From NCBI RefSeq assembly GCF_001194135.2, contig NC_068984.1:83890342-83954341 (forward strand): DNA of 64,000 nucleotides. The letters are read 5' to 3'. This stretch comes from Octopus bimaculoides (lineage: Eukaryota). Both the position numbers and the translations under genes were made by a program. This document shows positions 1-64,000 of the stretch, piece by piece. The notes beneath the pieces were generated by a model, which worked only from the letters and a program-made list of their open reading frames with translations, was not told where the DNA came from and searched no databases. Within the stretch, counting starts at the first letter, position 1. Every line of letters starts with the position of its first letter.

Positions 1-781
1 GTTCCCGTCTACTCACGCTGGTGCCCAGTTCGGGGATCTCGTTCCCACGCTGAAACACCAACACGCCGGCCTTGTCTCTCCGTAGCTTGAGGCCCAGTGC
101 AGCGCCTCCCTCCATGGCCTCTGGTGGCTTGGCGACCAGTGCGAAATTGTTCAGGTGGCCTATGACCTCCATTGCTGGCATTATGGTTTCATCCACAAGG
201 ATGTCATCAATGTACGAATTGGTGGCCCTTTTTACTCTGTCCACCTTTCCCAGGATGGCCTCGAGAATTGTTGCCATAATTTTTGGCGCTGCATTTAGCC
301 CAAACCCCAGCCTCGTCAAACAGTATGTCCGGCCCTTATACCTGACAAGCTGATGCTTCCACAGTCTCTCAGCCACATGCACCTGCAGGTATGCCGACTT
401 CAAATCGACGATCGTGGAGGCCCCTGTCATCTGCCTCCATTCTCACAAGGTGTCCCCGCAGACATCTGTGGCCTCGCCGCCCGTATGACATGATATGTGG
501 TCATTCAGCTCTCGGAAGTCAAGCACTGGTCTGACCTTATGCTTCGTGGGCTGTACCACCGCCATCAGCGGCAGGACTCCGCTCTCTCCTTCTTCCCAAG
601 GGATCAATATGCCCTCCTTAATCCACCGCTCCACCTCCACCTCGAACTCGCTTCTGGCATCTCCTTTCAAAGTATGCTGGTAGCAGCCCACTTTATTTTT
701 TAACGTTGGGGGCTCTCCCCTCCAGTGCCACTCCACTGTCCACCTCTGTGCTTGACAAAGGACATCTGTCTGTAAAGCCAT
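1..781 (-). mobile_element. Ty3/Gypsy-like LTR retrotransposon pol fragment (reverse transcriptase), one in-frame stop, runs off the window start
   Basis: GC-rich block ending abruptly near 781. One minus frame reads ...KVRPVLDFRELN...CGDTL*EWRQMTGASTIVDLKSAYLQ...YCLTRLGFGLNAAPKIM...NSYIDDILVD..., with YIDD at 203-214 and a single TGA at 443-445. Confidence 0.85.
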
Positions 782-829
782 AGCAACAACAGAGAATGAT
801 TTAGAATCATTAATTAGTACTAATTAATG

Positions 830-1400
830 ATGAGAGTGAAAAACATGAGTCTATGAACATGAAGAGACTGACAATCTCAAAGAAGTTACTACCAATTTGC
901 ATTGTAAATATTAATGGCACAATTTTGAAATAGTTTTAAATATTTGGGAACCATCATTACATCAGATGGGGAAAAACACCAAAGAAATCAAGTCAAGGAG
1001 TGGATAGCCCAAGGCTGTTTATGGTGAGATCAAACATTATTATCGAATAAATGGCTATCAGTAATAGTAAGAAAAAGAACCCATCCTTACATATGGTTGT
1101 ATGAGTTGGAACATCAACAAAGAAGTGCAAAAGTTTATCAACTCTACAGAGATATAGTTCCTAAGAATACTGATGTCCTATGCAGAGTGACAAGGCCCTT
1201 GGACAAGCAAAGACCACCAGAAATCTCCTTAACAACATAAGGAGACAACAGGTTCAGCTCATTGGATATCATATGAAAAGAAAAAAAATCCTTGGGCACT
1301 TGGTGATATTTATGAAACTGAAAAGAAAAGCCAAGGAAGACAGGAATAAGTTGGCTTCAGAAAGACAAATCCACAAACATGTTAATTTGTACATGGGATA
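830..1400 (+). mobile_element. Degraded RTE-clade LINE, 3' part of the ORF
   Basis: FKYLGTIITSDG at 935-970, PILTYGC at ~1080-1100 and RRQQVQLIGYHMKRKKILGHLV in ORF 1180-1401 match RTE post-RT motifs; frameshifted. Confidence 0.6.
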
Positions 1401-2104
1401 GGAGGGTAAGCAGGTCTATAATTGCCAACACCAGTAGGCAAAATACAGAAAGATAAATAACCCTTTCTATCTCTAACCACCTTGTAGTATGGACTGGGTA
1501 CATTTTATCATACCATCAGTACCAGAAAGCATATTCTGCTACCTGACTGAAAATCCCCCTTATCCTTTATGTTATCTCATTTTAGGATCCATTGTCAAAT
1601 CATGCCATCTCCACTTGTCTCTATTCCTCTCATCAACCTTATTGTTTCTGCCTTCCCCCTTTAGGTCATGCATTTATCACTATACTAGAGTCCTTCCTTT
1701 TCAGAATATTGGTCCTCTAGAATTCCCTCTCTGCTTCCATTTTTCCTGCATGAGTTTGCTCAAGAAGAGCACCAATGGCATCAATTCCACTAATCTATGA
1801 AGGTCATGGGCACTGCCTCTTCAAGATCCAGCAAGTTAAAAAGAAAGAAACTATTAATTCCCAACACTTCTTCACCATGTGTCTGTCATATATCTTCTAA
1901 TGCACTTCTCATCAACAGTTAAACAATGCTTTTGCTTTCTATTTGCAGAGAGGAAAATAGATGGAACAAGTCATCTGAAAGGTATGATGTCTCAATACAG
2001 AACCTGTCTGTGATTCTCAAAGTGACCCCGTGATTGGCTTCTCCCTGTAAATCAAAAAGTAAAAAAAAACACAAAATCATAGTTCTGTTATGTGTTCATC
2101 GCCA

Positions 2105-2110
2105 TTTATT
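2105..2110 (-). promoter_or_regulatory. Candidate polyadenylation signal AATAAA with a downstream GU/U-rich element
   Basis: AATAAA at 2110-2105 followed ~30 nt later by GATTTTGTGTTTTTTTTTACTTTTTGAT (2078-2051). Confidence 0.4.
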
Positions 2111-2280
2111 CAAGGACATTTAGATATATAAGGTTCTTATAGGGTAGAAATCACAAAAATAAAATCACTTTTCTCTGCGTTAAATACCATCAATATATAT
2201 ATATAAGTATTATGTTTAAAACAGCAGTTGAACACTTGGAAGTGACAGTACAATAATAGTGGAGCTGACAGCACCGTATC

Positions 2281-2294
2281 TATGTATGTATGTG

Positions 2295-2345
<51 letters not shown>

Positions 2346-2346
2346 A
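2281..2346. repeat. Compound (TG)n/(TA)n microsatellite
   Basis: Direct reading. Confidence 0.95.
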
Positions 2347-5256
2347 TCTATTTGTGTAAGTGTGGGTCAGCAAACTTATACGATCCTTGATACTGCTGCT
2401 GTTGCTGTATCTTGATCATAAACTAGATAGATACGTGAACTGTGCACATAGACAGGTAAGTAACTAGTGTTAGTAAAATACGACACACATGGCCATCCAA
2501 GGAAACCTAACGAAAGTGTCATACAGGTACCAAAGAAAGGCATCACATTTACAATGGTTGTGGAAAAAACGGTTTTGATGCCTATGGAACCTGAGAATCT
2601 ACCTCTGTGCTCACCATCAACAACATACTTCAGAACATGAACACAATGTGTGGCTGAATTTTTTTAATAGGCTGAGAAATAGATTTTCTTCCGAGGTAAA
2701 AAAAAAAAAAAGAAAAGAAAAAGATAAAACAAAGAAGAAAATCAAAAAGGTGTGATGGAATGAGATGCCAGTATGAAATTGTGAGGAGAATGTCAGTTTG
2801 TGAGCGAGATAGTGTTCTGAGGCAGAAGGTGTTCCATCATCTTGTAGTCGTGTCATGGTAGAGTTCTAATGAACAAAAAAAAAAAAAACAGACAAATAGT
2901 ACAGTGTGTGTATGTGTGAGAGAGATTTACTGTTATAGTTGAGTATGAAGTCTTATAGCAGGAATTGTGAGATTTATGCATTTCCCTCAGGCATTAACAA
3001 TGTTTTCAATTAAGAATCAAAACTGGATTATGGGCTTGCTTTGAAGAGAAATCCCTGCTGAGCTACAAAGCTGGCCATTTTTTCGATATTTCAGGGAGAA
3101 AGAAAATAACAGAAAGACATATTTATCAAGTAGTTTATATAACTAGTGTGTATAACTAATTAACTTTTAGTAGATGCTATCAATTAAATTTCAAGAGATG
3201 GTGTGTGTGCATGTGTAAAGTTAACCAGTTTCTACATGTTGACAAGATAGGAAAAGAAAAGATGGATGAACACTTTAGAATTGTTTGGTAAAAATGCTGT
3301 TAAGAGTTCAAGAAATAATATTGGAACTAGCCAGAAAGAACTAAAAGAAAATATCAGAAGAGTTCTTTTAGTAATAGAGAAGGTACTCTACAGAACATGT
3401 CAGTGAAATCAAAAATAGTGAGAAAGCTATGGAAAAAAAAAATCCACCAAAAACAAAACAAAAAACTTTCAATAAAATCAACTGATTTTGAGAGAAAGAA
3501 TATCACTGGATGATTATTAATGAAGATATGTTTATATGTATGTCTTTATTTTAGCCCTTCAAGTTTAACTCATTTTCAGCCAATGATTCTGCAGGCTAGC
3601 AGAGCCTGGATTAATATTGATACAGTTCAAAAGTGGAATAAATTGGTTTGCCATGAGGAAGAGGAAAAGTCTATTGTTTCAGGCAGTACACTTTGTTGGA
3701 GAGTGATGTTTCCTGATAGTAACAAATAGATACAGCCTGAAATAGGACTGTGCAGCTAGCAGAGATAAAAAGAGAGAGAGAGAGAAAAAAGTCTTCTGTT
3801 TTTAAATATTTACTGTTAGAAAAGAAAACCATGCTTACTGTAAAATAGAAATTATCTGTAGAATTGCAGAGGAAACTACAATCTCAACAGCCTCGACAGA
3901 ATTTGAACATACAAACCACGAGGCAGCAGACTACGTTGCTGTGAAAGTAAAAGTATCTATGTCCTCTAGCCCTCTACTACTGTTTTGATTCAACTGCTGA
4001 TCACTACATGTGTAGTAATTTCATATTCAACATCAGGGAGGGCAATTTGGTATTTGTTACACGAAAATCTATGTTTGGACAGCAACCAAAGCTAAAATGC
4101 CAGCAACCTGCACAAATAATCACAAAACAGAAACTCTTAAAGCAAGTCTACTTCTATAAGAGCTGTTTGTTCAACTCTACAAACACCAACAGTGATTTTA
4201 GAACTACTTGCTTCATGTCTATGAGAACATTTCATCAATACTGATTCTTGTAACTAGTGAACAGTTACACAGTGAGGCCAGCAGTTCAAAACTGACAGAG
4301 CCTTTATTTTACAAACACACACCACACACTTGCATCTAGCTGTCCACAACATTAAGGAGAAAACTTTTGAGTCAAAGATGTAATATGCTACTCAGCACAG
4401 CCCACAGATTGGAGGCAGTATTACAATTGATGGCATAGATGTATAAATGATGGAGGGAAGTCTAAATATGGGACTGGAATTTCAAATCAATGATCACAGA
4501 CTGATTAACATACAGAGCCTTCTAATGTTTACAACTGTATCAATACTATACAGCAATTTCACCAAGAATAGCCCTATAATGTCAGGAACAATGTATATAT
4601 ATATATATTTATATTAAACGCACAGACATACACCCATGTATATAAATAGGCTTTTTGACTAGGCACAAAAGCAGGATTTTGGAGAGTAAGGATATAGTCA
4701 AATGTATCAAGCCAAGTATATAAAGGGAATTTCTTAAGACTAAAGTAACTAGATTCTTCTTCATATAACAGAAATACCATTAACATCTTTCTCTATACCT
4801 TCATCCAGAGTGCTCAACTGTTGGTGGGCACAAATATCCTTTATGTTGAGAAATTCAACCTAACTTACTACTTTAGGTTTCTTATTGTAAGCAAATTATG
4901 TTAAAATGAGCCAACAATTTGGCTGCTATTTCCTTGTGGTCATTAAGCCACGTAGAAATAGCAGCCAAGACTTCCTAAAATCACACAGGTTGAAATACAT
5001 CTGACAATATATCTATTTGATCAGTACTGAGCAGGGCTAAATACAGTTTTATCTTTAAATTTTACTACTTAAATACCATATACATATACAGTAGGTTTTC
5101 TTACTTACACAAGAAGTATATTTATGTTTTTGTACAATAAAGCAAAACAATATGCATAAAAATATTTGTATACAAACACATATCACATCACAACCAAATT
5201 AAGGTTATTCTGGTCAATTGTTATCTCAACAACATATGCTGCTGACATATGGAAGA

Positions 5257-5660
5257 ATTGAAAAACAAATTGATACTTTCCAACAAAAATGTCTCCCCAA
5301 ACTCCTGGGCATCAGATGGCAAGACAAGATCACGAATGAGGAGGTGCTTTGAATAGCCAATATCACGCACCTAAGTCTTGTCATCAAGAGCAGAAGAATG
5401 CATCTGACAGGGTATGTCCTACAAATGGGGGACAATATCCCAGCAAGAACTGCAGTGACATGTTTACCAGTTAGTGGAAAGAGACCAATGGATAGGCCAA
5501 AGAAAACCTGGATATTCACCTCAAAAGATGACCTGCACAGCTGTTGCACAAACTGGTTTCAAGATCTTAATCTTGCCAAAGAAAGATAGAAGAGCATAGT
5601 GGCTTATTGCAGTGAAGTTGGAGGAACCAGATGACCACACACACACACACACACACACAA
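5257..5660 (+). mobile_element. 5'-truncated RTE-clade LINE 3' end with a (CA)n tail
   Basis: One frame: QQKCLPKLLGIRWQDKITNEEVL*IANITHLSLVIKSRRMHLTGYVLQMGD...GKRPMDRPKKTW..., typical of the RTE C-terminus, followed by (CA)n at ~5635-5658. Confidence 0.8.
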
Positions 5661-6084
5661 TAACGAAAGATAGAACAGAGGAATGACAAATTAATTTTCA
5701 GGAAATTGGACACACACACAATGAATGCAAACATGCTTAACTCCTCATCCGTTGTCGACAAAATATCAAAATTTTGACAAACACACACATACTCATTTAA
5801 ATTTTAACTGCTCTAACCTTAAACCTTAAGGTCAATGAAATATTTTCCAGTGACAAATTGAGATTGATTCAATCAAGGATATTCTAACTGCATTAGATAT
5901 TAGCCCTATTTATTTAATATAACATCGTATTTGGTAAACTATCATCAGTAACTGATACCAATGAGCCAATCACTGCATTTTTGAGTTACAAGGGAATACT
6001 TGTACCCAATGCAGTAAAATTATTGGTTGTTCATGTCACTGTTCACATCCTTTACTGATTTCTACACACACACATGCAAACAAT

Positions 6085-6236
6085 AGGTTTCTATAGTTCC
6101 CGTATAGCAAATTCTACTCCTAAGTTATTAGTCAACCCAAGGTTAAGCTAGAAGAGACTTGCTCAAGGTCACGCACATGGGATTGAATTCAGAACCATTT
6201 GGTTGCAAAGCTAACTTCTTAACCATACAGCCATGC
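6085..6236 (-). mobile_element. tRNA-derived SINE (family A), 5' part
   Basis: Same head as the 17392-17770 copy (GGCTGTATGGTTAAGAAG...GGTTCTGAATTCAATCCC...CCTTGAGCAAG). Confidence 0.7.
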
Positions 6237-7573
6237 ATGTGGCTCAATTAAAACAAAGCATCACCATCAAAAGATGTTTGGGAAGATTACTTTTCAGTAT
6301 CTGAAACCACTGAAACTGTCAATTTCCATTCAGTTCAGTGTTCCATACAACTAATCTGCTGTCACAAAGATAAAACAGAAAGACCAAACTGTGCTTTGGT
6401 TAATGATATAACATGAACATACAACTTGTGAACAGTGACCAATACACTATCCATTTAACACATCATGATCAGATCAGTGTCTTGTAACCATATATAAAAT
6501 GGATATAGTTAATTATGAGCTCCCATAAGTTTAGATAAAGGAAGAGAGAGAGGCACTATTTAAAGACATTACATACCATGGACAAAACATCACTGGGAGT
6601 CTATCTTTCTCCAGTACTGTGAACTAAAGGAACACTGGTGATATTATCAGCTCCTCCACCTCCATTGTTTCTTACTGTGTTCAACTGTACCATGACATAT
6701 AACTTGTTTATGAAATATAATTAAGAAGACTTTGAATGATCTTGGCTAAGGGTAGCAGTGAGGTAATGAAACACTTGTAAAGAAAACAGTGATTACCAAG
6801 GTGAACTGTATCTTGCCACGGTATTTATAAATACCAACCGTTTCCATAGCCAGTTGAGTTGTCCAAATGACTATGATTTATGACTACTAATGAAAGCACC
6901 TCCATAACTCAACCTGCTAGAAATAATAGCCAAATCTCCTTCAAATCACAGACTACTATCTTAGAAAAAAAGACAGGATGGTCATGGCTGAAATGCCTAT
7001 GATCAGAAGTTTGCAGAGGCAAAGTACAACAAAAATCAAAGACTATCAATAAGTTTCTCCAGAAATAAACTGAGGGATTTTAATTAATTTCTCAGATTCT
7101 AGCAATTCATCAATAACATTAGATTTAAACGAGGCAGAAGATACCTACACACAAAATTAAATAAGAAATGAGAAAACCCTGTTGGTTTTTGAAGTGCCTT
7201 CACTACCACCTATATTCATGGAGAGAACATGGAAGGGTGACTTAGGGTTGCATGCTGACACACTATGTTTGTGTGCACACACACACACACACACACATTA
7301 CATACACTAATATAGAAGGCAGGAAAGACAAAATACAAGGAAATTAAGGTAAATAATAGGGAAGAATGAATGCCCAGTCAGATTTGTATTTAATATTCTG
7401 TCTTGTGTATATTTTTCTCCTTCATACAACGAAAAGTCAGACAACAACAAAAACAACAATCATATTTAGGAATGTTGAAATAAGTAAACAAATGAACAAA
7501 AAAAATAAAACAAAACAAAAAACCCCAGCAAATAGCAGCAAAAGGGGGGAATAAAGGTGGGGTAAATTTGTGT

Positions 7574-7626
7574 NNNNNNNNNNNNNNNNNNNNNNNNNNN
7601 NNNNNNNNNNNNNNNNNNNNNNNNNN
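7574..7626. other. Assembly gap (53 N)
   Basis: N run. Confidence 1.
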
Positions 7627-9064
7627 ACAAGCATGAACCAAAGTTAAGGCCCCACCCCCATTGATTATAACAAATCTAGTGTGTCAATGCAGTTGAAAAC
7701 AAAGATAGAAAAATCAAAAAAAAAAAAAAAAAAATCCTGCACACTTTTCAATCACAGTAAATAAGTGTATTGTTAAAAAAAATTGAGTGAGAGAGAGAGA
7801 GGGAGAGCATTTAGTATTTAAAAAATGGGGATTCAAGTAAAAAAGCAAACAAAAATTATAGATTGCCAATTATTATAATTAAGATTTTTAGGCAAACAAT
7901 GAGAGAGAGAGAGATTAATGATTTCTTACTTAGCACAAGACTCACAGTCCGTAGAAGAGAGAATGAGACAGTGTGGCAACCATGCCTTTCTTATGAATGA
8001 GAAGTATAGTGAGCTTGCTTCATTCAATCAGGAAGTAAAACTGGCCTTTGAAGACTCAGTTCACTAGCAGCCTCCAGTTCCTCAATGTCCAAAGGACAAA
8101 ATTAAACTTATTACAATTGAAGTATACATATATATAAAGAAAAGCTAACAGGAGATAACCCCTGCCCTCTAATCTTTTTCAACTGAAATAAAAGATGCTG
8201 TAAGGCAAGCAGAAATTTTTACAAGAAAATCTTGTATTTTTGTGAAGGGTTAATTTGAAAATCTTGTTTCAAAAGTAAATTAATGCCAGCATTTAGTTAA
8301 AAAAACAGAAAAGTGGTTTCACCCTTTAACCATTTTTTCCTACACCACACTTGGTGTCCCGTTGCCAATGAACCTGAAAAAAACTGGAATGTTTGTTTAT
8401 TCTAAATTTGAAAATTCTATGCAAATGAAAAGAAAATATAAATTGTATGCTTAAAAAGATGTAGAGCTGCTATTAACAAGTTTATAATTTTGCATACTAT
8501 TATTGTAGATGTCAGTGGCTTAGACTGGTACATGTCTGGATAAACCTATCTTGATACATACAGTTTGAATAGGTGTTGTTACTGTTAGTTTAGCAATAAA
8601 GGTTCCTATTCCAAATTAAATCTAATACTCTGTACATACCCAGGAATCAAACCAATTGATATGTAATGTAGATTTAAATATTAAATGTTTCTTCAGCATT
8701 AACAAACAAATATTGCTCAGGACTTAGAACATAATTAAGTACTACAAGGCATTTTGTCATCAACTGTTCTTTAAAGAACAAGTCTGTAGATGGGATTTGG
8801 GTTAGGCTGCCACATTACTGATTATACTTGTTTGTCTTAATAATTTCTTTTAATTAATCTAAGATAGAGAAAGCTGGAACTGATCTCAGTATATCAATGA
8901 TAATCCTTTTATCAACCATGGGGATGGGGGGAAAAGAAAGGAGTCAACTCTAGTAGGATTTAAACTTGAAACCAAAACTTTTAAATTCAGTTTACTGCTG
9001 TTTCAGCAAACCACAAGGGAAAGTGATGTGATGTGATATTCCTGTCTTTCTCAAAGATATTAGT

Positions 9065-9215
9065 GATATTGATGATCATCATTTAACATCCATTTTCCAT
9101 GCTGGCATGGGTTGAGCAGTTTGACAGTTTCTGATGAGCCACAGGTAAGACTGCGTTGAGCTCCAGTGTCAGCTCTGGCATGGTTCCTATGGCTCAATGC
9201 CCTCCTTAATGTCAT
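9065..9215 (-). mobile_element. (GAT)n-tailed SINE 3' segment (family B)
   Basis: catcatttaacatccattttccatgctggcatggg... is the reverse complement of the 19161-19321 copy. Confidence 0.65.
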
Positions 9216-12200
9216 ATACAGATGACAACAATTCTGAATTAATACTTGTTTTATCAACTCCAGAAGGATGAAAAGTAAAATCTATCTCAATGGGATTTGA
9301 GCTCTGAATGTAGAGCTCGAGCAAATACCAAAATATTTTGTTCAAAACCGACAAAACTGCTAACCCACTGTCTAAAAGCAACAATAATTTTTAACAAAGG
9401 CACAAGGCCAGACATTTCTGACTATAGTGAGATTTGAATTCAGACAATAAAAGGTTGTAACTGCATGTCATTTCACCTGAATGCTCTGGCAATTTGACCA
9501 ATCCACAACTAGACTTTAATTTTTTGCAATCCAACAGCTGATAAGATAGTGAAGACAAAAGATGAGAAAGCGTCAACAAAGTACCATATTTTTTCTCAAA
9601 GGTAACAGCACCTTTTTTTTATATCATATATTTTATTCTGTGGTACATCTAGTCAATTTTCTTTGATATATGAAGATATATCTAAATGTTTTAAGTCATA
9701 TGTTGAAGGGAGCAGTGACTCATTCTAATAAACTTGGTAATTTTAAACCAGCTGTTGATGTTTTACATTCTTGTTGAATGGTATGTACGTATACAATAGC
9801 CTTCTGCACAGTGGGATCAAAATCAGAACAACTTGGTTGCTAAATAAACTTCTTAACCATGCTGCCAGTTAAACAGGACAAAATATATCAATAAGATATA
9901 AGCATACAAATCTGCTTATATCCTATCAAATGCCTACCAGCCCATTATCACCCTACATTTAATAAATTATACATTAATAAAAATAGAGGGGTAGATGGGG
10001 TGATCGTAGTGGAGGAAATCTAAAAAGGAAGTTGATAGTTTATGGGTGAGATTGGAAACAGAAGAGTATAGGTTAGATGTAAGGAGTACAAATATAATAG
10101 CTTATACTCTTTATTTGAGGGTATATGCAACGTAGAAGTGCAGTACAACAAAAGAAAAGCTTTGACAAAATACTATAAATGATGAGTGTTCCCAGAATCA
10201 TTTTTAACTCTTTGTCTTCATGATAGTAGCCAGAAGGACAAAGCTGATAAAATACTATCATTTTCACAGTAATAAAGTTGTTAAAAAACTATACTCCTTA
10301 ATCTAAATGTTTATACTCCCCAGAGATATATTTGCATTTTATGGTTTAACTAAACTGTAAAATAGAACCTGAATGAACATAAGTTCAAACCCAACCTAAG
10401 GCAATGTATATAAACAATTGAAGAATATAATAATCAAAATATATAAACATAAATATCGATGTAATCTGATTATCCCAGAAATATAACAAAAACTCCTAGC
10501 TATGGTCTGTCATTGATGAAAATTAGATGATTCAAGTATTGAGTTTATTTCTAAATGAATTAACATCCAGTTCACATGTCAACTCTACCAGATTACTTGG
10601 TCTTTCTGATGCCAACCAACTTGAAATTGTTTCAGGTCCCAGGATACAAGACAGTTAATTTAAAATAAAAATCTACTCTTGTAATTTTATGTAAGAATTT
10701 TCTCAAAACAGTAATTATTACTGAAAACATTAGCAACCTTACTCATTCAAGACAAATTTTTGTTAGGTCCCACATGTTACAGTTTGCATGCAACTGTTCT
10801 ATAGTAATGGAATAATCTTGAAACTTAGCTTCTAAGTCAAAAAGCAATCTTGTTCTAATCTGTTCCTCCATCTCTCTTAAACATTTATGGGATATTATCC
10901 ATAAACCCATGAAAAGAAACTAATGGAAGTGTGAAAGAAAGGGTCAAGGGAAAGAGAACTAACTGATCAATTTGTAGATATTCCAGTGAGAATGCATGAA
11001 GTAAAAGGGAGCTGCACTATGATGTAGGCCAAAAAATATAAGGTTAGAAAAGTGGACCTTGGACATGTTGAGAAACCAAGATGAATATGTTAACCTATTA
11101 ACACCAGCAAATATATTTAAGCAAAAACAAACTTCAGAAAAAGCTCTGCTATGACTTAATTTTTCTGTCTAGCTTTTTGTTGCTAGCTCTATCTGAGAAA
11201 GGTAAAAAGAGAGAGAGGAGGGGAAGCTTAAGCTAATGTAATAGACATGGCATTTTTCTTTTATCTATTGCTATGTAATAAATTTAATTGTTTAGAGATA
11301 TACAAACAATGAAGGATCAACTCTGCTGACCATTTCTCTTTTCCAGAAAATCTAATATTTATTCTTGCTTATAAGGATGGAAGAAAGAATTGATCTGTCC
11401 AGAAACATAATGAAACACTTAAACAGGTTTGAACCCACATAAATGATGTTGGTGGTCCAATACCTTATTCACTTGGCCATTTTATCTGAACAGGAATATG
11501 GGTAGAAAGATGCCAGATACCATTTAAGTTAATCATACGCACAAATTTGAAGACTCACTGTTTGATAGTGGTAGCTTTGTAGACATCTTATGTTTACAAG
11601 CATTCAACATCACACTGACCAAACTGTAGGTATTAGTCAATATTTTCCACTTTGAAACACTAGATCAAGTTAAATAATCTTTATTGAAAATTATATACAA
11701 CTACTTTTATATATAGTCTCAATAGTGTGAGACAAGTGGAGGCTGGCTTTCTCTCTTTCTCAAAAACCTTTTTATTTTCACTATTTTGCTCAATGGCTTA
11801 CTAGAACAATTTGCAGCCATGATATCTGAATAAGATCAACACCATTCTCTCAGTCCTAATACCACACTTTACATACATTTAAATTATGCTAGTGTAAAGA
11901 TTGACATTTTAGGTTAATATGTTCCTATTTATAAGAAGGGTTAGGATCAACTGATTTACACTAAAAAAAACTAGTGGTAATAACTTACTGGAAGTATGAA
12001 AACCAATGAATTTGGGAATGTGATATTGCGAACCAGACATTACAGCATTAAAAAAAAAAAAAAATGCTGAGCCATACTAAATTTCTAACATCAGTATGGC
12101 AAATTCAACAGTATGGTTCAGATGAAACAGTACAACCTTTAATCATTAGTCTTATGTTTCATCCACTCTGCTTCAATGGTATCTGCAGTTGTGGGAGTTA

Positions 12201-12599
12201 AAGCTTTTCCAAATGGACAACAGACTCTAACTGAAGGTATACTAGTTAACTTCCCACCTCTCCCAATGAGGGGTTACAATATAACTGTTTCTATCAATGC
12301 CTGTACTATGTCACATATGTTTTGCTTCAATAGTCCTTAACACACCCTTCACTAAGCAGCAAGAGTGCCACTAGTGAACTGGCATAAGAAGTTACCTTAT
12401 AAACTGAGGAAGAGTTGTCTCTATTTGCTACTTGGTGAAGACAGTCCCATCCCAATAACAAAAAAAATTATGGAATTTAGACCACTTCATCATCATAGTT
12501 TTAAAAACAGAATTTAGGTGGATAGATTCATACAAAACATTATTTGACAGACAACAGGCATCACTAAACAGCAGATGTTGAAGAACTAACTATACATTA

Positions 12600-12675
12600 T
12601 CCTATCTTCTTAATAGTGAAACAGCAAGGATTTATTAAGATGCTAAATTGTAAAAATTTGCAAGAAGGAATCTAG

Positions 12676-12706
<31 letters not shown>

Positions 12707-15515
12707 TTCACAAGAGTTGAGATAAATACCTCATAAATTCCAAAGCATATATACTAGCATTTACATGTGTATACTCATACAAACATAATTTTGGTATTAT
12801 ACGGGTGGATGCTTGTAAGCATTTATAGGAAACAGATAGTAAGCTATTAAAAAGTAAACATAAATATTGATAATTTGCCTTAGATTTCTGAGATTTTTTT
12901 TCAATACTAAAACTAAGTTATCTACCTGACACTGAGACATAAACTAAAACATATAACAGTAATTGGAGACAAAGATAACTAACCACAAAATGAAAACACA
13001 TAATCAAAATAATGAAAATAAAAAACAAGAAAAATATACCAGAATGTAAATTTAAAAAAAAATTCATTAAAAAAAGTCTGTAACAATCAAATCCAAGTGC
13101 TTTTTTTTGTGAATCTGTGAATGAGATACAGCTAAGTCTCTCTCCTCAAATCAATAAAATAAATTAATATAAAACAAAGCAAAAACAATTTAGAACACAG
13201 AATTAAAAAAAAAGGAAAAGAAAAAGAAAAAATGTAGATTTATATAAACTGACATACTTATAGATTTTAAGTAAGTTTATATTTATATTAATATTTATGG
13301 AATGCCCCAATATTGTTTTACAATCATTCAAAATAAAATATTTATTAAAGAAAAAAAAAAAAGATAATGATCATGTTTTGCAAAGGCAGCACCAGGAATG
13401 GGGGAGGAAAATACTTATCACTAGATATATCTTTCATTAACATCCAAAATCAACATGACGACTGCAGAAACAAGCGGCTGTTTATAAAAGAATGAATGAA
13501 AATATTGCATTAACCAAAAATTTTTCTTTTAAAATATTCAATTTTTTTAAAAAAAAGCTTTTAAATATAAGTTTTATTTATATATTTATTTTTTTCACCA
13601 GATAAACTGGTCAGAAGTGGGGAAATTTACTGGTTTCAGTCTCTTTACAGAACACACCTAAGAAGATTAATCGACTGTCAAACAGATGTACAGAGACAAT
13701 GGTTGGCAGCAGAAGCAAACAAACGAGACACTTATCAAAACAAAACAAGATAACTAACAATCAGTTGTTGCATGTCAATGATATTATATGATAATATATC
13801 TATAGATGCATGTGTAAAGCCCAGGGTCTAGGTTTAATGGCAACAGGACACAGAAGCTAACAGTAAGGCGATATTCGAAAGAAAGAGAGAGCAACAAAGG
13901 GTTCGACCCCGACTAGTGTGAGACCTGCACTTTGATAAATAACATAATTTTTTTTTTATCACATGTTGAGCAGAAAGAAAATTTACACGATACTATTTGT
14001 AAATTATAAAAATAAAAATAAATAGAAACAAAATTAAATAAATAAGCCGACAAATGGCAGAAGACGCGCACTGAACAGTTGTCAGGGAGGGAATGGCACA
14101 GAGAGGTAGAATTAAGGGTACTACAATGGGGAGTGACTTCTAGAACAAGACAACCAGTTAATTAAAGGAGGGGAAGAAAATGATAAAAAAAAAGAAATGA
14201 ACAGGTAAAAATGACATTTAGAAAAAAAAAACCTGCTCACATTTATTATTGCTGAAGCCTTATATATTCAGTGGATTTGCAGGCAATACTGGAGAGTTAT
14301 ATAAAAAAAAATAATATCTAATAGAAGGAAATAATAGAAGTTCAGGATACTTATTGCCAGTAAAAAAAAATCAGTGGTAAGAAAGAAAACTGCCAGTAGC
14401 AAACAACACTGACAGTTAGATATGGTAGCTTACACTCTGATTTGATCATTTTAAACTGGTTTGTCTTTAATGAACTAATAAATCAACTGGCCAATAGTGG
14501 TGAGGTGGAGTCTGTGTTTGTAATTTTCATTTTCAAGGGTTGAAAATATCGTAGCATTAGAAGGCTTTAAAGAGTCTGAAAGCTAAACTTTAAATAAATA
14601 ATTCAAAAGGGAACTAACAACCATTAGCAAGAGTGTCAGCCCAAGTAGCTACTGAATGGGAGAACAGTAGTGTTGAGTTTTGATAGCAATACATGTTCAT
14701 GTTGTTCTGCTTTTCTTGTGTGTGTAGAGTTTGATAACAAGTATTGCTATGCAAAAATTGGTCTAATTAGAACTTTCAGAGGGGGGGAAAAAAAAATATA
14801 TTGAAAGAGTGATGTGAAATGATACCAAGATCATAAAACAGGCCACTAAATGATTGCTTACAATGAAGATTTGTACAACTTTTGGCCATTGTTAAAATGT
14901 GAAAGAAAGAGAGAGAGAGAAAAAAAAAAAAGAAAATTGTTCAATGATGTCAATATTCTATGGAGTGGAATAATCCCATATTACATCGAAGATAGTCGAG
15001 GAGGACTAGTTGAAAAAGGTGTCCACCACTGTAGTACCCAACCAGGTTGAAGGCATCATATATACATAAGTATATGAAATGTTCCACATCTGGACAATTC
15101 CTACCTTTAGATAATTCTCCAGAACTATTTTAGTTCATAATAAACCCAGCCTCCTTTTTTAATAGCAATATCTGGGGTGGGGATGGGGGGAAACACTGAA
15201 AGTTTTTCATTCTTGTTTCTCTCGTATATATGTAAGTGTGACCACACAGTCAAATACACATGCACACACACAAATACACATCTGCAGTACTTATAAATCT
15301 AGTCACACAAACATACATAGAGTTAGATTCATAGTCAAGAATACAAACATTTTGTGACAGTTTTCCACAAGTTTTAAAAATATCACATTTAAAACTGTTC
15401 AACCAAGTTTCTTCTTTTTGTTTTGTTGTTGTTACTATTTTTTTGCTTGTTTGTGTTGTTTGCCCCAAATACAGAGGTTGAAAAAAAAAAGAGGTGATTC
15501 CTAAGTGAGCATCTC
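12600..15515 (-). other. Probable proximal 3' UTR of the RFX gene (end not determinable)
   Basis: Follows the stop codon, U-rich on the sense strand, nearly free of recognisable repeats. AATAAA candidates at 14247-14242, 13578-13573 and 13346-13341. Confidence 0.4.
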
Positions 15516-15896
15516 TCATTCTGTCTTCATCCGCTTCATCGGGTAAACCTCACCTGCCCCGACGGTCGAAACAGGCATCACTACGATTGTCTTCTGACCG
15601 GCAGGAAGCTGTGTTGTGGCTGGAGTGGCTCGCAGACTAACTTGGTGAGTGTTACTGATTGGGTTTGTCTGGGCAGTGGTACTTATATTGCCGGTGTGTG
15701 ATATGGCAGGAGTGAGAACCATCACAGTAGTGGTGGCAGCATTTGTACTGGTTGTTACCGAGTCTACTGCATGACCATTTCCAGAACTGTTGATGACAGT
15801 ATTATGTGGAATGTAGGAGGGCTTTACACCAGCAGCAATTGAAACATTACAAGTATCCAAGGAATTTAGTGCTGCAGCATTACCAAGGTCAATGAA
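15516..15896 (-). CDS. Rfx: RFX coding exon 15 (last): [10 protein letters not shown]...[13 protein letters not shown]
   Basis: Acceptor (T)47GTTACAG, phase 0, stop TGA 15518-15516. Confidence 0.85.
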   Translation of the reverse strand, partial: FIDLGNAAALNSLDTCNVSIAAGVKPSYIPHNTVINSSGNGHAVDSVTTSTNAATTTVMVLTPAISHTGNISTTAQTNPISNTHQVSLRATPATTQLPAGQKTIVVMPVSTVGAGEVYPMKRMKTE

Positions 15897-15902
15897 CTGT
15901 AA

Positions 15903-15952
<50 letters not shown>

Positions 15953-18900
15953 ATAACTCTTATTTTTCAACACTGGAGAAAGGAAAGATAAAGTTAACTT
16001 CAGCAGATTTGAACTCAAAACAAAGAGAAATGAAATTAAATACTGCAATGAATTTAATCTGGCTTTCTACTACTTAAATCAACTCCACCTTTAAACATAC
16101 TAACAATTATAATGACTTCATTTAACAAAGTACAAGGTCAATTTTAAAGCGAGAGCACATATAGCATATGTAACTGGTATTTATCGCAGTAATACCAGAT
16201 GTAAAAGTAAAGGTTCTGAAAGAACTGGAACAGAGAAATATAGCTATGTAATCAGGTTCCACATATTTTTATCAGTCTAACAATCGCAATATAATATAAG
16301 CAGAGACAGAGTCTTAGAATAATATGAGAGGATGTGGATGGTGTGATGTTCATACTTCTCAAAAAATCATTATCAGATTCTACAACTGAATACTGAAAGT
16401 AAGCTGTTAACTATATTTGATGTGCATATGCCGTAGTATAAGTTGTTTCTAACAAACAGTAACACTATACAAGAGATAAGCACATCACAATATGAGTAGT
16501 CTTTAGACAAGGGGCTTGGAATGAATGTTGGCAATACAGTGAAAACTACTGAAGGGTAAAGCATCTGAAATGTGGTATCCACGACTTCCCAAATTATATA
16601 AATTTAGAAGTATTTCCAACTATGAAATATAAATTGAGTGCAAGGCTGCTTGTGAAAACCCTCTTCAGTAATTTAGAGCAAGGCATTGTTCGTTACATCA
16701 TGTAGGCTTTGGAGAGAGAATAACATATTGAAGCAGTATATTTCCAAAATTAGTTGGACCATACATACAGCAGGTTGTCAACAATAATGTCAATAAGGTG
16801 TAAAATTAGATAATCGAAAAGGGCTGAGTTACTAACTGCTATATGAGCTTTAAAATAACAAAAAAATTCCCAGAGAGAAAGAAACAAGTATGTTATAATA
16901 AAAACAACTGTGTTTGAGCTTGATTTCTTTCATTAAAAAGTTTTTATATTTTCTTATTAGATCAATATGTATGGTTTGGAGCAACAAAACCCCAAAAGAG
17001 AGAAAAAGGAGGAGGAGGAAAGACAATATTAGAAATGATTACTGAATGGAGTGAATAGTTACCTGTCTGACTTTTCCCATCACAGCAATAGGGGTCTCAT
17101 CTGTGGCTGCAGCTACTTTGTGCTCTACTAAATAGAACATATATTCATCGTATAGGAGCCGTATGAGGTGGAAGGAACCAAAGCTGGCAGCACTCCGCAA
17201 AGTCAAATCTCGAATAACCATTGAACTACAAATAATTAAAACAGATACAACATTAAAATGACTTTCATAAAAAGAAAAGAAACAAAACTGGCAATCTACA
17301 ATAGCTTAGAGTTTTGTCTTTAACCCCAGAATAGCTAATATGCTAGTTTTGTCTCCTAGGTGACAAGATGCAATGATCTAGAAAAGTTTCTTTTATCTTA
17401 CTTGTTTCAGTCATTAGACTGCGGCCATGCTGAGGCACTGCCTTGAAGAATTTTTAGTTGAATGAATTGACCCCAACACTTAATTTTTTTGCTAAGGCAG
17501 GTACTTATTTTATCGGTCTCTCTTTCGCTGAACTGCTAAGTTCAGAGGATCTGAATGCACCAACACTGGTTGTTAAGTGAAGGTGGGGGACAAACACACA
17601 TAATATATATACAATGGGCCACTTCCAGTTTCCATTGATTAAATCTACTCACAATGCTTTGGTTGGCCTGAGACTAACTATAGTAGAAGACACCCAAGGT
17701 GCCACAGAGTGGGACTGAACCCAGAACCATGTGGCAAGAAGCTTGCTTCTTATCACACAGCCATGCCTGTGCTTAAGTTTGTTGAGTTATCAACAGTTAA
17801 AGGCTAATCCTATTTACGAAAGGTTAAACCATATGATTTATTTATTGGATGGGTAATATCATAGGGCTACTGAATTTGAAAAACAAATAAGGACAGGATT
17901 TTTCGACAGCTAGTAATGAATAATGCATGTTTATTTGAAGAAAATATGTATGTGCATATAAACTTTTGCTAATGAATGTACAACACTGGTAAAGAAATCA
18001 ATACTTTTCAGTTTCATGTGATATTTTTCAAGCTACACAGATACGTCCATATAACCCCCACTGTCAAAAAATGCAGTGAATCAATAATTGGCTCATTGGA
18101 AACCTGTAACTGATGATACTATTTACTGTTCATCAGCTGTGGGGTAATAAGTCTGCTTCCCACCACATGGTCCTGTTGTTCAGTGCCACTGCATAGTACC
18201 TTGGGCAAGTGCCTTCTGCTATAGTTCTGAGCTTATCAAAGCCCTGTGAGTGGATCTGGTAGACGGAAACTAAAAGAAGCATGCATGCATGTACGTACAT
18301 ACTGGGACTGGGATTAAATGTCTCAGATGAGTTGTTAATAGGATTTTAGGATTTCAGATTATAAATATTTTTAATATTTAGTTACACTATGCTGAATTGG
18401 TGTGATCTATGATTGCCATCAGGTGTCTTTTTGCTACATGTGCAATTAATCAAAGGCAGGATTCTAACAAGAAACTGTTACTTCTGAATCAAGGGCAAAA
18501 TGTTTTTATTTACACAGGTAACTGCCTCAGTCGATCTTTTTGGTTGTCACTTAAGGGAGATAACTCCGATCTTGACTTCAGCTTCATTGGTTACTATTAT
18601 ACCAAGTAGAAAGTTTATATGGGAAGCATCAGATAGTTAAATAGTATTATCGCTATTGATATCATACTTATCACAAATATACATACATATATATATATTG
18701 TAAATATACAAATAAGAAATTTGTTTTAATTTTATTTTAATTGAACAAATATTTTTATTTTGAAAATTAGACATTTCATTATTCTGTATAAAGCACCATG
18801 AAATTATGGACAATAAATGATGATGCTGATACCCAATAAAAGATCGGTAATGTTCTAGTTACTCAAAGAAAGTAATTATTAAAATATCTTTCATCTCCAA

Positions 18901-21900
18901 AATAAAGTTAAAAGTATGAAAAAATTTTATTCTTATTTAGAATCTGGGATTTCTGTAGTTTTTGTCACAATGTAGACAAAAACTTAAAACTATTTGAGAA
19001 TGTTTTGAAGATTCACATATATATATATACTATAATGGAGAAAGTTGCTTATTAATTAGGTATATAACAATTACTAAAAGAAAGCAATTATTAAAGGGTT
19101 AACTGTCTGGAAATATTTCTATAAATTCATGTCCTATGAAATTTCCTATGATTTCGAATTTCTGAGTGGTTGGTGTTAGGAAGGGCATCCAGCTGTAGAA
19201 ACTCTGCCAAATCAGACTGGAGCCTGGTGTTGCCATCCGGTTTCACCAGTCCTCAGTCAAATCGTCCAACCCATGCTAGCATGGAAAGCGGACGTTAAAC
19301 GATGATGATGATGATGATGATTGAAGTTTTTGAACTCCAATTTCTCACAAATTTAAGTATTCATTTCATTCACTACGTCCAATTCTTCACAGATTTAAAT
19401 ATTTATTGCATTAACTGGGAGTATTCCATTTTCATTTGTAAAGCCTCTCATTTTGTCTTTTAAGTTTTAATTCATTATTTGGAAAACCGACAGTTTATTT
19501 TATTAATGTATACGTAATGTAAAAACATCTCTATTGAATGAAAATTTTTTTTAAATAGTCATAATTTTTGAAGGCAAGATAACTGTGAGAAGAGTCGAGA
19601 AAGTTGGGTAATTACTATTAAAAGACGAAGAGAGAAAAAAAAAGTTACTGACAAGTACTCAAAACTTGCACCTTATTCACAGTCTCCAATTATTCTATAC
19701 CACTAAGCCAATATATACACAAACAGGTTGCACGAGCGACTTCAATAGTGACACACACACCAATACACACACATAGATACGCATACACACAAATGAAAGG
19801 CAATGAATATGTGTGTGTGTGCGCTGACAAAACTTTGTGCTGCATCGCTTTGCGAAGTTTTATCAGTGAACAGGTTGTGGTTTCAAAGCGGCAAAAATAT
19901 TTTGACACAAATGAAATTTTAATGTTGAAGTGAAACTGGTAATACTTAAATACAGAGGTCCCTTAATGGTATAACTTAAATACAGGTGTTATGTACAAAA
20001 TATTTTAAATGTACGCTGTGTGGACGTGTAATGGCGCCCTAACCCTAACCAACTCTAAAAACTAACCCTCCCCTTCATATCATTACATAGCTGTATCAGG
20101 ACCTCTGTATTTAAATAGTGCCATGAAACTAATAGTTTTTGTGTTTTCCTGAATGGCTTACAAACTTCTTCCATGCTGCAACTGTTTTTGTTTCAGCACA
20201 TGATCTCAGATCAAGTCACTTGCTATGCAAGAACATCTCTGCCATTTTTTAAAATCACTGTGGATAAATGCCAGCAATGACCTTTTCAGGCTCTCCAATA
20301 TTTTAATTTCTAAACAGAAACAATTGGGGGCAGGGAGTGGGGCTGCAAAAAATTCTTAATTTTTCAAATTTTCCTTTTAAATAGCATATAAATGTATTTA
20401 TGGGGGGAAAAAATATTGAAAAACATCAATACATGCAAGAATGATAAAGAAACGAGGAAGGTTGTCTTTGGATGTGCTAGAAACAACAGCCAAATCACCC
20501 TCAATTTTCCCTCTGAAAATATTGACAATTTTTTATTATTTTTTTNNNNNNNNNNNNNNNNNNNNNNNNNNNNNNNNNNNNNNNNNNNNNNNNNNNNNNN
20601 NNNNNNNNNNNNNNNNNNNNNNNNNNNNNNNNNNNNNNNNNNNNNNNNNNNNNNNNNNNNNNNNNNNNNNNNNNNNNNNNNNNNNNNNNNNNNNNNNNNN
20701 NNNNNNNNNNNNNNNNNNNNNNNNNNNNNNNNNNNNNNNNNNNNNNNNNNNNNNNNNNNNNNNNNNNNNNNNNNNNNNNNNNNNNNNNNNNNNNNNNNNN
20801 NNNNNNNNNNNNNNNNNNNNNNNNNNNNNNNNNNNNNNNNNNNNNNNNNNNNNNNNNNNNNNNNNNNNNNNNNNNNNNNNNNNNNNNNNNNNNNNNNNNN
20901 NNNNNNNNNNNNNNNNNNNNNNNNNNNNNNNNNNNNNNNNNNNNNNNNNNNNNNNNNNNNNNNNNNNNNNNNNNNNNNNNNNNNNNNNNAAAAAAGTCAA
21001 ATTGTGTGAATTTTCCGAAACTCCTCTCTCCACCCCCCTTGGAAAAATTCTTTCCCATAAATCCCTATATGCTCTGAACTACTTTATAATAAAAACCTCA
21101 TTGAAAAATATAGTGAAACATTTTTGAATGTCAAGGGTAAAAATTTTGCATTTGGTAAAATTTGCCAAGGTAAAAAGGGAGCACTGGTAGTACGTTTTTT
21201 GAGAAGTTTTTTTGAAGTTAGTCACAGAAGGTCAAGAGCCCAAATAGCTACAGGAAGGACATGGCAGAAAAGAAAGGAAACCAATGGATGGGTCTGATTG
21301 CATACATCAGGCACCCAAGTGTTTGATGCACAAGAAACAGATCTTCAAAGTAAACTCATTTTACAGAATTCATACTGAATTCGTAGTGATTTATTACATT
21401 CCTATAGTTCTGAGAGTCCAGATTTCTGAGAGTGAGTGCTTTTGGAGATACAAGATATTATTGATAATTAACATGAAAGTGAAGGGAAATTACCATACAG
21501 TCTATCCAAATGAAATTGCAGAGTTTATACATGTAAAATAAATAAATAAAATATAGTCCAGGTACCTATAGAATGACCATTTCAATAAAAACTGTCTTGC
21601 AGCTTTTGGAAAATTAGCACTGCCTTCATGTGGCTTTAAGATCTGGTTGACAACTCCTTCAAGCCATACAGCCCACTGCTCTAGGGAATTCTGTGACTGG
21701 AGAGTTTTCTTGAAGTCCTGTTCCAGCTGATGGACCATAGCATCTTCACACTGACACACCCATGAAGCTTGTTCCTACAAGCAAACAAAGTAAATTTAAA
21801 GTAAATTTAAACTTCATCCAAAAAGAACCCAATGAAAACAACATATCACAGTTGAGATTGGTTTTCTTTTGGGCAATGGATGAAGCAAATTAAACATTAT

Positions 21901-24685
21901 AATATTGATTTAAAAAGAAATTCAAGCATTATAAATATTAGGGTAAAAAAAAGGACAAAAATAAAAACATGCAAAATACAAAGCAATCAGTCCAAATCAA
22001 CCTATTCTTATTTAACACTTTAGCATTCAAGGTGGCTATATCCAGCTTCTCACATCTATTATAAAATGTCATTCTAAAAATAAACAGTAACATTATTGAG
22101 GTCTTGAAACAAGATAATTCATGATTAATTCAAAACAATATGAATAAACACGACATTTGACATAATAGTCTGAATGCTAAAGGGTTAAATCAAAATGTGA
22201 CTGTAAATCTCTTTACTATATTAATGATAACATGATTTCACGAGATTATTACTTGTTGTACATGGTCTGACATTATTATATTTTGTGTAGCCTGCATATT
22301 ATGGCTATTTTCCCACATCTGTTTTATTTTTTTCACATTTTCTTAACGGATACTAATTTCAGATTTAGCGGTAGCAATTAGGATTTTGAAAGTTTTTTAT
22401 GAAGGAAGAAGCAGCTGCAGCAAATGAAAAATGCAACAAACATAACCACTTGGTAGACTTAAAATCCCTTTAACTTATACCACTTGTTTGTCCCAATTTA
22501 AGTGTGTAAAGACTAGCTGCTACACAATATAGAGAATGGGAAAAACAATGGTCCCTTACATACCTTGACAAAACTCAGGCATTTTTTTGCCATAAATAAT
22601 GAGCATAAGGAAGCTATCTAAGATTACCAATTATTGGAGCACATATGACCCTCTAGTGACAAGTCTTCATTATTATGACCCAAACCTGGTTTTTAAACCT
22701 GTGTATTTTCATTTATGAGACACCAACAAACAGTACACCAGGACAGTGTATAAATGGCATTTAAGTTCTATTAAAAGTGAATGGAAAGTGTCATAGGCAA
22801 AAGGATGATGAGGTATAAAGGCTGGATATGTCAGGCAAGCCAATAAAATGAACTGTATGAAAGATCTGGGTACTGTTGTAGGTTTAATTTTATATGAGAA
22901 CAAAAGACAATAGTGCAAGTCAGCATGTTGTTTGGAAATGATCACTTCTATACCATAAACAAAGCTAAATGACTGGTATTTCACTTAGGTTAAACTTATT
23001 GAGAATTTTGCAACTTCACTGAAAGCAGAGTTATTCAAGGAAAATAACTGTTGTGAGAAATGTAGAAAACTGGCCAGAGGATGTCTCTGAATACACGCAA
23101 TTTTTATGAAACAGAAAAGAACCTAGTGGATTCTGCAGAGTGGGATTTTTAATAAATTTCACGAAAGAAATACTAGTTTTATTTTGTATGCATAATTCTA
23201 TTTTATAAAATACATTATTTTCCAGTTTTGTAATTTACCTGTAAGGGGAGTGATAAGTTCTCAAATATATGTAACTTATTTTTTAATAAATATAGTATAA
23301 ATGAATTTATTTCATTTTCTAGTTTACTTCAAACATTTTAATAAACTTCTGTAAGTATATACCTTGACATATACCTATTTTATATGCACTCGTGTTCAGT
23401 CGAAAATCCAACCATATACATAATTCTTCTTTGATGTTCTATCCTACAACTCTGTTAGATACCCAATTGAATATTGGCTAATAACTCATAATATATAATG
23501 ATATTTAATCAAAATTTAAATAATTTTATATTTCACTGAATTAGTATAGGATTAAAAATTCATCATCGTTGTTATCCTTCTGAATTCAACCAATCTTCAT
23601 AAAATAGAAAAGATTAATGATAGCAAAAGAGTGTACTGTGAATGTCAACATCAGAAAAGGAAAGCACCCAATGAATGACTCCCTCAACTACTTGTTGGAA
23701 GACTGTATTTTTCAGAATGGGATGCTTGATAACTTTCTATGAAATTAATTTTTGTATATGCAGTTTCATTTCACAAAATATTCTATTTTCAAAATTTACA
23801 AAGATAAAAATATTTTAACATCATAATTAAAGAAATTAAAAGCTTAAATTACAAGAGTAAAAAACTTGAAAATGGTTTTGGATATGTTTCCCAACTTAAA
23901 AACAGAAGCTATAAACCTGCTAGTACTAAGTGAATAAGATTAACAGTGAAAAGCAATAGAGAACAGATTATTTATAGGATCTAATTTGACAAGAAAGAGT
24001 GATGGGCACTCTGTAGTGTAATCAATAATGCAATTGTAGGCAAGTGATAGATACACGGGGTTGAAGACTCATAAGTGATCTTTTATAATATCTGCTATCA
24101 TCTTATATTTACTGTTCTCCTAGTTGAAGCTCTAAAACATTGCAATATGCAGTTTCATCTAAGGTAAAACAACAAAAAAATATCCCACATCAAACACACT
24201 TATTACATACATTATTTGTTTTGCAATAATTGAACTGCTCATATGATGTGATGTGAAGTGGAACAAGCAACTTTTTTTTTTTATGAACTATAGATTTAGT
24301 GATGATGTTTCCAAAAGAAGGTCTGCATTCTAATGACCTAATACAAAAATAATGTTTCTGAAAAATATACAAATGTAAGAATATAACTTTTGCTACAAAA
24401 TAGATGTAAATATATATAAACTACAAAGGTATTGAAATTATTACCAAAATAGCGTATTTTGATTAAAGGTACCAAAACTCTCAACTATACACAGGTCACC
24501 TTAACCCTTTCGTTACTAACCCGGCCGTAGCCGGCCGAAAATTTTTTTGGTTCATAAGACTAACCCGGCCGAGAGTACCCATTGTTATTTAAATGTATAT
24601 TTGAACCCCAAAAAGACAAAACTTACCTGAACATAAGAAGCTTATTTACAACTGGCAATACAAAATGTACCCCAACTACCACAAA

Positions 24686-24718
<33 letters not shown>

Positions 24719-27700
24719 AGACAAAACTTACCTGAACATTAGCAAAATCGACTCGATTTAAATCTGTTAACATTTGATTAATCTGTGATGTGTTTTGAAG
24801 TACAGCACGAGCTGCTTGTGCAAGATGATTTAATGATGTATATCGACGCAGTGTCTGTGCAAAAGCACTTACTGCACCAACCTGCAAGATATATATTAAG
24901 TAAATTAAAATACATTCAAAACCATATTTTGTTGAAATTTGCAACATAAGAAATAAAAAAAAAGAAAACCATTTGTGCCATATTCCTGGCAATGACACGT
25001 TACTTATGGAGTGAAATAATTTTTTTCCCATTTTACTAATGTTAGAACAGGAAGAAGTCATTCAGAGCAGTCAACTATCTCAACCAACCAAATTATAACA
25101 TCTTAACAAAGAATCTGTCCCCACCACCTTTTTGTTTGAGGAAGTTTTCAATTGTATTGCTTTTCCTACCTACAAGAAAGCTATGGGTGTGAATTTATAA
25201 AGGAGTTTCACTGATTTCAACTATATTGATACTTCAGATAACTATGTAAACATCCAATCAGCCTCTGAACATGGTCACACAATATTGGCATGAAAATCAA
25301 CAAATATTACATTACTTTTTACATCTTACTTTTTTAAAGGTCCCTGTCATATTCGATAGTGAGATTCTGGAAGAAGTTGATCAGTATCTTGGAGCTACCT
25401 CCACTGCCACAGGCCAGTGTAAAGACAACATAGAGACCAATAACATGCAAAGTACATTCTGATGTCTCTACAGACAGCTTTGGTCTAAGTTGGAGATCCA
25501 TGTAGTCACAAAAATTTCCACCTATTAAGCACTTATGTACCATCCTACAGTATGCAACAAGATGTGACCAATTTAAGTAGTAGATTTATACTATTTGAAA
25601 TTATTTAACCACTTTTGCTTTGCTGAATTTTCTGTGTTTGTGTTTTGGATTCTATGTCAAATATCCTGGATAAAATATTCTTTGGGTATATTATGCAAGA
25701 AAGGACATGAAAGTGGGTCAAATGAAAACAACAACCACAATCTCAACATACAAAACGTAGCTATAGCTTCAGAAAACTAATGAAAAAAGCTTCTACTTAG
25801 TCATTCAACTTGGTAGAAACAGCAGCTAAGTTTGTTTCAAATCACACCCCACTGTCTCAAAAAAGACTGGTTCCAAGTAGAGCATCATTAATCATGTCTG
25901 GTCAAACAGGGTTGACATAGGGCTAAACAATACTTTTAGAAAAGACTCACTCAATATAGAAATTAAGTAGGAATTTAGTGTTAACATATTTAAAGCAAGG
26001 AACATTAAAAAACTGAACTGAAATAAAACAGCAGGGAAAATCAATATTAGTCAGATTAACATCCTTTTAACGATTTTGATAGATATGAAGGGCAGAAATT
26101 ATACTTTGCTGATGAGGTCATAACAAGATCAAAACTTTTTCAGAATTGTCTTCCATACTTACCAAAATAAAACATTATAAGCCACACTTAATATTGGTTG
26201 TTGTTCACTGAATAATTACTTTAGTTAGTTTTCTAATGTAACTTAATTATTGTTTTTCACAAAGATGGCATCTCTGAGTTATGCTTATATATACAAAGGC
26301 TGGCAGTTCATCTCTTTAGAATGTGCAAACTTTATATATATATACACATATAAATAAAATTATACTTATGTGCCCATCTGTTTTAATTTAATTAAGTTCT
26401 ATGTCTTTGTGCAGCTGAGGATTGCTCTGCATTTAAACTGATGTATTAGTTGCATTGTTCAATTAAATTGAGTTACGTGAAATGATCGTACTGCATTACC
26501 TCTGGATATCCTTGTTGCTTATTTTTATACATGCATATATATATATATATAAATATATATATACCATCATCATCATTTAACATCTGCCTTCCATGCTGGG
26601 ATGGTTTGACAAGAGCTGGGCAGGCAGAAGCCTGCACCAGACTTCTGTGACTGTTTAGACAGGATTTTTACAGCTGGATCTCCTACCCACCACCAACCAC
26701 TCAGCAGATTGGACTTAGTACTTTTTATGTGGCACAAGCACAGGTGAGATCAGTTTTGGCAAGGTTTTTACAGCTGGATACCCTTCTGAACACCAACCAC
26801 TTTACAGTGTGGACTGGGTGGCACCTGCACTGACAGGGTCACCAAGTACTTGCAAGACAAAAAACAAAACAAAATGATATATATATTATCATCCTCAAAC
26901 TCAGAACCATTAAGACATATGAGATCATATTTTATGTTTTTACCTAACTTCAATGCTAGGCAACAAGGCTGATTAATACATATTGGCAAGGTTTAGAGAT
27001 AAGCTAGTTTGGCTACAGCTAAAGGCCTCTTAAAATATTGGGACTTTTTTTTCGTTCATTACAATTTTAGTATAATTTTATATTAAGTAATTATATAACC
27101 TTATTAACAAATTATTAAATAAAAATAATCATTTTCAATATAAGCTTGTTGGCTTTATTATATAATTATCAATTCCTTTTAGATATCATTTTCGTCATTC
27201 TGTGAACAATTGCCGTATAGGTGGTCTTCTATAAGGATCCCACAGCTTGAGACCTCGATCTCTTTAAATCTGGTCCTGAATATACACAAACCTATATAAA
27301 TAATCATACCTTAGTTTTGACCATTTCATCTGGAACACCATGCATTGCACCTTTTAACCAGTTCTCTAAACTTTTAGCAAAATTCCGTATAGCCTGAGTT
27401 AAAGAGCCTGAAAGAAGTTTTGAAAACAAAATTGAGCTTTCAATGTGTACAGTAGATATAATGTATATTTTTATATTATTCTACACATCTTTGTCTTTCT
27501 CACTTTTGCATTCACCCTTTCTAAGGTAACTGTGATACAGCTTCATGGATAAGATGATTGGAGTCAGCAGACATTTCACTGTGTCTCTGGAGAGAGCACA
27601 TACTTATTCTTCATTGATCTAATTTACCTCTCTATCAAAAATAAGTATCAGGTTACCTGAGGATATTATCTGCACAAATTGATATCCTGTTCAGGAGGAA

Positions 27701-30700
27701 ATTAATCTTTCACCAACTTCACACTACAAGGACCACTTCACAGAGCTAAGCTCCAGTTCTTGGAGAATAGAAACATTTATCTTTAATATTTTTAACACTA
27801 GCTTCTGCAGAGGTGTAACTATATGTATTTAGTTACAGGCATACCATTAGCAGAATACCAGTTAAAATTCTCTGCACTATTAAGCTACATAATTTATATT
27901 GAGTTCAAACTCTACTAAGGTTAACTTTGCTTTTCCTCTTTCCTGAGTTGACAACAAATCAAAAATACAGGGATCAATTAAATTGATTGCTAACTTCCCA
28001 ATTTGTGGCATTGTACCTGTGTTAGAAATCATTATCAGAGAAGGTATTTTCTAAACATGGCCATTTACTATTTCTACACCTATATTTTCTGCTATTCGAG
28101 TGGGAATACTGATGTTTAGGTTAGGTAACTAAACTAATATGCTTTGTCAATAGACACTATACAATAACTGTAGCAAGTAGAGTATTGTACCTAGCTGACA
28201 GACACTACACAATAATTGTGGGAAGTTAGGAATTAACTGCTAAGATTATGATTTAATGTACCAATTTGGGATGGAAAAACTGCAACAGGCAGGTCATATA
28301 TGTTTTGCTTAACAAGCAGCTACATTTCCTACTGATTATACTGTACAGCGTACAAGAATCCATTTTATCAAATCAGGTACTACAAATTGCCTCTGCAGTT
28401 TTATTTTATTCCAACAAGATTATTTGTCAGAAAATTAGTGCTAATGAGATATGCTCATTTACTAATGTCCAATATTTAAAAAAACAATTTCAAGTCACTA
28501 ATTTGAGAATTCGGAAAGGCAGGTTAATCAGTAATATGATTGATGCCTAATATATTATACACGCATGTGCACCGCTAAATAAGCAGCTAAGCAAAACTTA
28601 ATTTCACTCTACCCTCAATAATGAGATCTTGAATTGGTAAATGTTCCATTGTTATTCTTAAATTAGCTTTAAAATAATAAACTCAATTTAACATTTACAC
28701 GCACACAACTGGATAAATGAAATATACTCAGTCCAAGTCCTATCAACAGGCCTGTTGCTCTTTTCTGTACTTATAATGTTTAATATGAACTGCAATAAGG
28801 TTTGAGTTTAAGACTACATGGTCAATAGTATAGCATCTAACTTCAGTCACAGTTATACCATATCAGTAAAATTCAGACCAAATATCTAGTCAGTATGTTT
28901 TTTATCTTTTATCTTTTTTGTTTCAAATATATGAACGTAAGATCAATTACTTTCCTATTGATCCTCTTTATTTCATTCATCAAAAATGGCAAAGAATTAA
29001 TTTCTTAATAAAAGGTGACTGAAACAAATGAGAGTTATAGATCCTTTGTATATAAGAGTACAAACTGATACTTCCTGGAAAGCAATGGCTCAGGAACTTA
29101 CCTATTTAGCCATTCAATATGTAATAATACACTTTTACTTGTCTCTGTCATTAGACAGCAGTCATGCTGGGACACTGCCTTGCAGAATTTTTTTTATATA
29201 GCCTGATACTTATTCTATCAGTGTATTTTTGCCAAACTGCTAAGTTACAGGGATGTAAACACACCAGCACCGGTTGTCAAGCGGTGGTGGGGAACAAACA
29301 CACACACATAACAGGCTTCTTTCAGTTTCTATCAACCAAATCTACTCAAGACTTTGGTCAGCCTGAGGCTATAGTAGAAGACACTTGCCCAAGGTGCCAT
29401 GCAGAGGGACTGAACATGGAACCTTGTGGTTAGGAAGCAACCATACAGGTTGTAGGAAAGTTTGCTGCAAGACAAAAGATGAATTGCTTCCCTTGGTATA
29501 TAATTGTTTCAACCAGCAAGAAGGGGTAAAGCAATTTCTAAACTCGTTTAAAATTTTCGCTACACAAAAAGATTTTGTCGAATGAATAAAGAAATTTTAA
29601 ATGAGTTAAGCAATTGTTTTACCCCTTCTTATTGTTGAAACAATTATATATCAAGGGGAGCAATTCATCTTTTGCCTTGCGGTAAACATTCCTACAACCA
29701 AAAATCCTGAGGTGAATTTTCCTGCAGCAAACTTTCCGGATATGCTTCTTACCACACAGCCACGCCTGCAACTATGTTTAAAGCAGTTAGTATACATATA
29801 GTAATTAATAGACAGCGAGTGAAAAATATTTTGTCAGTACTTACTGGGTATCGGTCGAAGAACATCAGGTATTAGAACTTCAACAAGAGCTTGATAAAAT
29901 GCGTAATCAGATCTTTGGACATACTTCTGCAAAGGTTCATATTTACACATAGTGTACAGTTTATCTTTGGGAAGCCTTTTCTCATAATTATTGTCAGTGC
30001 TGTGTAATGAAAAGAGAAAATTGAATTTAAAGAAACAAATTCAGTCACTACTATTTATTACTTGGTTACACAGGCTGAAGGCTTTAAATTTATAATACAA
30101 AAGAAATGAAAAGTTATGAAGGTTTATGTATTTCTCAAGGGCACAAATTATATAAGTAAAATAGGAAAATTAGAAATCAAAATTGGGTTTAGATATGGAT
30201 TACTGGGAGTTTAACCTGAGCACTTCTCCAGCATTCTATTTTTATACACGGTAACTTATAAGCATTACAAGATTAAATTCAAAATACGAACTTTATTTAC
30301 AAAATAAAGTGTATCTTTTCCTTCTAGAATTCATTAAAATTCTCAATGGTACATTCACCTATTCTTTTGCATGTTCTCTCTCACTAGTTTATTTTTCTTT
30401 TAATTTACCTACCTAATTCTTCCTTATGCTGTCCCTTGTTATTTTCACAAATAAAAGAGGAGTAAAATCAGGATTGCCTCTAGCATAAGGGACAACTTTT
30501 CCACCTTTCTTCATTCTCAGACAAATGGCAAGGCCTGAAAACTCTACACCCTTCGTGGCATATTCATTCTGTCTATTGCAAACTTTCTTAAAGGAAATCA
30601 TAATAGATTCTGAACCCAGCACTTCTTAGTGTTCAATTTATAGAACTTAGCAGGTAAGAGAAATAAAAGTTGCTGTAAGTAGAATGAAGGGCAATGAGAA

Positions 30701-33700
30701 TCATGTATCTCAGTCAGCTAACTGCAATCATCACATGACACTAGAAGTTAAATAGTCAGGCTGAATGTTTTAAGGTATTTAGATTTTCTGTTTCAAGTTT
30801 CTGTGTTTAGATCACACCCAAATTTCTTAGAAAAATAGGCACTTGCAATACACTACACAAAATCGAATCTGACAGGCAAGGATTAAAAGATTAAAACAAA
30901 GCTACCTTTGCTGCTGTTCTAGTGTTTGGTTTCTCCAGAAACCCTGCCACAGAGCTTCTATCAAGGAAAACTGTAAATTCACTACTGCATCCACAATAGC
31001 CTGAAATAAAAAAGGAATATCTGTAAAATGTATATAGACAGAAACTACATCACAAACCATCAGATTTACACATGGGACCAATACTGAATCTTCTGAGATA
31101 GTTTGATCAGATAGAAAGCAGTGAGATCTCCACTGTCATCTTAAAAAAGGGTTAGATACCACTTTTGATCATATAGGCATGATATATCAGAGCTGACCTG
31201 AGGCTAAACAACTAAGATAATCTTTGGATGAACTTCCTTAGACAGAATAGATGAGCTAATAACTTTAGAAACTACAAGTTTTGTGACTGAAAATTAAAAG
31301 GCTGGTCCATTAGTCACCAGTTCAAATCTAGATAAACAGCTCAGCTCACTCTGGTGAATATGTAATAAAATTTGCTTCTACCTATGTGGTTTCAAGTTTC
31401 ACTTCATAGTATGATACTTTTGGTAACTGTCTTCTACCATAACTTCAGGTTGGCTAATACCTTAACCCTTTAGTATTCAAACTGGCCCTATCCGGCCCAA
31501 ATATTCAACCTGTTTTATGTTCAAACTGGCCAGATCCAGCCTCTCACACCTACCCTATGACGTTCTAAAAGTAAATAACTACATTAATGAAATCTCATAG
31601 CTATGAGATAATGCATAATTAATTCAAAGTAATATCAATAAATAGGCATTATATTTGACAGAGGAATCCGAATGCCAAAGGGTTAAGCAAATTGGTAGTG
31701 AGAAACTGACAGATGCTCACTGTGTAAATGTATAAGTTTATATCAGTCATCCATGTTTGCTTGAGTTGGATGGCTCATCTCTGACACATTTCACTATTTG
31801 TCGCAGTCTACTCACATCTCCTTTGTGAGGTTCAACCTCCTGAGATTAACTTCCACTACTTCTCAAGTCTCTTTTGGTCTTTACTACCACATGTTCACAG
31901 CAACTCAGTCTTCTCCTTTGCAAATAACTATAGCTAGATTTTTGCTTTCTTTCTTCAGCTAAGGAACAAATTTCAATTGATGCATATGTAATAACTTTAC
32001 TCTAGTACAAGTCAGTCAATTTTAAAAGAAGCAAAATCATCTAATTTCTCTTATATCCAGTTATTCTCTGGGCTCATTGTATTCCATCAGTCAACCATAC
32101 TAACATTACACACCAAGTAGAGTATGCTAATCTCATTTCTTTCAAACCTTCACACCCCTCTGTATTCAAGGCCCATGTTTTGTTACCATGCAACAACACA
32201 CTTTGTTTGAAGCGTTCACAATTGGTAAGTTGGCACAAAAAATATCTCATGAACTATCTGTGAGAATAAGTTTTAAAAATTAAACATTTGCTGAGTTCAA
32301 TTTTTGCCAGCATGAAGGAATGCATGTGTACAGAACACTACTCAGAATGATATAATATGATGTTAATCTATATGAATTAGATACTCATGCAATCATGCAT
32401 TTATTATTATTTATATGAAATCACTTAGGTTCTCTGTTCAAATCTCACCAGTGTCAAACTTGTTATTCGTAAATCCTTTACAATACTTAAAATATGCAAC
32501 AGAAATATATTGAACTCAATATTCCCTATAACTTCTTGCTGTGGGTGAGAGTAGAAATACACTTGTATGCATCAATGTGAGTAAACATCTTCAATTAAAA
32601 ATTTTTTGATTTCATCTTGAAAACCTTATGTGTGCTTGTGCACGAGCACAAAGCTTTGAGGGAACACTAACTAGGCTTAATTCTATCAATAACATCCTGA
32701 ACCAATATAGCTCCATGCCTGGAAAATAGAAATTAGTGAGTATTTGTTAATAGATAAAAGTATTTTTTCTTCGTAGGACCATGTGTAGCCCTATATCAGT
32801 TCTGAGCAAACAGAATCTATGATAAGAAGGTAGTTGCTAAGCTTTAATTTTTAGATACATCCATACAAATTAGTAGTGCAAATAAAATTCTTTTAACAAG
32901 AAGCTAAGTCCAATATTATTTCTGTTAAATCTATCCTCCATTTATTTTTTTACTGTTTTACTGGGACAAGTCACCTGACTGTGTAGTCATGCTAGGGTGA
33001 CACCATCAATGCTTTCAGTTTTTGTTTAGTATATGATATTTGGTGAGTGAGTAAATTGTTAATATCATGTGTTTCTATGTTGTACATTTCATATTAGCGT
33101 TTGAGAAAAAAAAAATTCAGATAATTTAGGACAAGGGGTGATGCACTGAACAACATTCACAAACATCTTTTCAATTAAAGCAAATTTCCCTCTTGAATGG
33201 AAAAAGAAAGAAAAAAAAAACTAGCAGCAATTGTTTGGAACGGTTAACGAAGAGGGGAGATAATTTCAAGAATTTAGAATCAATTTTGCAAAATTAATTT
33301 TCATGAGAATTGCTAACAACTGACTATAGCTAGTTTTTTCCTTTCTTTTCCTGCTAAGAAAACAAATTTTAATTAATTTAAACGAAGCGAAATAATCTCC
33401 TCTGGTTGAGAATATAAAACACCAATGTACTTTCACAACTACTATAACTTTTACAGAAACATAATGGGTGCAGGGATTGATGAAGTTGAGAAGTTTGCAT
33501 CCCAAACACATAGTTTTGGGTTAAGACCCACTGTATGGCAATTAGGGCAAGTGCCCTCAATGCAGCTCTGGATCAATCAAAATCTTGTAAGTAGATTACA
33601 GTCAGAAACTGAGAGAAGCCCATTTTTGCGCACGTGTGCGTGTATGTATGTATGCGTGTGTTTACTTGTAGTAACAACAACAAGTGTATCGAAAATTATT

Positions 33701-36700
33701 CAGTTATTGTGACTATCTTTAAAATCAAAAAATTTACCTCAGCGTGTTCTCTGTAAATTTTTTCAAAAGTTCTTATATGGTCCATCATAATGCCATCGTG
33801 CAATGGCATGACTGACGTGTCAACTTCAACAAAGTTGGGAATTGCTCCAGAGGCATCCCCAAGAAACTGCTGGTGATGTTGCTGTTGGGTCTGTGAACTA
33901 TCCTGATGACCACTGTTATAATGGCTGTACATACCATCATTCTCTTCCACTTTATTGTTGGCAAACCGCATCCTGGGAAAACAAAGGAAAATGTTTAATA
34001 AAGAAAAACACCCTCCCCACACAAACACAAAATTAGTTACTTTGACTGAATTGAAGAGAAAACAAGAAAATTTGTAATGTTCACAACAGCAGGAATGATA
34101 AAAATGAAATAGTTGCAGCTAGGAATCAAAACTTGATGTGTCACACATAATACCTAAATTTATGTAAGAGAGCATACTGAAAGTTGCAATGCTATGGCAT
34201 AGGAATGTACATGAAACATTAAGTATATCTTAGTTATTGTATAATAAGAACTCAAATCCTAAGGGAACAATAATTTTGAACAAAGCACAAGAGCCTTTTT
34301 TTATTCAGTTGATTATTAACAATAAAGGATGCCATGGAGGTATCCAGTCTATCACTGTAAAGAGGATTACATTGCATTAAGTGATTCTCAGTTTGTGAAT
34401 ACCACGCTAAAATCATCTCATTTTCTACCAGAAAGAAGAGATGAATACCACAAATATTCATATTTTAATATGTGTATCAAGGGAAAAATAATACAATAAC
34501 AATGAATTAAATGTAGCATTATCTAAGATTTGGTAAAAATGCCGTCCCAATAGTTGGTTAATTGAAACAACAAATCAAATCACTAATGCTAAATAGAATA
34601 ATTGTTGAGCAATCATATATTTTTATAACAATATACTGCCAAAAGGCCACCATTTCTAGCAGTTTGAGTGACAGCCTATAGGATCACAAGTTTACTGTAC
34701 TTTAGATGGATTTAGGGAGTTGGTAATATGGGACTGGGGTTTCTCTAGTAAGCCAGTAAGAGAAGGGTTAAAAGAAGAAGTTTACTCACTTTTTACCATG
34801 ATATATTGGCTGTTGTCGGAGGGCCATTGTTTGCTCATCAGTGAACTGGTTGAGAGGAGAGTTGGCCTTGATGCGGATACCATAATAATGGTACTTGGAG
34901 TTACCACTTTAAAGAAATATCATAAATAAAATATTAAGATTATATATATATAAGTAAATTTATTCAGCATTAATGAATACAGTATTTCACTTCAGACTTT
35001 GTTAAACATTATGGAATTAAAAGAACTCAAAGCATGAAACTCACTTCCAGCCTATGTTTCAGAGGAAACCTATAACTTAAACATTAACGGCACCAACCTT
35101 ATCCACTCTCCCTATCCTCTTAACCCTAAGGGCATTTTTGTACCCTTTCTCAAACTAACAAAAATATAAAGACTAGAATATTATATAATTTAGTGTTTTT
35201 TTTTTCCAAATCACCTGTTGAGAAGAATCAATTAGATTTAATTTTCCAGACCAAATGAGTTTTCCACCAAAGACACCAGTGTAATTACAAGTACCTTCTT
35301 TTATGAATTAAAGAATGCTAAAGGGTCATAGAGCTTTTCATAATACTGACATTTTTTCCTTATGAAGCCCACTTCACATTCAGTTAAATGTTGTTCAGCT
35401 AAACACATTTCTTCATCTTCAATGTACATTTGCAAGGTCAACAAAAGTGCATGGTTCTTGTATTAGAGTGTATTGCAACAACTGTTCTACACTTCTCTGT
35501 GCTTTGTCACATGGACTCTACCAAATCCAATTCTCAGTCATTTCACTTTCCCCAGTTTGCATTCACAATTTCAAGTGAACACAAATAGTGCTCACTAGCT
35601 ACTATCTCTATTTGTTGTTGAGGGTGGAAAACTGTTGTTTCCTTCTTCCCACAGAGTTGTTATTACCTTGTTTGCTATAGTGTTTGTTAACCTAGAAGGA
35701 AGTGGCACATTTAAGAAATCTTTTCCAAGACTTCAGATAACTCTGAACTGGTGCTTATTTGAATACAGACAGCCGTTTATTTATTTGATGCTGTAGACAT
35801 TCTCTCAAACTGGTTTCTAACCTACTGACTAGTAGGGCTATGCATGCAAGAATCTGGAGGTTGCTGGTATTTGTTAGTCTAATGCAGCCTGTGATCAATC
35901 AACAAGATATGCCAACAGCTGGATCTAACTTTTTAGTATAGATTGAATTTTTTCCATACTTGGTTCATGTACTTAACTATGGCATAACACAGAACCAGGG
36001 CAGCTGAATACAAAGTCTGAAGATTTGCATCAGATCTTATATTTGCAAACTTGCTGAGAATATGTCACCCACATTTGCCTCTTTTCTGGATCTGGGTCAA
36101 GGGCGACACCTAATTACAGTGAATATTTACAGTGCTTTCAATGGGTGTCTACAATGGATATTTCACATCAAGTTAATTGCAGTTAGTACATGGTGTTAGC
36201 TGATCAACGTGTTTGCTTTTCCTCTACTACTGAGAAATCTGTATCATGTGCAGTAGCATCCAGATCACGAGCATACAAAAGTTAGTGCAAGTGATTATTT
36301 TCTGGCTGATTACTGGTATAGATATTGAAAAGCAAGAGAGCAAGCACATTCCCTTAAAGTAGACCATTCTTCAACCTATGCTGGAGAGAGTCATATGCTG
36401 CAGGTCACACAAATTACCATTTCTTTTTCAAAACTATCCTCAAATATGCTCCTATATTTTACATTCATACTCAAATAGGAATACCACAAAATAATCATAG
36501 CTAAATCTCAATAAAATTTCTGACATGTTATCATATACCAACTGAGTCCACTTTGGTTACCTTTATTCCAATAAACAATGGAATTTCTAAACACACATGA
36601 TCTGGAGAGAAAACTATGCAAAGTCTCCTCACTGCTATACTGCAAACTACGTAAGGCTTGAAACAAATGGACAAATGGCATATTTGGTGTATTGCTCTTG

Positions 36701-39700
36701 TGGAGTACCTTTCTAATGTTTCACTAACTTACTTGTGGGTTAGATTTAAACAAAAAACACTCAGCAACTGACCCAACAAATACTTAATATACAAGACTCT
36801 CTCTCTCTCTCTCTAGCACATGCACAGTCATAAAGCTGAAGCCTGATTGATCAATATATTTAACTCATATCCATGAAAATAAAATGATTCTTGTTAAAAG
36901 AAAGGAATTCTGTCTTTTGGAATGATTTCTAAAAAAATTTTTAAAAGACACAATTCTGTATACAATCAAGATAAAGGACTCACCGTGTTCCTAAGCGTCT
37001 AGTTCTCAAGCCAATGAAGACAGAACGTATTAATTTGCCAAAGGAGGCTGGATTCATGGGGTCCAAGTTTTGTTCCTGACAGTGGCGCAAATAATGATTG
37101 TATAAAGTACTCCGAGGTAGACTAACACCTTCAGCAGTCTCATAGTTGTCTAGGAGCCACTGTACCTGCATAAGTACAATAGGTTTAATCTATTATCAAC
37201 GAACAGACAAATTGTAAAGATAATTGTATTTCACAAAAATAGCTATGATAAATATCACATATTTTACACAGTACAGATTATAGAGCAACCAACCAAACCT
37301 ATTCTCATACGAAAACTCAACTCTTTCCAAATCTACACTTAATGCAAACACATGCAAATTTGGAAAGTCTTTTTATCCTAATCCTGAAAATTTAATCACT
37401 TTGTAAATGACAGATATTGGAAATAGAGAAAATAACCTGTGGAGCAGAAGATAGGAGAAGCATGGAAAAAAAAAAAAAAATCCCAGAAAAATTTAGTATG
37501 ACATACCAAGAAATGTGCAGGTGCTCTTCCTAAGACATATAGGGAAAGTGAGAAAGCAGACCTTAGAAATCAAACGGAATACTAACAGCAAAACTTACTG
37601 TGGCTGGGGATGCTCTCGTAGTGTGACTGAGGGGAGCCCCTTCACCATCCATCGTACTACTCTGAATGACATAGGTGCCTGCATGTTGAGTTATGATTTG
37701 CCCTTGGATACTCTGGACATGGGCAATATTCGTGGCCATCTAGGAAAATAGAAAATGTCATTGATATGGATGATCAGTAATGAAAACTGAAGTTGTTTCC
37801 TTTTTCTTTATTAAAGAATGTTCATTTCTTAAAATGAAATACAATGAAAAACACAGAACATCAAAATGTAACTACAGAGGAAAACAAAATATCTTGGCAG
37901 ATATGGTTACTGAGTAACTTAAGTTGACAGGTTGTAGGAATTGTAGTGTGGTTAAGAAGTTTGTTTCATAACCACACAGATTGGAGTTTGATGCCTTTCA
38001 GCATCTTCTAATGCATTTGATATCAGTGCCTGTAAACAGAACACTTACTCTACTTGAATCACTCTATCATTGCTAGGTGTTTAGTATTTCTTTAAAAAAT
38101 CAATTTGTATTACTTGTATATCAACATGAAAATGTTTAGATGAAGTCTGAAAAGTCTTCATTAATCCTACTGGAAATGAGTTTTATAACAAAGAGAGGAA
38201 ATATTAATAGCTGATTTTCACACATGCACACAAATGACATCTTTATAAAATAATGAGGAAGCTAAACCCTCTCAAATGATGCCCTGGAGTCTTAAAAAAG
38301 AAAGGACATTTTGGATAATGTAATGAAATGCTTTTGATCTTTAGAATACTAAATCAAGTCTGACCTGGCATTAAACAATATTTTTCAGAATTTTGATCAA
38401 GAAATGCAGTGTTTGAGTGATAGTGAGCCTGAACTACTACTCATAAAACCCATACGTTTGAACTATGCTACAGGCATCTTGTGTTGTAACTAGAACCAAA
38501 TAACCACTTCCATTTCATTTGAGTAACTGGTTATTTTGGTACAGAGTGCTAATCTATATGAAAAGCCAGGAAAACTCTGTTTTCCTTATTATTTTTTTTT
38601 CGTGTTTTAAATATCACACTAATGACTATTTAATAGTCTAGAAGATTCACTAGTTAGTGAGTTCTTCATTTGAATGAAAACTGAGTAGAACAGTGTGAAA
38701 GAGAAAATACTGTGATATAATATAACAGTTAAAGGACTAGTCTTCATCTATATAATAACATACACACAAACGCTATAATGTCAAATAAACTTTCTTGTAG
38801 TATACTAGAGGTTAAGAAGTTAGCTTCTTAACCATGTGGTTTCAGGTTCAGCCACACTTTGTGGTACTTTGGGCAAATGTTTTCTACTATTAACCTCAGG
38901 ACAACTAAAGTTTTGTGAGTAGATTTGGCATACAGAAACTGAAAGAAGTCAGATGTGCATATATATATATATATATTATGTGATGATTGTAAACAAGTAG
39001 TACTATCATACAAGCTATATTACTAATTTCCAATCTTCTGAAAAAAAAAAAAGTCTGGCCAAGAGCAAAATATTACCTTGCTTTGGAAACAGATTGGAGG
39101 GGGTGGGGGTCATAGAAAATCTACTTCAACAAACTGCCTGACTAATGCAAGCATAGAAAAGTAGACATTAACTTTACCAAAACTATATGATAGAATACCA
39201 TGTGTCTCAATTAAATGAGAATGGTTTTATATAGAAATAATGTACCAATTTATTTTCTTTTGTACTTTACTGATATGTAATAAAAAAAAATCCAAACTGT
39301 TTAACCAATCTCCTCTCTCTGGGAATCAATTCCAATCTTTGGAAAATTGATATATTGTCTCATTCAAGAAAGGTAACCTCTTTTACTTCTCAAAAGCAAT
39401 GGAGATAGTCATGAACAACCACCTTCTCCAACATACTGAAACCGTCTTCTTTCTCAAAGATTATCAGGGACCTGATCTCCCATTGTTACTTACCAGTAAA
39501 TTTTTGTACTTAAAATAATGCTGTGCTTAATATTGACAAAGTATTCTCATGCATAAATTGCCTGCCTGTGGACTCTATCCATCTCTTGGATCACTTCTAT
39601 CAGATATCTCAAATTTTAACACAGCAAAAATTGTACCCCAAAGAATGGCTTTTCTCTTTAGAGCCGTATAATATTTTAGCTCTCAACAACTGGTCTTTTT

Positions 39701-42700
39701 GAAGCTGCAGTGTGACCTACAATAGAGAGCAGCTCTCAGATCTGGGGCAATGCTGCAGCTCCTCATATGAACTTTAGACAGCATCCCAGGAAAAAATCCA
39801 GACTGACTGGTTTCAAACTACTCATCAAGGCATTCCAATCTTTGACACATACCTTCTCTTCACTATCTTTTCTACATCTACTATAGTAGTCTCTGTTCTT
39901 CAATGTTGTGCCACTTCTAAACAAAAATTTGTTTGGTATGCATACTGTGTTGAGTCCCCAATCCTACACTATATTTCTAATTCTTTCCCCAGCAGAATAT
40001 CAGCCCTCCATGTGCTAGTTGTTCACATGCAGCTAAAGAACATCAACAACTGCAAGTGTATTGGTATCAAAAGACCTGACAAGGCCAGGGACACAACCCA
40101 TTTCTCCAAACCAAGCTAACAAGATAAATAAATAATAGTCTTGGACAAGGGCATCACTCCAAATTTCACCAGCTAGACAATCTATACTTCTCTCATTTCA
40201 TGATAAATAAATTAAATGCTGATTAAAAATACAGGTATAACAAAAATTACGAACATAAATAATTAAGCTTGAAGACAACACTAATAGTTGTCCAGGACAA
40301 TTAGGCCAGTGGTTAGAACACCAGACTCAGTAGTGGGTAAAACAATGATTGTAGGTTCAAAATGGTCTGAATAACAAACAGTACACACATATATAAGAGA
40401 CAGTATTTGCAATGAAGTATTAGTCGATTTGTATACTCTTACACAAAAGTAGAGAAGCTAAAACAAATAGTGACATTTGGACTACTTTTTGAAATGTAAC
40501 ACAATTTTATCTTACCTGGCTACCAGTAGTTTGATAGTATGTTCCACCAACAGAAGAGTACATAGCGTTAGGAGTATATTCTTGATAACCTGACCTGAAC
40601 ACATTAGAGAGAAAAATAGATATGAAATTATTGAATATTCACAGTTAAGATCAGATCAAGATGTAAGCTATCAAAAAGAAAGCATGAAAACAATGTATAA
40701 AATCTAAGATCAAATGCTAGATGAAAACACAGTGGGGAAACTGAAGGTAATCATGTAGGGCAGACACAAGCATATTTTACCTTCTTTTTTCTTATGCAGA
40801 CACAAGCATATTTTACTTTTTTTTCTTCTTGGATTTGGATGCTAGCTTAGGTGGGATAGTCTAAGCAAATCTGCATATTGTTTGAGTATTGTAATCCATA
40901 ACTTCAGGAGTCAATATTCAACCTTAGATGTATTTCTTACCTCAGAAATTGTTGACTGATGAAATGATTCCATCCACCTTTTGTAATAGGCAGTGAGTAT
41001 ACATATCCCAAAAGACTCTTGTGATCTCATGTGAGTCTAGAATTAAGTAGTTAAAATAACTATACAAGCTAATGAAGGAGTCTCTATATGATGACTTGGC
41101 CTGCTATGAATAGCAGTCAAATTCCTTTCAATCAGACCATCTCTTCTTAAAACAGAGCACATTAGATAATGTTATCAAGGTATCCTGCACATAAGAAAAA
41201 AGGCAGGATGGTCATAGCAGGAACGCATTTGATTGCAAGTCTACTCAAACTGGGCTGGTCTAGGGCTAAACAAAACAATTGTGGAATATTTAATACTACA
41301 TTAACTGAACAACAAAAGAAGAACATTGTAATTAGCAATGTAATATATAACAAGAAGCAGTCATTAGGACATACTGTAATAATTCAAACAGGCAGGCATT
41401 TATTTATGTTGCTTTTCTTAATCTCTTAGGATTGTTTGTTGCAATTGTGATGAATTCATATGTCCTCATGATCAGTTTCCAAAATTATATTATCTTTTAT
41501 CATTTGCTTAAGAGAGATAATATGCCCAAAGGTTTGCAGTTTTCATCAGTGTTATTTTGATTCAGGAGCTTGAGATAACTGGCTTGTTGAAACTGTATTA
41601 GCCTTCCCATTAAAAACTGAATTAGGAAGTAGTGGTAAGGGTATATTTCAATCATCAGCACTTTGAAACTAATGAGTTATTTTCTTTTTCAACAATAAAT
41701 CATCAACAGAGCTTAGAGCACTGAACAAAGGTGAATAATGAGAAGAGGTATATGAATGATAAAATGAGAAGTTGCTTTTCTTAATGTTAAATATACAATA
41801 CTGTTAAATACAGGAGTCGCCTATTTTAATCTTACAATATCAAGTGATAATGCCAAGGTTTTGTTGATTGTATAAGTTGGCCAGTTGTAATTTTGATGAA
41901 GTTAGAGTCAGTGAATACTTGACATTTTGAAGGCTTGTCAAATATGATAAGAAGTTTGTTTTCCAACCAAGTGGTTCCAGGTTCAGTCTCACTGTGTGGC
42001 ACCCTGGGTTAGTGTCTACTACTATAGCCCCGGGTCGACCAAAGTCTTGCAAATGGGGTCGATTTGTTTGACTAAAACCCTTCAAGGTGCTGCTCAAACA
42101 CAGTTGCAGTCCAATGAGTGAAACAGGTAAAATATGAAAACACATTATTAAATTTTGAATAAGGACAGTCAAACATGGAAGTAATTCAATTTGAAGAGTC
42201 AAAAATAGTGGTGATACAGATATTCTGAAACAACAGAATCAAATATTCTACAGACTTATAGATCTAGGTTTTTGAGATAGTTTGGAGTATGATTTAATAC
42301 TTTGCATTTTCATAATACCTTCATGAATCAAAAACAAATCCCAACAAATACCAATAAACCACCATTGATTTCACCCATCTGCAGTGCCCTAAAGAAATTT
42401 CAATTTAGGCATTTGATGAAATGATACTGTTGATAATACTATTGGGTTATGCAGAACCTTCTCTACAGATATTTAACATTTTTGACACACACAAAGAGTT
42501 TTAGCATCAACTAAAGTTAATGTCCCAAAAGCAATAACAAAAGACTATGGCCACCCATAAACTCATAATAAACTCTACCACCTCAACTGTAGGTAAAGCA
42601 TCCTGTAAAAGGCTTGTTAGCTTTATAAGAGAACTTCTCTAAAACCACTTCTACAAATGATATAGGATATTTACAATATTTGGATATTTGTCAAAGAGAA

Positions 42701-45161
42701 CTAACAAAGTCACGAACAGGTTGTCAAAGGCTGTTGTTTCAATGAATATAGTTTTACTTGTTTCAAACTAGATAATAAATTTATCAACGGCTTCAGCAGA
42801 ATTATTCCTTCAAATAAAAGAGTTGATTTTTATTGATGCTGAAATTGGTTATAGTATACGAAATGTAAAAATTTTGCAATCCATAATCTCAAGGAGTCAG
42901 TATCTAACCATAGACATATTTCCCCACTTCAGAAGTTATTGCTTAATGAAGCCATTTCATCCACCATTTATAAGAAATAGGAAGCAAGTATAATTCTGCT
43001 GTCAGTAATTAGCAAAATAATATAAGACAATTATAAAAATAACCAATACTACAATAGATCACAAGTGTCCTATGCACATATTTGTCTTTTTTAATAGCAA
43101 ACCAACCAACCAACTGTGAAGTATGGGATAGTGCTTGTAATCATCCAGGTAGATTTGACTAAATGTTACAAGCTATATCTTTCAATAAATAGTGCAGAAA
43201 TGGTGAAATATAAAAATAATGTTAAAGTGTATTAGTAACTTATGAAATATGCATAACTTGATAGACACATATACATGCATGCATGTGTGACTATGTATGC
43301 ATGCATGCATGTATGCAATAACCAAACAATGAGAAACATCAAATATTAATGTACAACTGAGAGGAGAAAGAATGGAAACATACAAAAATATCAAGGACAT
43401 ATAAAACTTTATCACTGTTTCCTCAACACACTCTTACTTCTTTCTCATACTTACCCCACTTCATCATTTGTAAACACCCTATCTTCTTCAACTCTATTGA
43501 TCACATTGTCTCTTTTGTCTTTGGTATACAAGGCAACCTCACTAGTGTTGGTGTTATAATAAAATGCACCTAACACACTCAGTAATGTGATTAACGTCTG
43601 AACAGAGAACATAGGGTCAAGAAACACATTAGTATTGTCTTGTCAGGACTTGATAACCTCTCTAGTATTGGTGCTATCATAAAATGCATGCAGAACACTT
43701 TGTAATGCCAAACATTCAACAGAACTTTAAAAAGATAAAGCTTGCAATACAAAACTGGCAACAGTCAACAAATTGAGGGCAGCCATTAAACAATAATGTA
43801 CACAAATACTGAACAAAATGTTTCTTGATAATTGCGATTCCATTACTTTGCGTTATCAGTAGTGCCTGCACCAGAATGGTCATCAGTTTGAAAATAGGTG
43901 TTCATAAAAAGAATGAAATTCTGCCTGTAGATTCTATTAAATTTTGAGAATGAAATATGTGTACATTCTTTTTTGCATACCCTGTGCATAAGCCAATGGT
44001 TGATTTGTTATGAAAGAACATTTTTCCAAGGTGCAACACAGTGGTTGCAAGGCAAGTCTCTCTGTTCCTGTTACTCATCCATACCTGTTTTTTCAAGAAA
44101 AGGATTTCTTATTTCACATGTCTTCGAAGGTGAAAATGAGTGGATATGTTGATAGAAGTGACAACAACAACACTACTCCTAGCTTGACACAAAGGCGCAC
44201 ACACACACACACACACATAAATATACATGATGGGATTCTTTCAGTTACTGTTACCAAATACTATAGTCAAAGGCTTTAGTTGGCCTGGAACTGTAGAAAA
44301 TGACCTTGCTCAAGGTGCTGTGCAGTGGGGCTAAATCTTGAAACACATGGTTAGAAAACGAACCTTTAACCATGCCTGCAATCTATTGATTGTACAATTA
44401 ACCTTATCTTTAGAATTTTTATTTACAGCTTGCTCTGTTCAATATATTCACTAATTACCTTCATATAACCTATTTCCCACAAATCTATATTTGCATGTGC
44501 TAAGACTGGATGAAGGATCTACTCTCTTACACATGCACGCGTATGCACACACACACATACTCTCTCAGTGGTTAACTACTTTTGATGTATTCAAATATAC
44601 TTAAGTATGTGTATACCTGAATACATCACAATTTTCACCTCATATTCTGCACACTGCCTTCCAATATCCATTTTAACTCTACTGATTATAATAGGAACCA
44701 ATAATAATTATTACTGGTTATAGAAAGGGATTTAGATGTAATGATTCTCAAATTGTTTTGCTAAGGATTTAGATGACACTATTAGAGACATGATGCATTT
44801 AGAAGAAATGTAGAGAAGCAGTTGCAAATTAATTGTACTGTGTGCTGTCACACACTTCAAATCTAAAATAAAACATGCTTTAAAGGTAGATCTTCACCTT
44901 CCTGAGCAATTTGATTACAATTAAATGTGAGATAGAAGTTTAAAGTAAAAGAAAGTCAAAGATTAATACAAGTATTTCACTAATTATTGCCCTGACCAAT
45001 CTACATACAGCATGGTACATTAAGTAGTATTAAAGAAAAATGAAGCTGAAACTTACACCATATCAAAGATATGAAAAGTCATATATCAAATGTGAAAAAA
45101 ATTGCATTATACACACACAAACAAATATGTTTGGGTTATAAGTACATCGTATGTATGTATA

Positions 45162-45202
<41 letters not shown>

Positions 45203-46268
45203 ATATATATATTCACAGAAAATATTGAACATTTACACAAAAGCAACCAAAGCTCTCTGGGTAGGCAGTTGAAGAGTTGTCCCTACAAGATTAGAAAGAG
45301 AAAGCTGGTTAGAAAAAGTTTCCATTAAATTAGCAGAAGGCTTCAGCTGATCTGTGATTTCTGAGACGCAGACCAATAGAGCCAAAATGACAGAGTTGCA
45401 ATATTATGGTAAATGTGCAGCAGTGCAGTTAGCAAGAGTAATAAAAAAATTTTTTTTAAATCATGGAAAAGCTTCATAAGGCTTTGTCAAAGTGCTCTAC
45501 AACTGATCTGGTTCAGGAAACACACAGCTGTTTTTGATTTTCTCTCTCTCCCCCTCTCTCTGTCACACTCAAGTAAAATGTAAGAATTGCTGATGAATTT
45601 ATAAAGTATTTTAAAAAATAAGTTCTGCCTCTAACAGCTTACAATTATGACTAGTGATAATTATACATTTACAAAAGCATCAGTAAATGACAATTACAAT
45701 TTTTCCCTTTTAGTTTTTCAAAATGTATTAACATTTATTGCCAGAAGTAGAACATGACTTTCACAGAGAGCACACAGCAGAGACTAACCATGTGCTACCA
45801 TGTATTTCATTTGGCCATTAAAAAATAATTTAAAACTCTAATCCAGAGTAAAACAAACAGAACTGATAACCAAAGTATCTAAACTTATAAAAATATAACG
45901 GATAATAGTTATACTAAAAAACTGAGGCCACAATGTTTAAAGTAATAATAATTTGATATAAAACTATAAGTAAATTAAAAAAAACAAAAAAAGAAAATAT
46001 TCCACAGGTTTTTCATCTTTTTGTTGTTTAAAGGAGATTAATATTCTCAAAATAAAAGTTAACTTCCAAACATCTTGTAGCCAATCAAATATTCTACAAT
46101 TGTGCATAGTTTTTATTCATTGTAATGAAATGCTTCTTATGTATCATAGATTAAAGAATTTAATGTAAATGATATAAGGCATTGTATATAACAATTTGAC
46201 AATATACAATATATCTAATGTAACATCTTATATATTCTCTAAGTCTAACCAAAATCTGATCCCCACAC

Positions 46269-46302
<34 letters not shown>

Positions 46303-49300
46303 TGCTCATTCTGTGTTTCTTTTATACATTTTGCATGTGAAGTAAGTTGAAGACAATGAAACAGAAAACATTTCCTAGTTTTATATTCAAACCTAAAAGT
46401 CTTTTTGCTTGGTGAAGAAGCTAACAGACCAGCATCATAAGTGTATATGAATATTGCTCACAGTATATTAAATAGGAAGGTATTGAGGAAAAATATATCA
46501 TTATCACTGATGAAGAAATGTACAATGGGGTTTCAAATATAATGCACTAGATTCATAGACCATTGTGCCATACTGAACTGATTATTTGATTATTTTCAAC
46601 AGTTTTCCACTAACTTATCAGTCTTCAACTCAGTATACTTCAGATTATATACTAGTTATTATTTTAAAATATTTTTCTCTGTGAATGAAATGCATATTTT
46701 AAGGAGTATTTATAAGAGTTTAAATCCACAACCATCTAAAATAGCTGAAGAATAAAAGCAAATTAAGTACAAGGAAGATTTAAAAAACGCTAATTTACCT
46801 CAAACTAAATTTAAATTATCAATAATTTAATTATGATAAATATATAGCTTAATATTAAAAAAATATTAAAATGGATTATATTGAAACATAAAACTCAACA
46901 AATGATCCTCACTAATAATGTTAAATTAGTACTAATTTCCTGTACTGACACAAAGCCACAGATTTTGAGTAAGAGTACAGGCAATTTAATTAACCTTCAT
47001 ATTTTATCAACATGAGAAAAATTAAAAGGTAGTGGTACTTAAATTCAGAACATAAAGACCAGTAACTAAATTTCCACAAGCATTTTTACTCTACTGATTT
47101 TATTATCCAAAGCCCTTGTTTAATTGATATTAACCATTTAATTTAAATGCTTATATCCACAAATAATACTAAAAAAAAAAAAAACAGAGCCTTCCAAAAT
47201 CCTGGTAACAATTTAACAACTGATATGTAAAGAAAAAACTAGTCAAACTAAAACCTGCATTTGAAATCTGGAGTTTTCTTAATTACCTACAATTAACAAA
47301 TTAATACACATAAAGCTTTCAACTTATAGTTTTAAACTAGCAGAAAATTTTGTATTGTGAAGAAAAAGATCTAACTTGACAAATTCTAACTGTAGAGTAA
47401 AACATAGTCAGGATGGCCTAAGAGCTGTTAAATAAAGGCATATGAAGTAAGTAATTATTTGCTTCATGCCCAAATTTAAGCCTAAGTAGCAAAAGCAAAT
47501 AGCAAATTACCAACAAAAGCAGGAGGAAAAAAACAAAACAAAACAACTAACAGATGCATGCAAGCCAAATAGTTTTAGCCAACAAATTCACATCTAAATT
47601 CATCAACAATTCAGTCGTACATTTGGCCATTGGCAGCTGAGTAGATAGCTTGGTCATTGGCTTCTACGTACTGGACATGTGCAGAATACACTGTTTGACC
47701 AGGTTGCTGGATGGATGCCTGTTCATGGACCTGCTCAGCAGTTGACTCGGGAACTGAGGCTGAAACAAACAAAAGATGGGGGAAAAACATTCTAACAAAG
47801 AGAACAGTGGAAATGTAATAATTTACTTCTATTTTAAATGTTGCAATAAGTTTCAAACTAGAATATTATTGAAAATGAAAGAAGAAAAAGAAAGGAATCT
47901 TGCATGGAAGGTTGGTTTAATATTTCTTTGAAAGAATTTTAGATATATGCTTCAAAGAAAAAAATTTTTAACAATGAAAATAAAGATTGATAAAAAAAAA
48001 GACAACTTATGGAATTGATATAGTAGAATAGGTGAAAAGTGGGAACATTTAAACAATTTTAACTGCTAAATGTCACTCAAAGCATGCTAAATAAGAAAAG
48101 ACCAGTGAACACATTCGTACTTGCTAAAACATTTCTATCCAAAAAAATTCGAGTAATTAGACCATTAGATTGGAAATGCATTAAATTTGTGGGTAAAAGA
48201 GTTGACCAACTCAAAAGAGGTTTGCTGTAGCAGAATACAAAAATTAAAAATTACTTAAAAGTTATTCTCATGACCTATAGCTCTCATTTCTCCACTATTT
48301 TACTATATAATGCTACCCAAGTAACAAGCGATGGCACTAGACTTGTCTGAAACCAGTCACTTACCATCATCTCTATCACTAAGATAGATGCCTATGAAAA
48401 ACAGATGCATTGAATTTGCATGTAATCAATACACTCTACTATGATCCTTTTCTGTACTACCAATCACCCATCATCGCTCATTTCAATAACTACCTATCAT
48501 GTAATCTTTCTTCCAAACTAGCAGTAGCTAATTTGTTATTATGGAAGAGAGATACAATGATATACTTCTATCATTCATTCTTTCTCCCATATATTCCCTC
48601 ATGCAAATGGAGATGCTGTAAGGTCTCTCTCAACTATGTGGGGGCAAAAGACAGCCATGTTGGTGCTACAATAAAATACACCCACCACACGCTGCAGAGT
48701 GGATAGAAAATAACAAGTATTGAGAGGACCCTTTAGCTTATCTGAAGGCATGACAACCACTCTAGTGTTGCTATCACACCCAGTACATTCTGTAAAATGG
48801 TTGGTGTTAGACAGGGCATCCAACTGTAGAAACCCTGTTTAACATAGGACTCATGATAAAGAAAGTCTTTTGTCTTATATCAGAGGACAGTAGCTCCAAA
48901 TAAGGACATGTGGTGTGATGACTCATTTAACTAGCATAGAAAGCAGATGTATAATGACGATAATTTTCTTACAAAAGAATTCAATTGCTTAAAATGTTAG
49001 GTACACACACACGCATAAATAATATCTTAACTACATTTTAGAGCCATTCTGGCCATCTAATAGCGCAAAAAGCCTGCTACATTCACTTTCCATTTATTTC
49101 AAAAAGTAAAAATAACAATTTTTTCTTTGTGTTTTAGAAGGCTCTAGCCTTGCCCCTTTCATGAAGTAATTGCTTCAGTTTCAGCACACAATCTCAGAGC
49201 AGGTCACTTGCCAAACTAGTACAATCTGAACTGTATATATATATATATATATATNNNNNNNNNNNNNNNNNNNNNNNNNNNNNNNNNNNNNNNNNNNNNN

Positions 49301-52300
49301 NNNNNNNNNNNNNNNNNNNNNNNNNNNNNNNNNNNNNNNNNNNNNNNNNNNNNNNNNNNNNNNNNNNNNNNNNNNNNNNNNNNNNNNNNNNNNNNNNNNN
49401 NNNNNNNNNNNNNNNNNNNNTATATATATACATATATGTACACATACACACACAATATACCAACTATAGTCAGTAAGAAAGTAATAAAAACATTACAATT
49501 CTAAGTTCAAACCAACCCTGTCAATGACAGTGGCAGTATTATCTACAGATACCTGACATTCAGAAATTCCCTGCTCACTCTACATATTCCACAACAAACT
49601 TGTAAACCACAAGGCTATCCAGATATGAGGTAACAGCAATCCATGCAAATATTCAAAAATCATCCTGTATTATCATACAGAGAGATGCTAAAAATACTGA
49701 ATGACAGTGAGAAGGAAAGCAGAAAGAGTAACAGGCAGAATTTTAATTTGAGAAGTTCTAGTTTCCAGCCATTTGGCCGTGGCCATGCCAAGGTACCAAA
49801 CTAAAAAAAAAAAGTCAGTAGCAAAATTACAAGTCAGGTATTTAAAAATATATAGTCAGAGAAGGAAGGGAAATACACATGACCTTTGTTAGATTATAAG
49901 GTTGATGTGGAGGTTGAACTTAGGTGTGCTGATGTCTGTAGGAAAAAAAACCTGAGCAAGGACTGAGTTACAGTGGACTACAGTTTGGGAAAGGAATAAT
50001 TGGGAAAAGTGTCAAGTAGCTTCTATAGATCAGGTGGCTTTTCAGTGAAGGTGGTAGACAGTCTGCTAGTTCAGAGAAGCAAAAAAAGCCATTACAGCAG
50101 CCTCAGTCAGCTAGATGGCCTCTTACTGATCTTTGTGTGTGTAGCAGCAGTGCTGTTCAGATATATAAATAATACTTTAATGTGAGTTGCACTTGTGCTT
50201 TGTAGACTATCAGTAACTGATTAGGAGATTAAGATTTAAGTATTTTGGGGTATTGATAAGAAAGTCTAGTCTTAAGGCTGATTCAGTTGATTACACTCCT
50301 CATTCAAAATGTTCAGCCTTGTATCAATAACTAACACAATTGATCTCAGTAGAATTTAAGTGCAAGACAAAATACTGCAAGGTTTTTAATTCAGTATTCT
50401 ACAATTTCTATACAGAAGTTGATAAAATAAACTACACTCTAACCACAACAAAAACTGGTATTCATACACAGTCAAAAGAAATTATTACTAATATTATTAT
50501 ATTAGCACTGTAATAGAAATAATTGTCTGATAGATATTTGTGACAAGCAACAGAATGGTGAATGTTGTTATATCCACAGTGTGGTAGGATTTGTGACAGC
50601 ACTAGAATGGTGTGTGTGTATGTGTGTCATTTGCACACACCCATCACCAGTGATGAGTGTGTAAATGAGTTAGACTGATGAGTGTTGTGATTTGTGAATG
50701 CAGTATTCTTTTTAGACATATGTGAGAAGCACAGTCCCAACTGTTTTACATAATATAATTAAGCTCAACTAGAACAACTTTTTAAACATCTGGAAGTGTT
50801 AAGACAATGAAAATAAACAGAAATGCATTAGAAAATAGTGATCTATATTAGAAGACAAACATTTCAAAGTTAGTGCATTTCAGTGCATCTGTTAGTTTGC
50901 CTAGTAAACTATTTCAGCAAGCCCTGGTAGATAGTGGTTAATAAGAACAAAACAATAAATTAATAAAGAAATTCACAAATTGTTGAAAGATAAAAATCAT
51001 GTAAGACTCAAGAACAAACAAGGCTTTAAAATTTCAAGACAATTTACTATTCTACATTAATAAGATGCTAGATGAAGCAAAATATTTTTGTCGAAACCTA
51101 ACACAACCTACCTGAATGATTTTATGTCAGTACTAGCAGAGTCATAAGCAGGTTGTGTGATACTAAACTCTTTAAGGGTATCTTTGTAACTTTGTTGCAA
51201 ATATCAATCTGATTTATCTTTCTTATTAGGTTGATTTTCTGGAGGAAAGCACAATTCAATTACTATTTTTATGCTCAAATGCTTTACGCCTTAAGAAATT
51301 ACACAAATCAATAACTAGATAAGCTGTCAGACTCCTAGTTATTGGGTCCCGTGTATGTCTCCTGTTGAAAACAATGTATTATTTCCCTAATCTTGAATTC
51401 AAATTTACACCAAATTGCTGCCACCACCACCAGTAACATTTGACTTACAATACCTGATAAGCAGTACAATGAGACAATGGTGGAATGTATCTATGATATT
51501 GGTAGGTCAAAATAGTCATGAAAATAGTTGATTATGATAGTCAACACATATGAAATGACAAGAATTAAGAAGATATTATGCTGAGATGACAAATTGTAGT
51601 TGTCCAGCTTATTATTGCACACAAAAAATAAACATTAAAATGATTTATGATGATTGGAATCAGTTTTGTTGCAAGGCTTAGGTTTAAGCTTATGAAGAAT
51701 CAATATCCAATGGGAGGACACCAATGATATGTTTGAGGTCTCGATGGGTCTCAGACTTGACACACATACTGAAAATTTCTACCAAGGATCTCAAAGCAAA
51801 TCAAACCTATTGCTTCAAAAATTCATGCATAAAATCGAAATCTTTAAAGACTATTCCATATAGGCCAACTTGGAAAGGTGGATAAATTTCAAAATGTTCA
51901 AACAATGGTACTGAGAGGGAAAATTTACGACCACATATGTAAGACAAAATTTATTATTAACTTACTGGCAACTATATAAGAATGCCCTGTGTGTGCAGGT
52001 TGAAGAATGGTGGTAGTGGCTTGTGACACTTGAACTTTTTGAATTGGTCCAGCATTCACAGCACTAGTCTGAGGTTGTTGTGTCAGCTGTTGAACAGGCG
52101 CTTGTTGTTGTGGAGCTTGTACTTGGTTTGGTTGAGGCTGCTGCTGTTGCTGTTGCTGTTGTTGTTGTTGTTGCTGCTGCTGCTGAAGTTGTTGTTGCTG
52201 TTGTTGCTGCTGCTGAACAACTTGTGCCTGAGTGACCACAGGTGACTTTGCAGTATTCTTTGTTTAAAAAGATTTAAAAAAAATGTTGATGTAAGTTATA

Positions 52301-53540
52301 GGCAACATTAAAACATTATCAGAGCCATATCATATTTTTATGTTAGTGAAAGACACTTCTAATCAGGAAGAGCAAATGGTACAAGAGTAGTTAGTTGATC
52401 ACTGGTGACATAGAAATTTAAATTAGCAAATTATGACATAAGTTTCGATTTAATTCTCTCAATATGTGAGGAGTTGAAAGTGAAAATGAAGAATTTAGAA
52501 GGATTTGAATTCAACCATAGCCTAGCAAACAATTTGAAAATCAAGAGATAAACAGCATTAGGCAATAACTATTCCATCAATTTTGAATATATTGTCAAAG
52601 ATATTAGGAGTCACACATAGCTTTATGATTTTGGACCGCTGTCATACACAGGAGGGCATGGATGAGAAAAACACCAACCGCTTTGCTTGCAACACCAAGG
52701 CCAAGATTAAAGAGGTGTTTGCAGATCTTCCTAGGGACACAGTGAGGAATGTATGTGCCAAATTTAAGAGCATTCTTGAGGTTGTTGTGGAAGCTGAGAG
52801 CAGCTACTATGGGTAAACTGTTATCTTCCAGCCATAATCTAGTTGATATTTTTTGATTTTTCTAAATAATTTTATTTCTGGATGGGATGATGTATCTCTT
52901 TACCTTTTCAGCAAACTGAAATTTAGCCCAAACATCCTGCATACACATGCACACATACTGCTGCCACTGTCACCACCTCTATCATTTTTTTAATATCCAC
53001 ATCTCATGCTGCCATGACAGAATTCAATGGATTGCATTGTGCTCCAATGTCTGCTTCAGAAACCTGTTGCCTATGTGCATGTTTACATTGTTGTTTATGT
53101 TATGTCTTGTAACCTAGCAGTTTGACAAATAGAAATCAATAAAATAAGTAACAGACTGAAATAAATATTGGGATTAATATGATTGATTAAGCCCTTGGAT
53201 GGCACTACTATTGTATGGTAGCAGTCCAAAATCATACAGCTATGTTTGACTCCTTATGTCATTGACAATATATTCAACACTGATGGATGCTCTTCCTAAT
53301 GCCAACAACTTCATAGAGTGTATAGGGCTAGTGAGGGCACCATGCAAGTTGTAAGACTAAGATTACCTTTTATTTAGTTGAGCTAAGCTAAGAGAGAGGG
53401 GGGAGAGAGAAAGATGCTATGAAATGAAGGGTTAAAATATGAGAGAAGGGGTCAAAACTGAACAAGTTTCTTGTTGTAGGGGAGCTACATCTCACGTTAC
53501 AGAAGAAAGGATAGGATCAACTGGAGTGGAGCTGATATAC

Positions 53541-53575
<35 letters not shown>

Positions 53576-56203
53576 CATGTGTATAGTGGTGTAAAATAAT
53601 GTGCAGTTAGTTGTCTCTTTATATCAAAAGATAACTTATCCATGATGATAAGCAGAGATAGTAAATTAATTTCCATTGAATAAAGAGCCTTTAAAGCTGT
53701 CCTAAAAAGTCAATGACCAAAATCAATGAAAGTGTACATATATCATCATCATTTTTACAACACCTTCTTTTGTTCTGACAACTGAATGTTCTTGTCACCA
53801 CACAATGTACTATTTCTCTTATTCCTTCAGACAATGAAGGACTAGGGGAAATATATCAACATTGTCTTATGTCTGCTTTTTATGCTGGCTTGGACTGAAT
53901 GGGTCAATATTGTCAGAGTCAGTATATATTCAGAGATACTGTTCACCAAGACTGTACTTCTGAATATGGACCACATCTCATGCGTTTTATTTTTGGCTTT
54001 CGCCTCTATACCTAAATCCTCTTTTTAGCACCAACCACTTTGCAGAGTGTAGTGGGTGTAATTTTTATGGTACCAGTAGTAGACAGGTTGCCATGTCCTT
54101 GACAAGACTAAAAGATCCTCTCAACCTTACATTTTACAGAGTATACTGGGTGCATTTTCATATGGCACCAGCGCTAGAGAGCCTCAAAGATTAGTGCTCT
54201 CAACCCCACACCTCTACTCACTTACTAACTAACCACTTAATAGAGTAAGAGGCATAGGTAATATAAGCATGACTCATAGAAATGAGTAATAAGAACAATG
54301 TGTTACACAAGGGGGTACCCAAAAGAAACCGGAATTTTGCAACATTATTTTATTCACTTAGTTTTACATGCTTACACATTTATTGTCTTCAAAGTATTCT
54401 CCATTTGAAGCAATGCATCAGTTCAGATGCATTTTCCACTGTTCGAAGCAGTACTAAAACTCTTGTGAAGTGATGCCTTTTAATGCCTCCATCATTTTTA
54501 TCTTCACCTCTTTCGCATCTGCAAATTCCGTAGCACCAGCTTTCATCACCAGTGATGACCTTCGAAATAAGGTCAGGATCAACTTCCAACTGTTCCTTCA
54601 GTTCATGACAGGCATTCAGTCATGACTACTTTTGATCTTCTATGAGCAAGTGAGGCACAAATCTTGCTGCAACTCTTTTCATTCACAATTCCTCACTCAG
54701 AATTCATTGGCAGGAGCTCCAGGACACACCAGTGATATCAACAAGTTTGTTAATTGTTCAGTGACGGTCCTCCAAGATCAGTTTATGAATTTTCATGCTT
54801 TCATTTGTCCAGGTGGTCGATGATTGCCCTGAATGAAATTGGTCTTCAAGCTGCAAGTGACTATTCCTAAAGCATGGAAACCACGCAGCATCCTTGTAAG
54901 CTGTTTGAAACATGACCACTATTTTCCCCAGCAGAAAACAGAATTTCATGGAAGCACACTGTTCTTTCATTTCAGCCATTGCAAAAATTGATAAACAGGG
55001 AAGAAGCACAGTAAAACAAAGATGTACCATGTGGCAGTACGAATTCAGATGACGCCGCCAGTTGGCAGACTGATGCCTGAGGGTTGCATTGAGTGGCTTC
55101 TAGCAGCAGAAGCCTGAACTACAAAGGGTTGTCCCACAGAGAAAGTTTCCAATTACTTTTGGGTACCCCCTTGCGGAGAGGTGAATGTCTGAGATATGTA
55201 CATACATTCAAGACAAATGTGACCAAAAGAAAAGAGCTGTGATAGAAGGCAACATGGCCCAGGAGACAGAGTGATGAAAAAGGAAGAGCTAGAATGTGTG
55301 AAAGAAAGAGAATAACAGTATGATGAGAGTGAGTGAAGAAGGAGATGATGGCAGCCCAGGAGGGAGGATGTAGGCAGTATGCTGGACACAATAGGTCCAG
55401 TATAGTCACTTAACAGAGACCCCTAGATGGGCAGGAGAAGTCAAGTGGTGAGGTTGGTGGAAGGGGAATAGGAAGTAGAGGGGTCCTCTACTAATGAATG
55501 GGGAATGACAGAGAATTGAGTGATAGAGATAAGAGTGACAGAAAATGAGAGGGTATCACATCACAGATGAGGCAGCAATAGTAGACTTGGTTGCAATATC
55601 CACACACCCATACTCCCAAGAATAAACATGCATGTGTATGATGATCATCATTTAACCCTTTCATTACCATATTTTTGTTGAAATACACTGCCTTTTTTTT
55701 CAATTAATTTTGAAAATAATAATAATAAAAAAATTATTAAAATAACTCTGACATTATTCAGCTGGGGTTTGGAACATAAATTAACATGAAATTTTAATGT
55801 AGGTTACTTTAAAATGGGAAGTTTGTATCATAGGACCAAGGGCGGTTTCAGGTGGGTTGGTATCTAAAGGGTTAATGGCTATTTTCTATACTGGCATGGG
55901 CTGAACAGTTTGACAGGAACTGATGAGCCAGAGGACTGTTGAGCTCCAGTCTGTTTTGACATGATTTCTACAGCTAGATGCGCTTCCTATTGCCAACCAC
56001 TTTACAGAACGTAGTACTGATTGTTATTTTTATGGCACCAGCACTAGTGAGGTCAACAAGCAACTTACAAGAAAAAATCTCTCAACTGAATGGGGTTTAG
56101 TATTGAAGGATGTAAATGTACGAGAGACAGGAACAGGTGTCTTGCTGAAGAAGACACACATAGATTCCCCAGTGAGAGTGTGTTTGTGTGTGTGTGAGAG
56201 AGG

Positions 56204-56248
<45 letters not shown>

Positions 56249-58197
56249 TAGAAGAACAGAAAGGGTGGCTAGCTAAGTTTGTGAGAGTATGACAGATGAT
56301 TAGAGATGGAGATTGAGGTGGATGCATGGTTGGTGGTGAATATCATTTTGGGGGAAGTGAAAGAATATGTATATATATATATATATATAAATAAAAAGAA
56401 GGAAATGAATCTCCTATACAGAACAAAAGTTAGCACTCGTTAAATAGAGCTAAATAGAGTTATATATATATAATCATCATTTTACTACACATGCATGGGT
56501 CAGATGGAATTCACTGAAGTAATTTTTCTGTGGCTATATGCCCTTTCTGTTGCCAACCATCACTTTTTCCTATGTATGTTTCTCAAGGAAAGATTGCAAA
56601 TAAATAACAGCACTTGTAATGATAGTCATACTTGTTTACAATTATCATGTGATATCAAGACAAAGAGATGTGTGTGTGCATGCACACACATACACTCTCC
56701 TAAGTTTTTGGTTGGCCTGATGCTATAGTTGAAGACACTGGCTTAAGGTGCTGCACAGTGGAACTTAGCTTCAAACCACATGGTTGGGAAGCAAGCCTCT
56801 CAACCACACAGCCATACCTGTTCTTATGCATATAAATACATATATGTAAAATAAATTCAGTCTACAATGCTTTTTGACTTCTGATTCACCATGCTTGCAC
56901 ATTTGGAAGGTCTTTAACACTGTGAATTACCATTCAACACAATCCCGTTATCTTTTTCATCTCCTTCCAAAAGTTCTATTTAATTTGAGTACACATCACT
57001 TTTAATACAGCTACAATCTTCTATGTGCATCACATGCCCATTTCAGCATAGCCTCCTCTCTCACACACTACATCTGATTCCTCTTATATTCAGTTTTTCT
57101 CTCAGCTCATTAAGTTTCTGCTGTTTGTGCACACTAACATTACACCCAACAAAGCATGCTTGCTTCATTTCTTTCTAGTTTTTGCAAATCCTCAACATCC
57201 ACAATGCACATCTTGCCACCATGCAGTACTACACTTTATAAATGTACATTAATCTGCCCTTCACTCTGAGGAGAAAGTCTTTGTTAAGAGGATTAATAGC
57301 TTCTCAAACTCTTTCCAATTCATTTTAACTCTGACTACTATACTTTGAGAACATCCACTCACACTAACTAGATCACCTTAGGTAGCACAAGTTTTCAACT
57401 TCTTTTACTTCTTATACATGTATAATGTATATACATATAATGTTCATTATCTTCACATTTATCTGTCTGTGTTTTATCCTTTATATATTTTCATTACTTT
57501 GTATTACTGCCACTTTATTTACATACTTGGATAAACCCGTGCTTCTGTATATTACAAACATCAGTGCATTGTTTCAATTGATTTACATATCATATATATG
57601 TATGTACATATAAAGTTCATATTAGTACATAGGTTTGCATAAGTCTATAAGTTTATATATGTTTACAATAATGTAACATTCAGGTATGGTTTCTTACATT
57701 GAGACAAGGCCCCAAATTTCAGGAATGGACATAGCAGATTGGACAATTAACCTCTGTATGACATTGATACTTATTTTATTGACTGAAAGTAGGGAAGAAA
57801 TCTGCTCCAGTGGGATTTAAACTCAGAATGGGAAGGGGTGAAACTAAAAACAAGGCATTGCATCTGACTAATCTACTATTGCAACCTTTCACCACTGTGA
57901 CATAATCATTGCCACCACCCAAAATAAATGATAAGTTATGACAAATAATAGTCTAAGCAGAAATTAAACCAAGGCACATTTGGAATAATCAGAGTTGAAT
58001 TGAGAAAGATGAAATTGAGAGTGAGAAAAAGAAAAGCAAGATAAGCTGAATAAAGTCAATATAAAAATAAATAATGTGAACATCATTAGATACTTAGGTT
58101 AGTACATAATCTGAAACTGAACTCAATCCATACCTACCTGTGGCACATTCGCAGGATTCATTGCCTGAAGGTCATTCACGAAAGTTTGTGTAGCCAT
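15516..58197 (-). CDS. Rfx: RFX1/2/3-type regulatory factor X transcription factor (daf-19/Rfx orthologue), 15 coding exons, 831 aa: join of complement(58138-58197, 51966-52257, 47621-47759, 40516-40594, 37599-37739, 36984-37165, 34790-34906, 33738-33972, 30906-31000, 29845-29999, 27310-27407, 24732-24881, 21566-21774, 17063-17225, 15516-15896)
   Basis: All 14 introns are GT-AG with compatible phases; total 2496 nt. [32 protein letters not shown]...[21 protein letters not shown] and dimerisation segments [23 protein letters not shown] and [37 protein letters not shown] are near-identical to vertebrate RFX1-3 as I recall them. The N-terminus [11 protein letters not shown] resembles RFX1 MATQAYTELQ. 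Confidence 0.95.
15904..15950 (-). repeat. 47-nt poly(T) tract (sense strand) forming the polypyrimidine tract of the last exon
   Basis: A47 on the + strand next to the acceptor. Confidence 0.95.
17063..17225 (-). CDS. Rfx: RFX coding exon 14: [51 protein letters not shown](VRQ)
   Basis: Acceptor tttgtag, phase 2. Donor CAG/GTAACT at 17063, or AAA/GTCAGA at 17072. Confidence 0.93.
17392..17770 (-). mobile_element. Near full-length tRNA-derived SINE (family A)
   Basis: Head GGCATGGCTGTGTGATAAG...GGTTCAGTCCCACT with A/B-box-like motifs; body shared with copies at 6085, 18134, 29145, 33470, 38808, 41945, 44225 and 56690. Confidence 0.8.
18134..18290 (+). mobile_element. SINE family A, 5' part, inverted relative to the 17392-17770 copy
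   Basis: gctgtggggtaataag...ccacatggtcc...accttgggcaagtg...gtgagtggatctggtagacggaaac. Confidence 0.75.
19161..19321 (+). mobile_element. Well-preserved (GAT)7-tailed SINE 3' segment (family B)
   Basis: gagtggttggtgttaggaagggcatccagctgtagaaac...acgttaaac(gat)7 with CpGs retained; related copies at 9065, 26565, 53280 and 55640. Confidence 0.75.
19946..20114. mobile_element. Short element with a perfect 16-bp inverted repeat and internal CCCTAA motifs (MITE-like)
   Basis: TTAAATACAGAGGTCC (19946-19961) and GGACCTCTGTATTTAA (20099-20114); ccctaaccctaacc at ~20037-20050. Confidence 0.55.
20546..20989. other. Assembly gap (444 N) in RFX intron 13
   Basis: N run. Confidence 1.
21566..21774 (-). 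CDS. Rfx: RFX coding exon 13: [26 protein letters not shown]...[14 protein letters not shown]
   Basis: Acceptor gcttgtag, donor AG/GTACCT; phase 0 to 2. Confidence 0.95.
22012..22188. mobile_element. TTAA-flanked MITE (piggyBac-like), family P1
   Basis: TTAAcactttagcattca ... tgaatgctaaagggTTAA terminal inverted repeats. Confidence 0.75.
24501..24605. mobile_element. GC-rich truncated TTAA-CCCTTT element end
   Basis: Starts TTAACCCTTTCGTTAC like the P2 MITEs; 13-bp direct repeat ACTAACCCGGCCG at 24515 and 24559; second terminus not found. Confidence 0.5.
24732..24881 (-). CDS. Rfx: RFX coding exon 12: [50 protein letters not shown]
   Basis: Acceptor cttgcag, donor CAG/GTAAGT; 150 nt, phase 0-0. 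Confidence 0.96.
26565..26860 (-). mobile_element. SINE family B copy
   Basis: catcatcatcatttaacatctgccttccatgctggg...tacagctggata...caccaaccactttacag. Confidence 0.65.
27310..27407 (-). CDS. Rfx: RFX coding exon 11: [32 protein letters not shown] (not in the ORF track)
   Basis: Acceptor cttctttcag, donor AAG/GTATGA; phase 1 to 0; matches the [20 protein letters not shown] motif. Confidence 0.94.
29145..29770 (-). mobile_element. SINE family A copy interrupted by a foldback MITE
   Basis: SINE head is split at ...ggaagcaa | gcttcttaccacacagccacgcctg by the 29441-29743 insert. Confidence 0.75.
29441..29743. mobile_element. Foldback MITE with ~110-bp inverted arms
   Basis: 29448-29557 is the reverse complement (with mismatches) of 29591-29699; extra partial terminus gcagcaaactttcc at ~29724-29737. 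Confidence 0.8.
29845..29999 (-). CDS. Rfx: RFX coding exon 10: [51 protein letters not shown] (not in the ORF track)
   Basis: Acceptor ttttcattacacag, donor A/GTAAGT; phase 2 to 1; [17 protein letters not shown] motif. Confidence 0.95.
30906..31000 (-). CDS. Rfx: RFX coding exon 9: [31 protein letters not shown] (not in the ORF track)
   Basis: Acceptor ttttatttcag, donor AG/GTAGCT; phase 0 to 2; B-domain VVNLQF..IE.LW..FWR. Confidence 0.94.
31462..31686. mobile_element. TTAA-flanked MITE (piggyBac-like), family P1
   Basis: TTAAccctttagtattc ... gaatgccaaagggTTAA; interior similar to 22012-22188. Confidence 0.8.
33738..33972 (-). CDS. Rfx: RFX coding exon 8: [10 protein letters not shown]...[17 protein letters not shown]...IYREHAE
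   Basis: Acceptor ttttcccag, donor GAG/GTAAAT; phase 2 to 0; QHHQQFL and YREH motifs. Confidence 0.94.
34790..34906 (-). CDS. Rfx: RFX coding exon 7 (end of DBD): [38 protein letters not shown] (not in the ORF track)
   Basis: Acceptor tttctttaaag, donor AA/GTGAGT; phase 2-2; completes [12 protein letters not shown]. Confidence 0.96.
36984..37165 (-). CDS. Rfx: RFX coding exon 6 (winged-helix DBD): [60 protein letters not shown]
   Basis: Acceptor cttatgcag, donor CG/GTGAGT; phase 0 to 2. Confidence 0.98.
37599..37739 (-). CDS. Rfx: RFX coding exon 5: [47 protein letters not shown] (not in the ORF track)
   Basis: Acceptor ctattttcctag, donor ACA/GTAAGT; 141 nt, phase 0-0; HTTRASPAT motif preceding the DBD as in RFX1/3. 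Confidence 0.93.
38808..38950 (+). mobile_element. SINE family A, 5' part
   Basis: ggttaagaagttagc...accatgtggtttcaggttcagcc...tttgggcaaatg...gtgagtagatttgg. Confidence 0.65.
39400..40050 (+). mobile_element. Highly degraded CR1/L2-group LINE RT fragment
   Basis: Remnant peptides [14 protein letters not shown] (~39535-39585) and SSQIWGNAA (~39728-39755). Confidence 0.5.
40516..40594 (-). CDS. Rfx: RFX coding exon 4: [26 protein letters not shown] (not in the ORF track)
   Basis: Acceptor gtgttcag, donor CAG/GTAAGA; phase 2 to 0 fits both neighbours; resembles the RFX3 Y-rich activation segment. Confidence 0.85.
41945..42130 (+). mobile_element. SINE family A copy
   Basis: gataagaagtttg...ggttccaggttcagtctcactgtgtggcaccctggg...ctactatagccccgggtcgacc. 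Confidence 0.7.
45057..45082 (-). CDS. Rfx: Candidate alternative first coding exon of RFX (MTFHIFDM-V), in frame with exon 4
   Basis: ATG...ATG GT/GTAAGT phase-2 donor; in-frame TGA two codons upstream; inverted CCAAT at 45373-45377. Confidence 0.4.
47621..47759 (-). CDS. Rfx: RFX coding exon 3: [45 protein letters not shown]
   Basis: Acceptor ttttgtttgtttcag, donor AT/GTACGA; phase 1 to 2; VQYVE motif of RFX activation domains. Confidence 0.88.
48365..48391 (-). CDS. Rfx: Candidate 27-nt cassette microexon of RFX (adds [10 protein letters not shown] in place of T)
   Basis: tgcatctgtttttcatag / GCATCTATCTTAGTGATAGAGATGATG / gtaagt; symmetric phase 1, stop-free in the required frame only. 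Confidence 0.55.
49255..49420. other. Assembly gap (166 N) within a (TA)n microsatellite, RFX intron 2
   Basis: N run. Confidence 1.
51966..52257 (-). CDS. Rfx: RFX coding exon 2 (Gln-rich): [15 protein letters not shown]9-L-Q16-PQPNQ...GHSYIVA
   Basis: Acceptor tttttaaacaaag, donor A/GTAAGT; phase 0 to 1. Confidence 0.85.
52138..52215 (-). repeat. Coding CAG/CAA repeat: Q9-L-Q16
   Basis: Counted from the sequence. Confidence 0.95.
52630..52940 (+). mobile_element. Tc1-like transposon 3' remnant
   Basis: [49 protein letters not shown] resembles the C-terminal helix of Tc1-family transposases; possible TIR end ...catcctgcata. Confidence 0.6.
54306..55175 (-). mobile_element. Internally deleted mariner transposon with both TIRs (~870 bp)
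   Basis: TIRs cacaagggggtacccaaaag and cttttgggtacccccttgcg. Transposase remnants [19 protein letters not shown] (from 54979), [12 protein letters not shown] (first catalytic Asp at 54547-54545), then directly FADAKEVK...[10 protein letters not shown]. Confidence 0.88.
55652..55875. mobile_element. TTAA-flanked MITE (family P2) inserted in the tail of a family-B SINE
   Basis: TTAAccctttcattacc ... ggtatctaaagggTTAA; the flanks rejoin as catcatttaa-tggctattttctatactggcatggg (SINE B). Confidence 0.8.
56195..56243. repeat. (GA)n microsatellite
   Basis: Direct reading. Confidence 0.95.
56690..56820 (-). mobile_element. SINE family A, 5' part
   Basis: ...gaagacactggcttaaggtgctgcacagtggaac...accacatggttgggaagcaagc...accacacagccatacctg. 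Confidence 0.7.
58138..58197 (-). CDS. Rfx: RFX coding exon 1: [20 protein letters not shown] (exon spans 58138-58210; not in the ORF track)
   Basis: Acceptor ctttcccttctttag, donor CAG/GTAGGT; phase 0; similar to the RFX1 N-terminus. Confidence 0.85.
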
Positions 58198-59977
58198 TGG
58201 ACATTCAGTCCTAAAGAAGGGAAAGTAAATATAAATAATAAATCACTTAGTTGTTAATTATATTTCAGGTTCCACAAAGGTCGGTCAGTTGGAGCAAAGG
58301 AAACCAAAGAAAACAACAAAGTTCTGAATAAAGATTGTATATAGATCATGAATAACCCATTCTCTTATGATATTCCATTAGCATTAAGACCTCAGTCAGC
58401 CACTCTAAGTAATTATAATGAGAAAAATAAACTTTTGTTCAACCTTTATTTAAATTTCCAACCAACTTGATTTTAAGTCTTTCTTGAGTTTAGTTTTCAC
58501 CAGGTTACCTTTCCTATATTAGCTTAGGTGGGGGTGTCCTTTGATGGAACAAATGTTTTTGCCACAAAATCAGACATGTAAGACAAGCAAAGCAAAATTA
58601 TGAACACTGTTCAGGGATACAATATAATGGTCGCACTTAGTATCATCAGAACTCTTGACTATGTAGTTGGTGTTCCAGCCATCATTATGCCATATCTTTT
58701 AAATGATTTTTCTTTCTTTGTAATATTTGTTGAGACACACTTTTAGCAATGACTCTAAGCTGTTGTTTAGTTCTAGGTCAAGACCAATTGGGCTGACCTA
58801 TGATCAAAGGCATTCCAGCTGTGATCAATCCCTCTTGAGGGATGGATGGGAGTGAACTAGTTTACATTATCTGATGTGCGTCTTTTCTTTTGACTGCGAT
58901 TTCTAGCAAATCAAGTGAGCACATACAGCTTCTTTGTTGGCTTGACTCCAACATGTAAAGATATAAAAAAAGCAACTGTGATGGCATGGTATTTTAAGAA
59001 GAAGAAAAGGAAAAAAAAAACATGAGGGAAAGAGCCAAAGGACAGTTCATTAATTAGGTACTTCGGTGCATTAGAATCTTCTCAGTAGACTGAATCAGAG
59101 ACTAGATTTTAATTTTCAGTAAGAATTGTTTTGCTTTATCATTTTGCCAGGCATTTGATGTGCTTACATCATTGACAATTTTCTCTTCATTTTACACAAA
59201 ACTAGGGTACCTGTGTTCTTCTCCACTCATATAGCCGACTGTTAATACTGAGACATTTCTGATTACAGCCACGACAACACCCATTCTGCTACTACATACT
59301 GAAGTAAAATTGTCATTTTATATATTTATGGTAACTATATGAATGGACCTTTTCTTTTTTAAGATGGCAGGGCATGATCTAAAGATCTGTTTGCTATTTC
59401 TTGTAAGCCAAGTGATGATCTAAAAGTTCCTTTGGTGGCTTAAATGGCATATGTGAATGTGTGTGAGTGTGTATACACACACTGGTTTAAATAAAAAGGA
59501 GAAAAAGTATTCAATACCACAGTAGAGTAGAGTAGTTTATTGAGATTGGTCCAGCAGCCTGTTACTCAGCTCTGGAGTTTCTCCGATATATAGCCAGTTC
59601 TCTAGACAAGTTGTTTAACCCCAGGTTAGCCACTGATCTATTTATTAATAAATATATCTGCATATGTGTGTGAGTGGTTTAAATATATATATATATATAT
59701 CTGAGGTTGTTGCTGGCAGTGAAGAAGTCCAGCTTCTCCAATTTATTCCACATGTACCTGAAGAGCATAAAACAGTACATTATATACATATACTCATATA
59801 CACAAGCCCACACTGACATAAATACAGCAATTAACATTTCTTTCTGTATGCATACACATTTGCTCAGCATTTCCATGAAAAGATTCAAAATGTCAAATTT
59901 TTTCACTTCTTATAGTCTATAGCAATGACAGATAGTGGTAAACCCTATCTTCTCTTTGATTCCAGAGAAGAACCAAC

Positions 59978-60078
59978 CTGAAGAAGCACCAGAAGCTACT
60001 TCTTTAATGATTTGAAGTTCTGCACCTGTCAGCTGAATATTTTGAGTATTTTTGCACTAAAAGTTCCATTACATAATC
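59978..60078 (-). other. Candidate 5' UTR exon of RFX carrying uORFs
   Basis: ttctttttacaag / 101 nt / CAG-GTTGGT; stops in all three frames. Confidence 0.35.
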
Positions 60079-60669
60079 CTTGTAAAAAGAACTCAAATTT
60101 ACTGTGATATACTTTCACAGTTGTGTTAGAGTACATAACGAAAAAAAAAAATCAATATTTTCATTAACCTGAGTGGTTTCTGAGTTACCCAGTAAGTATT
60201 ATTGAGTAGAAATCTATAATTACACAATACTAGACTTTTCTTTACTTGAGTAGGAAATCATTTGTTCATATAAAAGAACAACCTTTTCTAAGAAACACTG
60301 TTATTTAATAACATAAGGAAGATAATAAAACTCTTATTTGCCCAACACTATACAAATATCCTTGAACAAGGGCAATAAATAAATAACGTTTAAAAAGGAA
60401 GTTTTACAAATATTTAATTATTTCAGTTTGTATGAATACATGTTAGTATGCTTACAAACACACATTCATCAGGTTTGGTGAAGATGGCCACCACAGAAAC
60501 ATCTAGTCCACTGTTGATTTTTTAAAATAGAAAAAAAAAAACGTAGTTAATATTAAGATGCATATTTATATTACAAATTATATATACATATATATGCTAA
60601 ATTTAATGTTACCAGTGAATATTGCATCTCATTAAAGTTCATAAAATAAGTCAACAACAAAAAATACAA

Positions 60670-60679
60670 NNNNNNNNNN
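60670..60679. other. Assembly gap (10 N)
   Basis: N run. Confidence 1.
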
Positions 60680-61708
60680 AAAAAAAAAAAAAAAATAAAC
60701 AGTGCAGTGGTTCTCCTTACCAAGTCAGGAAGAGAACTACATCCCATGACCAAAATGCATGTACTAAGCCAGGTAGTAGCTAGTACACAAGATCTGAAGG
60801 TGTTGGAGACAGCAAAGCAACGACACGTTCAAGCAGGAGCTGTAGCAGAGGACAAAAGAAGATAATTAAAGCACTAAGATACCAGAAATGTCAGATCAAT
60901 GAAATACTTACTATAGCTGAATGGAGCATGCATTGTGCTGTAGAAAACCAAAGGCCTTTAGAGAGCTGGGAGAAGGCAGAAATGATGGCAAAGACAATGA
61001 TGATGACAACGATAACAATAACAACAATTACAGTGCTTTCACAGCTATTTTTGAAAGTTAGATCAATTAATATTGTTCAGTGTGGTGCAGAAAAGCAGTA
61101 ACTTAAGAAAGAATAAGTTGCTGTGAGAGTCAAATAGAACAACAATTAAGTACTTAAAAGGTATTTTAACATATTTGCAAGATCGCATATTACTAAAAAG
61201 ACAGGATATATCCCTTAGTACAAAGAAATTTCCCAAATTTTCAAACTAACATGAATTTATTGTCTTACAATGAGAATCCCTTAACAGTAACAATTCAATA
61301 GCAAAATGGAAACAGTATTGTTACATTTCCAACAACATAGCTTGAGTCAAAAGGCCACATAAAAACTCAGAACTATGAAATGTAAGTCAATATTAACACA
61401 TTTAATGCATGAAACATTAAAAAGTTAACTAGGATAAATATGTGTCATGTGGAAAATACACCCAATATTAACCATATTATTATCATTTTTCAAGTAAGTA
61501 CAGAGGATAATACCTGATATATTTTGACTTTATTCTGGGCTTATCAGCAAAGTATACTGTTCACTATACTTAATGAAGTAGGTAAGAATGAATCCCTCCA
61601 AGACTATATTTATTGGCATAGGAAAATAGAATTTAGAAGTTGATAAGTATGAGTTATGCTTGACTTCAGACCTCAAGGCTATGACCAAGATCTGCAGTTA
61701 ATGTTGTA

Positions 61709-61895
61709 TTAACCTTTTTGATATTAAACCTACTCCAAACCACCTGACATACTAATTTCTAAGAACTATTTGGTTGTCATAAATATTAGTTTAACGTATC
61801 TATAAAAGAAGTTAATTATTTTACAAAGTCCTAAATTGTTATTTTTAAAATTGGATGAATCTATTTCAACAATAATGTGGCAGTGAAAGTGTTAA
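61709..61895. mobile_element. TTAA-flanked MITE (family P2), opposite orientation to 55652-55875
   Basis: TTAAcctttttgatattaaacc ... tatttcaacaataatgtggcagtgaaagtgTTAA. Confidence 0.65.
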
Positions 61896-64000
61896 AACTG
61901 TGTTGAAGATAAGTGTTTCTCAAGGAAAATCAGTAGAAACATTTTAAATTTGTGTAATGAACAAGAATTTTAAATTCTGAAACAGTTCATGAGTAAAGGA
62001 GTGTGTTACAACTTGATTTTCTTTTGAATTAATAACATTTGTACTTCATTTGTATACATCTACTCCAGTTTCTGATTTTTATGGCTTAACATGAATAAGG
62101 TCTTCATTAACTGAGTAGAAATCAAAGAACCCTTTTAATGATAAAATAATTTCTCTATTGAGGGACCACAATAGCTCCAGATTCAGTAGTTTCAAGTAGA
62201 TGAATAATTAATCTTCTACTGTGGAGAATGTCAGAGACATCATTCCCATTCTTGGTGATTAAGCGAATTAAAGCACTGTACACTTAGGTCTCTTGCTCAG
62301 AGACACATGAAAACACCAACTGTGAAACCCTTAACAAATGAAGTTATAATCATTTACCTTTATATCTTACATGTAAGATTAGACAAGGGATTTTTACAGT
62401 AATTATATTGATACTGATAACAGTTAAAATGCTCAAATCGATACTCAATAGAAAATCTTCATTTAAAGCATATCAAATTCTAATTGAATTGACACACCAA
62501 ACATTAAGGACAGATACTGCCTTATATTTGACAGCTGTGTTTGAAATATCAACAGTTCAATATTGCAATAACCAATGAAGTTCACTTAACAATAACGTTG
62601 TCACTTTGTCACACTCAAACATATCCTATACTAATGATTATCAAATAAATTTCATGTTAAAATAAAGCCAACAGACTACACACATATTTATCTAAAAACA
62701 ATGGTTACCTGATATTTGAATTTTGATTTAAACTGAAACTTGTGCAAAAAATAACAATACTAACAGATAAGGATTATTTTGATATTAAATATTTATTTCA
62801 TATATAAGCAGAAAGTCTGAGATTTACAGTGGAGGGGAAATGAGATGCAATATTTATGCTTAAGCCCTGTAAATGAAGTGATTATAAAGGTTGCCAGTCC
62901 GGTTTACCAGGAGTTTACCTCAACCTATGGTAATATCAACTTTGTAATATATATATATTAAAAAAAAATTTAGCATTCAAGGTTGCTTCTATATTTATGC
63001 AATTAAAGTGCTCAACAAATTGCGAATGACATTTTTAAATCCTAAATTGTAAGATATCATACAGTAGATAAGACCAGATATAATGTTAATCATATGAGGC
63101 TCAGCCATAACATATCACATATATTAATATCTTTAAATTCTGGGAACTAGATGTATTGACTGCCTTGCTCTGGGTAACAGGTCTGTTTAAGCAGAACAAA
63201 CCAAAATTATTCAACATACGAAAAAAAAAAATTCTAATAAACTTTGTTGTATATGTGAACATGAATAATTTAGAAAGATAATTACTATAAAAGTAACTTA
63301 TATAATGAAACAGTTAAATTTCAGAAACATTTTCTTTAATTGAACCAACTAAATAAATATGCATGCATTTTTATAATAAAAACAGGCACAATATTAGTTA
63401 TGCACGTGCTGAACCATACATACTCTGAGCATCACTTATTGAATGATATACTATGTTTTTTTTTGTTTTATTTAACCATTATTTGAATGAGTGTTACCAC
63501 GATCAATCAATGTTACATGACAAAATATTTTCAATGTAGATAGAAACCATGAAAAATAATGTTGCACACAACTACTTAATATAAAATCAAGTCTGACACG
63601 CCATTCACGAGGACTTAAAAGCACCACTAATAAAGAACATCTAAACACAAGAAGTTTTTTTTTTATCAATAAACTGAATAAAATAGATAACCTTATATAG
63701 ATAAATTAATTTCAGCTTTATCTACAAGGTTGTTTCAATAAAAGTATCACAGAGGCACTAAATAATAACAGACTTCTCTATGTTAATAGAATAAATGGCT
63801 TTGAAAACAAGTTATTCACTTGAGAAATAAGAGTTGTGACACTAAGCATCTAATGCCTTGCTCAAAAATTAGTTACTCCACTGCAACATATAGTATCTTT
63901 TTCCAAGAGACAGAAAAAGCCTCTAACAATTCACTAATTCAACAACTGCAGACACTATCAGTAAAATTCCCAAAATACAAGCACTAAACACAAATTAGTG

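Follow-up and report, generated by a model that had tools for sequence, protein, structure and literature searches.

A candidate internal first exon in intron 3 of an octopus RFX gene is very probably a chance pseudo-exon

A short open frame on the minus strand of a 64,000-nucleotide stretch of Octopus bimaculoides DNA (here called the window; contig NC_068984.1) begins with an ATG, ends in GT/GTAAGT at 45051-45082, and is very probably a chance pseudo-exon in intron 3 of an RFX gene. A sequence-only reading had proposed that an internal promoter and first exon at 45057-45560 produce a short RFX isoform without the polyglutamine (polyQ) region. That proposal is not upheld, given that the pattern occurs at chance level, the promoter motifs are at background and no such protein is annotated. 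The probability that the 45057 exon is a genuine functional first exon is very small. Short octopus RFX products without the polyQ region are already in the databases, and novelty would require an internal promoter to be demonstrated.

The minus strand of the window encodes an RFX1/2/3-type transcription factor, with coding exons that run from 58197 down to 15516 (Table 1). A probe sequence served only to locate the exons, whose boundaries were then set from the sequence and splice sites of the window itself; the exon numbering given earlier agrees with the rebuilt gene model. The start-codon exon matches the N-termini of mollusc RFX proteins, MATQT[FY]VTDLQAMNP. Because this exon has its own acceptor, a 5'UTR exon and the main promoter should lie further upstream. 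The N-terminal part of exon 2 resembles chiton RFX. An activation role for this polyQ or Q-rich exon is putative, and PF04589 is not on record for the mollusc homologues. Exon 5 can end at either of two donors, at 37599 (ACA/GTAAGT) or at 37587 (GCT/GTTAGT), the latter of which adds VSFA. The translation of exon 6 matches the DNA-binding domain (DBD) of human RFX1 (PDB 1DP7, E 7.7e-32), and PF02257 is on record for all homologues. The B, C and dimerisation regions follow C-terminal to the DBD: exons 4-15 of the window are identical to XP_014772406.1, and the 90%-identity cluster representative of that protein, which differs by one residue, carries PF25340 (BCD_RFX). The best match to a full-length query, at 99% identity, is 'transcription factor RFX3-like isoform X5 [Octopus sinensis]', itself a short isoform, and mollusc RFX2/RFX3-like proteins are 65-71% identical to octopus RFX over 98% of the length. 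The 13 real donors of the gene score between 3.8 and 13.0 bits with a generic donor matrix.

Table 1. Exons of the RFX gene and other features discussed in the text, in window coordinates.
Feature	Position	Strand	Remarks
Long-isoform start-codon exon	58138..58210	-	ATG 58197; own acceptor present
PolyQ exon (exon 2)	51966..52257	-	Acceptor 52257 (adds 10 residues) or 52227
Exon 3	47621..47759	-	Weak donor AAT/GTACGA, 3.8 bits
69-nt extension past exon 3	47552..47620	-	TGA 47613-47611, ATG 47559-47557, CAT, CT, donor /GTTAGT
GA-rich run (gagagagggggagagagaga)	45541..45560	-	Sequence inspection
ATTGG (inverted CCAAT)	45373..45377	-	Sequence inspection
(TGTATGTATATG)n / (TA)21 / (TGTA)n microsatellite	45152..45212	.	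Tandem Repeats Finder; 70-130 nt upstream of candidate ATG
Candidate first coding exon, judged a chance pseudo-exon	45057..45082	-	ATG 45082, phase-2 end
GTAAGT donor-like hexamer	45051..45056	-	Context GGT/GTAAGT; 6.46 bits, generic donor matrix
Rival chance candidate, same intron	43455..43612	-	ATG 43612, 158 nt open frame, phase 2, GGG/GTAAGT
Exon 4	40516..40594	-	Acceptor ...tgtgttcag/GTCAGG; entry point of all annotated short isoforms, 40594
Exon 5	37587..37739	-	In-frame ATG at its beginning; two donors 12 nt apart
Exon 6	36984..37165	-	RFX winged-helix DNA-binding domain
Exons 7-14	between 34906 and 17063	-	Exon table
Last coding exon	15516..15896	-	Stop TGA

The flagged sequence (TGA TAT ATG ... 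GAT ATG GT/GTAAGT) is found exactly at 45088-45051 of the minus strand, with the TGA at 45088-45086, the first ATG at 45082-45080, a second in-frame ATG at 45061-45059 and the end of the exon at 45057. The arithmetic of the proposed transcript is also sound. A phase-2 join from 45057 to exon 4 at 40594 combines GT with the first G of exon 4 to give MTFHIFDMV/SGYQEY, and the rebuilt exon model returns a product of the same length, 676 aa. The first ATG (tgatatATGa) is in a weak context, with T at -3, and the second (tttgatATGg) is in a good Kozak context. The GTAAGT is perfect from +1 to +6. Nothing similar to 44600-46000 was found elsewhere in the window.

How often such a pattern arises by chance was assessed by scoring every GT in intron 3, which is 7,026 nt long, with a donor weight matrix. 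The matrix is a generic metazoan one based on the general donor consensus, and its scores are used for ranking and nothing else. Thirteen GT sites score at least as high as the candidate's 6.46 bits, and six of these are preceded by an in-frame ATG with an open frame and end in the phase 2 that exon 4 needs. When the intron was shuffled 300 times with its dinucleotide content preserved, equal or better candidates numbered 2.3 on average, and 91% of the shuffles contained at least one; the observed six against the expected 2.3 is uninformative on any single candidate. The GTAAGT hexamer occurs 21 times on the minus strand of the window, twice within intron 3. Given that six candidates lie within the intron and that most shuffles produce one, the pattern is expected by chance, and the 45057 exon is therefore not supported.

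One of the other sites in the intron, at 43455..43612, has an open frame of 52 codons and a donor (GGG/GTAAGT) of 10.8 bits, above that of the candidate; it serves only to illustrate that the flagged site is not unique.

Intronic pseudo-exons and cryptic 5' splice sites of long metazoan introns likewise combine an ATG, an open frame and a consensus-like donor, and show no further mark of being used. The flagged feature shows no difference from this class, in which it is filed, and the number of such sites found fits the composition of the intron. The whole of 45051-45560 would then be ordinary intron 3 sequence, for which neither a promoter nor a first exon would be needed. It is also conceivable, but quite unlikely, that 45057 is used as a rare cryptic donor, or downstream of a noise-level start such as one at the TA-rich microsatellite, without yielding a functional protein. 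GTAAGT is a competent U1 site, and low-level cryptic splicing is common in long introns, which fits rare use of 45057; an internal exon ending at the site is opposed by the roughly 120 nt upstream, which contain no AG acceptor for it.

The two promoter marks proposed upstream, an ATTGG (the inverted CCAAT box) and a GA run, are both present where they had been placed. The minus strand of the window, however, contains 73 ATTGG and 57 CCAAT motifs, or about 2 per kb, and the window contains 11 GA/TC runs of at least five units and 14 (TA) runs of at least six. Near 45 kb the CpG o/e is 0.07-0.17, versus a window median of 0.16, and the GC content is 27-34%, values that are those of the intron background; the window as a whole is about 33% GC and strongly CpG-depleted, with N gaps and many microsatellites. 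By motif counts and CpG o/e in the window, no promoter motif or CpG signal at 45.1-45.6 kb rises above the local background. No X-box and no Rfam family was found in the window. All three features (ATTGG, GA run and TA microsatellite) are thus very probably background of an AT-rich, microsatellite-rich, CpG-depleted intron. The region had also been described as free of recognisable transposons. Repeats make up about 66% of an octopus genome in curated annotation (PMC13282606), and with repeats at about two-thirds of the genome such a description cannot be judged from one window.

The layout of the region bears on the promoter as well. The microsatellite occupies the position required for a core promoter, and four upstream ATGs (45325, 45232, 45147 and 45107) lie between the ATTGG and the candidate ATG, such that transcription from a point downstream of the ATTGG would include the microsatellite and as many as four of these ATGs ahead of the proposed start. 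A different function for the ATTGG and GA-run region, as an intronic enhancer or GAGA-type element of the RFX gene that acts independently of any exon, is extremely unlikely. In some animals GA repeats can be binding sites for GAGA-type factors, which fits an enhancer, and the stretch has no match elsewhere in the window, but with 11 GA/TC runs in the window the GA run is not distinctive.

Short forms of octopus RFX are already annotated, with 5' segments other than the 45057 exon. A cluster of short Octopus isoforms at 90% identity has four members from three species. Isoform X5 of O. bimaculoides (XP_014772406.1) and isoform X5 of O. sinensis (XP_036358189.1), each of 674 aa, start with MHL/SGYQEY; an older O. 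bimaculoides model (XP_014772405.1, 675 aa) starts with MQWR/SGYQEY; and the O. vulgaris protein (CAI9721133.1, 657 aa) starts at the Met of exon 4 (MYSSVGG). The exons of the window reproduce XP_014772406.1 exactly (674/674) and CAI9721133.1 exactly (657/657), and the O. sinensis protein differs from them at one residue. The O. sinensis and O. bimaculoides models, which carry XP_ accessions, come from separate RefSeq annotations, and the O. vulgaris gene models were built from Iso-Seq and RNA-seq (PMC10700109). Given that CAI9721133.1 begins at the exon-4 Met, its upstream exon should have no in-frame ATG.

The annotated short isoforms resemble the proposed 676-aa product in that they are without exons 1-3, use the acceptor at 40594, retain the DBD together with the B, C and dimerisation regions, and are 657-675 aa long. 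They differ from it in starting with MHL, MQWR or the exon-4 Met, and in using the exon 5 donor that adds 12 nt (VSFA). The N-terminus MTFHIFDMV is absent from all four members of the cluster. Exact look-ups of the 676-aa product, and of a 680-aa variant made with the alternative exon-5 donor, in a collection of 15 billion proteins did not find either, and no long isoform was returned. None of eight reconstructions of the long Octopus isoform is in the protein collection, and a search of representative proteins for that isoform gave nothing closer than 66% identity. Because the collection returned no long isoform and is thus incomplete for this gene, the absence of the 676- or 680-aa isoform is weak evidence. 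The matches to a query with the N-terminal exon 3/4/5 junctions were limited to exon-5-like fragments of other animals and included no Octopus transcript contig, and the literature search yielded no work on the isoforms of octopus RFX.

The suggestion of a long/short split of the gene therefore survives in part: short products without the polyQ region that enter at exon 4 are annotated, but they carry other 5' segments and not the 45057 exon. The long/short idea for octopus RFX has annotation-level support, from existing annotation only. The specific version of it, in which an internal promoter at about 45.1-45.6 kb, active only in certain tissues, gives rise to a first exon that ends at 45057 and yields an RFX protein of 669 or 676 aa without the Q-rich N-terminus, similar to daf-19c of Caenorhabditis elegans, is very unlikely. 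The frame of the 45057>40594 join is correct, though six sites in the intron pass the same test; the donor falls inside the range of the gene's real donors, and the second ATG is in a good context. The annotation includes short isoforms that enter at exon 4, and daf-19 is a precedent for an RFX gene that is organised like this. Against this stand the ATG and phase-2 donor pattern, which is expected by chance, a proposed promoter without motif or CpG signal over background, a proposed 5'UTR that would hold a microsatellite and upstream ATGs, and the absence of the 45057 isoform from the annotated Octopus proteins in the collection.

The origin of one annotated short start can be traced in the window. 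Two sites on the minus strand of the window carry ATGCATCT with a GT directly after it. One of them lies in the extension past exon 3, where splicing 47559-47552 to exons 4-15 yields a protein identical to XP_014772406.1 at every residue, and thus the MHL start of isoform X5. This is the only one of the alternative 5' segments located in the window, and it lies 2.5 kb upstream of the flagged site. Its donor at 47552, GTTAGT, has a hexamer identical to that of the alternative exon 5 donor in the annotation. A second ATGCATCTGT site, at 48410-48401, was considered as the MHL exon and rejected, since its donor (GTTTTT) scores -7 bits. The MQWR segment was not found in the window even at 3 mismatches; it may lie beyond the upstream end of the window, within an N gap or in an older assembly.

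Isoform X5 most likely results from a weak second 5' splice site 69 nt past the weak donor of exon 3, in transcripts from the usual promoter. Read-through from exon 3 would meet the TGA of the extension, which would break the long open reading frame, and an annotation pipeline would then place the coding sequence in the next open reading frame of good length. Such an X5 mRNA would probably be a target of NMD, or would need reinitiation after an open reading frame of about 170 codons. Given that the MHL segment lies only 69 nt beyond the exon 3 donor, an internal promoter is not required for it, and alternative splicing is modestly favoured over an internal start in intron 2 or exon 3. That an internal promoter of any kind is behind the annotated short forms is a possibility of some weight but a minority one.

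Diversity of N-terminal isoforms is known in RFX genes. The earlier account of the long and short isoforms of daf-19 is accurate: daf-19a/b are long and belong to non-ciliated neurons, daf-19c is short and ciliogenic, and daf-19m is another short form; the DBD and the dimerisation domain are present in every one of them (10.1101/2021.02.03.429678). The C. elegans gene is like octopus RFX in that one gene gives proteins that differ at the N-terminus and have a common DBD and dimerisation domain. The daf-19 isoforms, however, are defined by genetics, reporters and isoform-specific rescue, whereas the octopus short forms are known here from annotation and the flagged exon from sequence alone. Human RFX1-3 have several transcription start sites (TSSs), and in a FANTOM5 survey the encoded protein is unchanged for most of the alternative RFX TSSs, while a testis-specific transcript of RFX1 encodes a shortened N-terminus (PMC5838959). 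The human TSSs were defined by CAGE and RT-PCR, the octopus candidate by inspection of the sequence.

Among the best 120 matches of the full-length search, no other mollusc short isoform was found. A bivalve protein of 631 aa that starts at the equivalent of the exon-4 Met was considered as a conserved short isoform and rejected, given that its contig is 5'-truncated and has GQT upstream, as in the long form. If octopus RFX did run a daf-19-like programme, with one or several internal promoters within introns 2-3, it is still extremely unlikely that the 45057 exon belongs to it as a seldom used first exon, confined to tissues such as testis or ciliated sensory cells and overlooked in the RNA sets behind the annotation.

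For the reading of octopus gene structure, a caution follows: long, AT-rich introns are expected to give an ATG, an open frame and a phase-compatible GTAAGT by chance several times in each intron. In the daf-19-type scheme, the long isoform has the Q-rich N-terminus and the short isoform does the ciliogenic work. If the 45057 exon were true, this division of labour would extend to a lophotrochozoan with a large nervous system, which would be of moderate interest to researchers on RFX factors and cilia. The question worth asking about the annotated short forms, which begin with MHL, MQWR or the exon-4 Met, is whether an internal promoter gives rise to them or whether they reflect alternative splicing that is unproductive.

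Isoform X5, the annotated short, polyQ-less product of the RFX1/2/3-type gene (XP_014772406.1), uses a donor that is 69 nt beyond the weak donor of exon 3. Read-through from exon 3 meets a stop at 47613-47611, ahead of the isoform X5 ATG at 47559. Instead of arising from an internal promoter, this annotated "short isoform" may reflect use of an alternative 5' splice site that yields an unproductive transcript. For any 5'-variant transcript with no in-frame ATG further upstream, translation would begin at the Met codon of exon 4 or at that of exon 5, and the O. vulgaris model CAI9721133.1 does start at such an internal Met. The exon 4 Met is followed by different residues in octopus RFX (MYSS) than in other molluscs and annelids (MYTP).

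At the 5' end of the gene, an acceptor precedes the exon with the start codon, and this exon also contains an out-of-frame upstream ATG, 10 nt 5' of the main ATG. The 5'UTR exon or exons and the main promoter of the RFX gene were not found in the window, and may be located past its upper end. At the opposite end of the gene, the polypyrimidine tract at the last-exon acceptor is unusually long.

Features of the RFX gene and of the surrounding sequence (window positions)
Feature	Position	Strand	Detail
5' edge of start-codon exon	58198-58210	-	own acceptor ctttag/GACTGA
"MHL" start of isoform X5	47546-47620	-	ATG 47559, donor 47552/GTTAGT
In-frame Met codon inside exon 4	40561-40563	-	MYSS
In-frame Met codon, first of exon 5	37737-37739	-	MATNIAH
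Exon 5 tandem-donor pair	37587-37599	-	+12 nt = VSFA
Exon 14 tandem-donor pair	17063-17072	-	9-nt difference = VRQ
T run, ~50 nt	~15897-15950	-	immediately 5' of last-exon acceptor ttgttacag/TTC
Transposase-like ORF fragments	~54300-55100	-	intron 1; a 10-residue peptide (not shown) and MKFCFLLGK
~90-nt repeat pair	41961-42049 and 29347-29436		inverted orientation, 81% identity
GC-rich stretch (0.55)	1-800		holds reverse-transcriptase-like ORF fragment
Reverse-transcriptase-like ORF fragment	443-781	-	weak PDB matches, MMLV RT fingers/palm, E about 6e-4

The reverse-transcriptase-like fragment, which lies downstream of the RFX gene, appears to be the remnant of a retroelement. The fragments in intron 1, which we take to resemble mariner/Tc1-type transposase, fall inside a region of raised GC (52-56 kb) and gave no match by PDB sequence search. 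The ~90-nt repeat, to which an ORF piece at 38828-39013 is related, lies in introns of the RFX gene and probably represents an interspersed element of SINE-like type. CpG depletion is extreme throughout the window, the median o/e of 500-nt windows being 0.16, with higher values of 0.67-0.88 in a few intronic and exonic windows, such as 19.3-20.0, 24.3-25.0 and 29.5-30.0 kb. Neither an Rfam family nor an RFX X-box motif was found anywhere in the window.

Two pairs of tandem donors in the RFX gene each alter the protein by a few residues. The exon 5 insertion is present in three annotated models, those with the MHL or MQWR start. Because both exon 14 forms, MGEVRQFIDL and MGEFIDL, are found across molluscs, the choice of donor in this exon looks to be of ancient origin.
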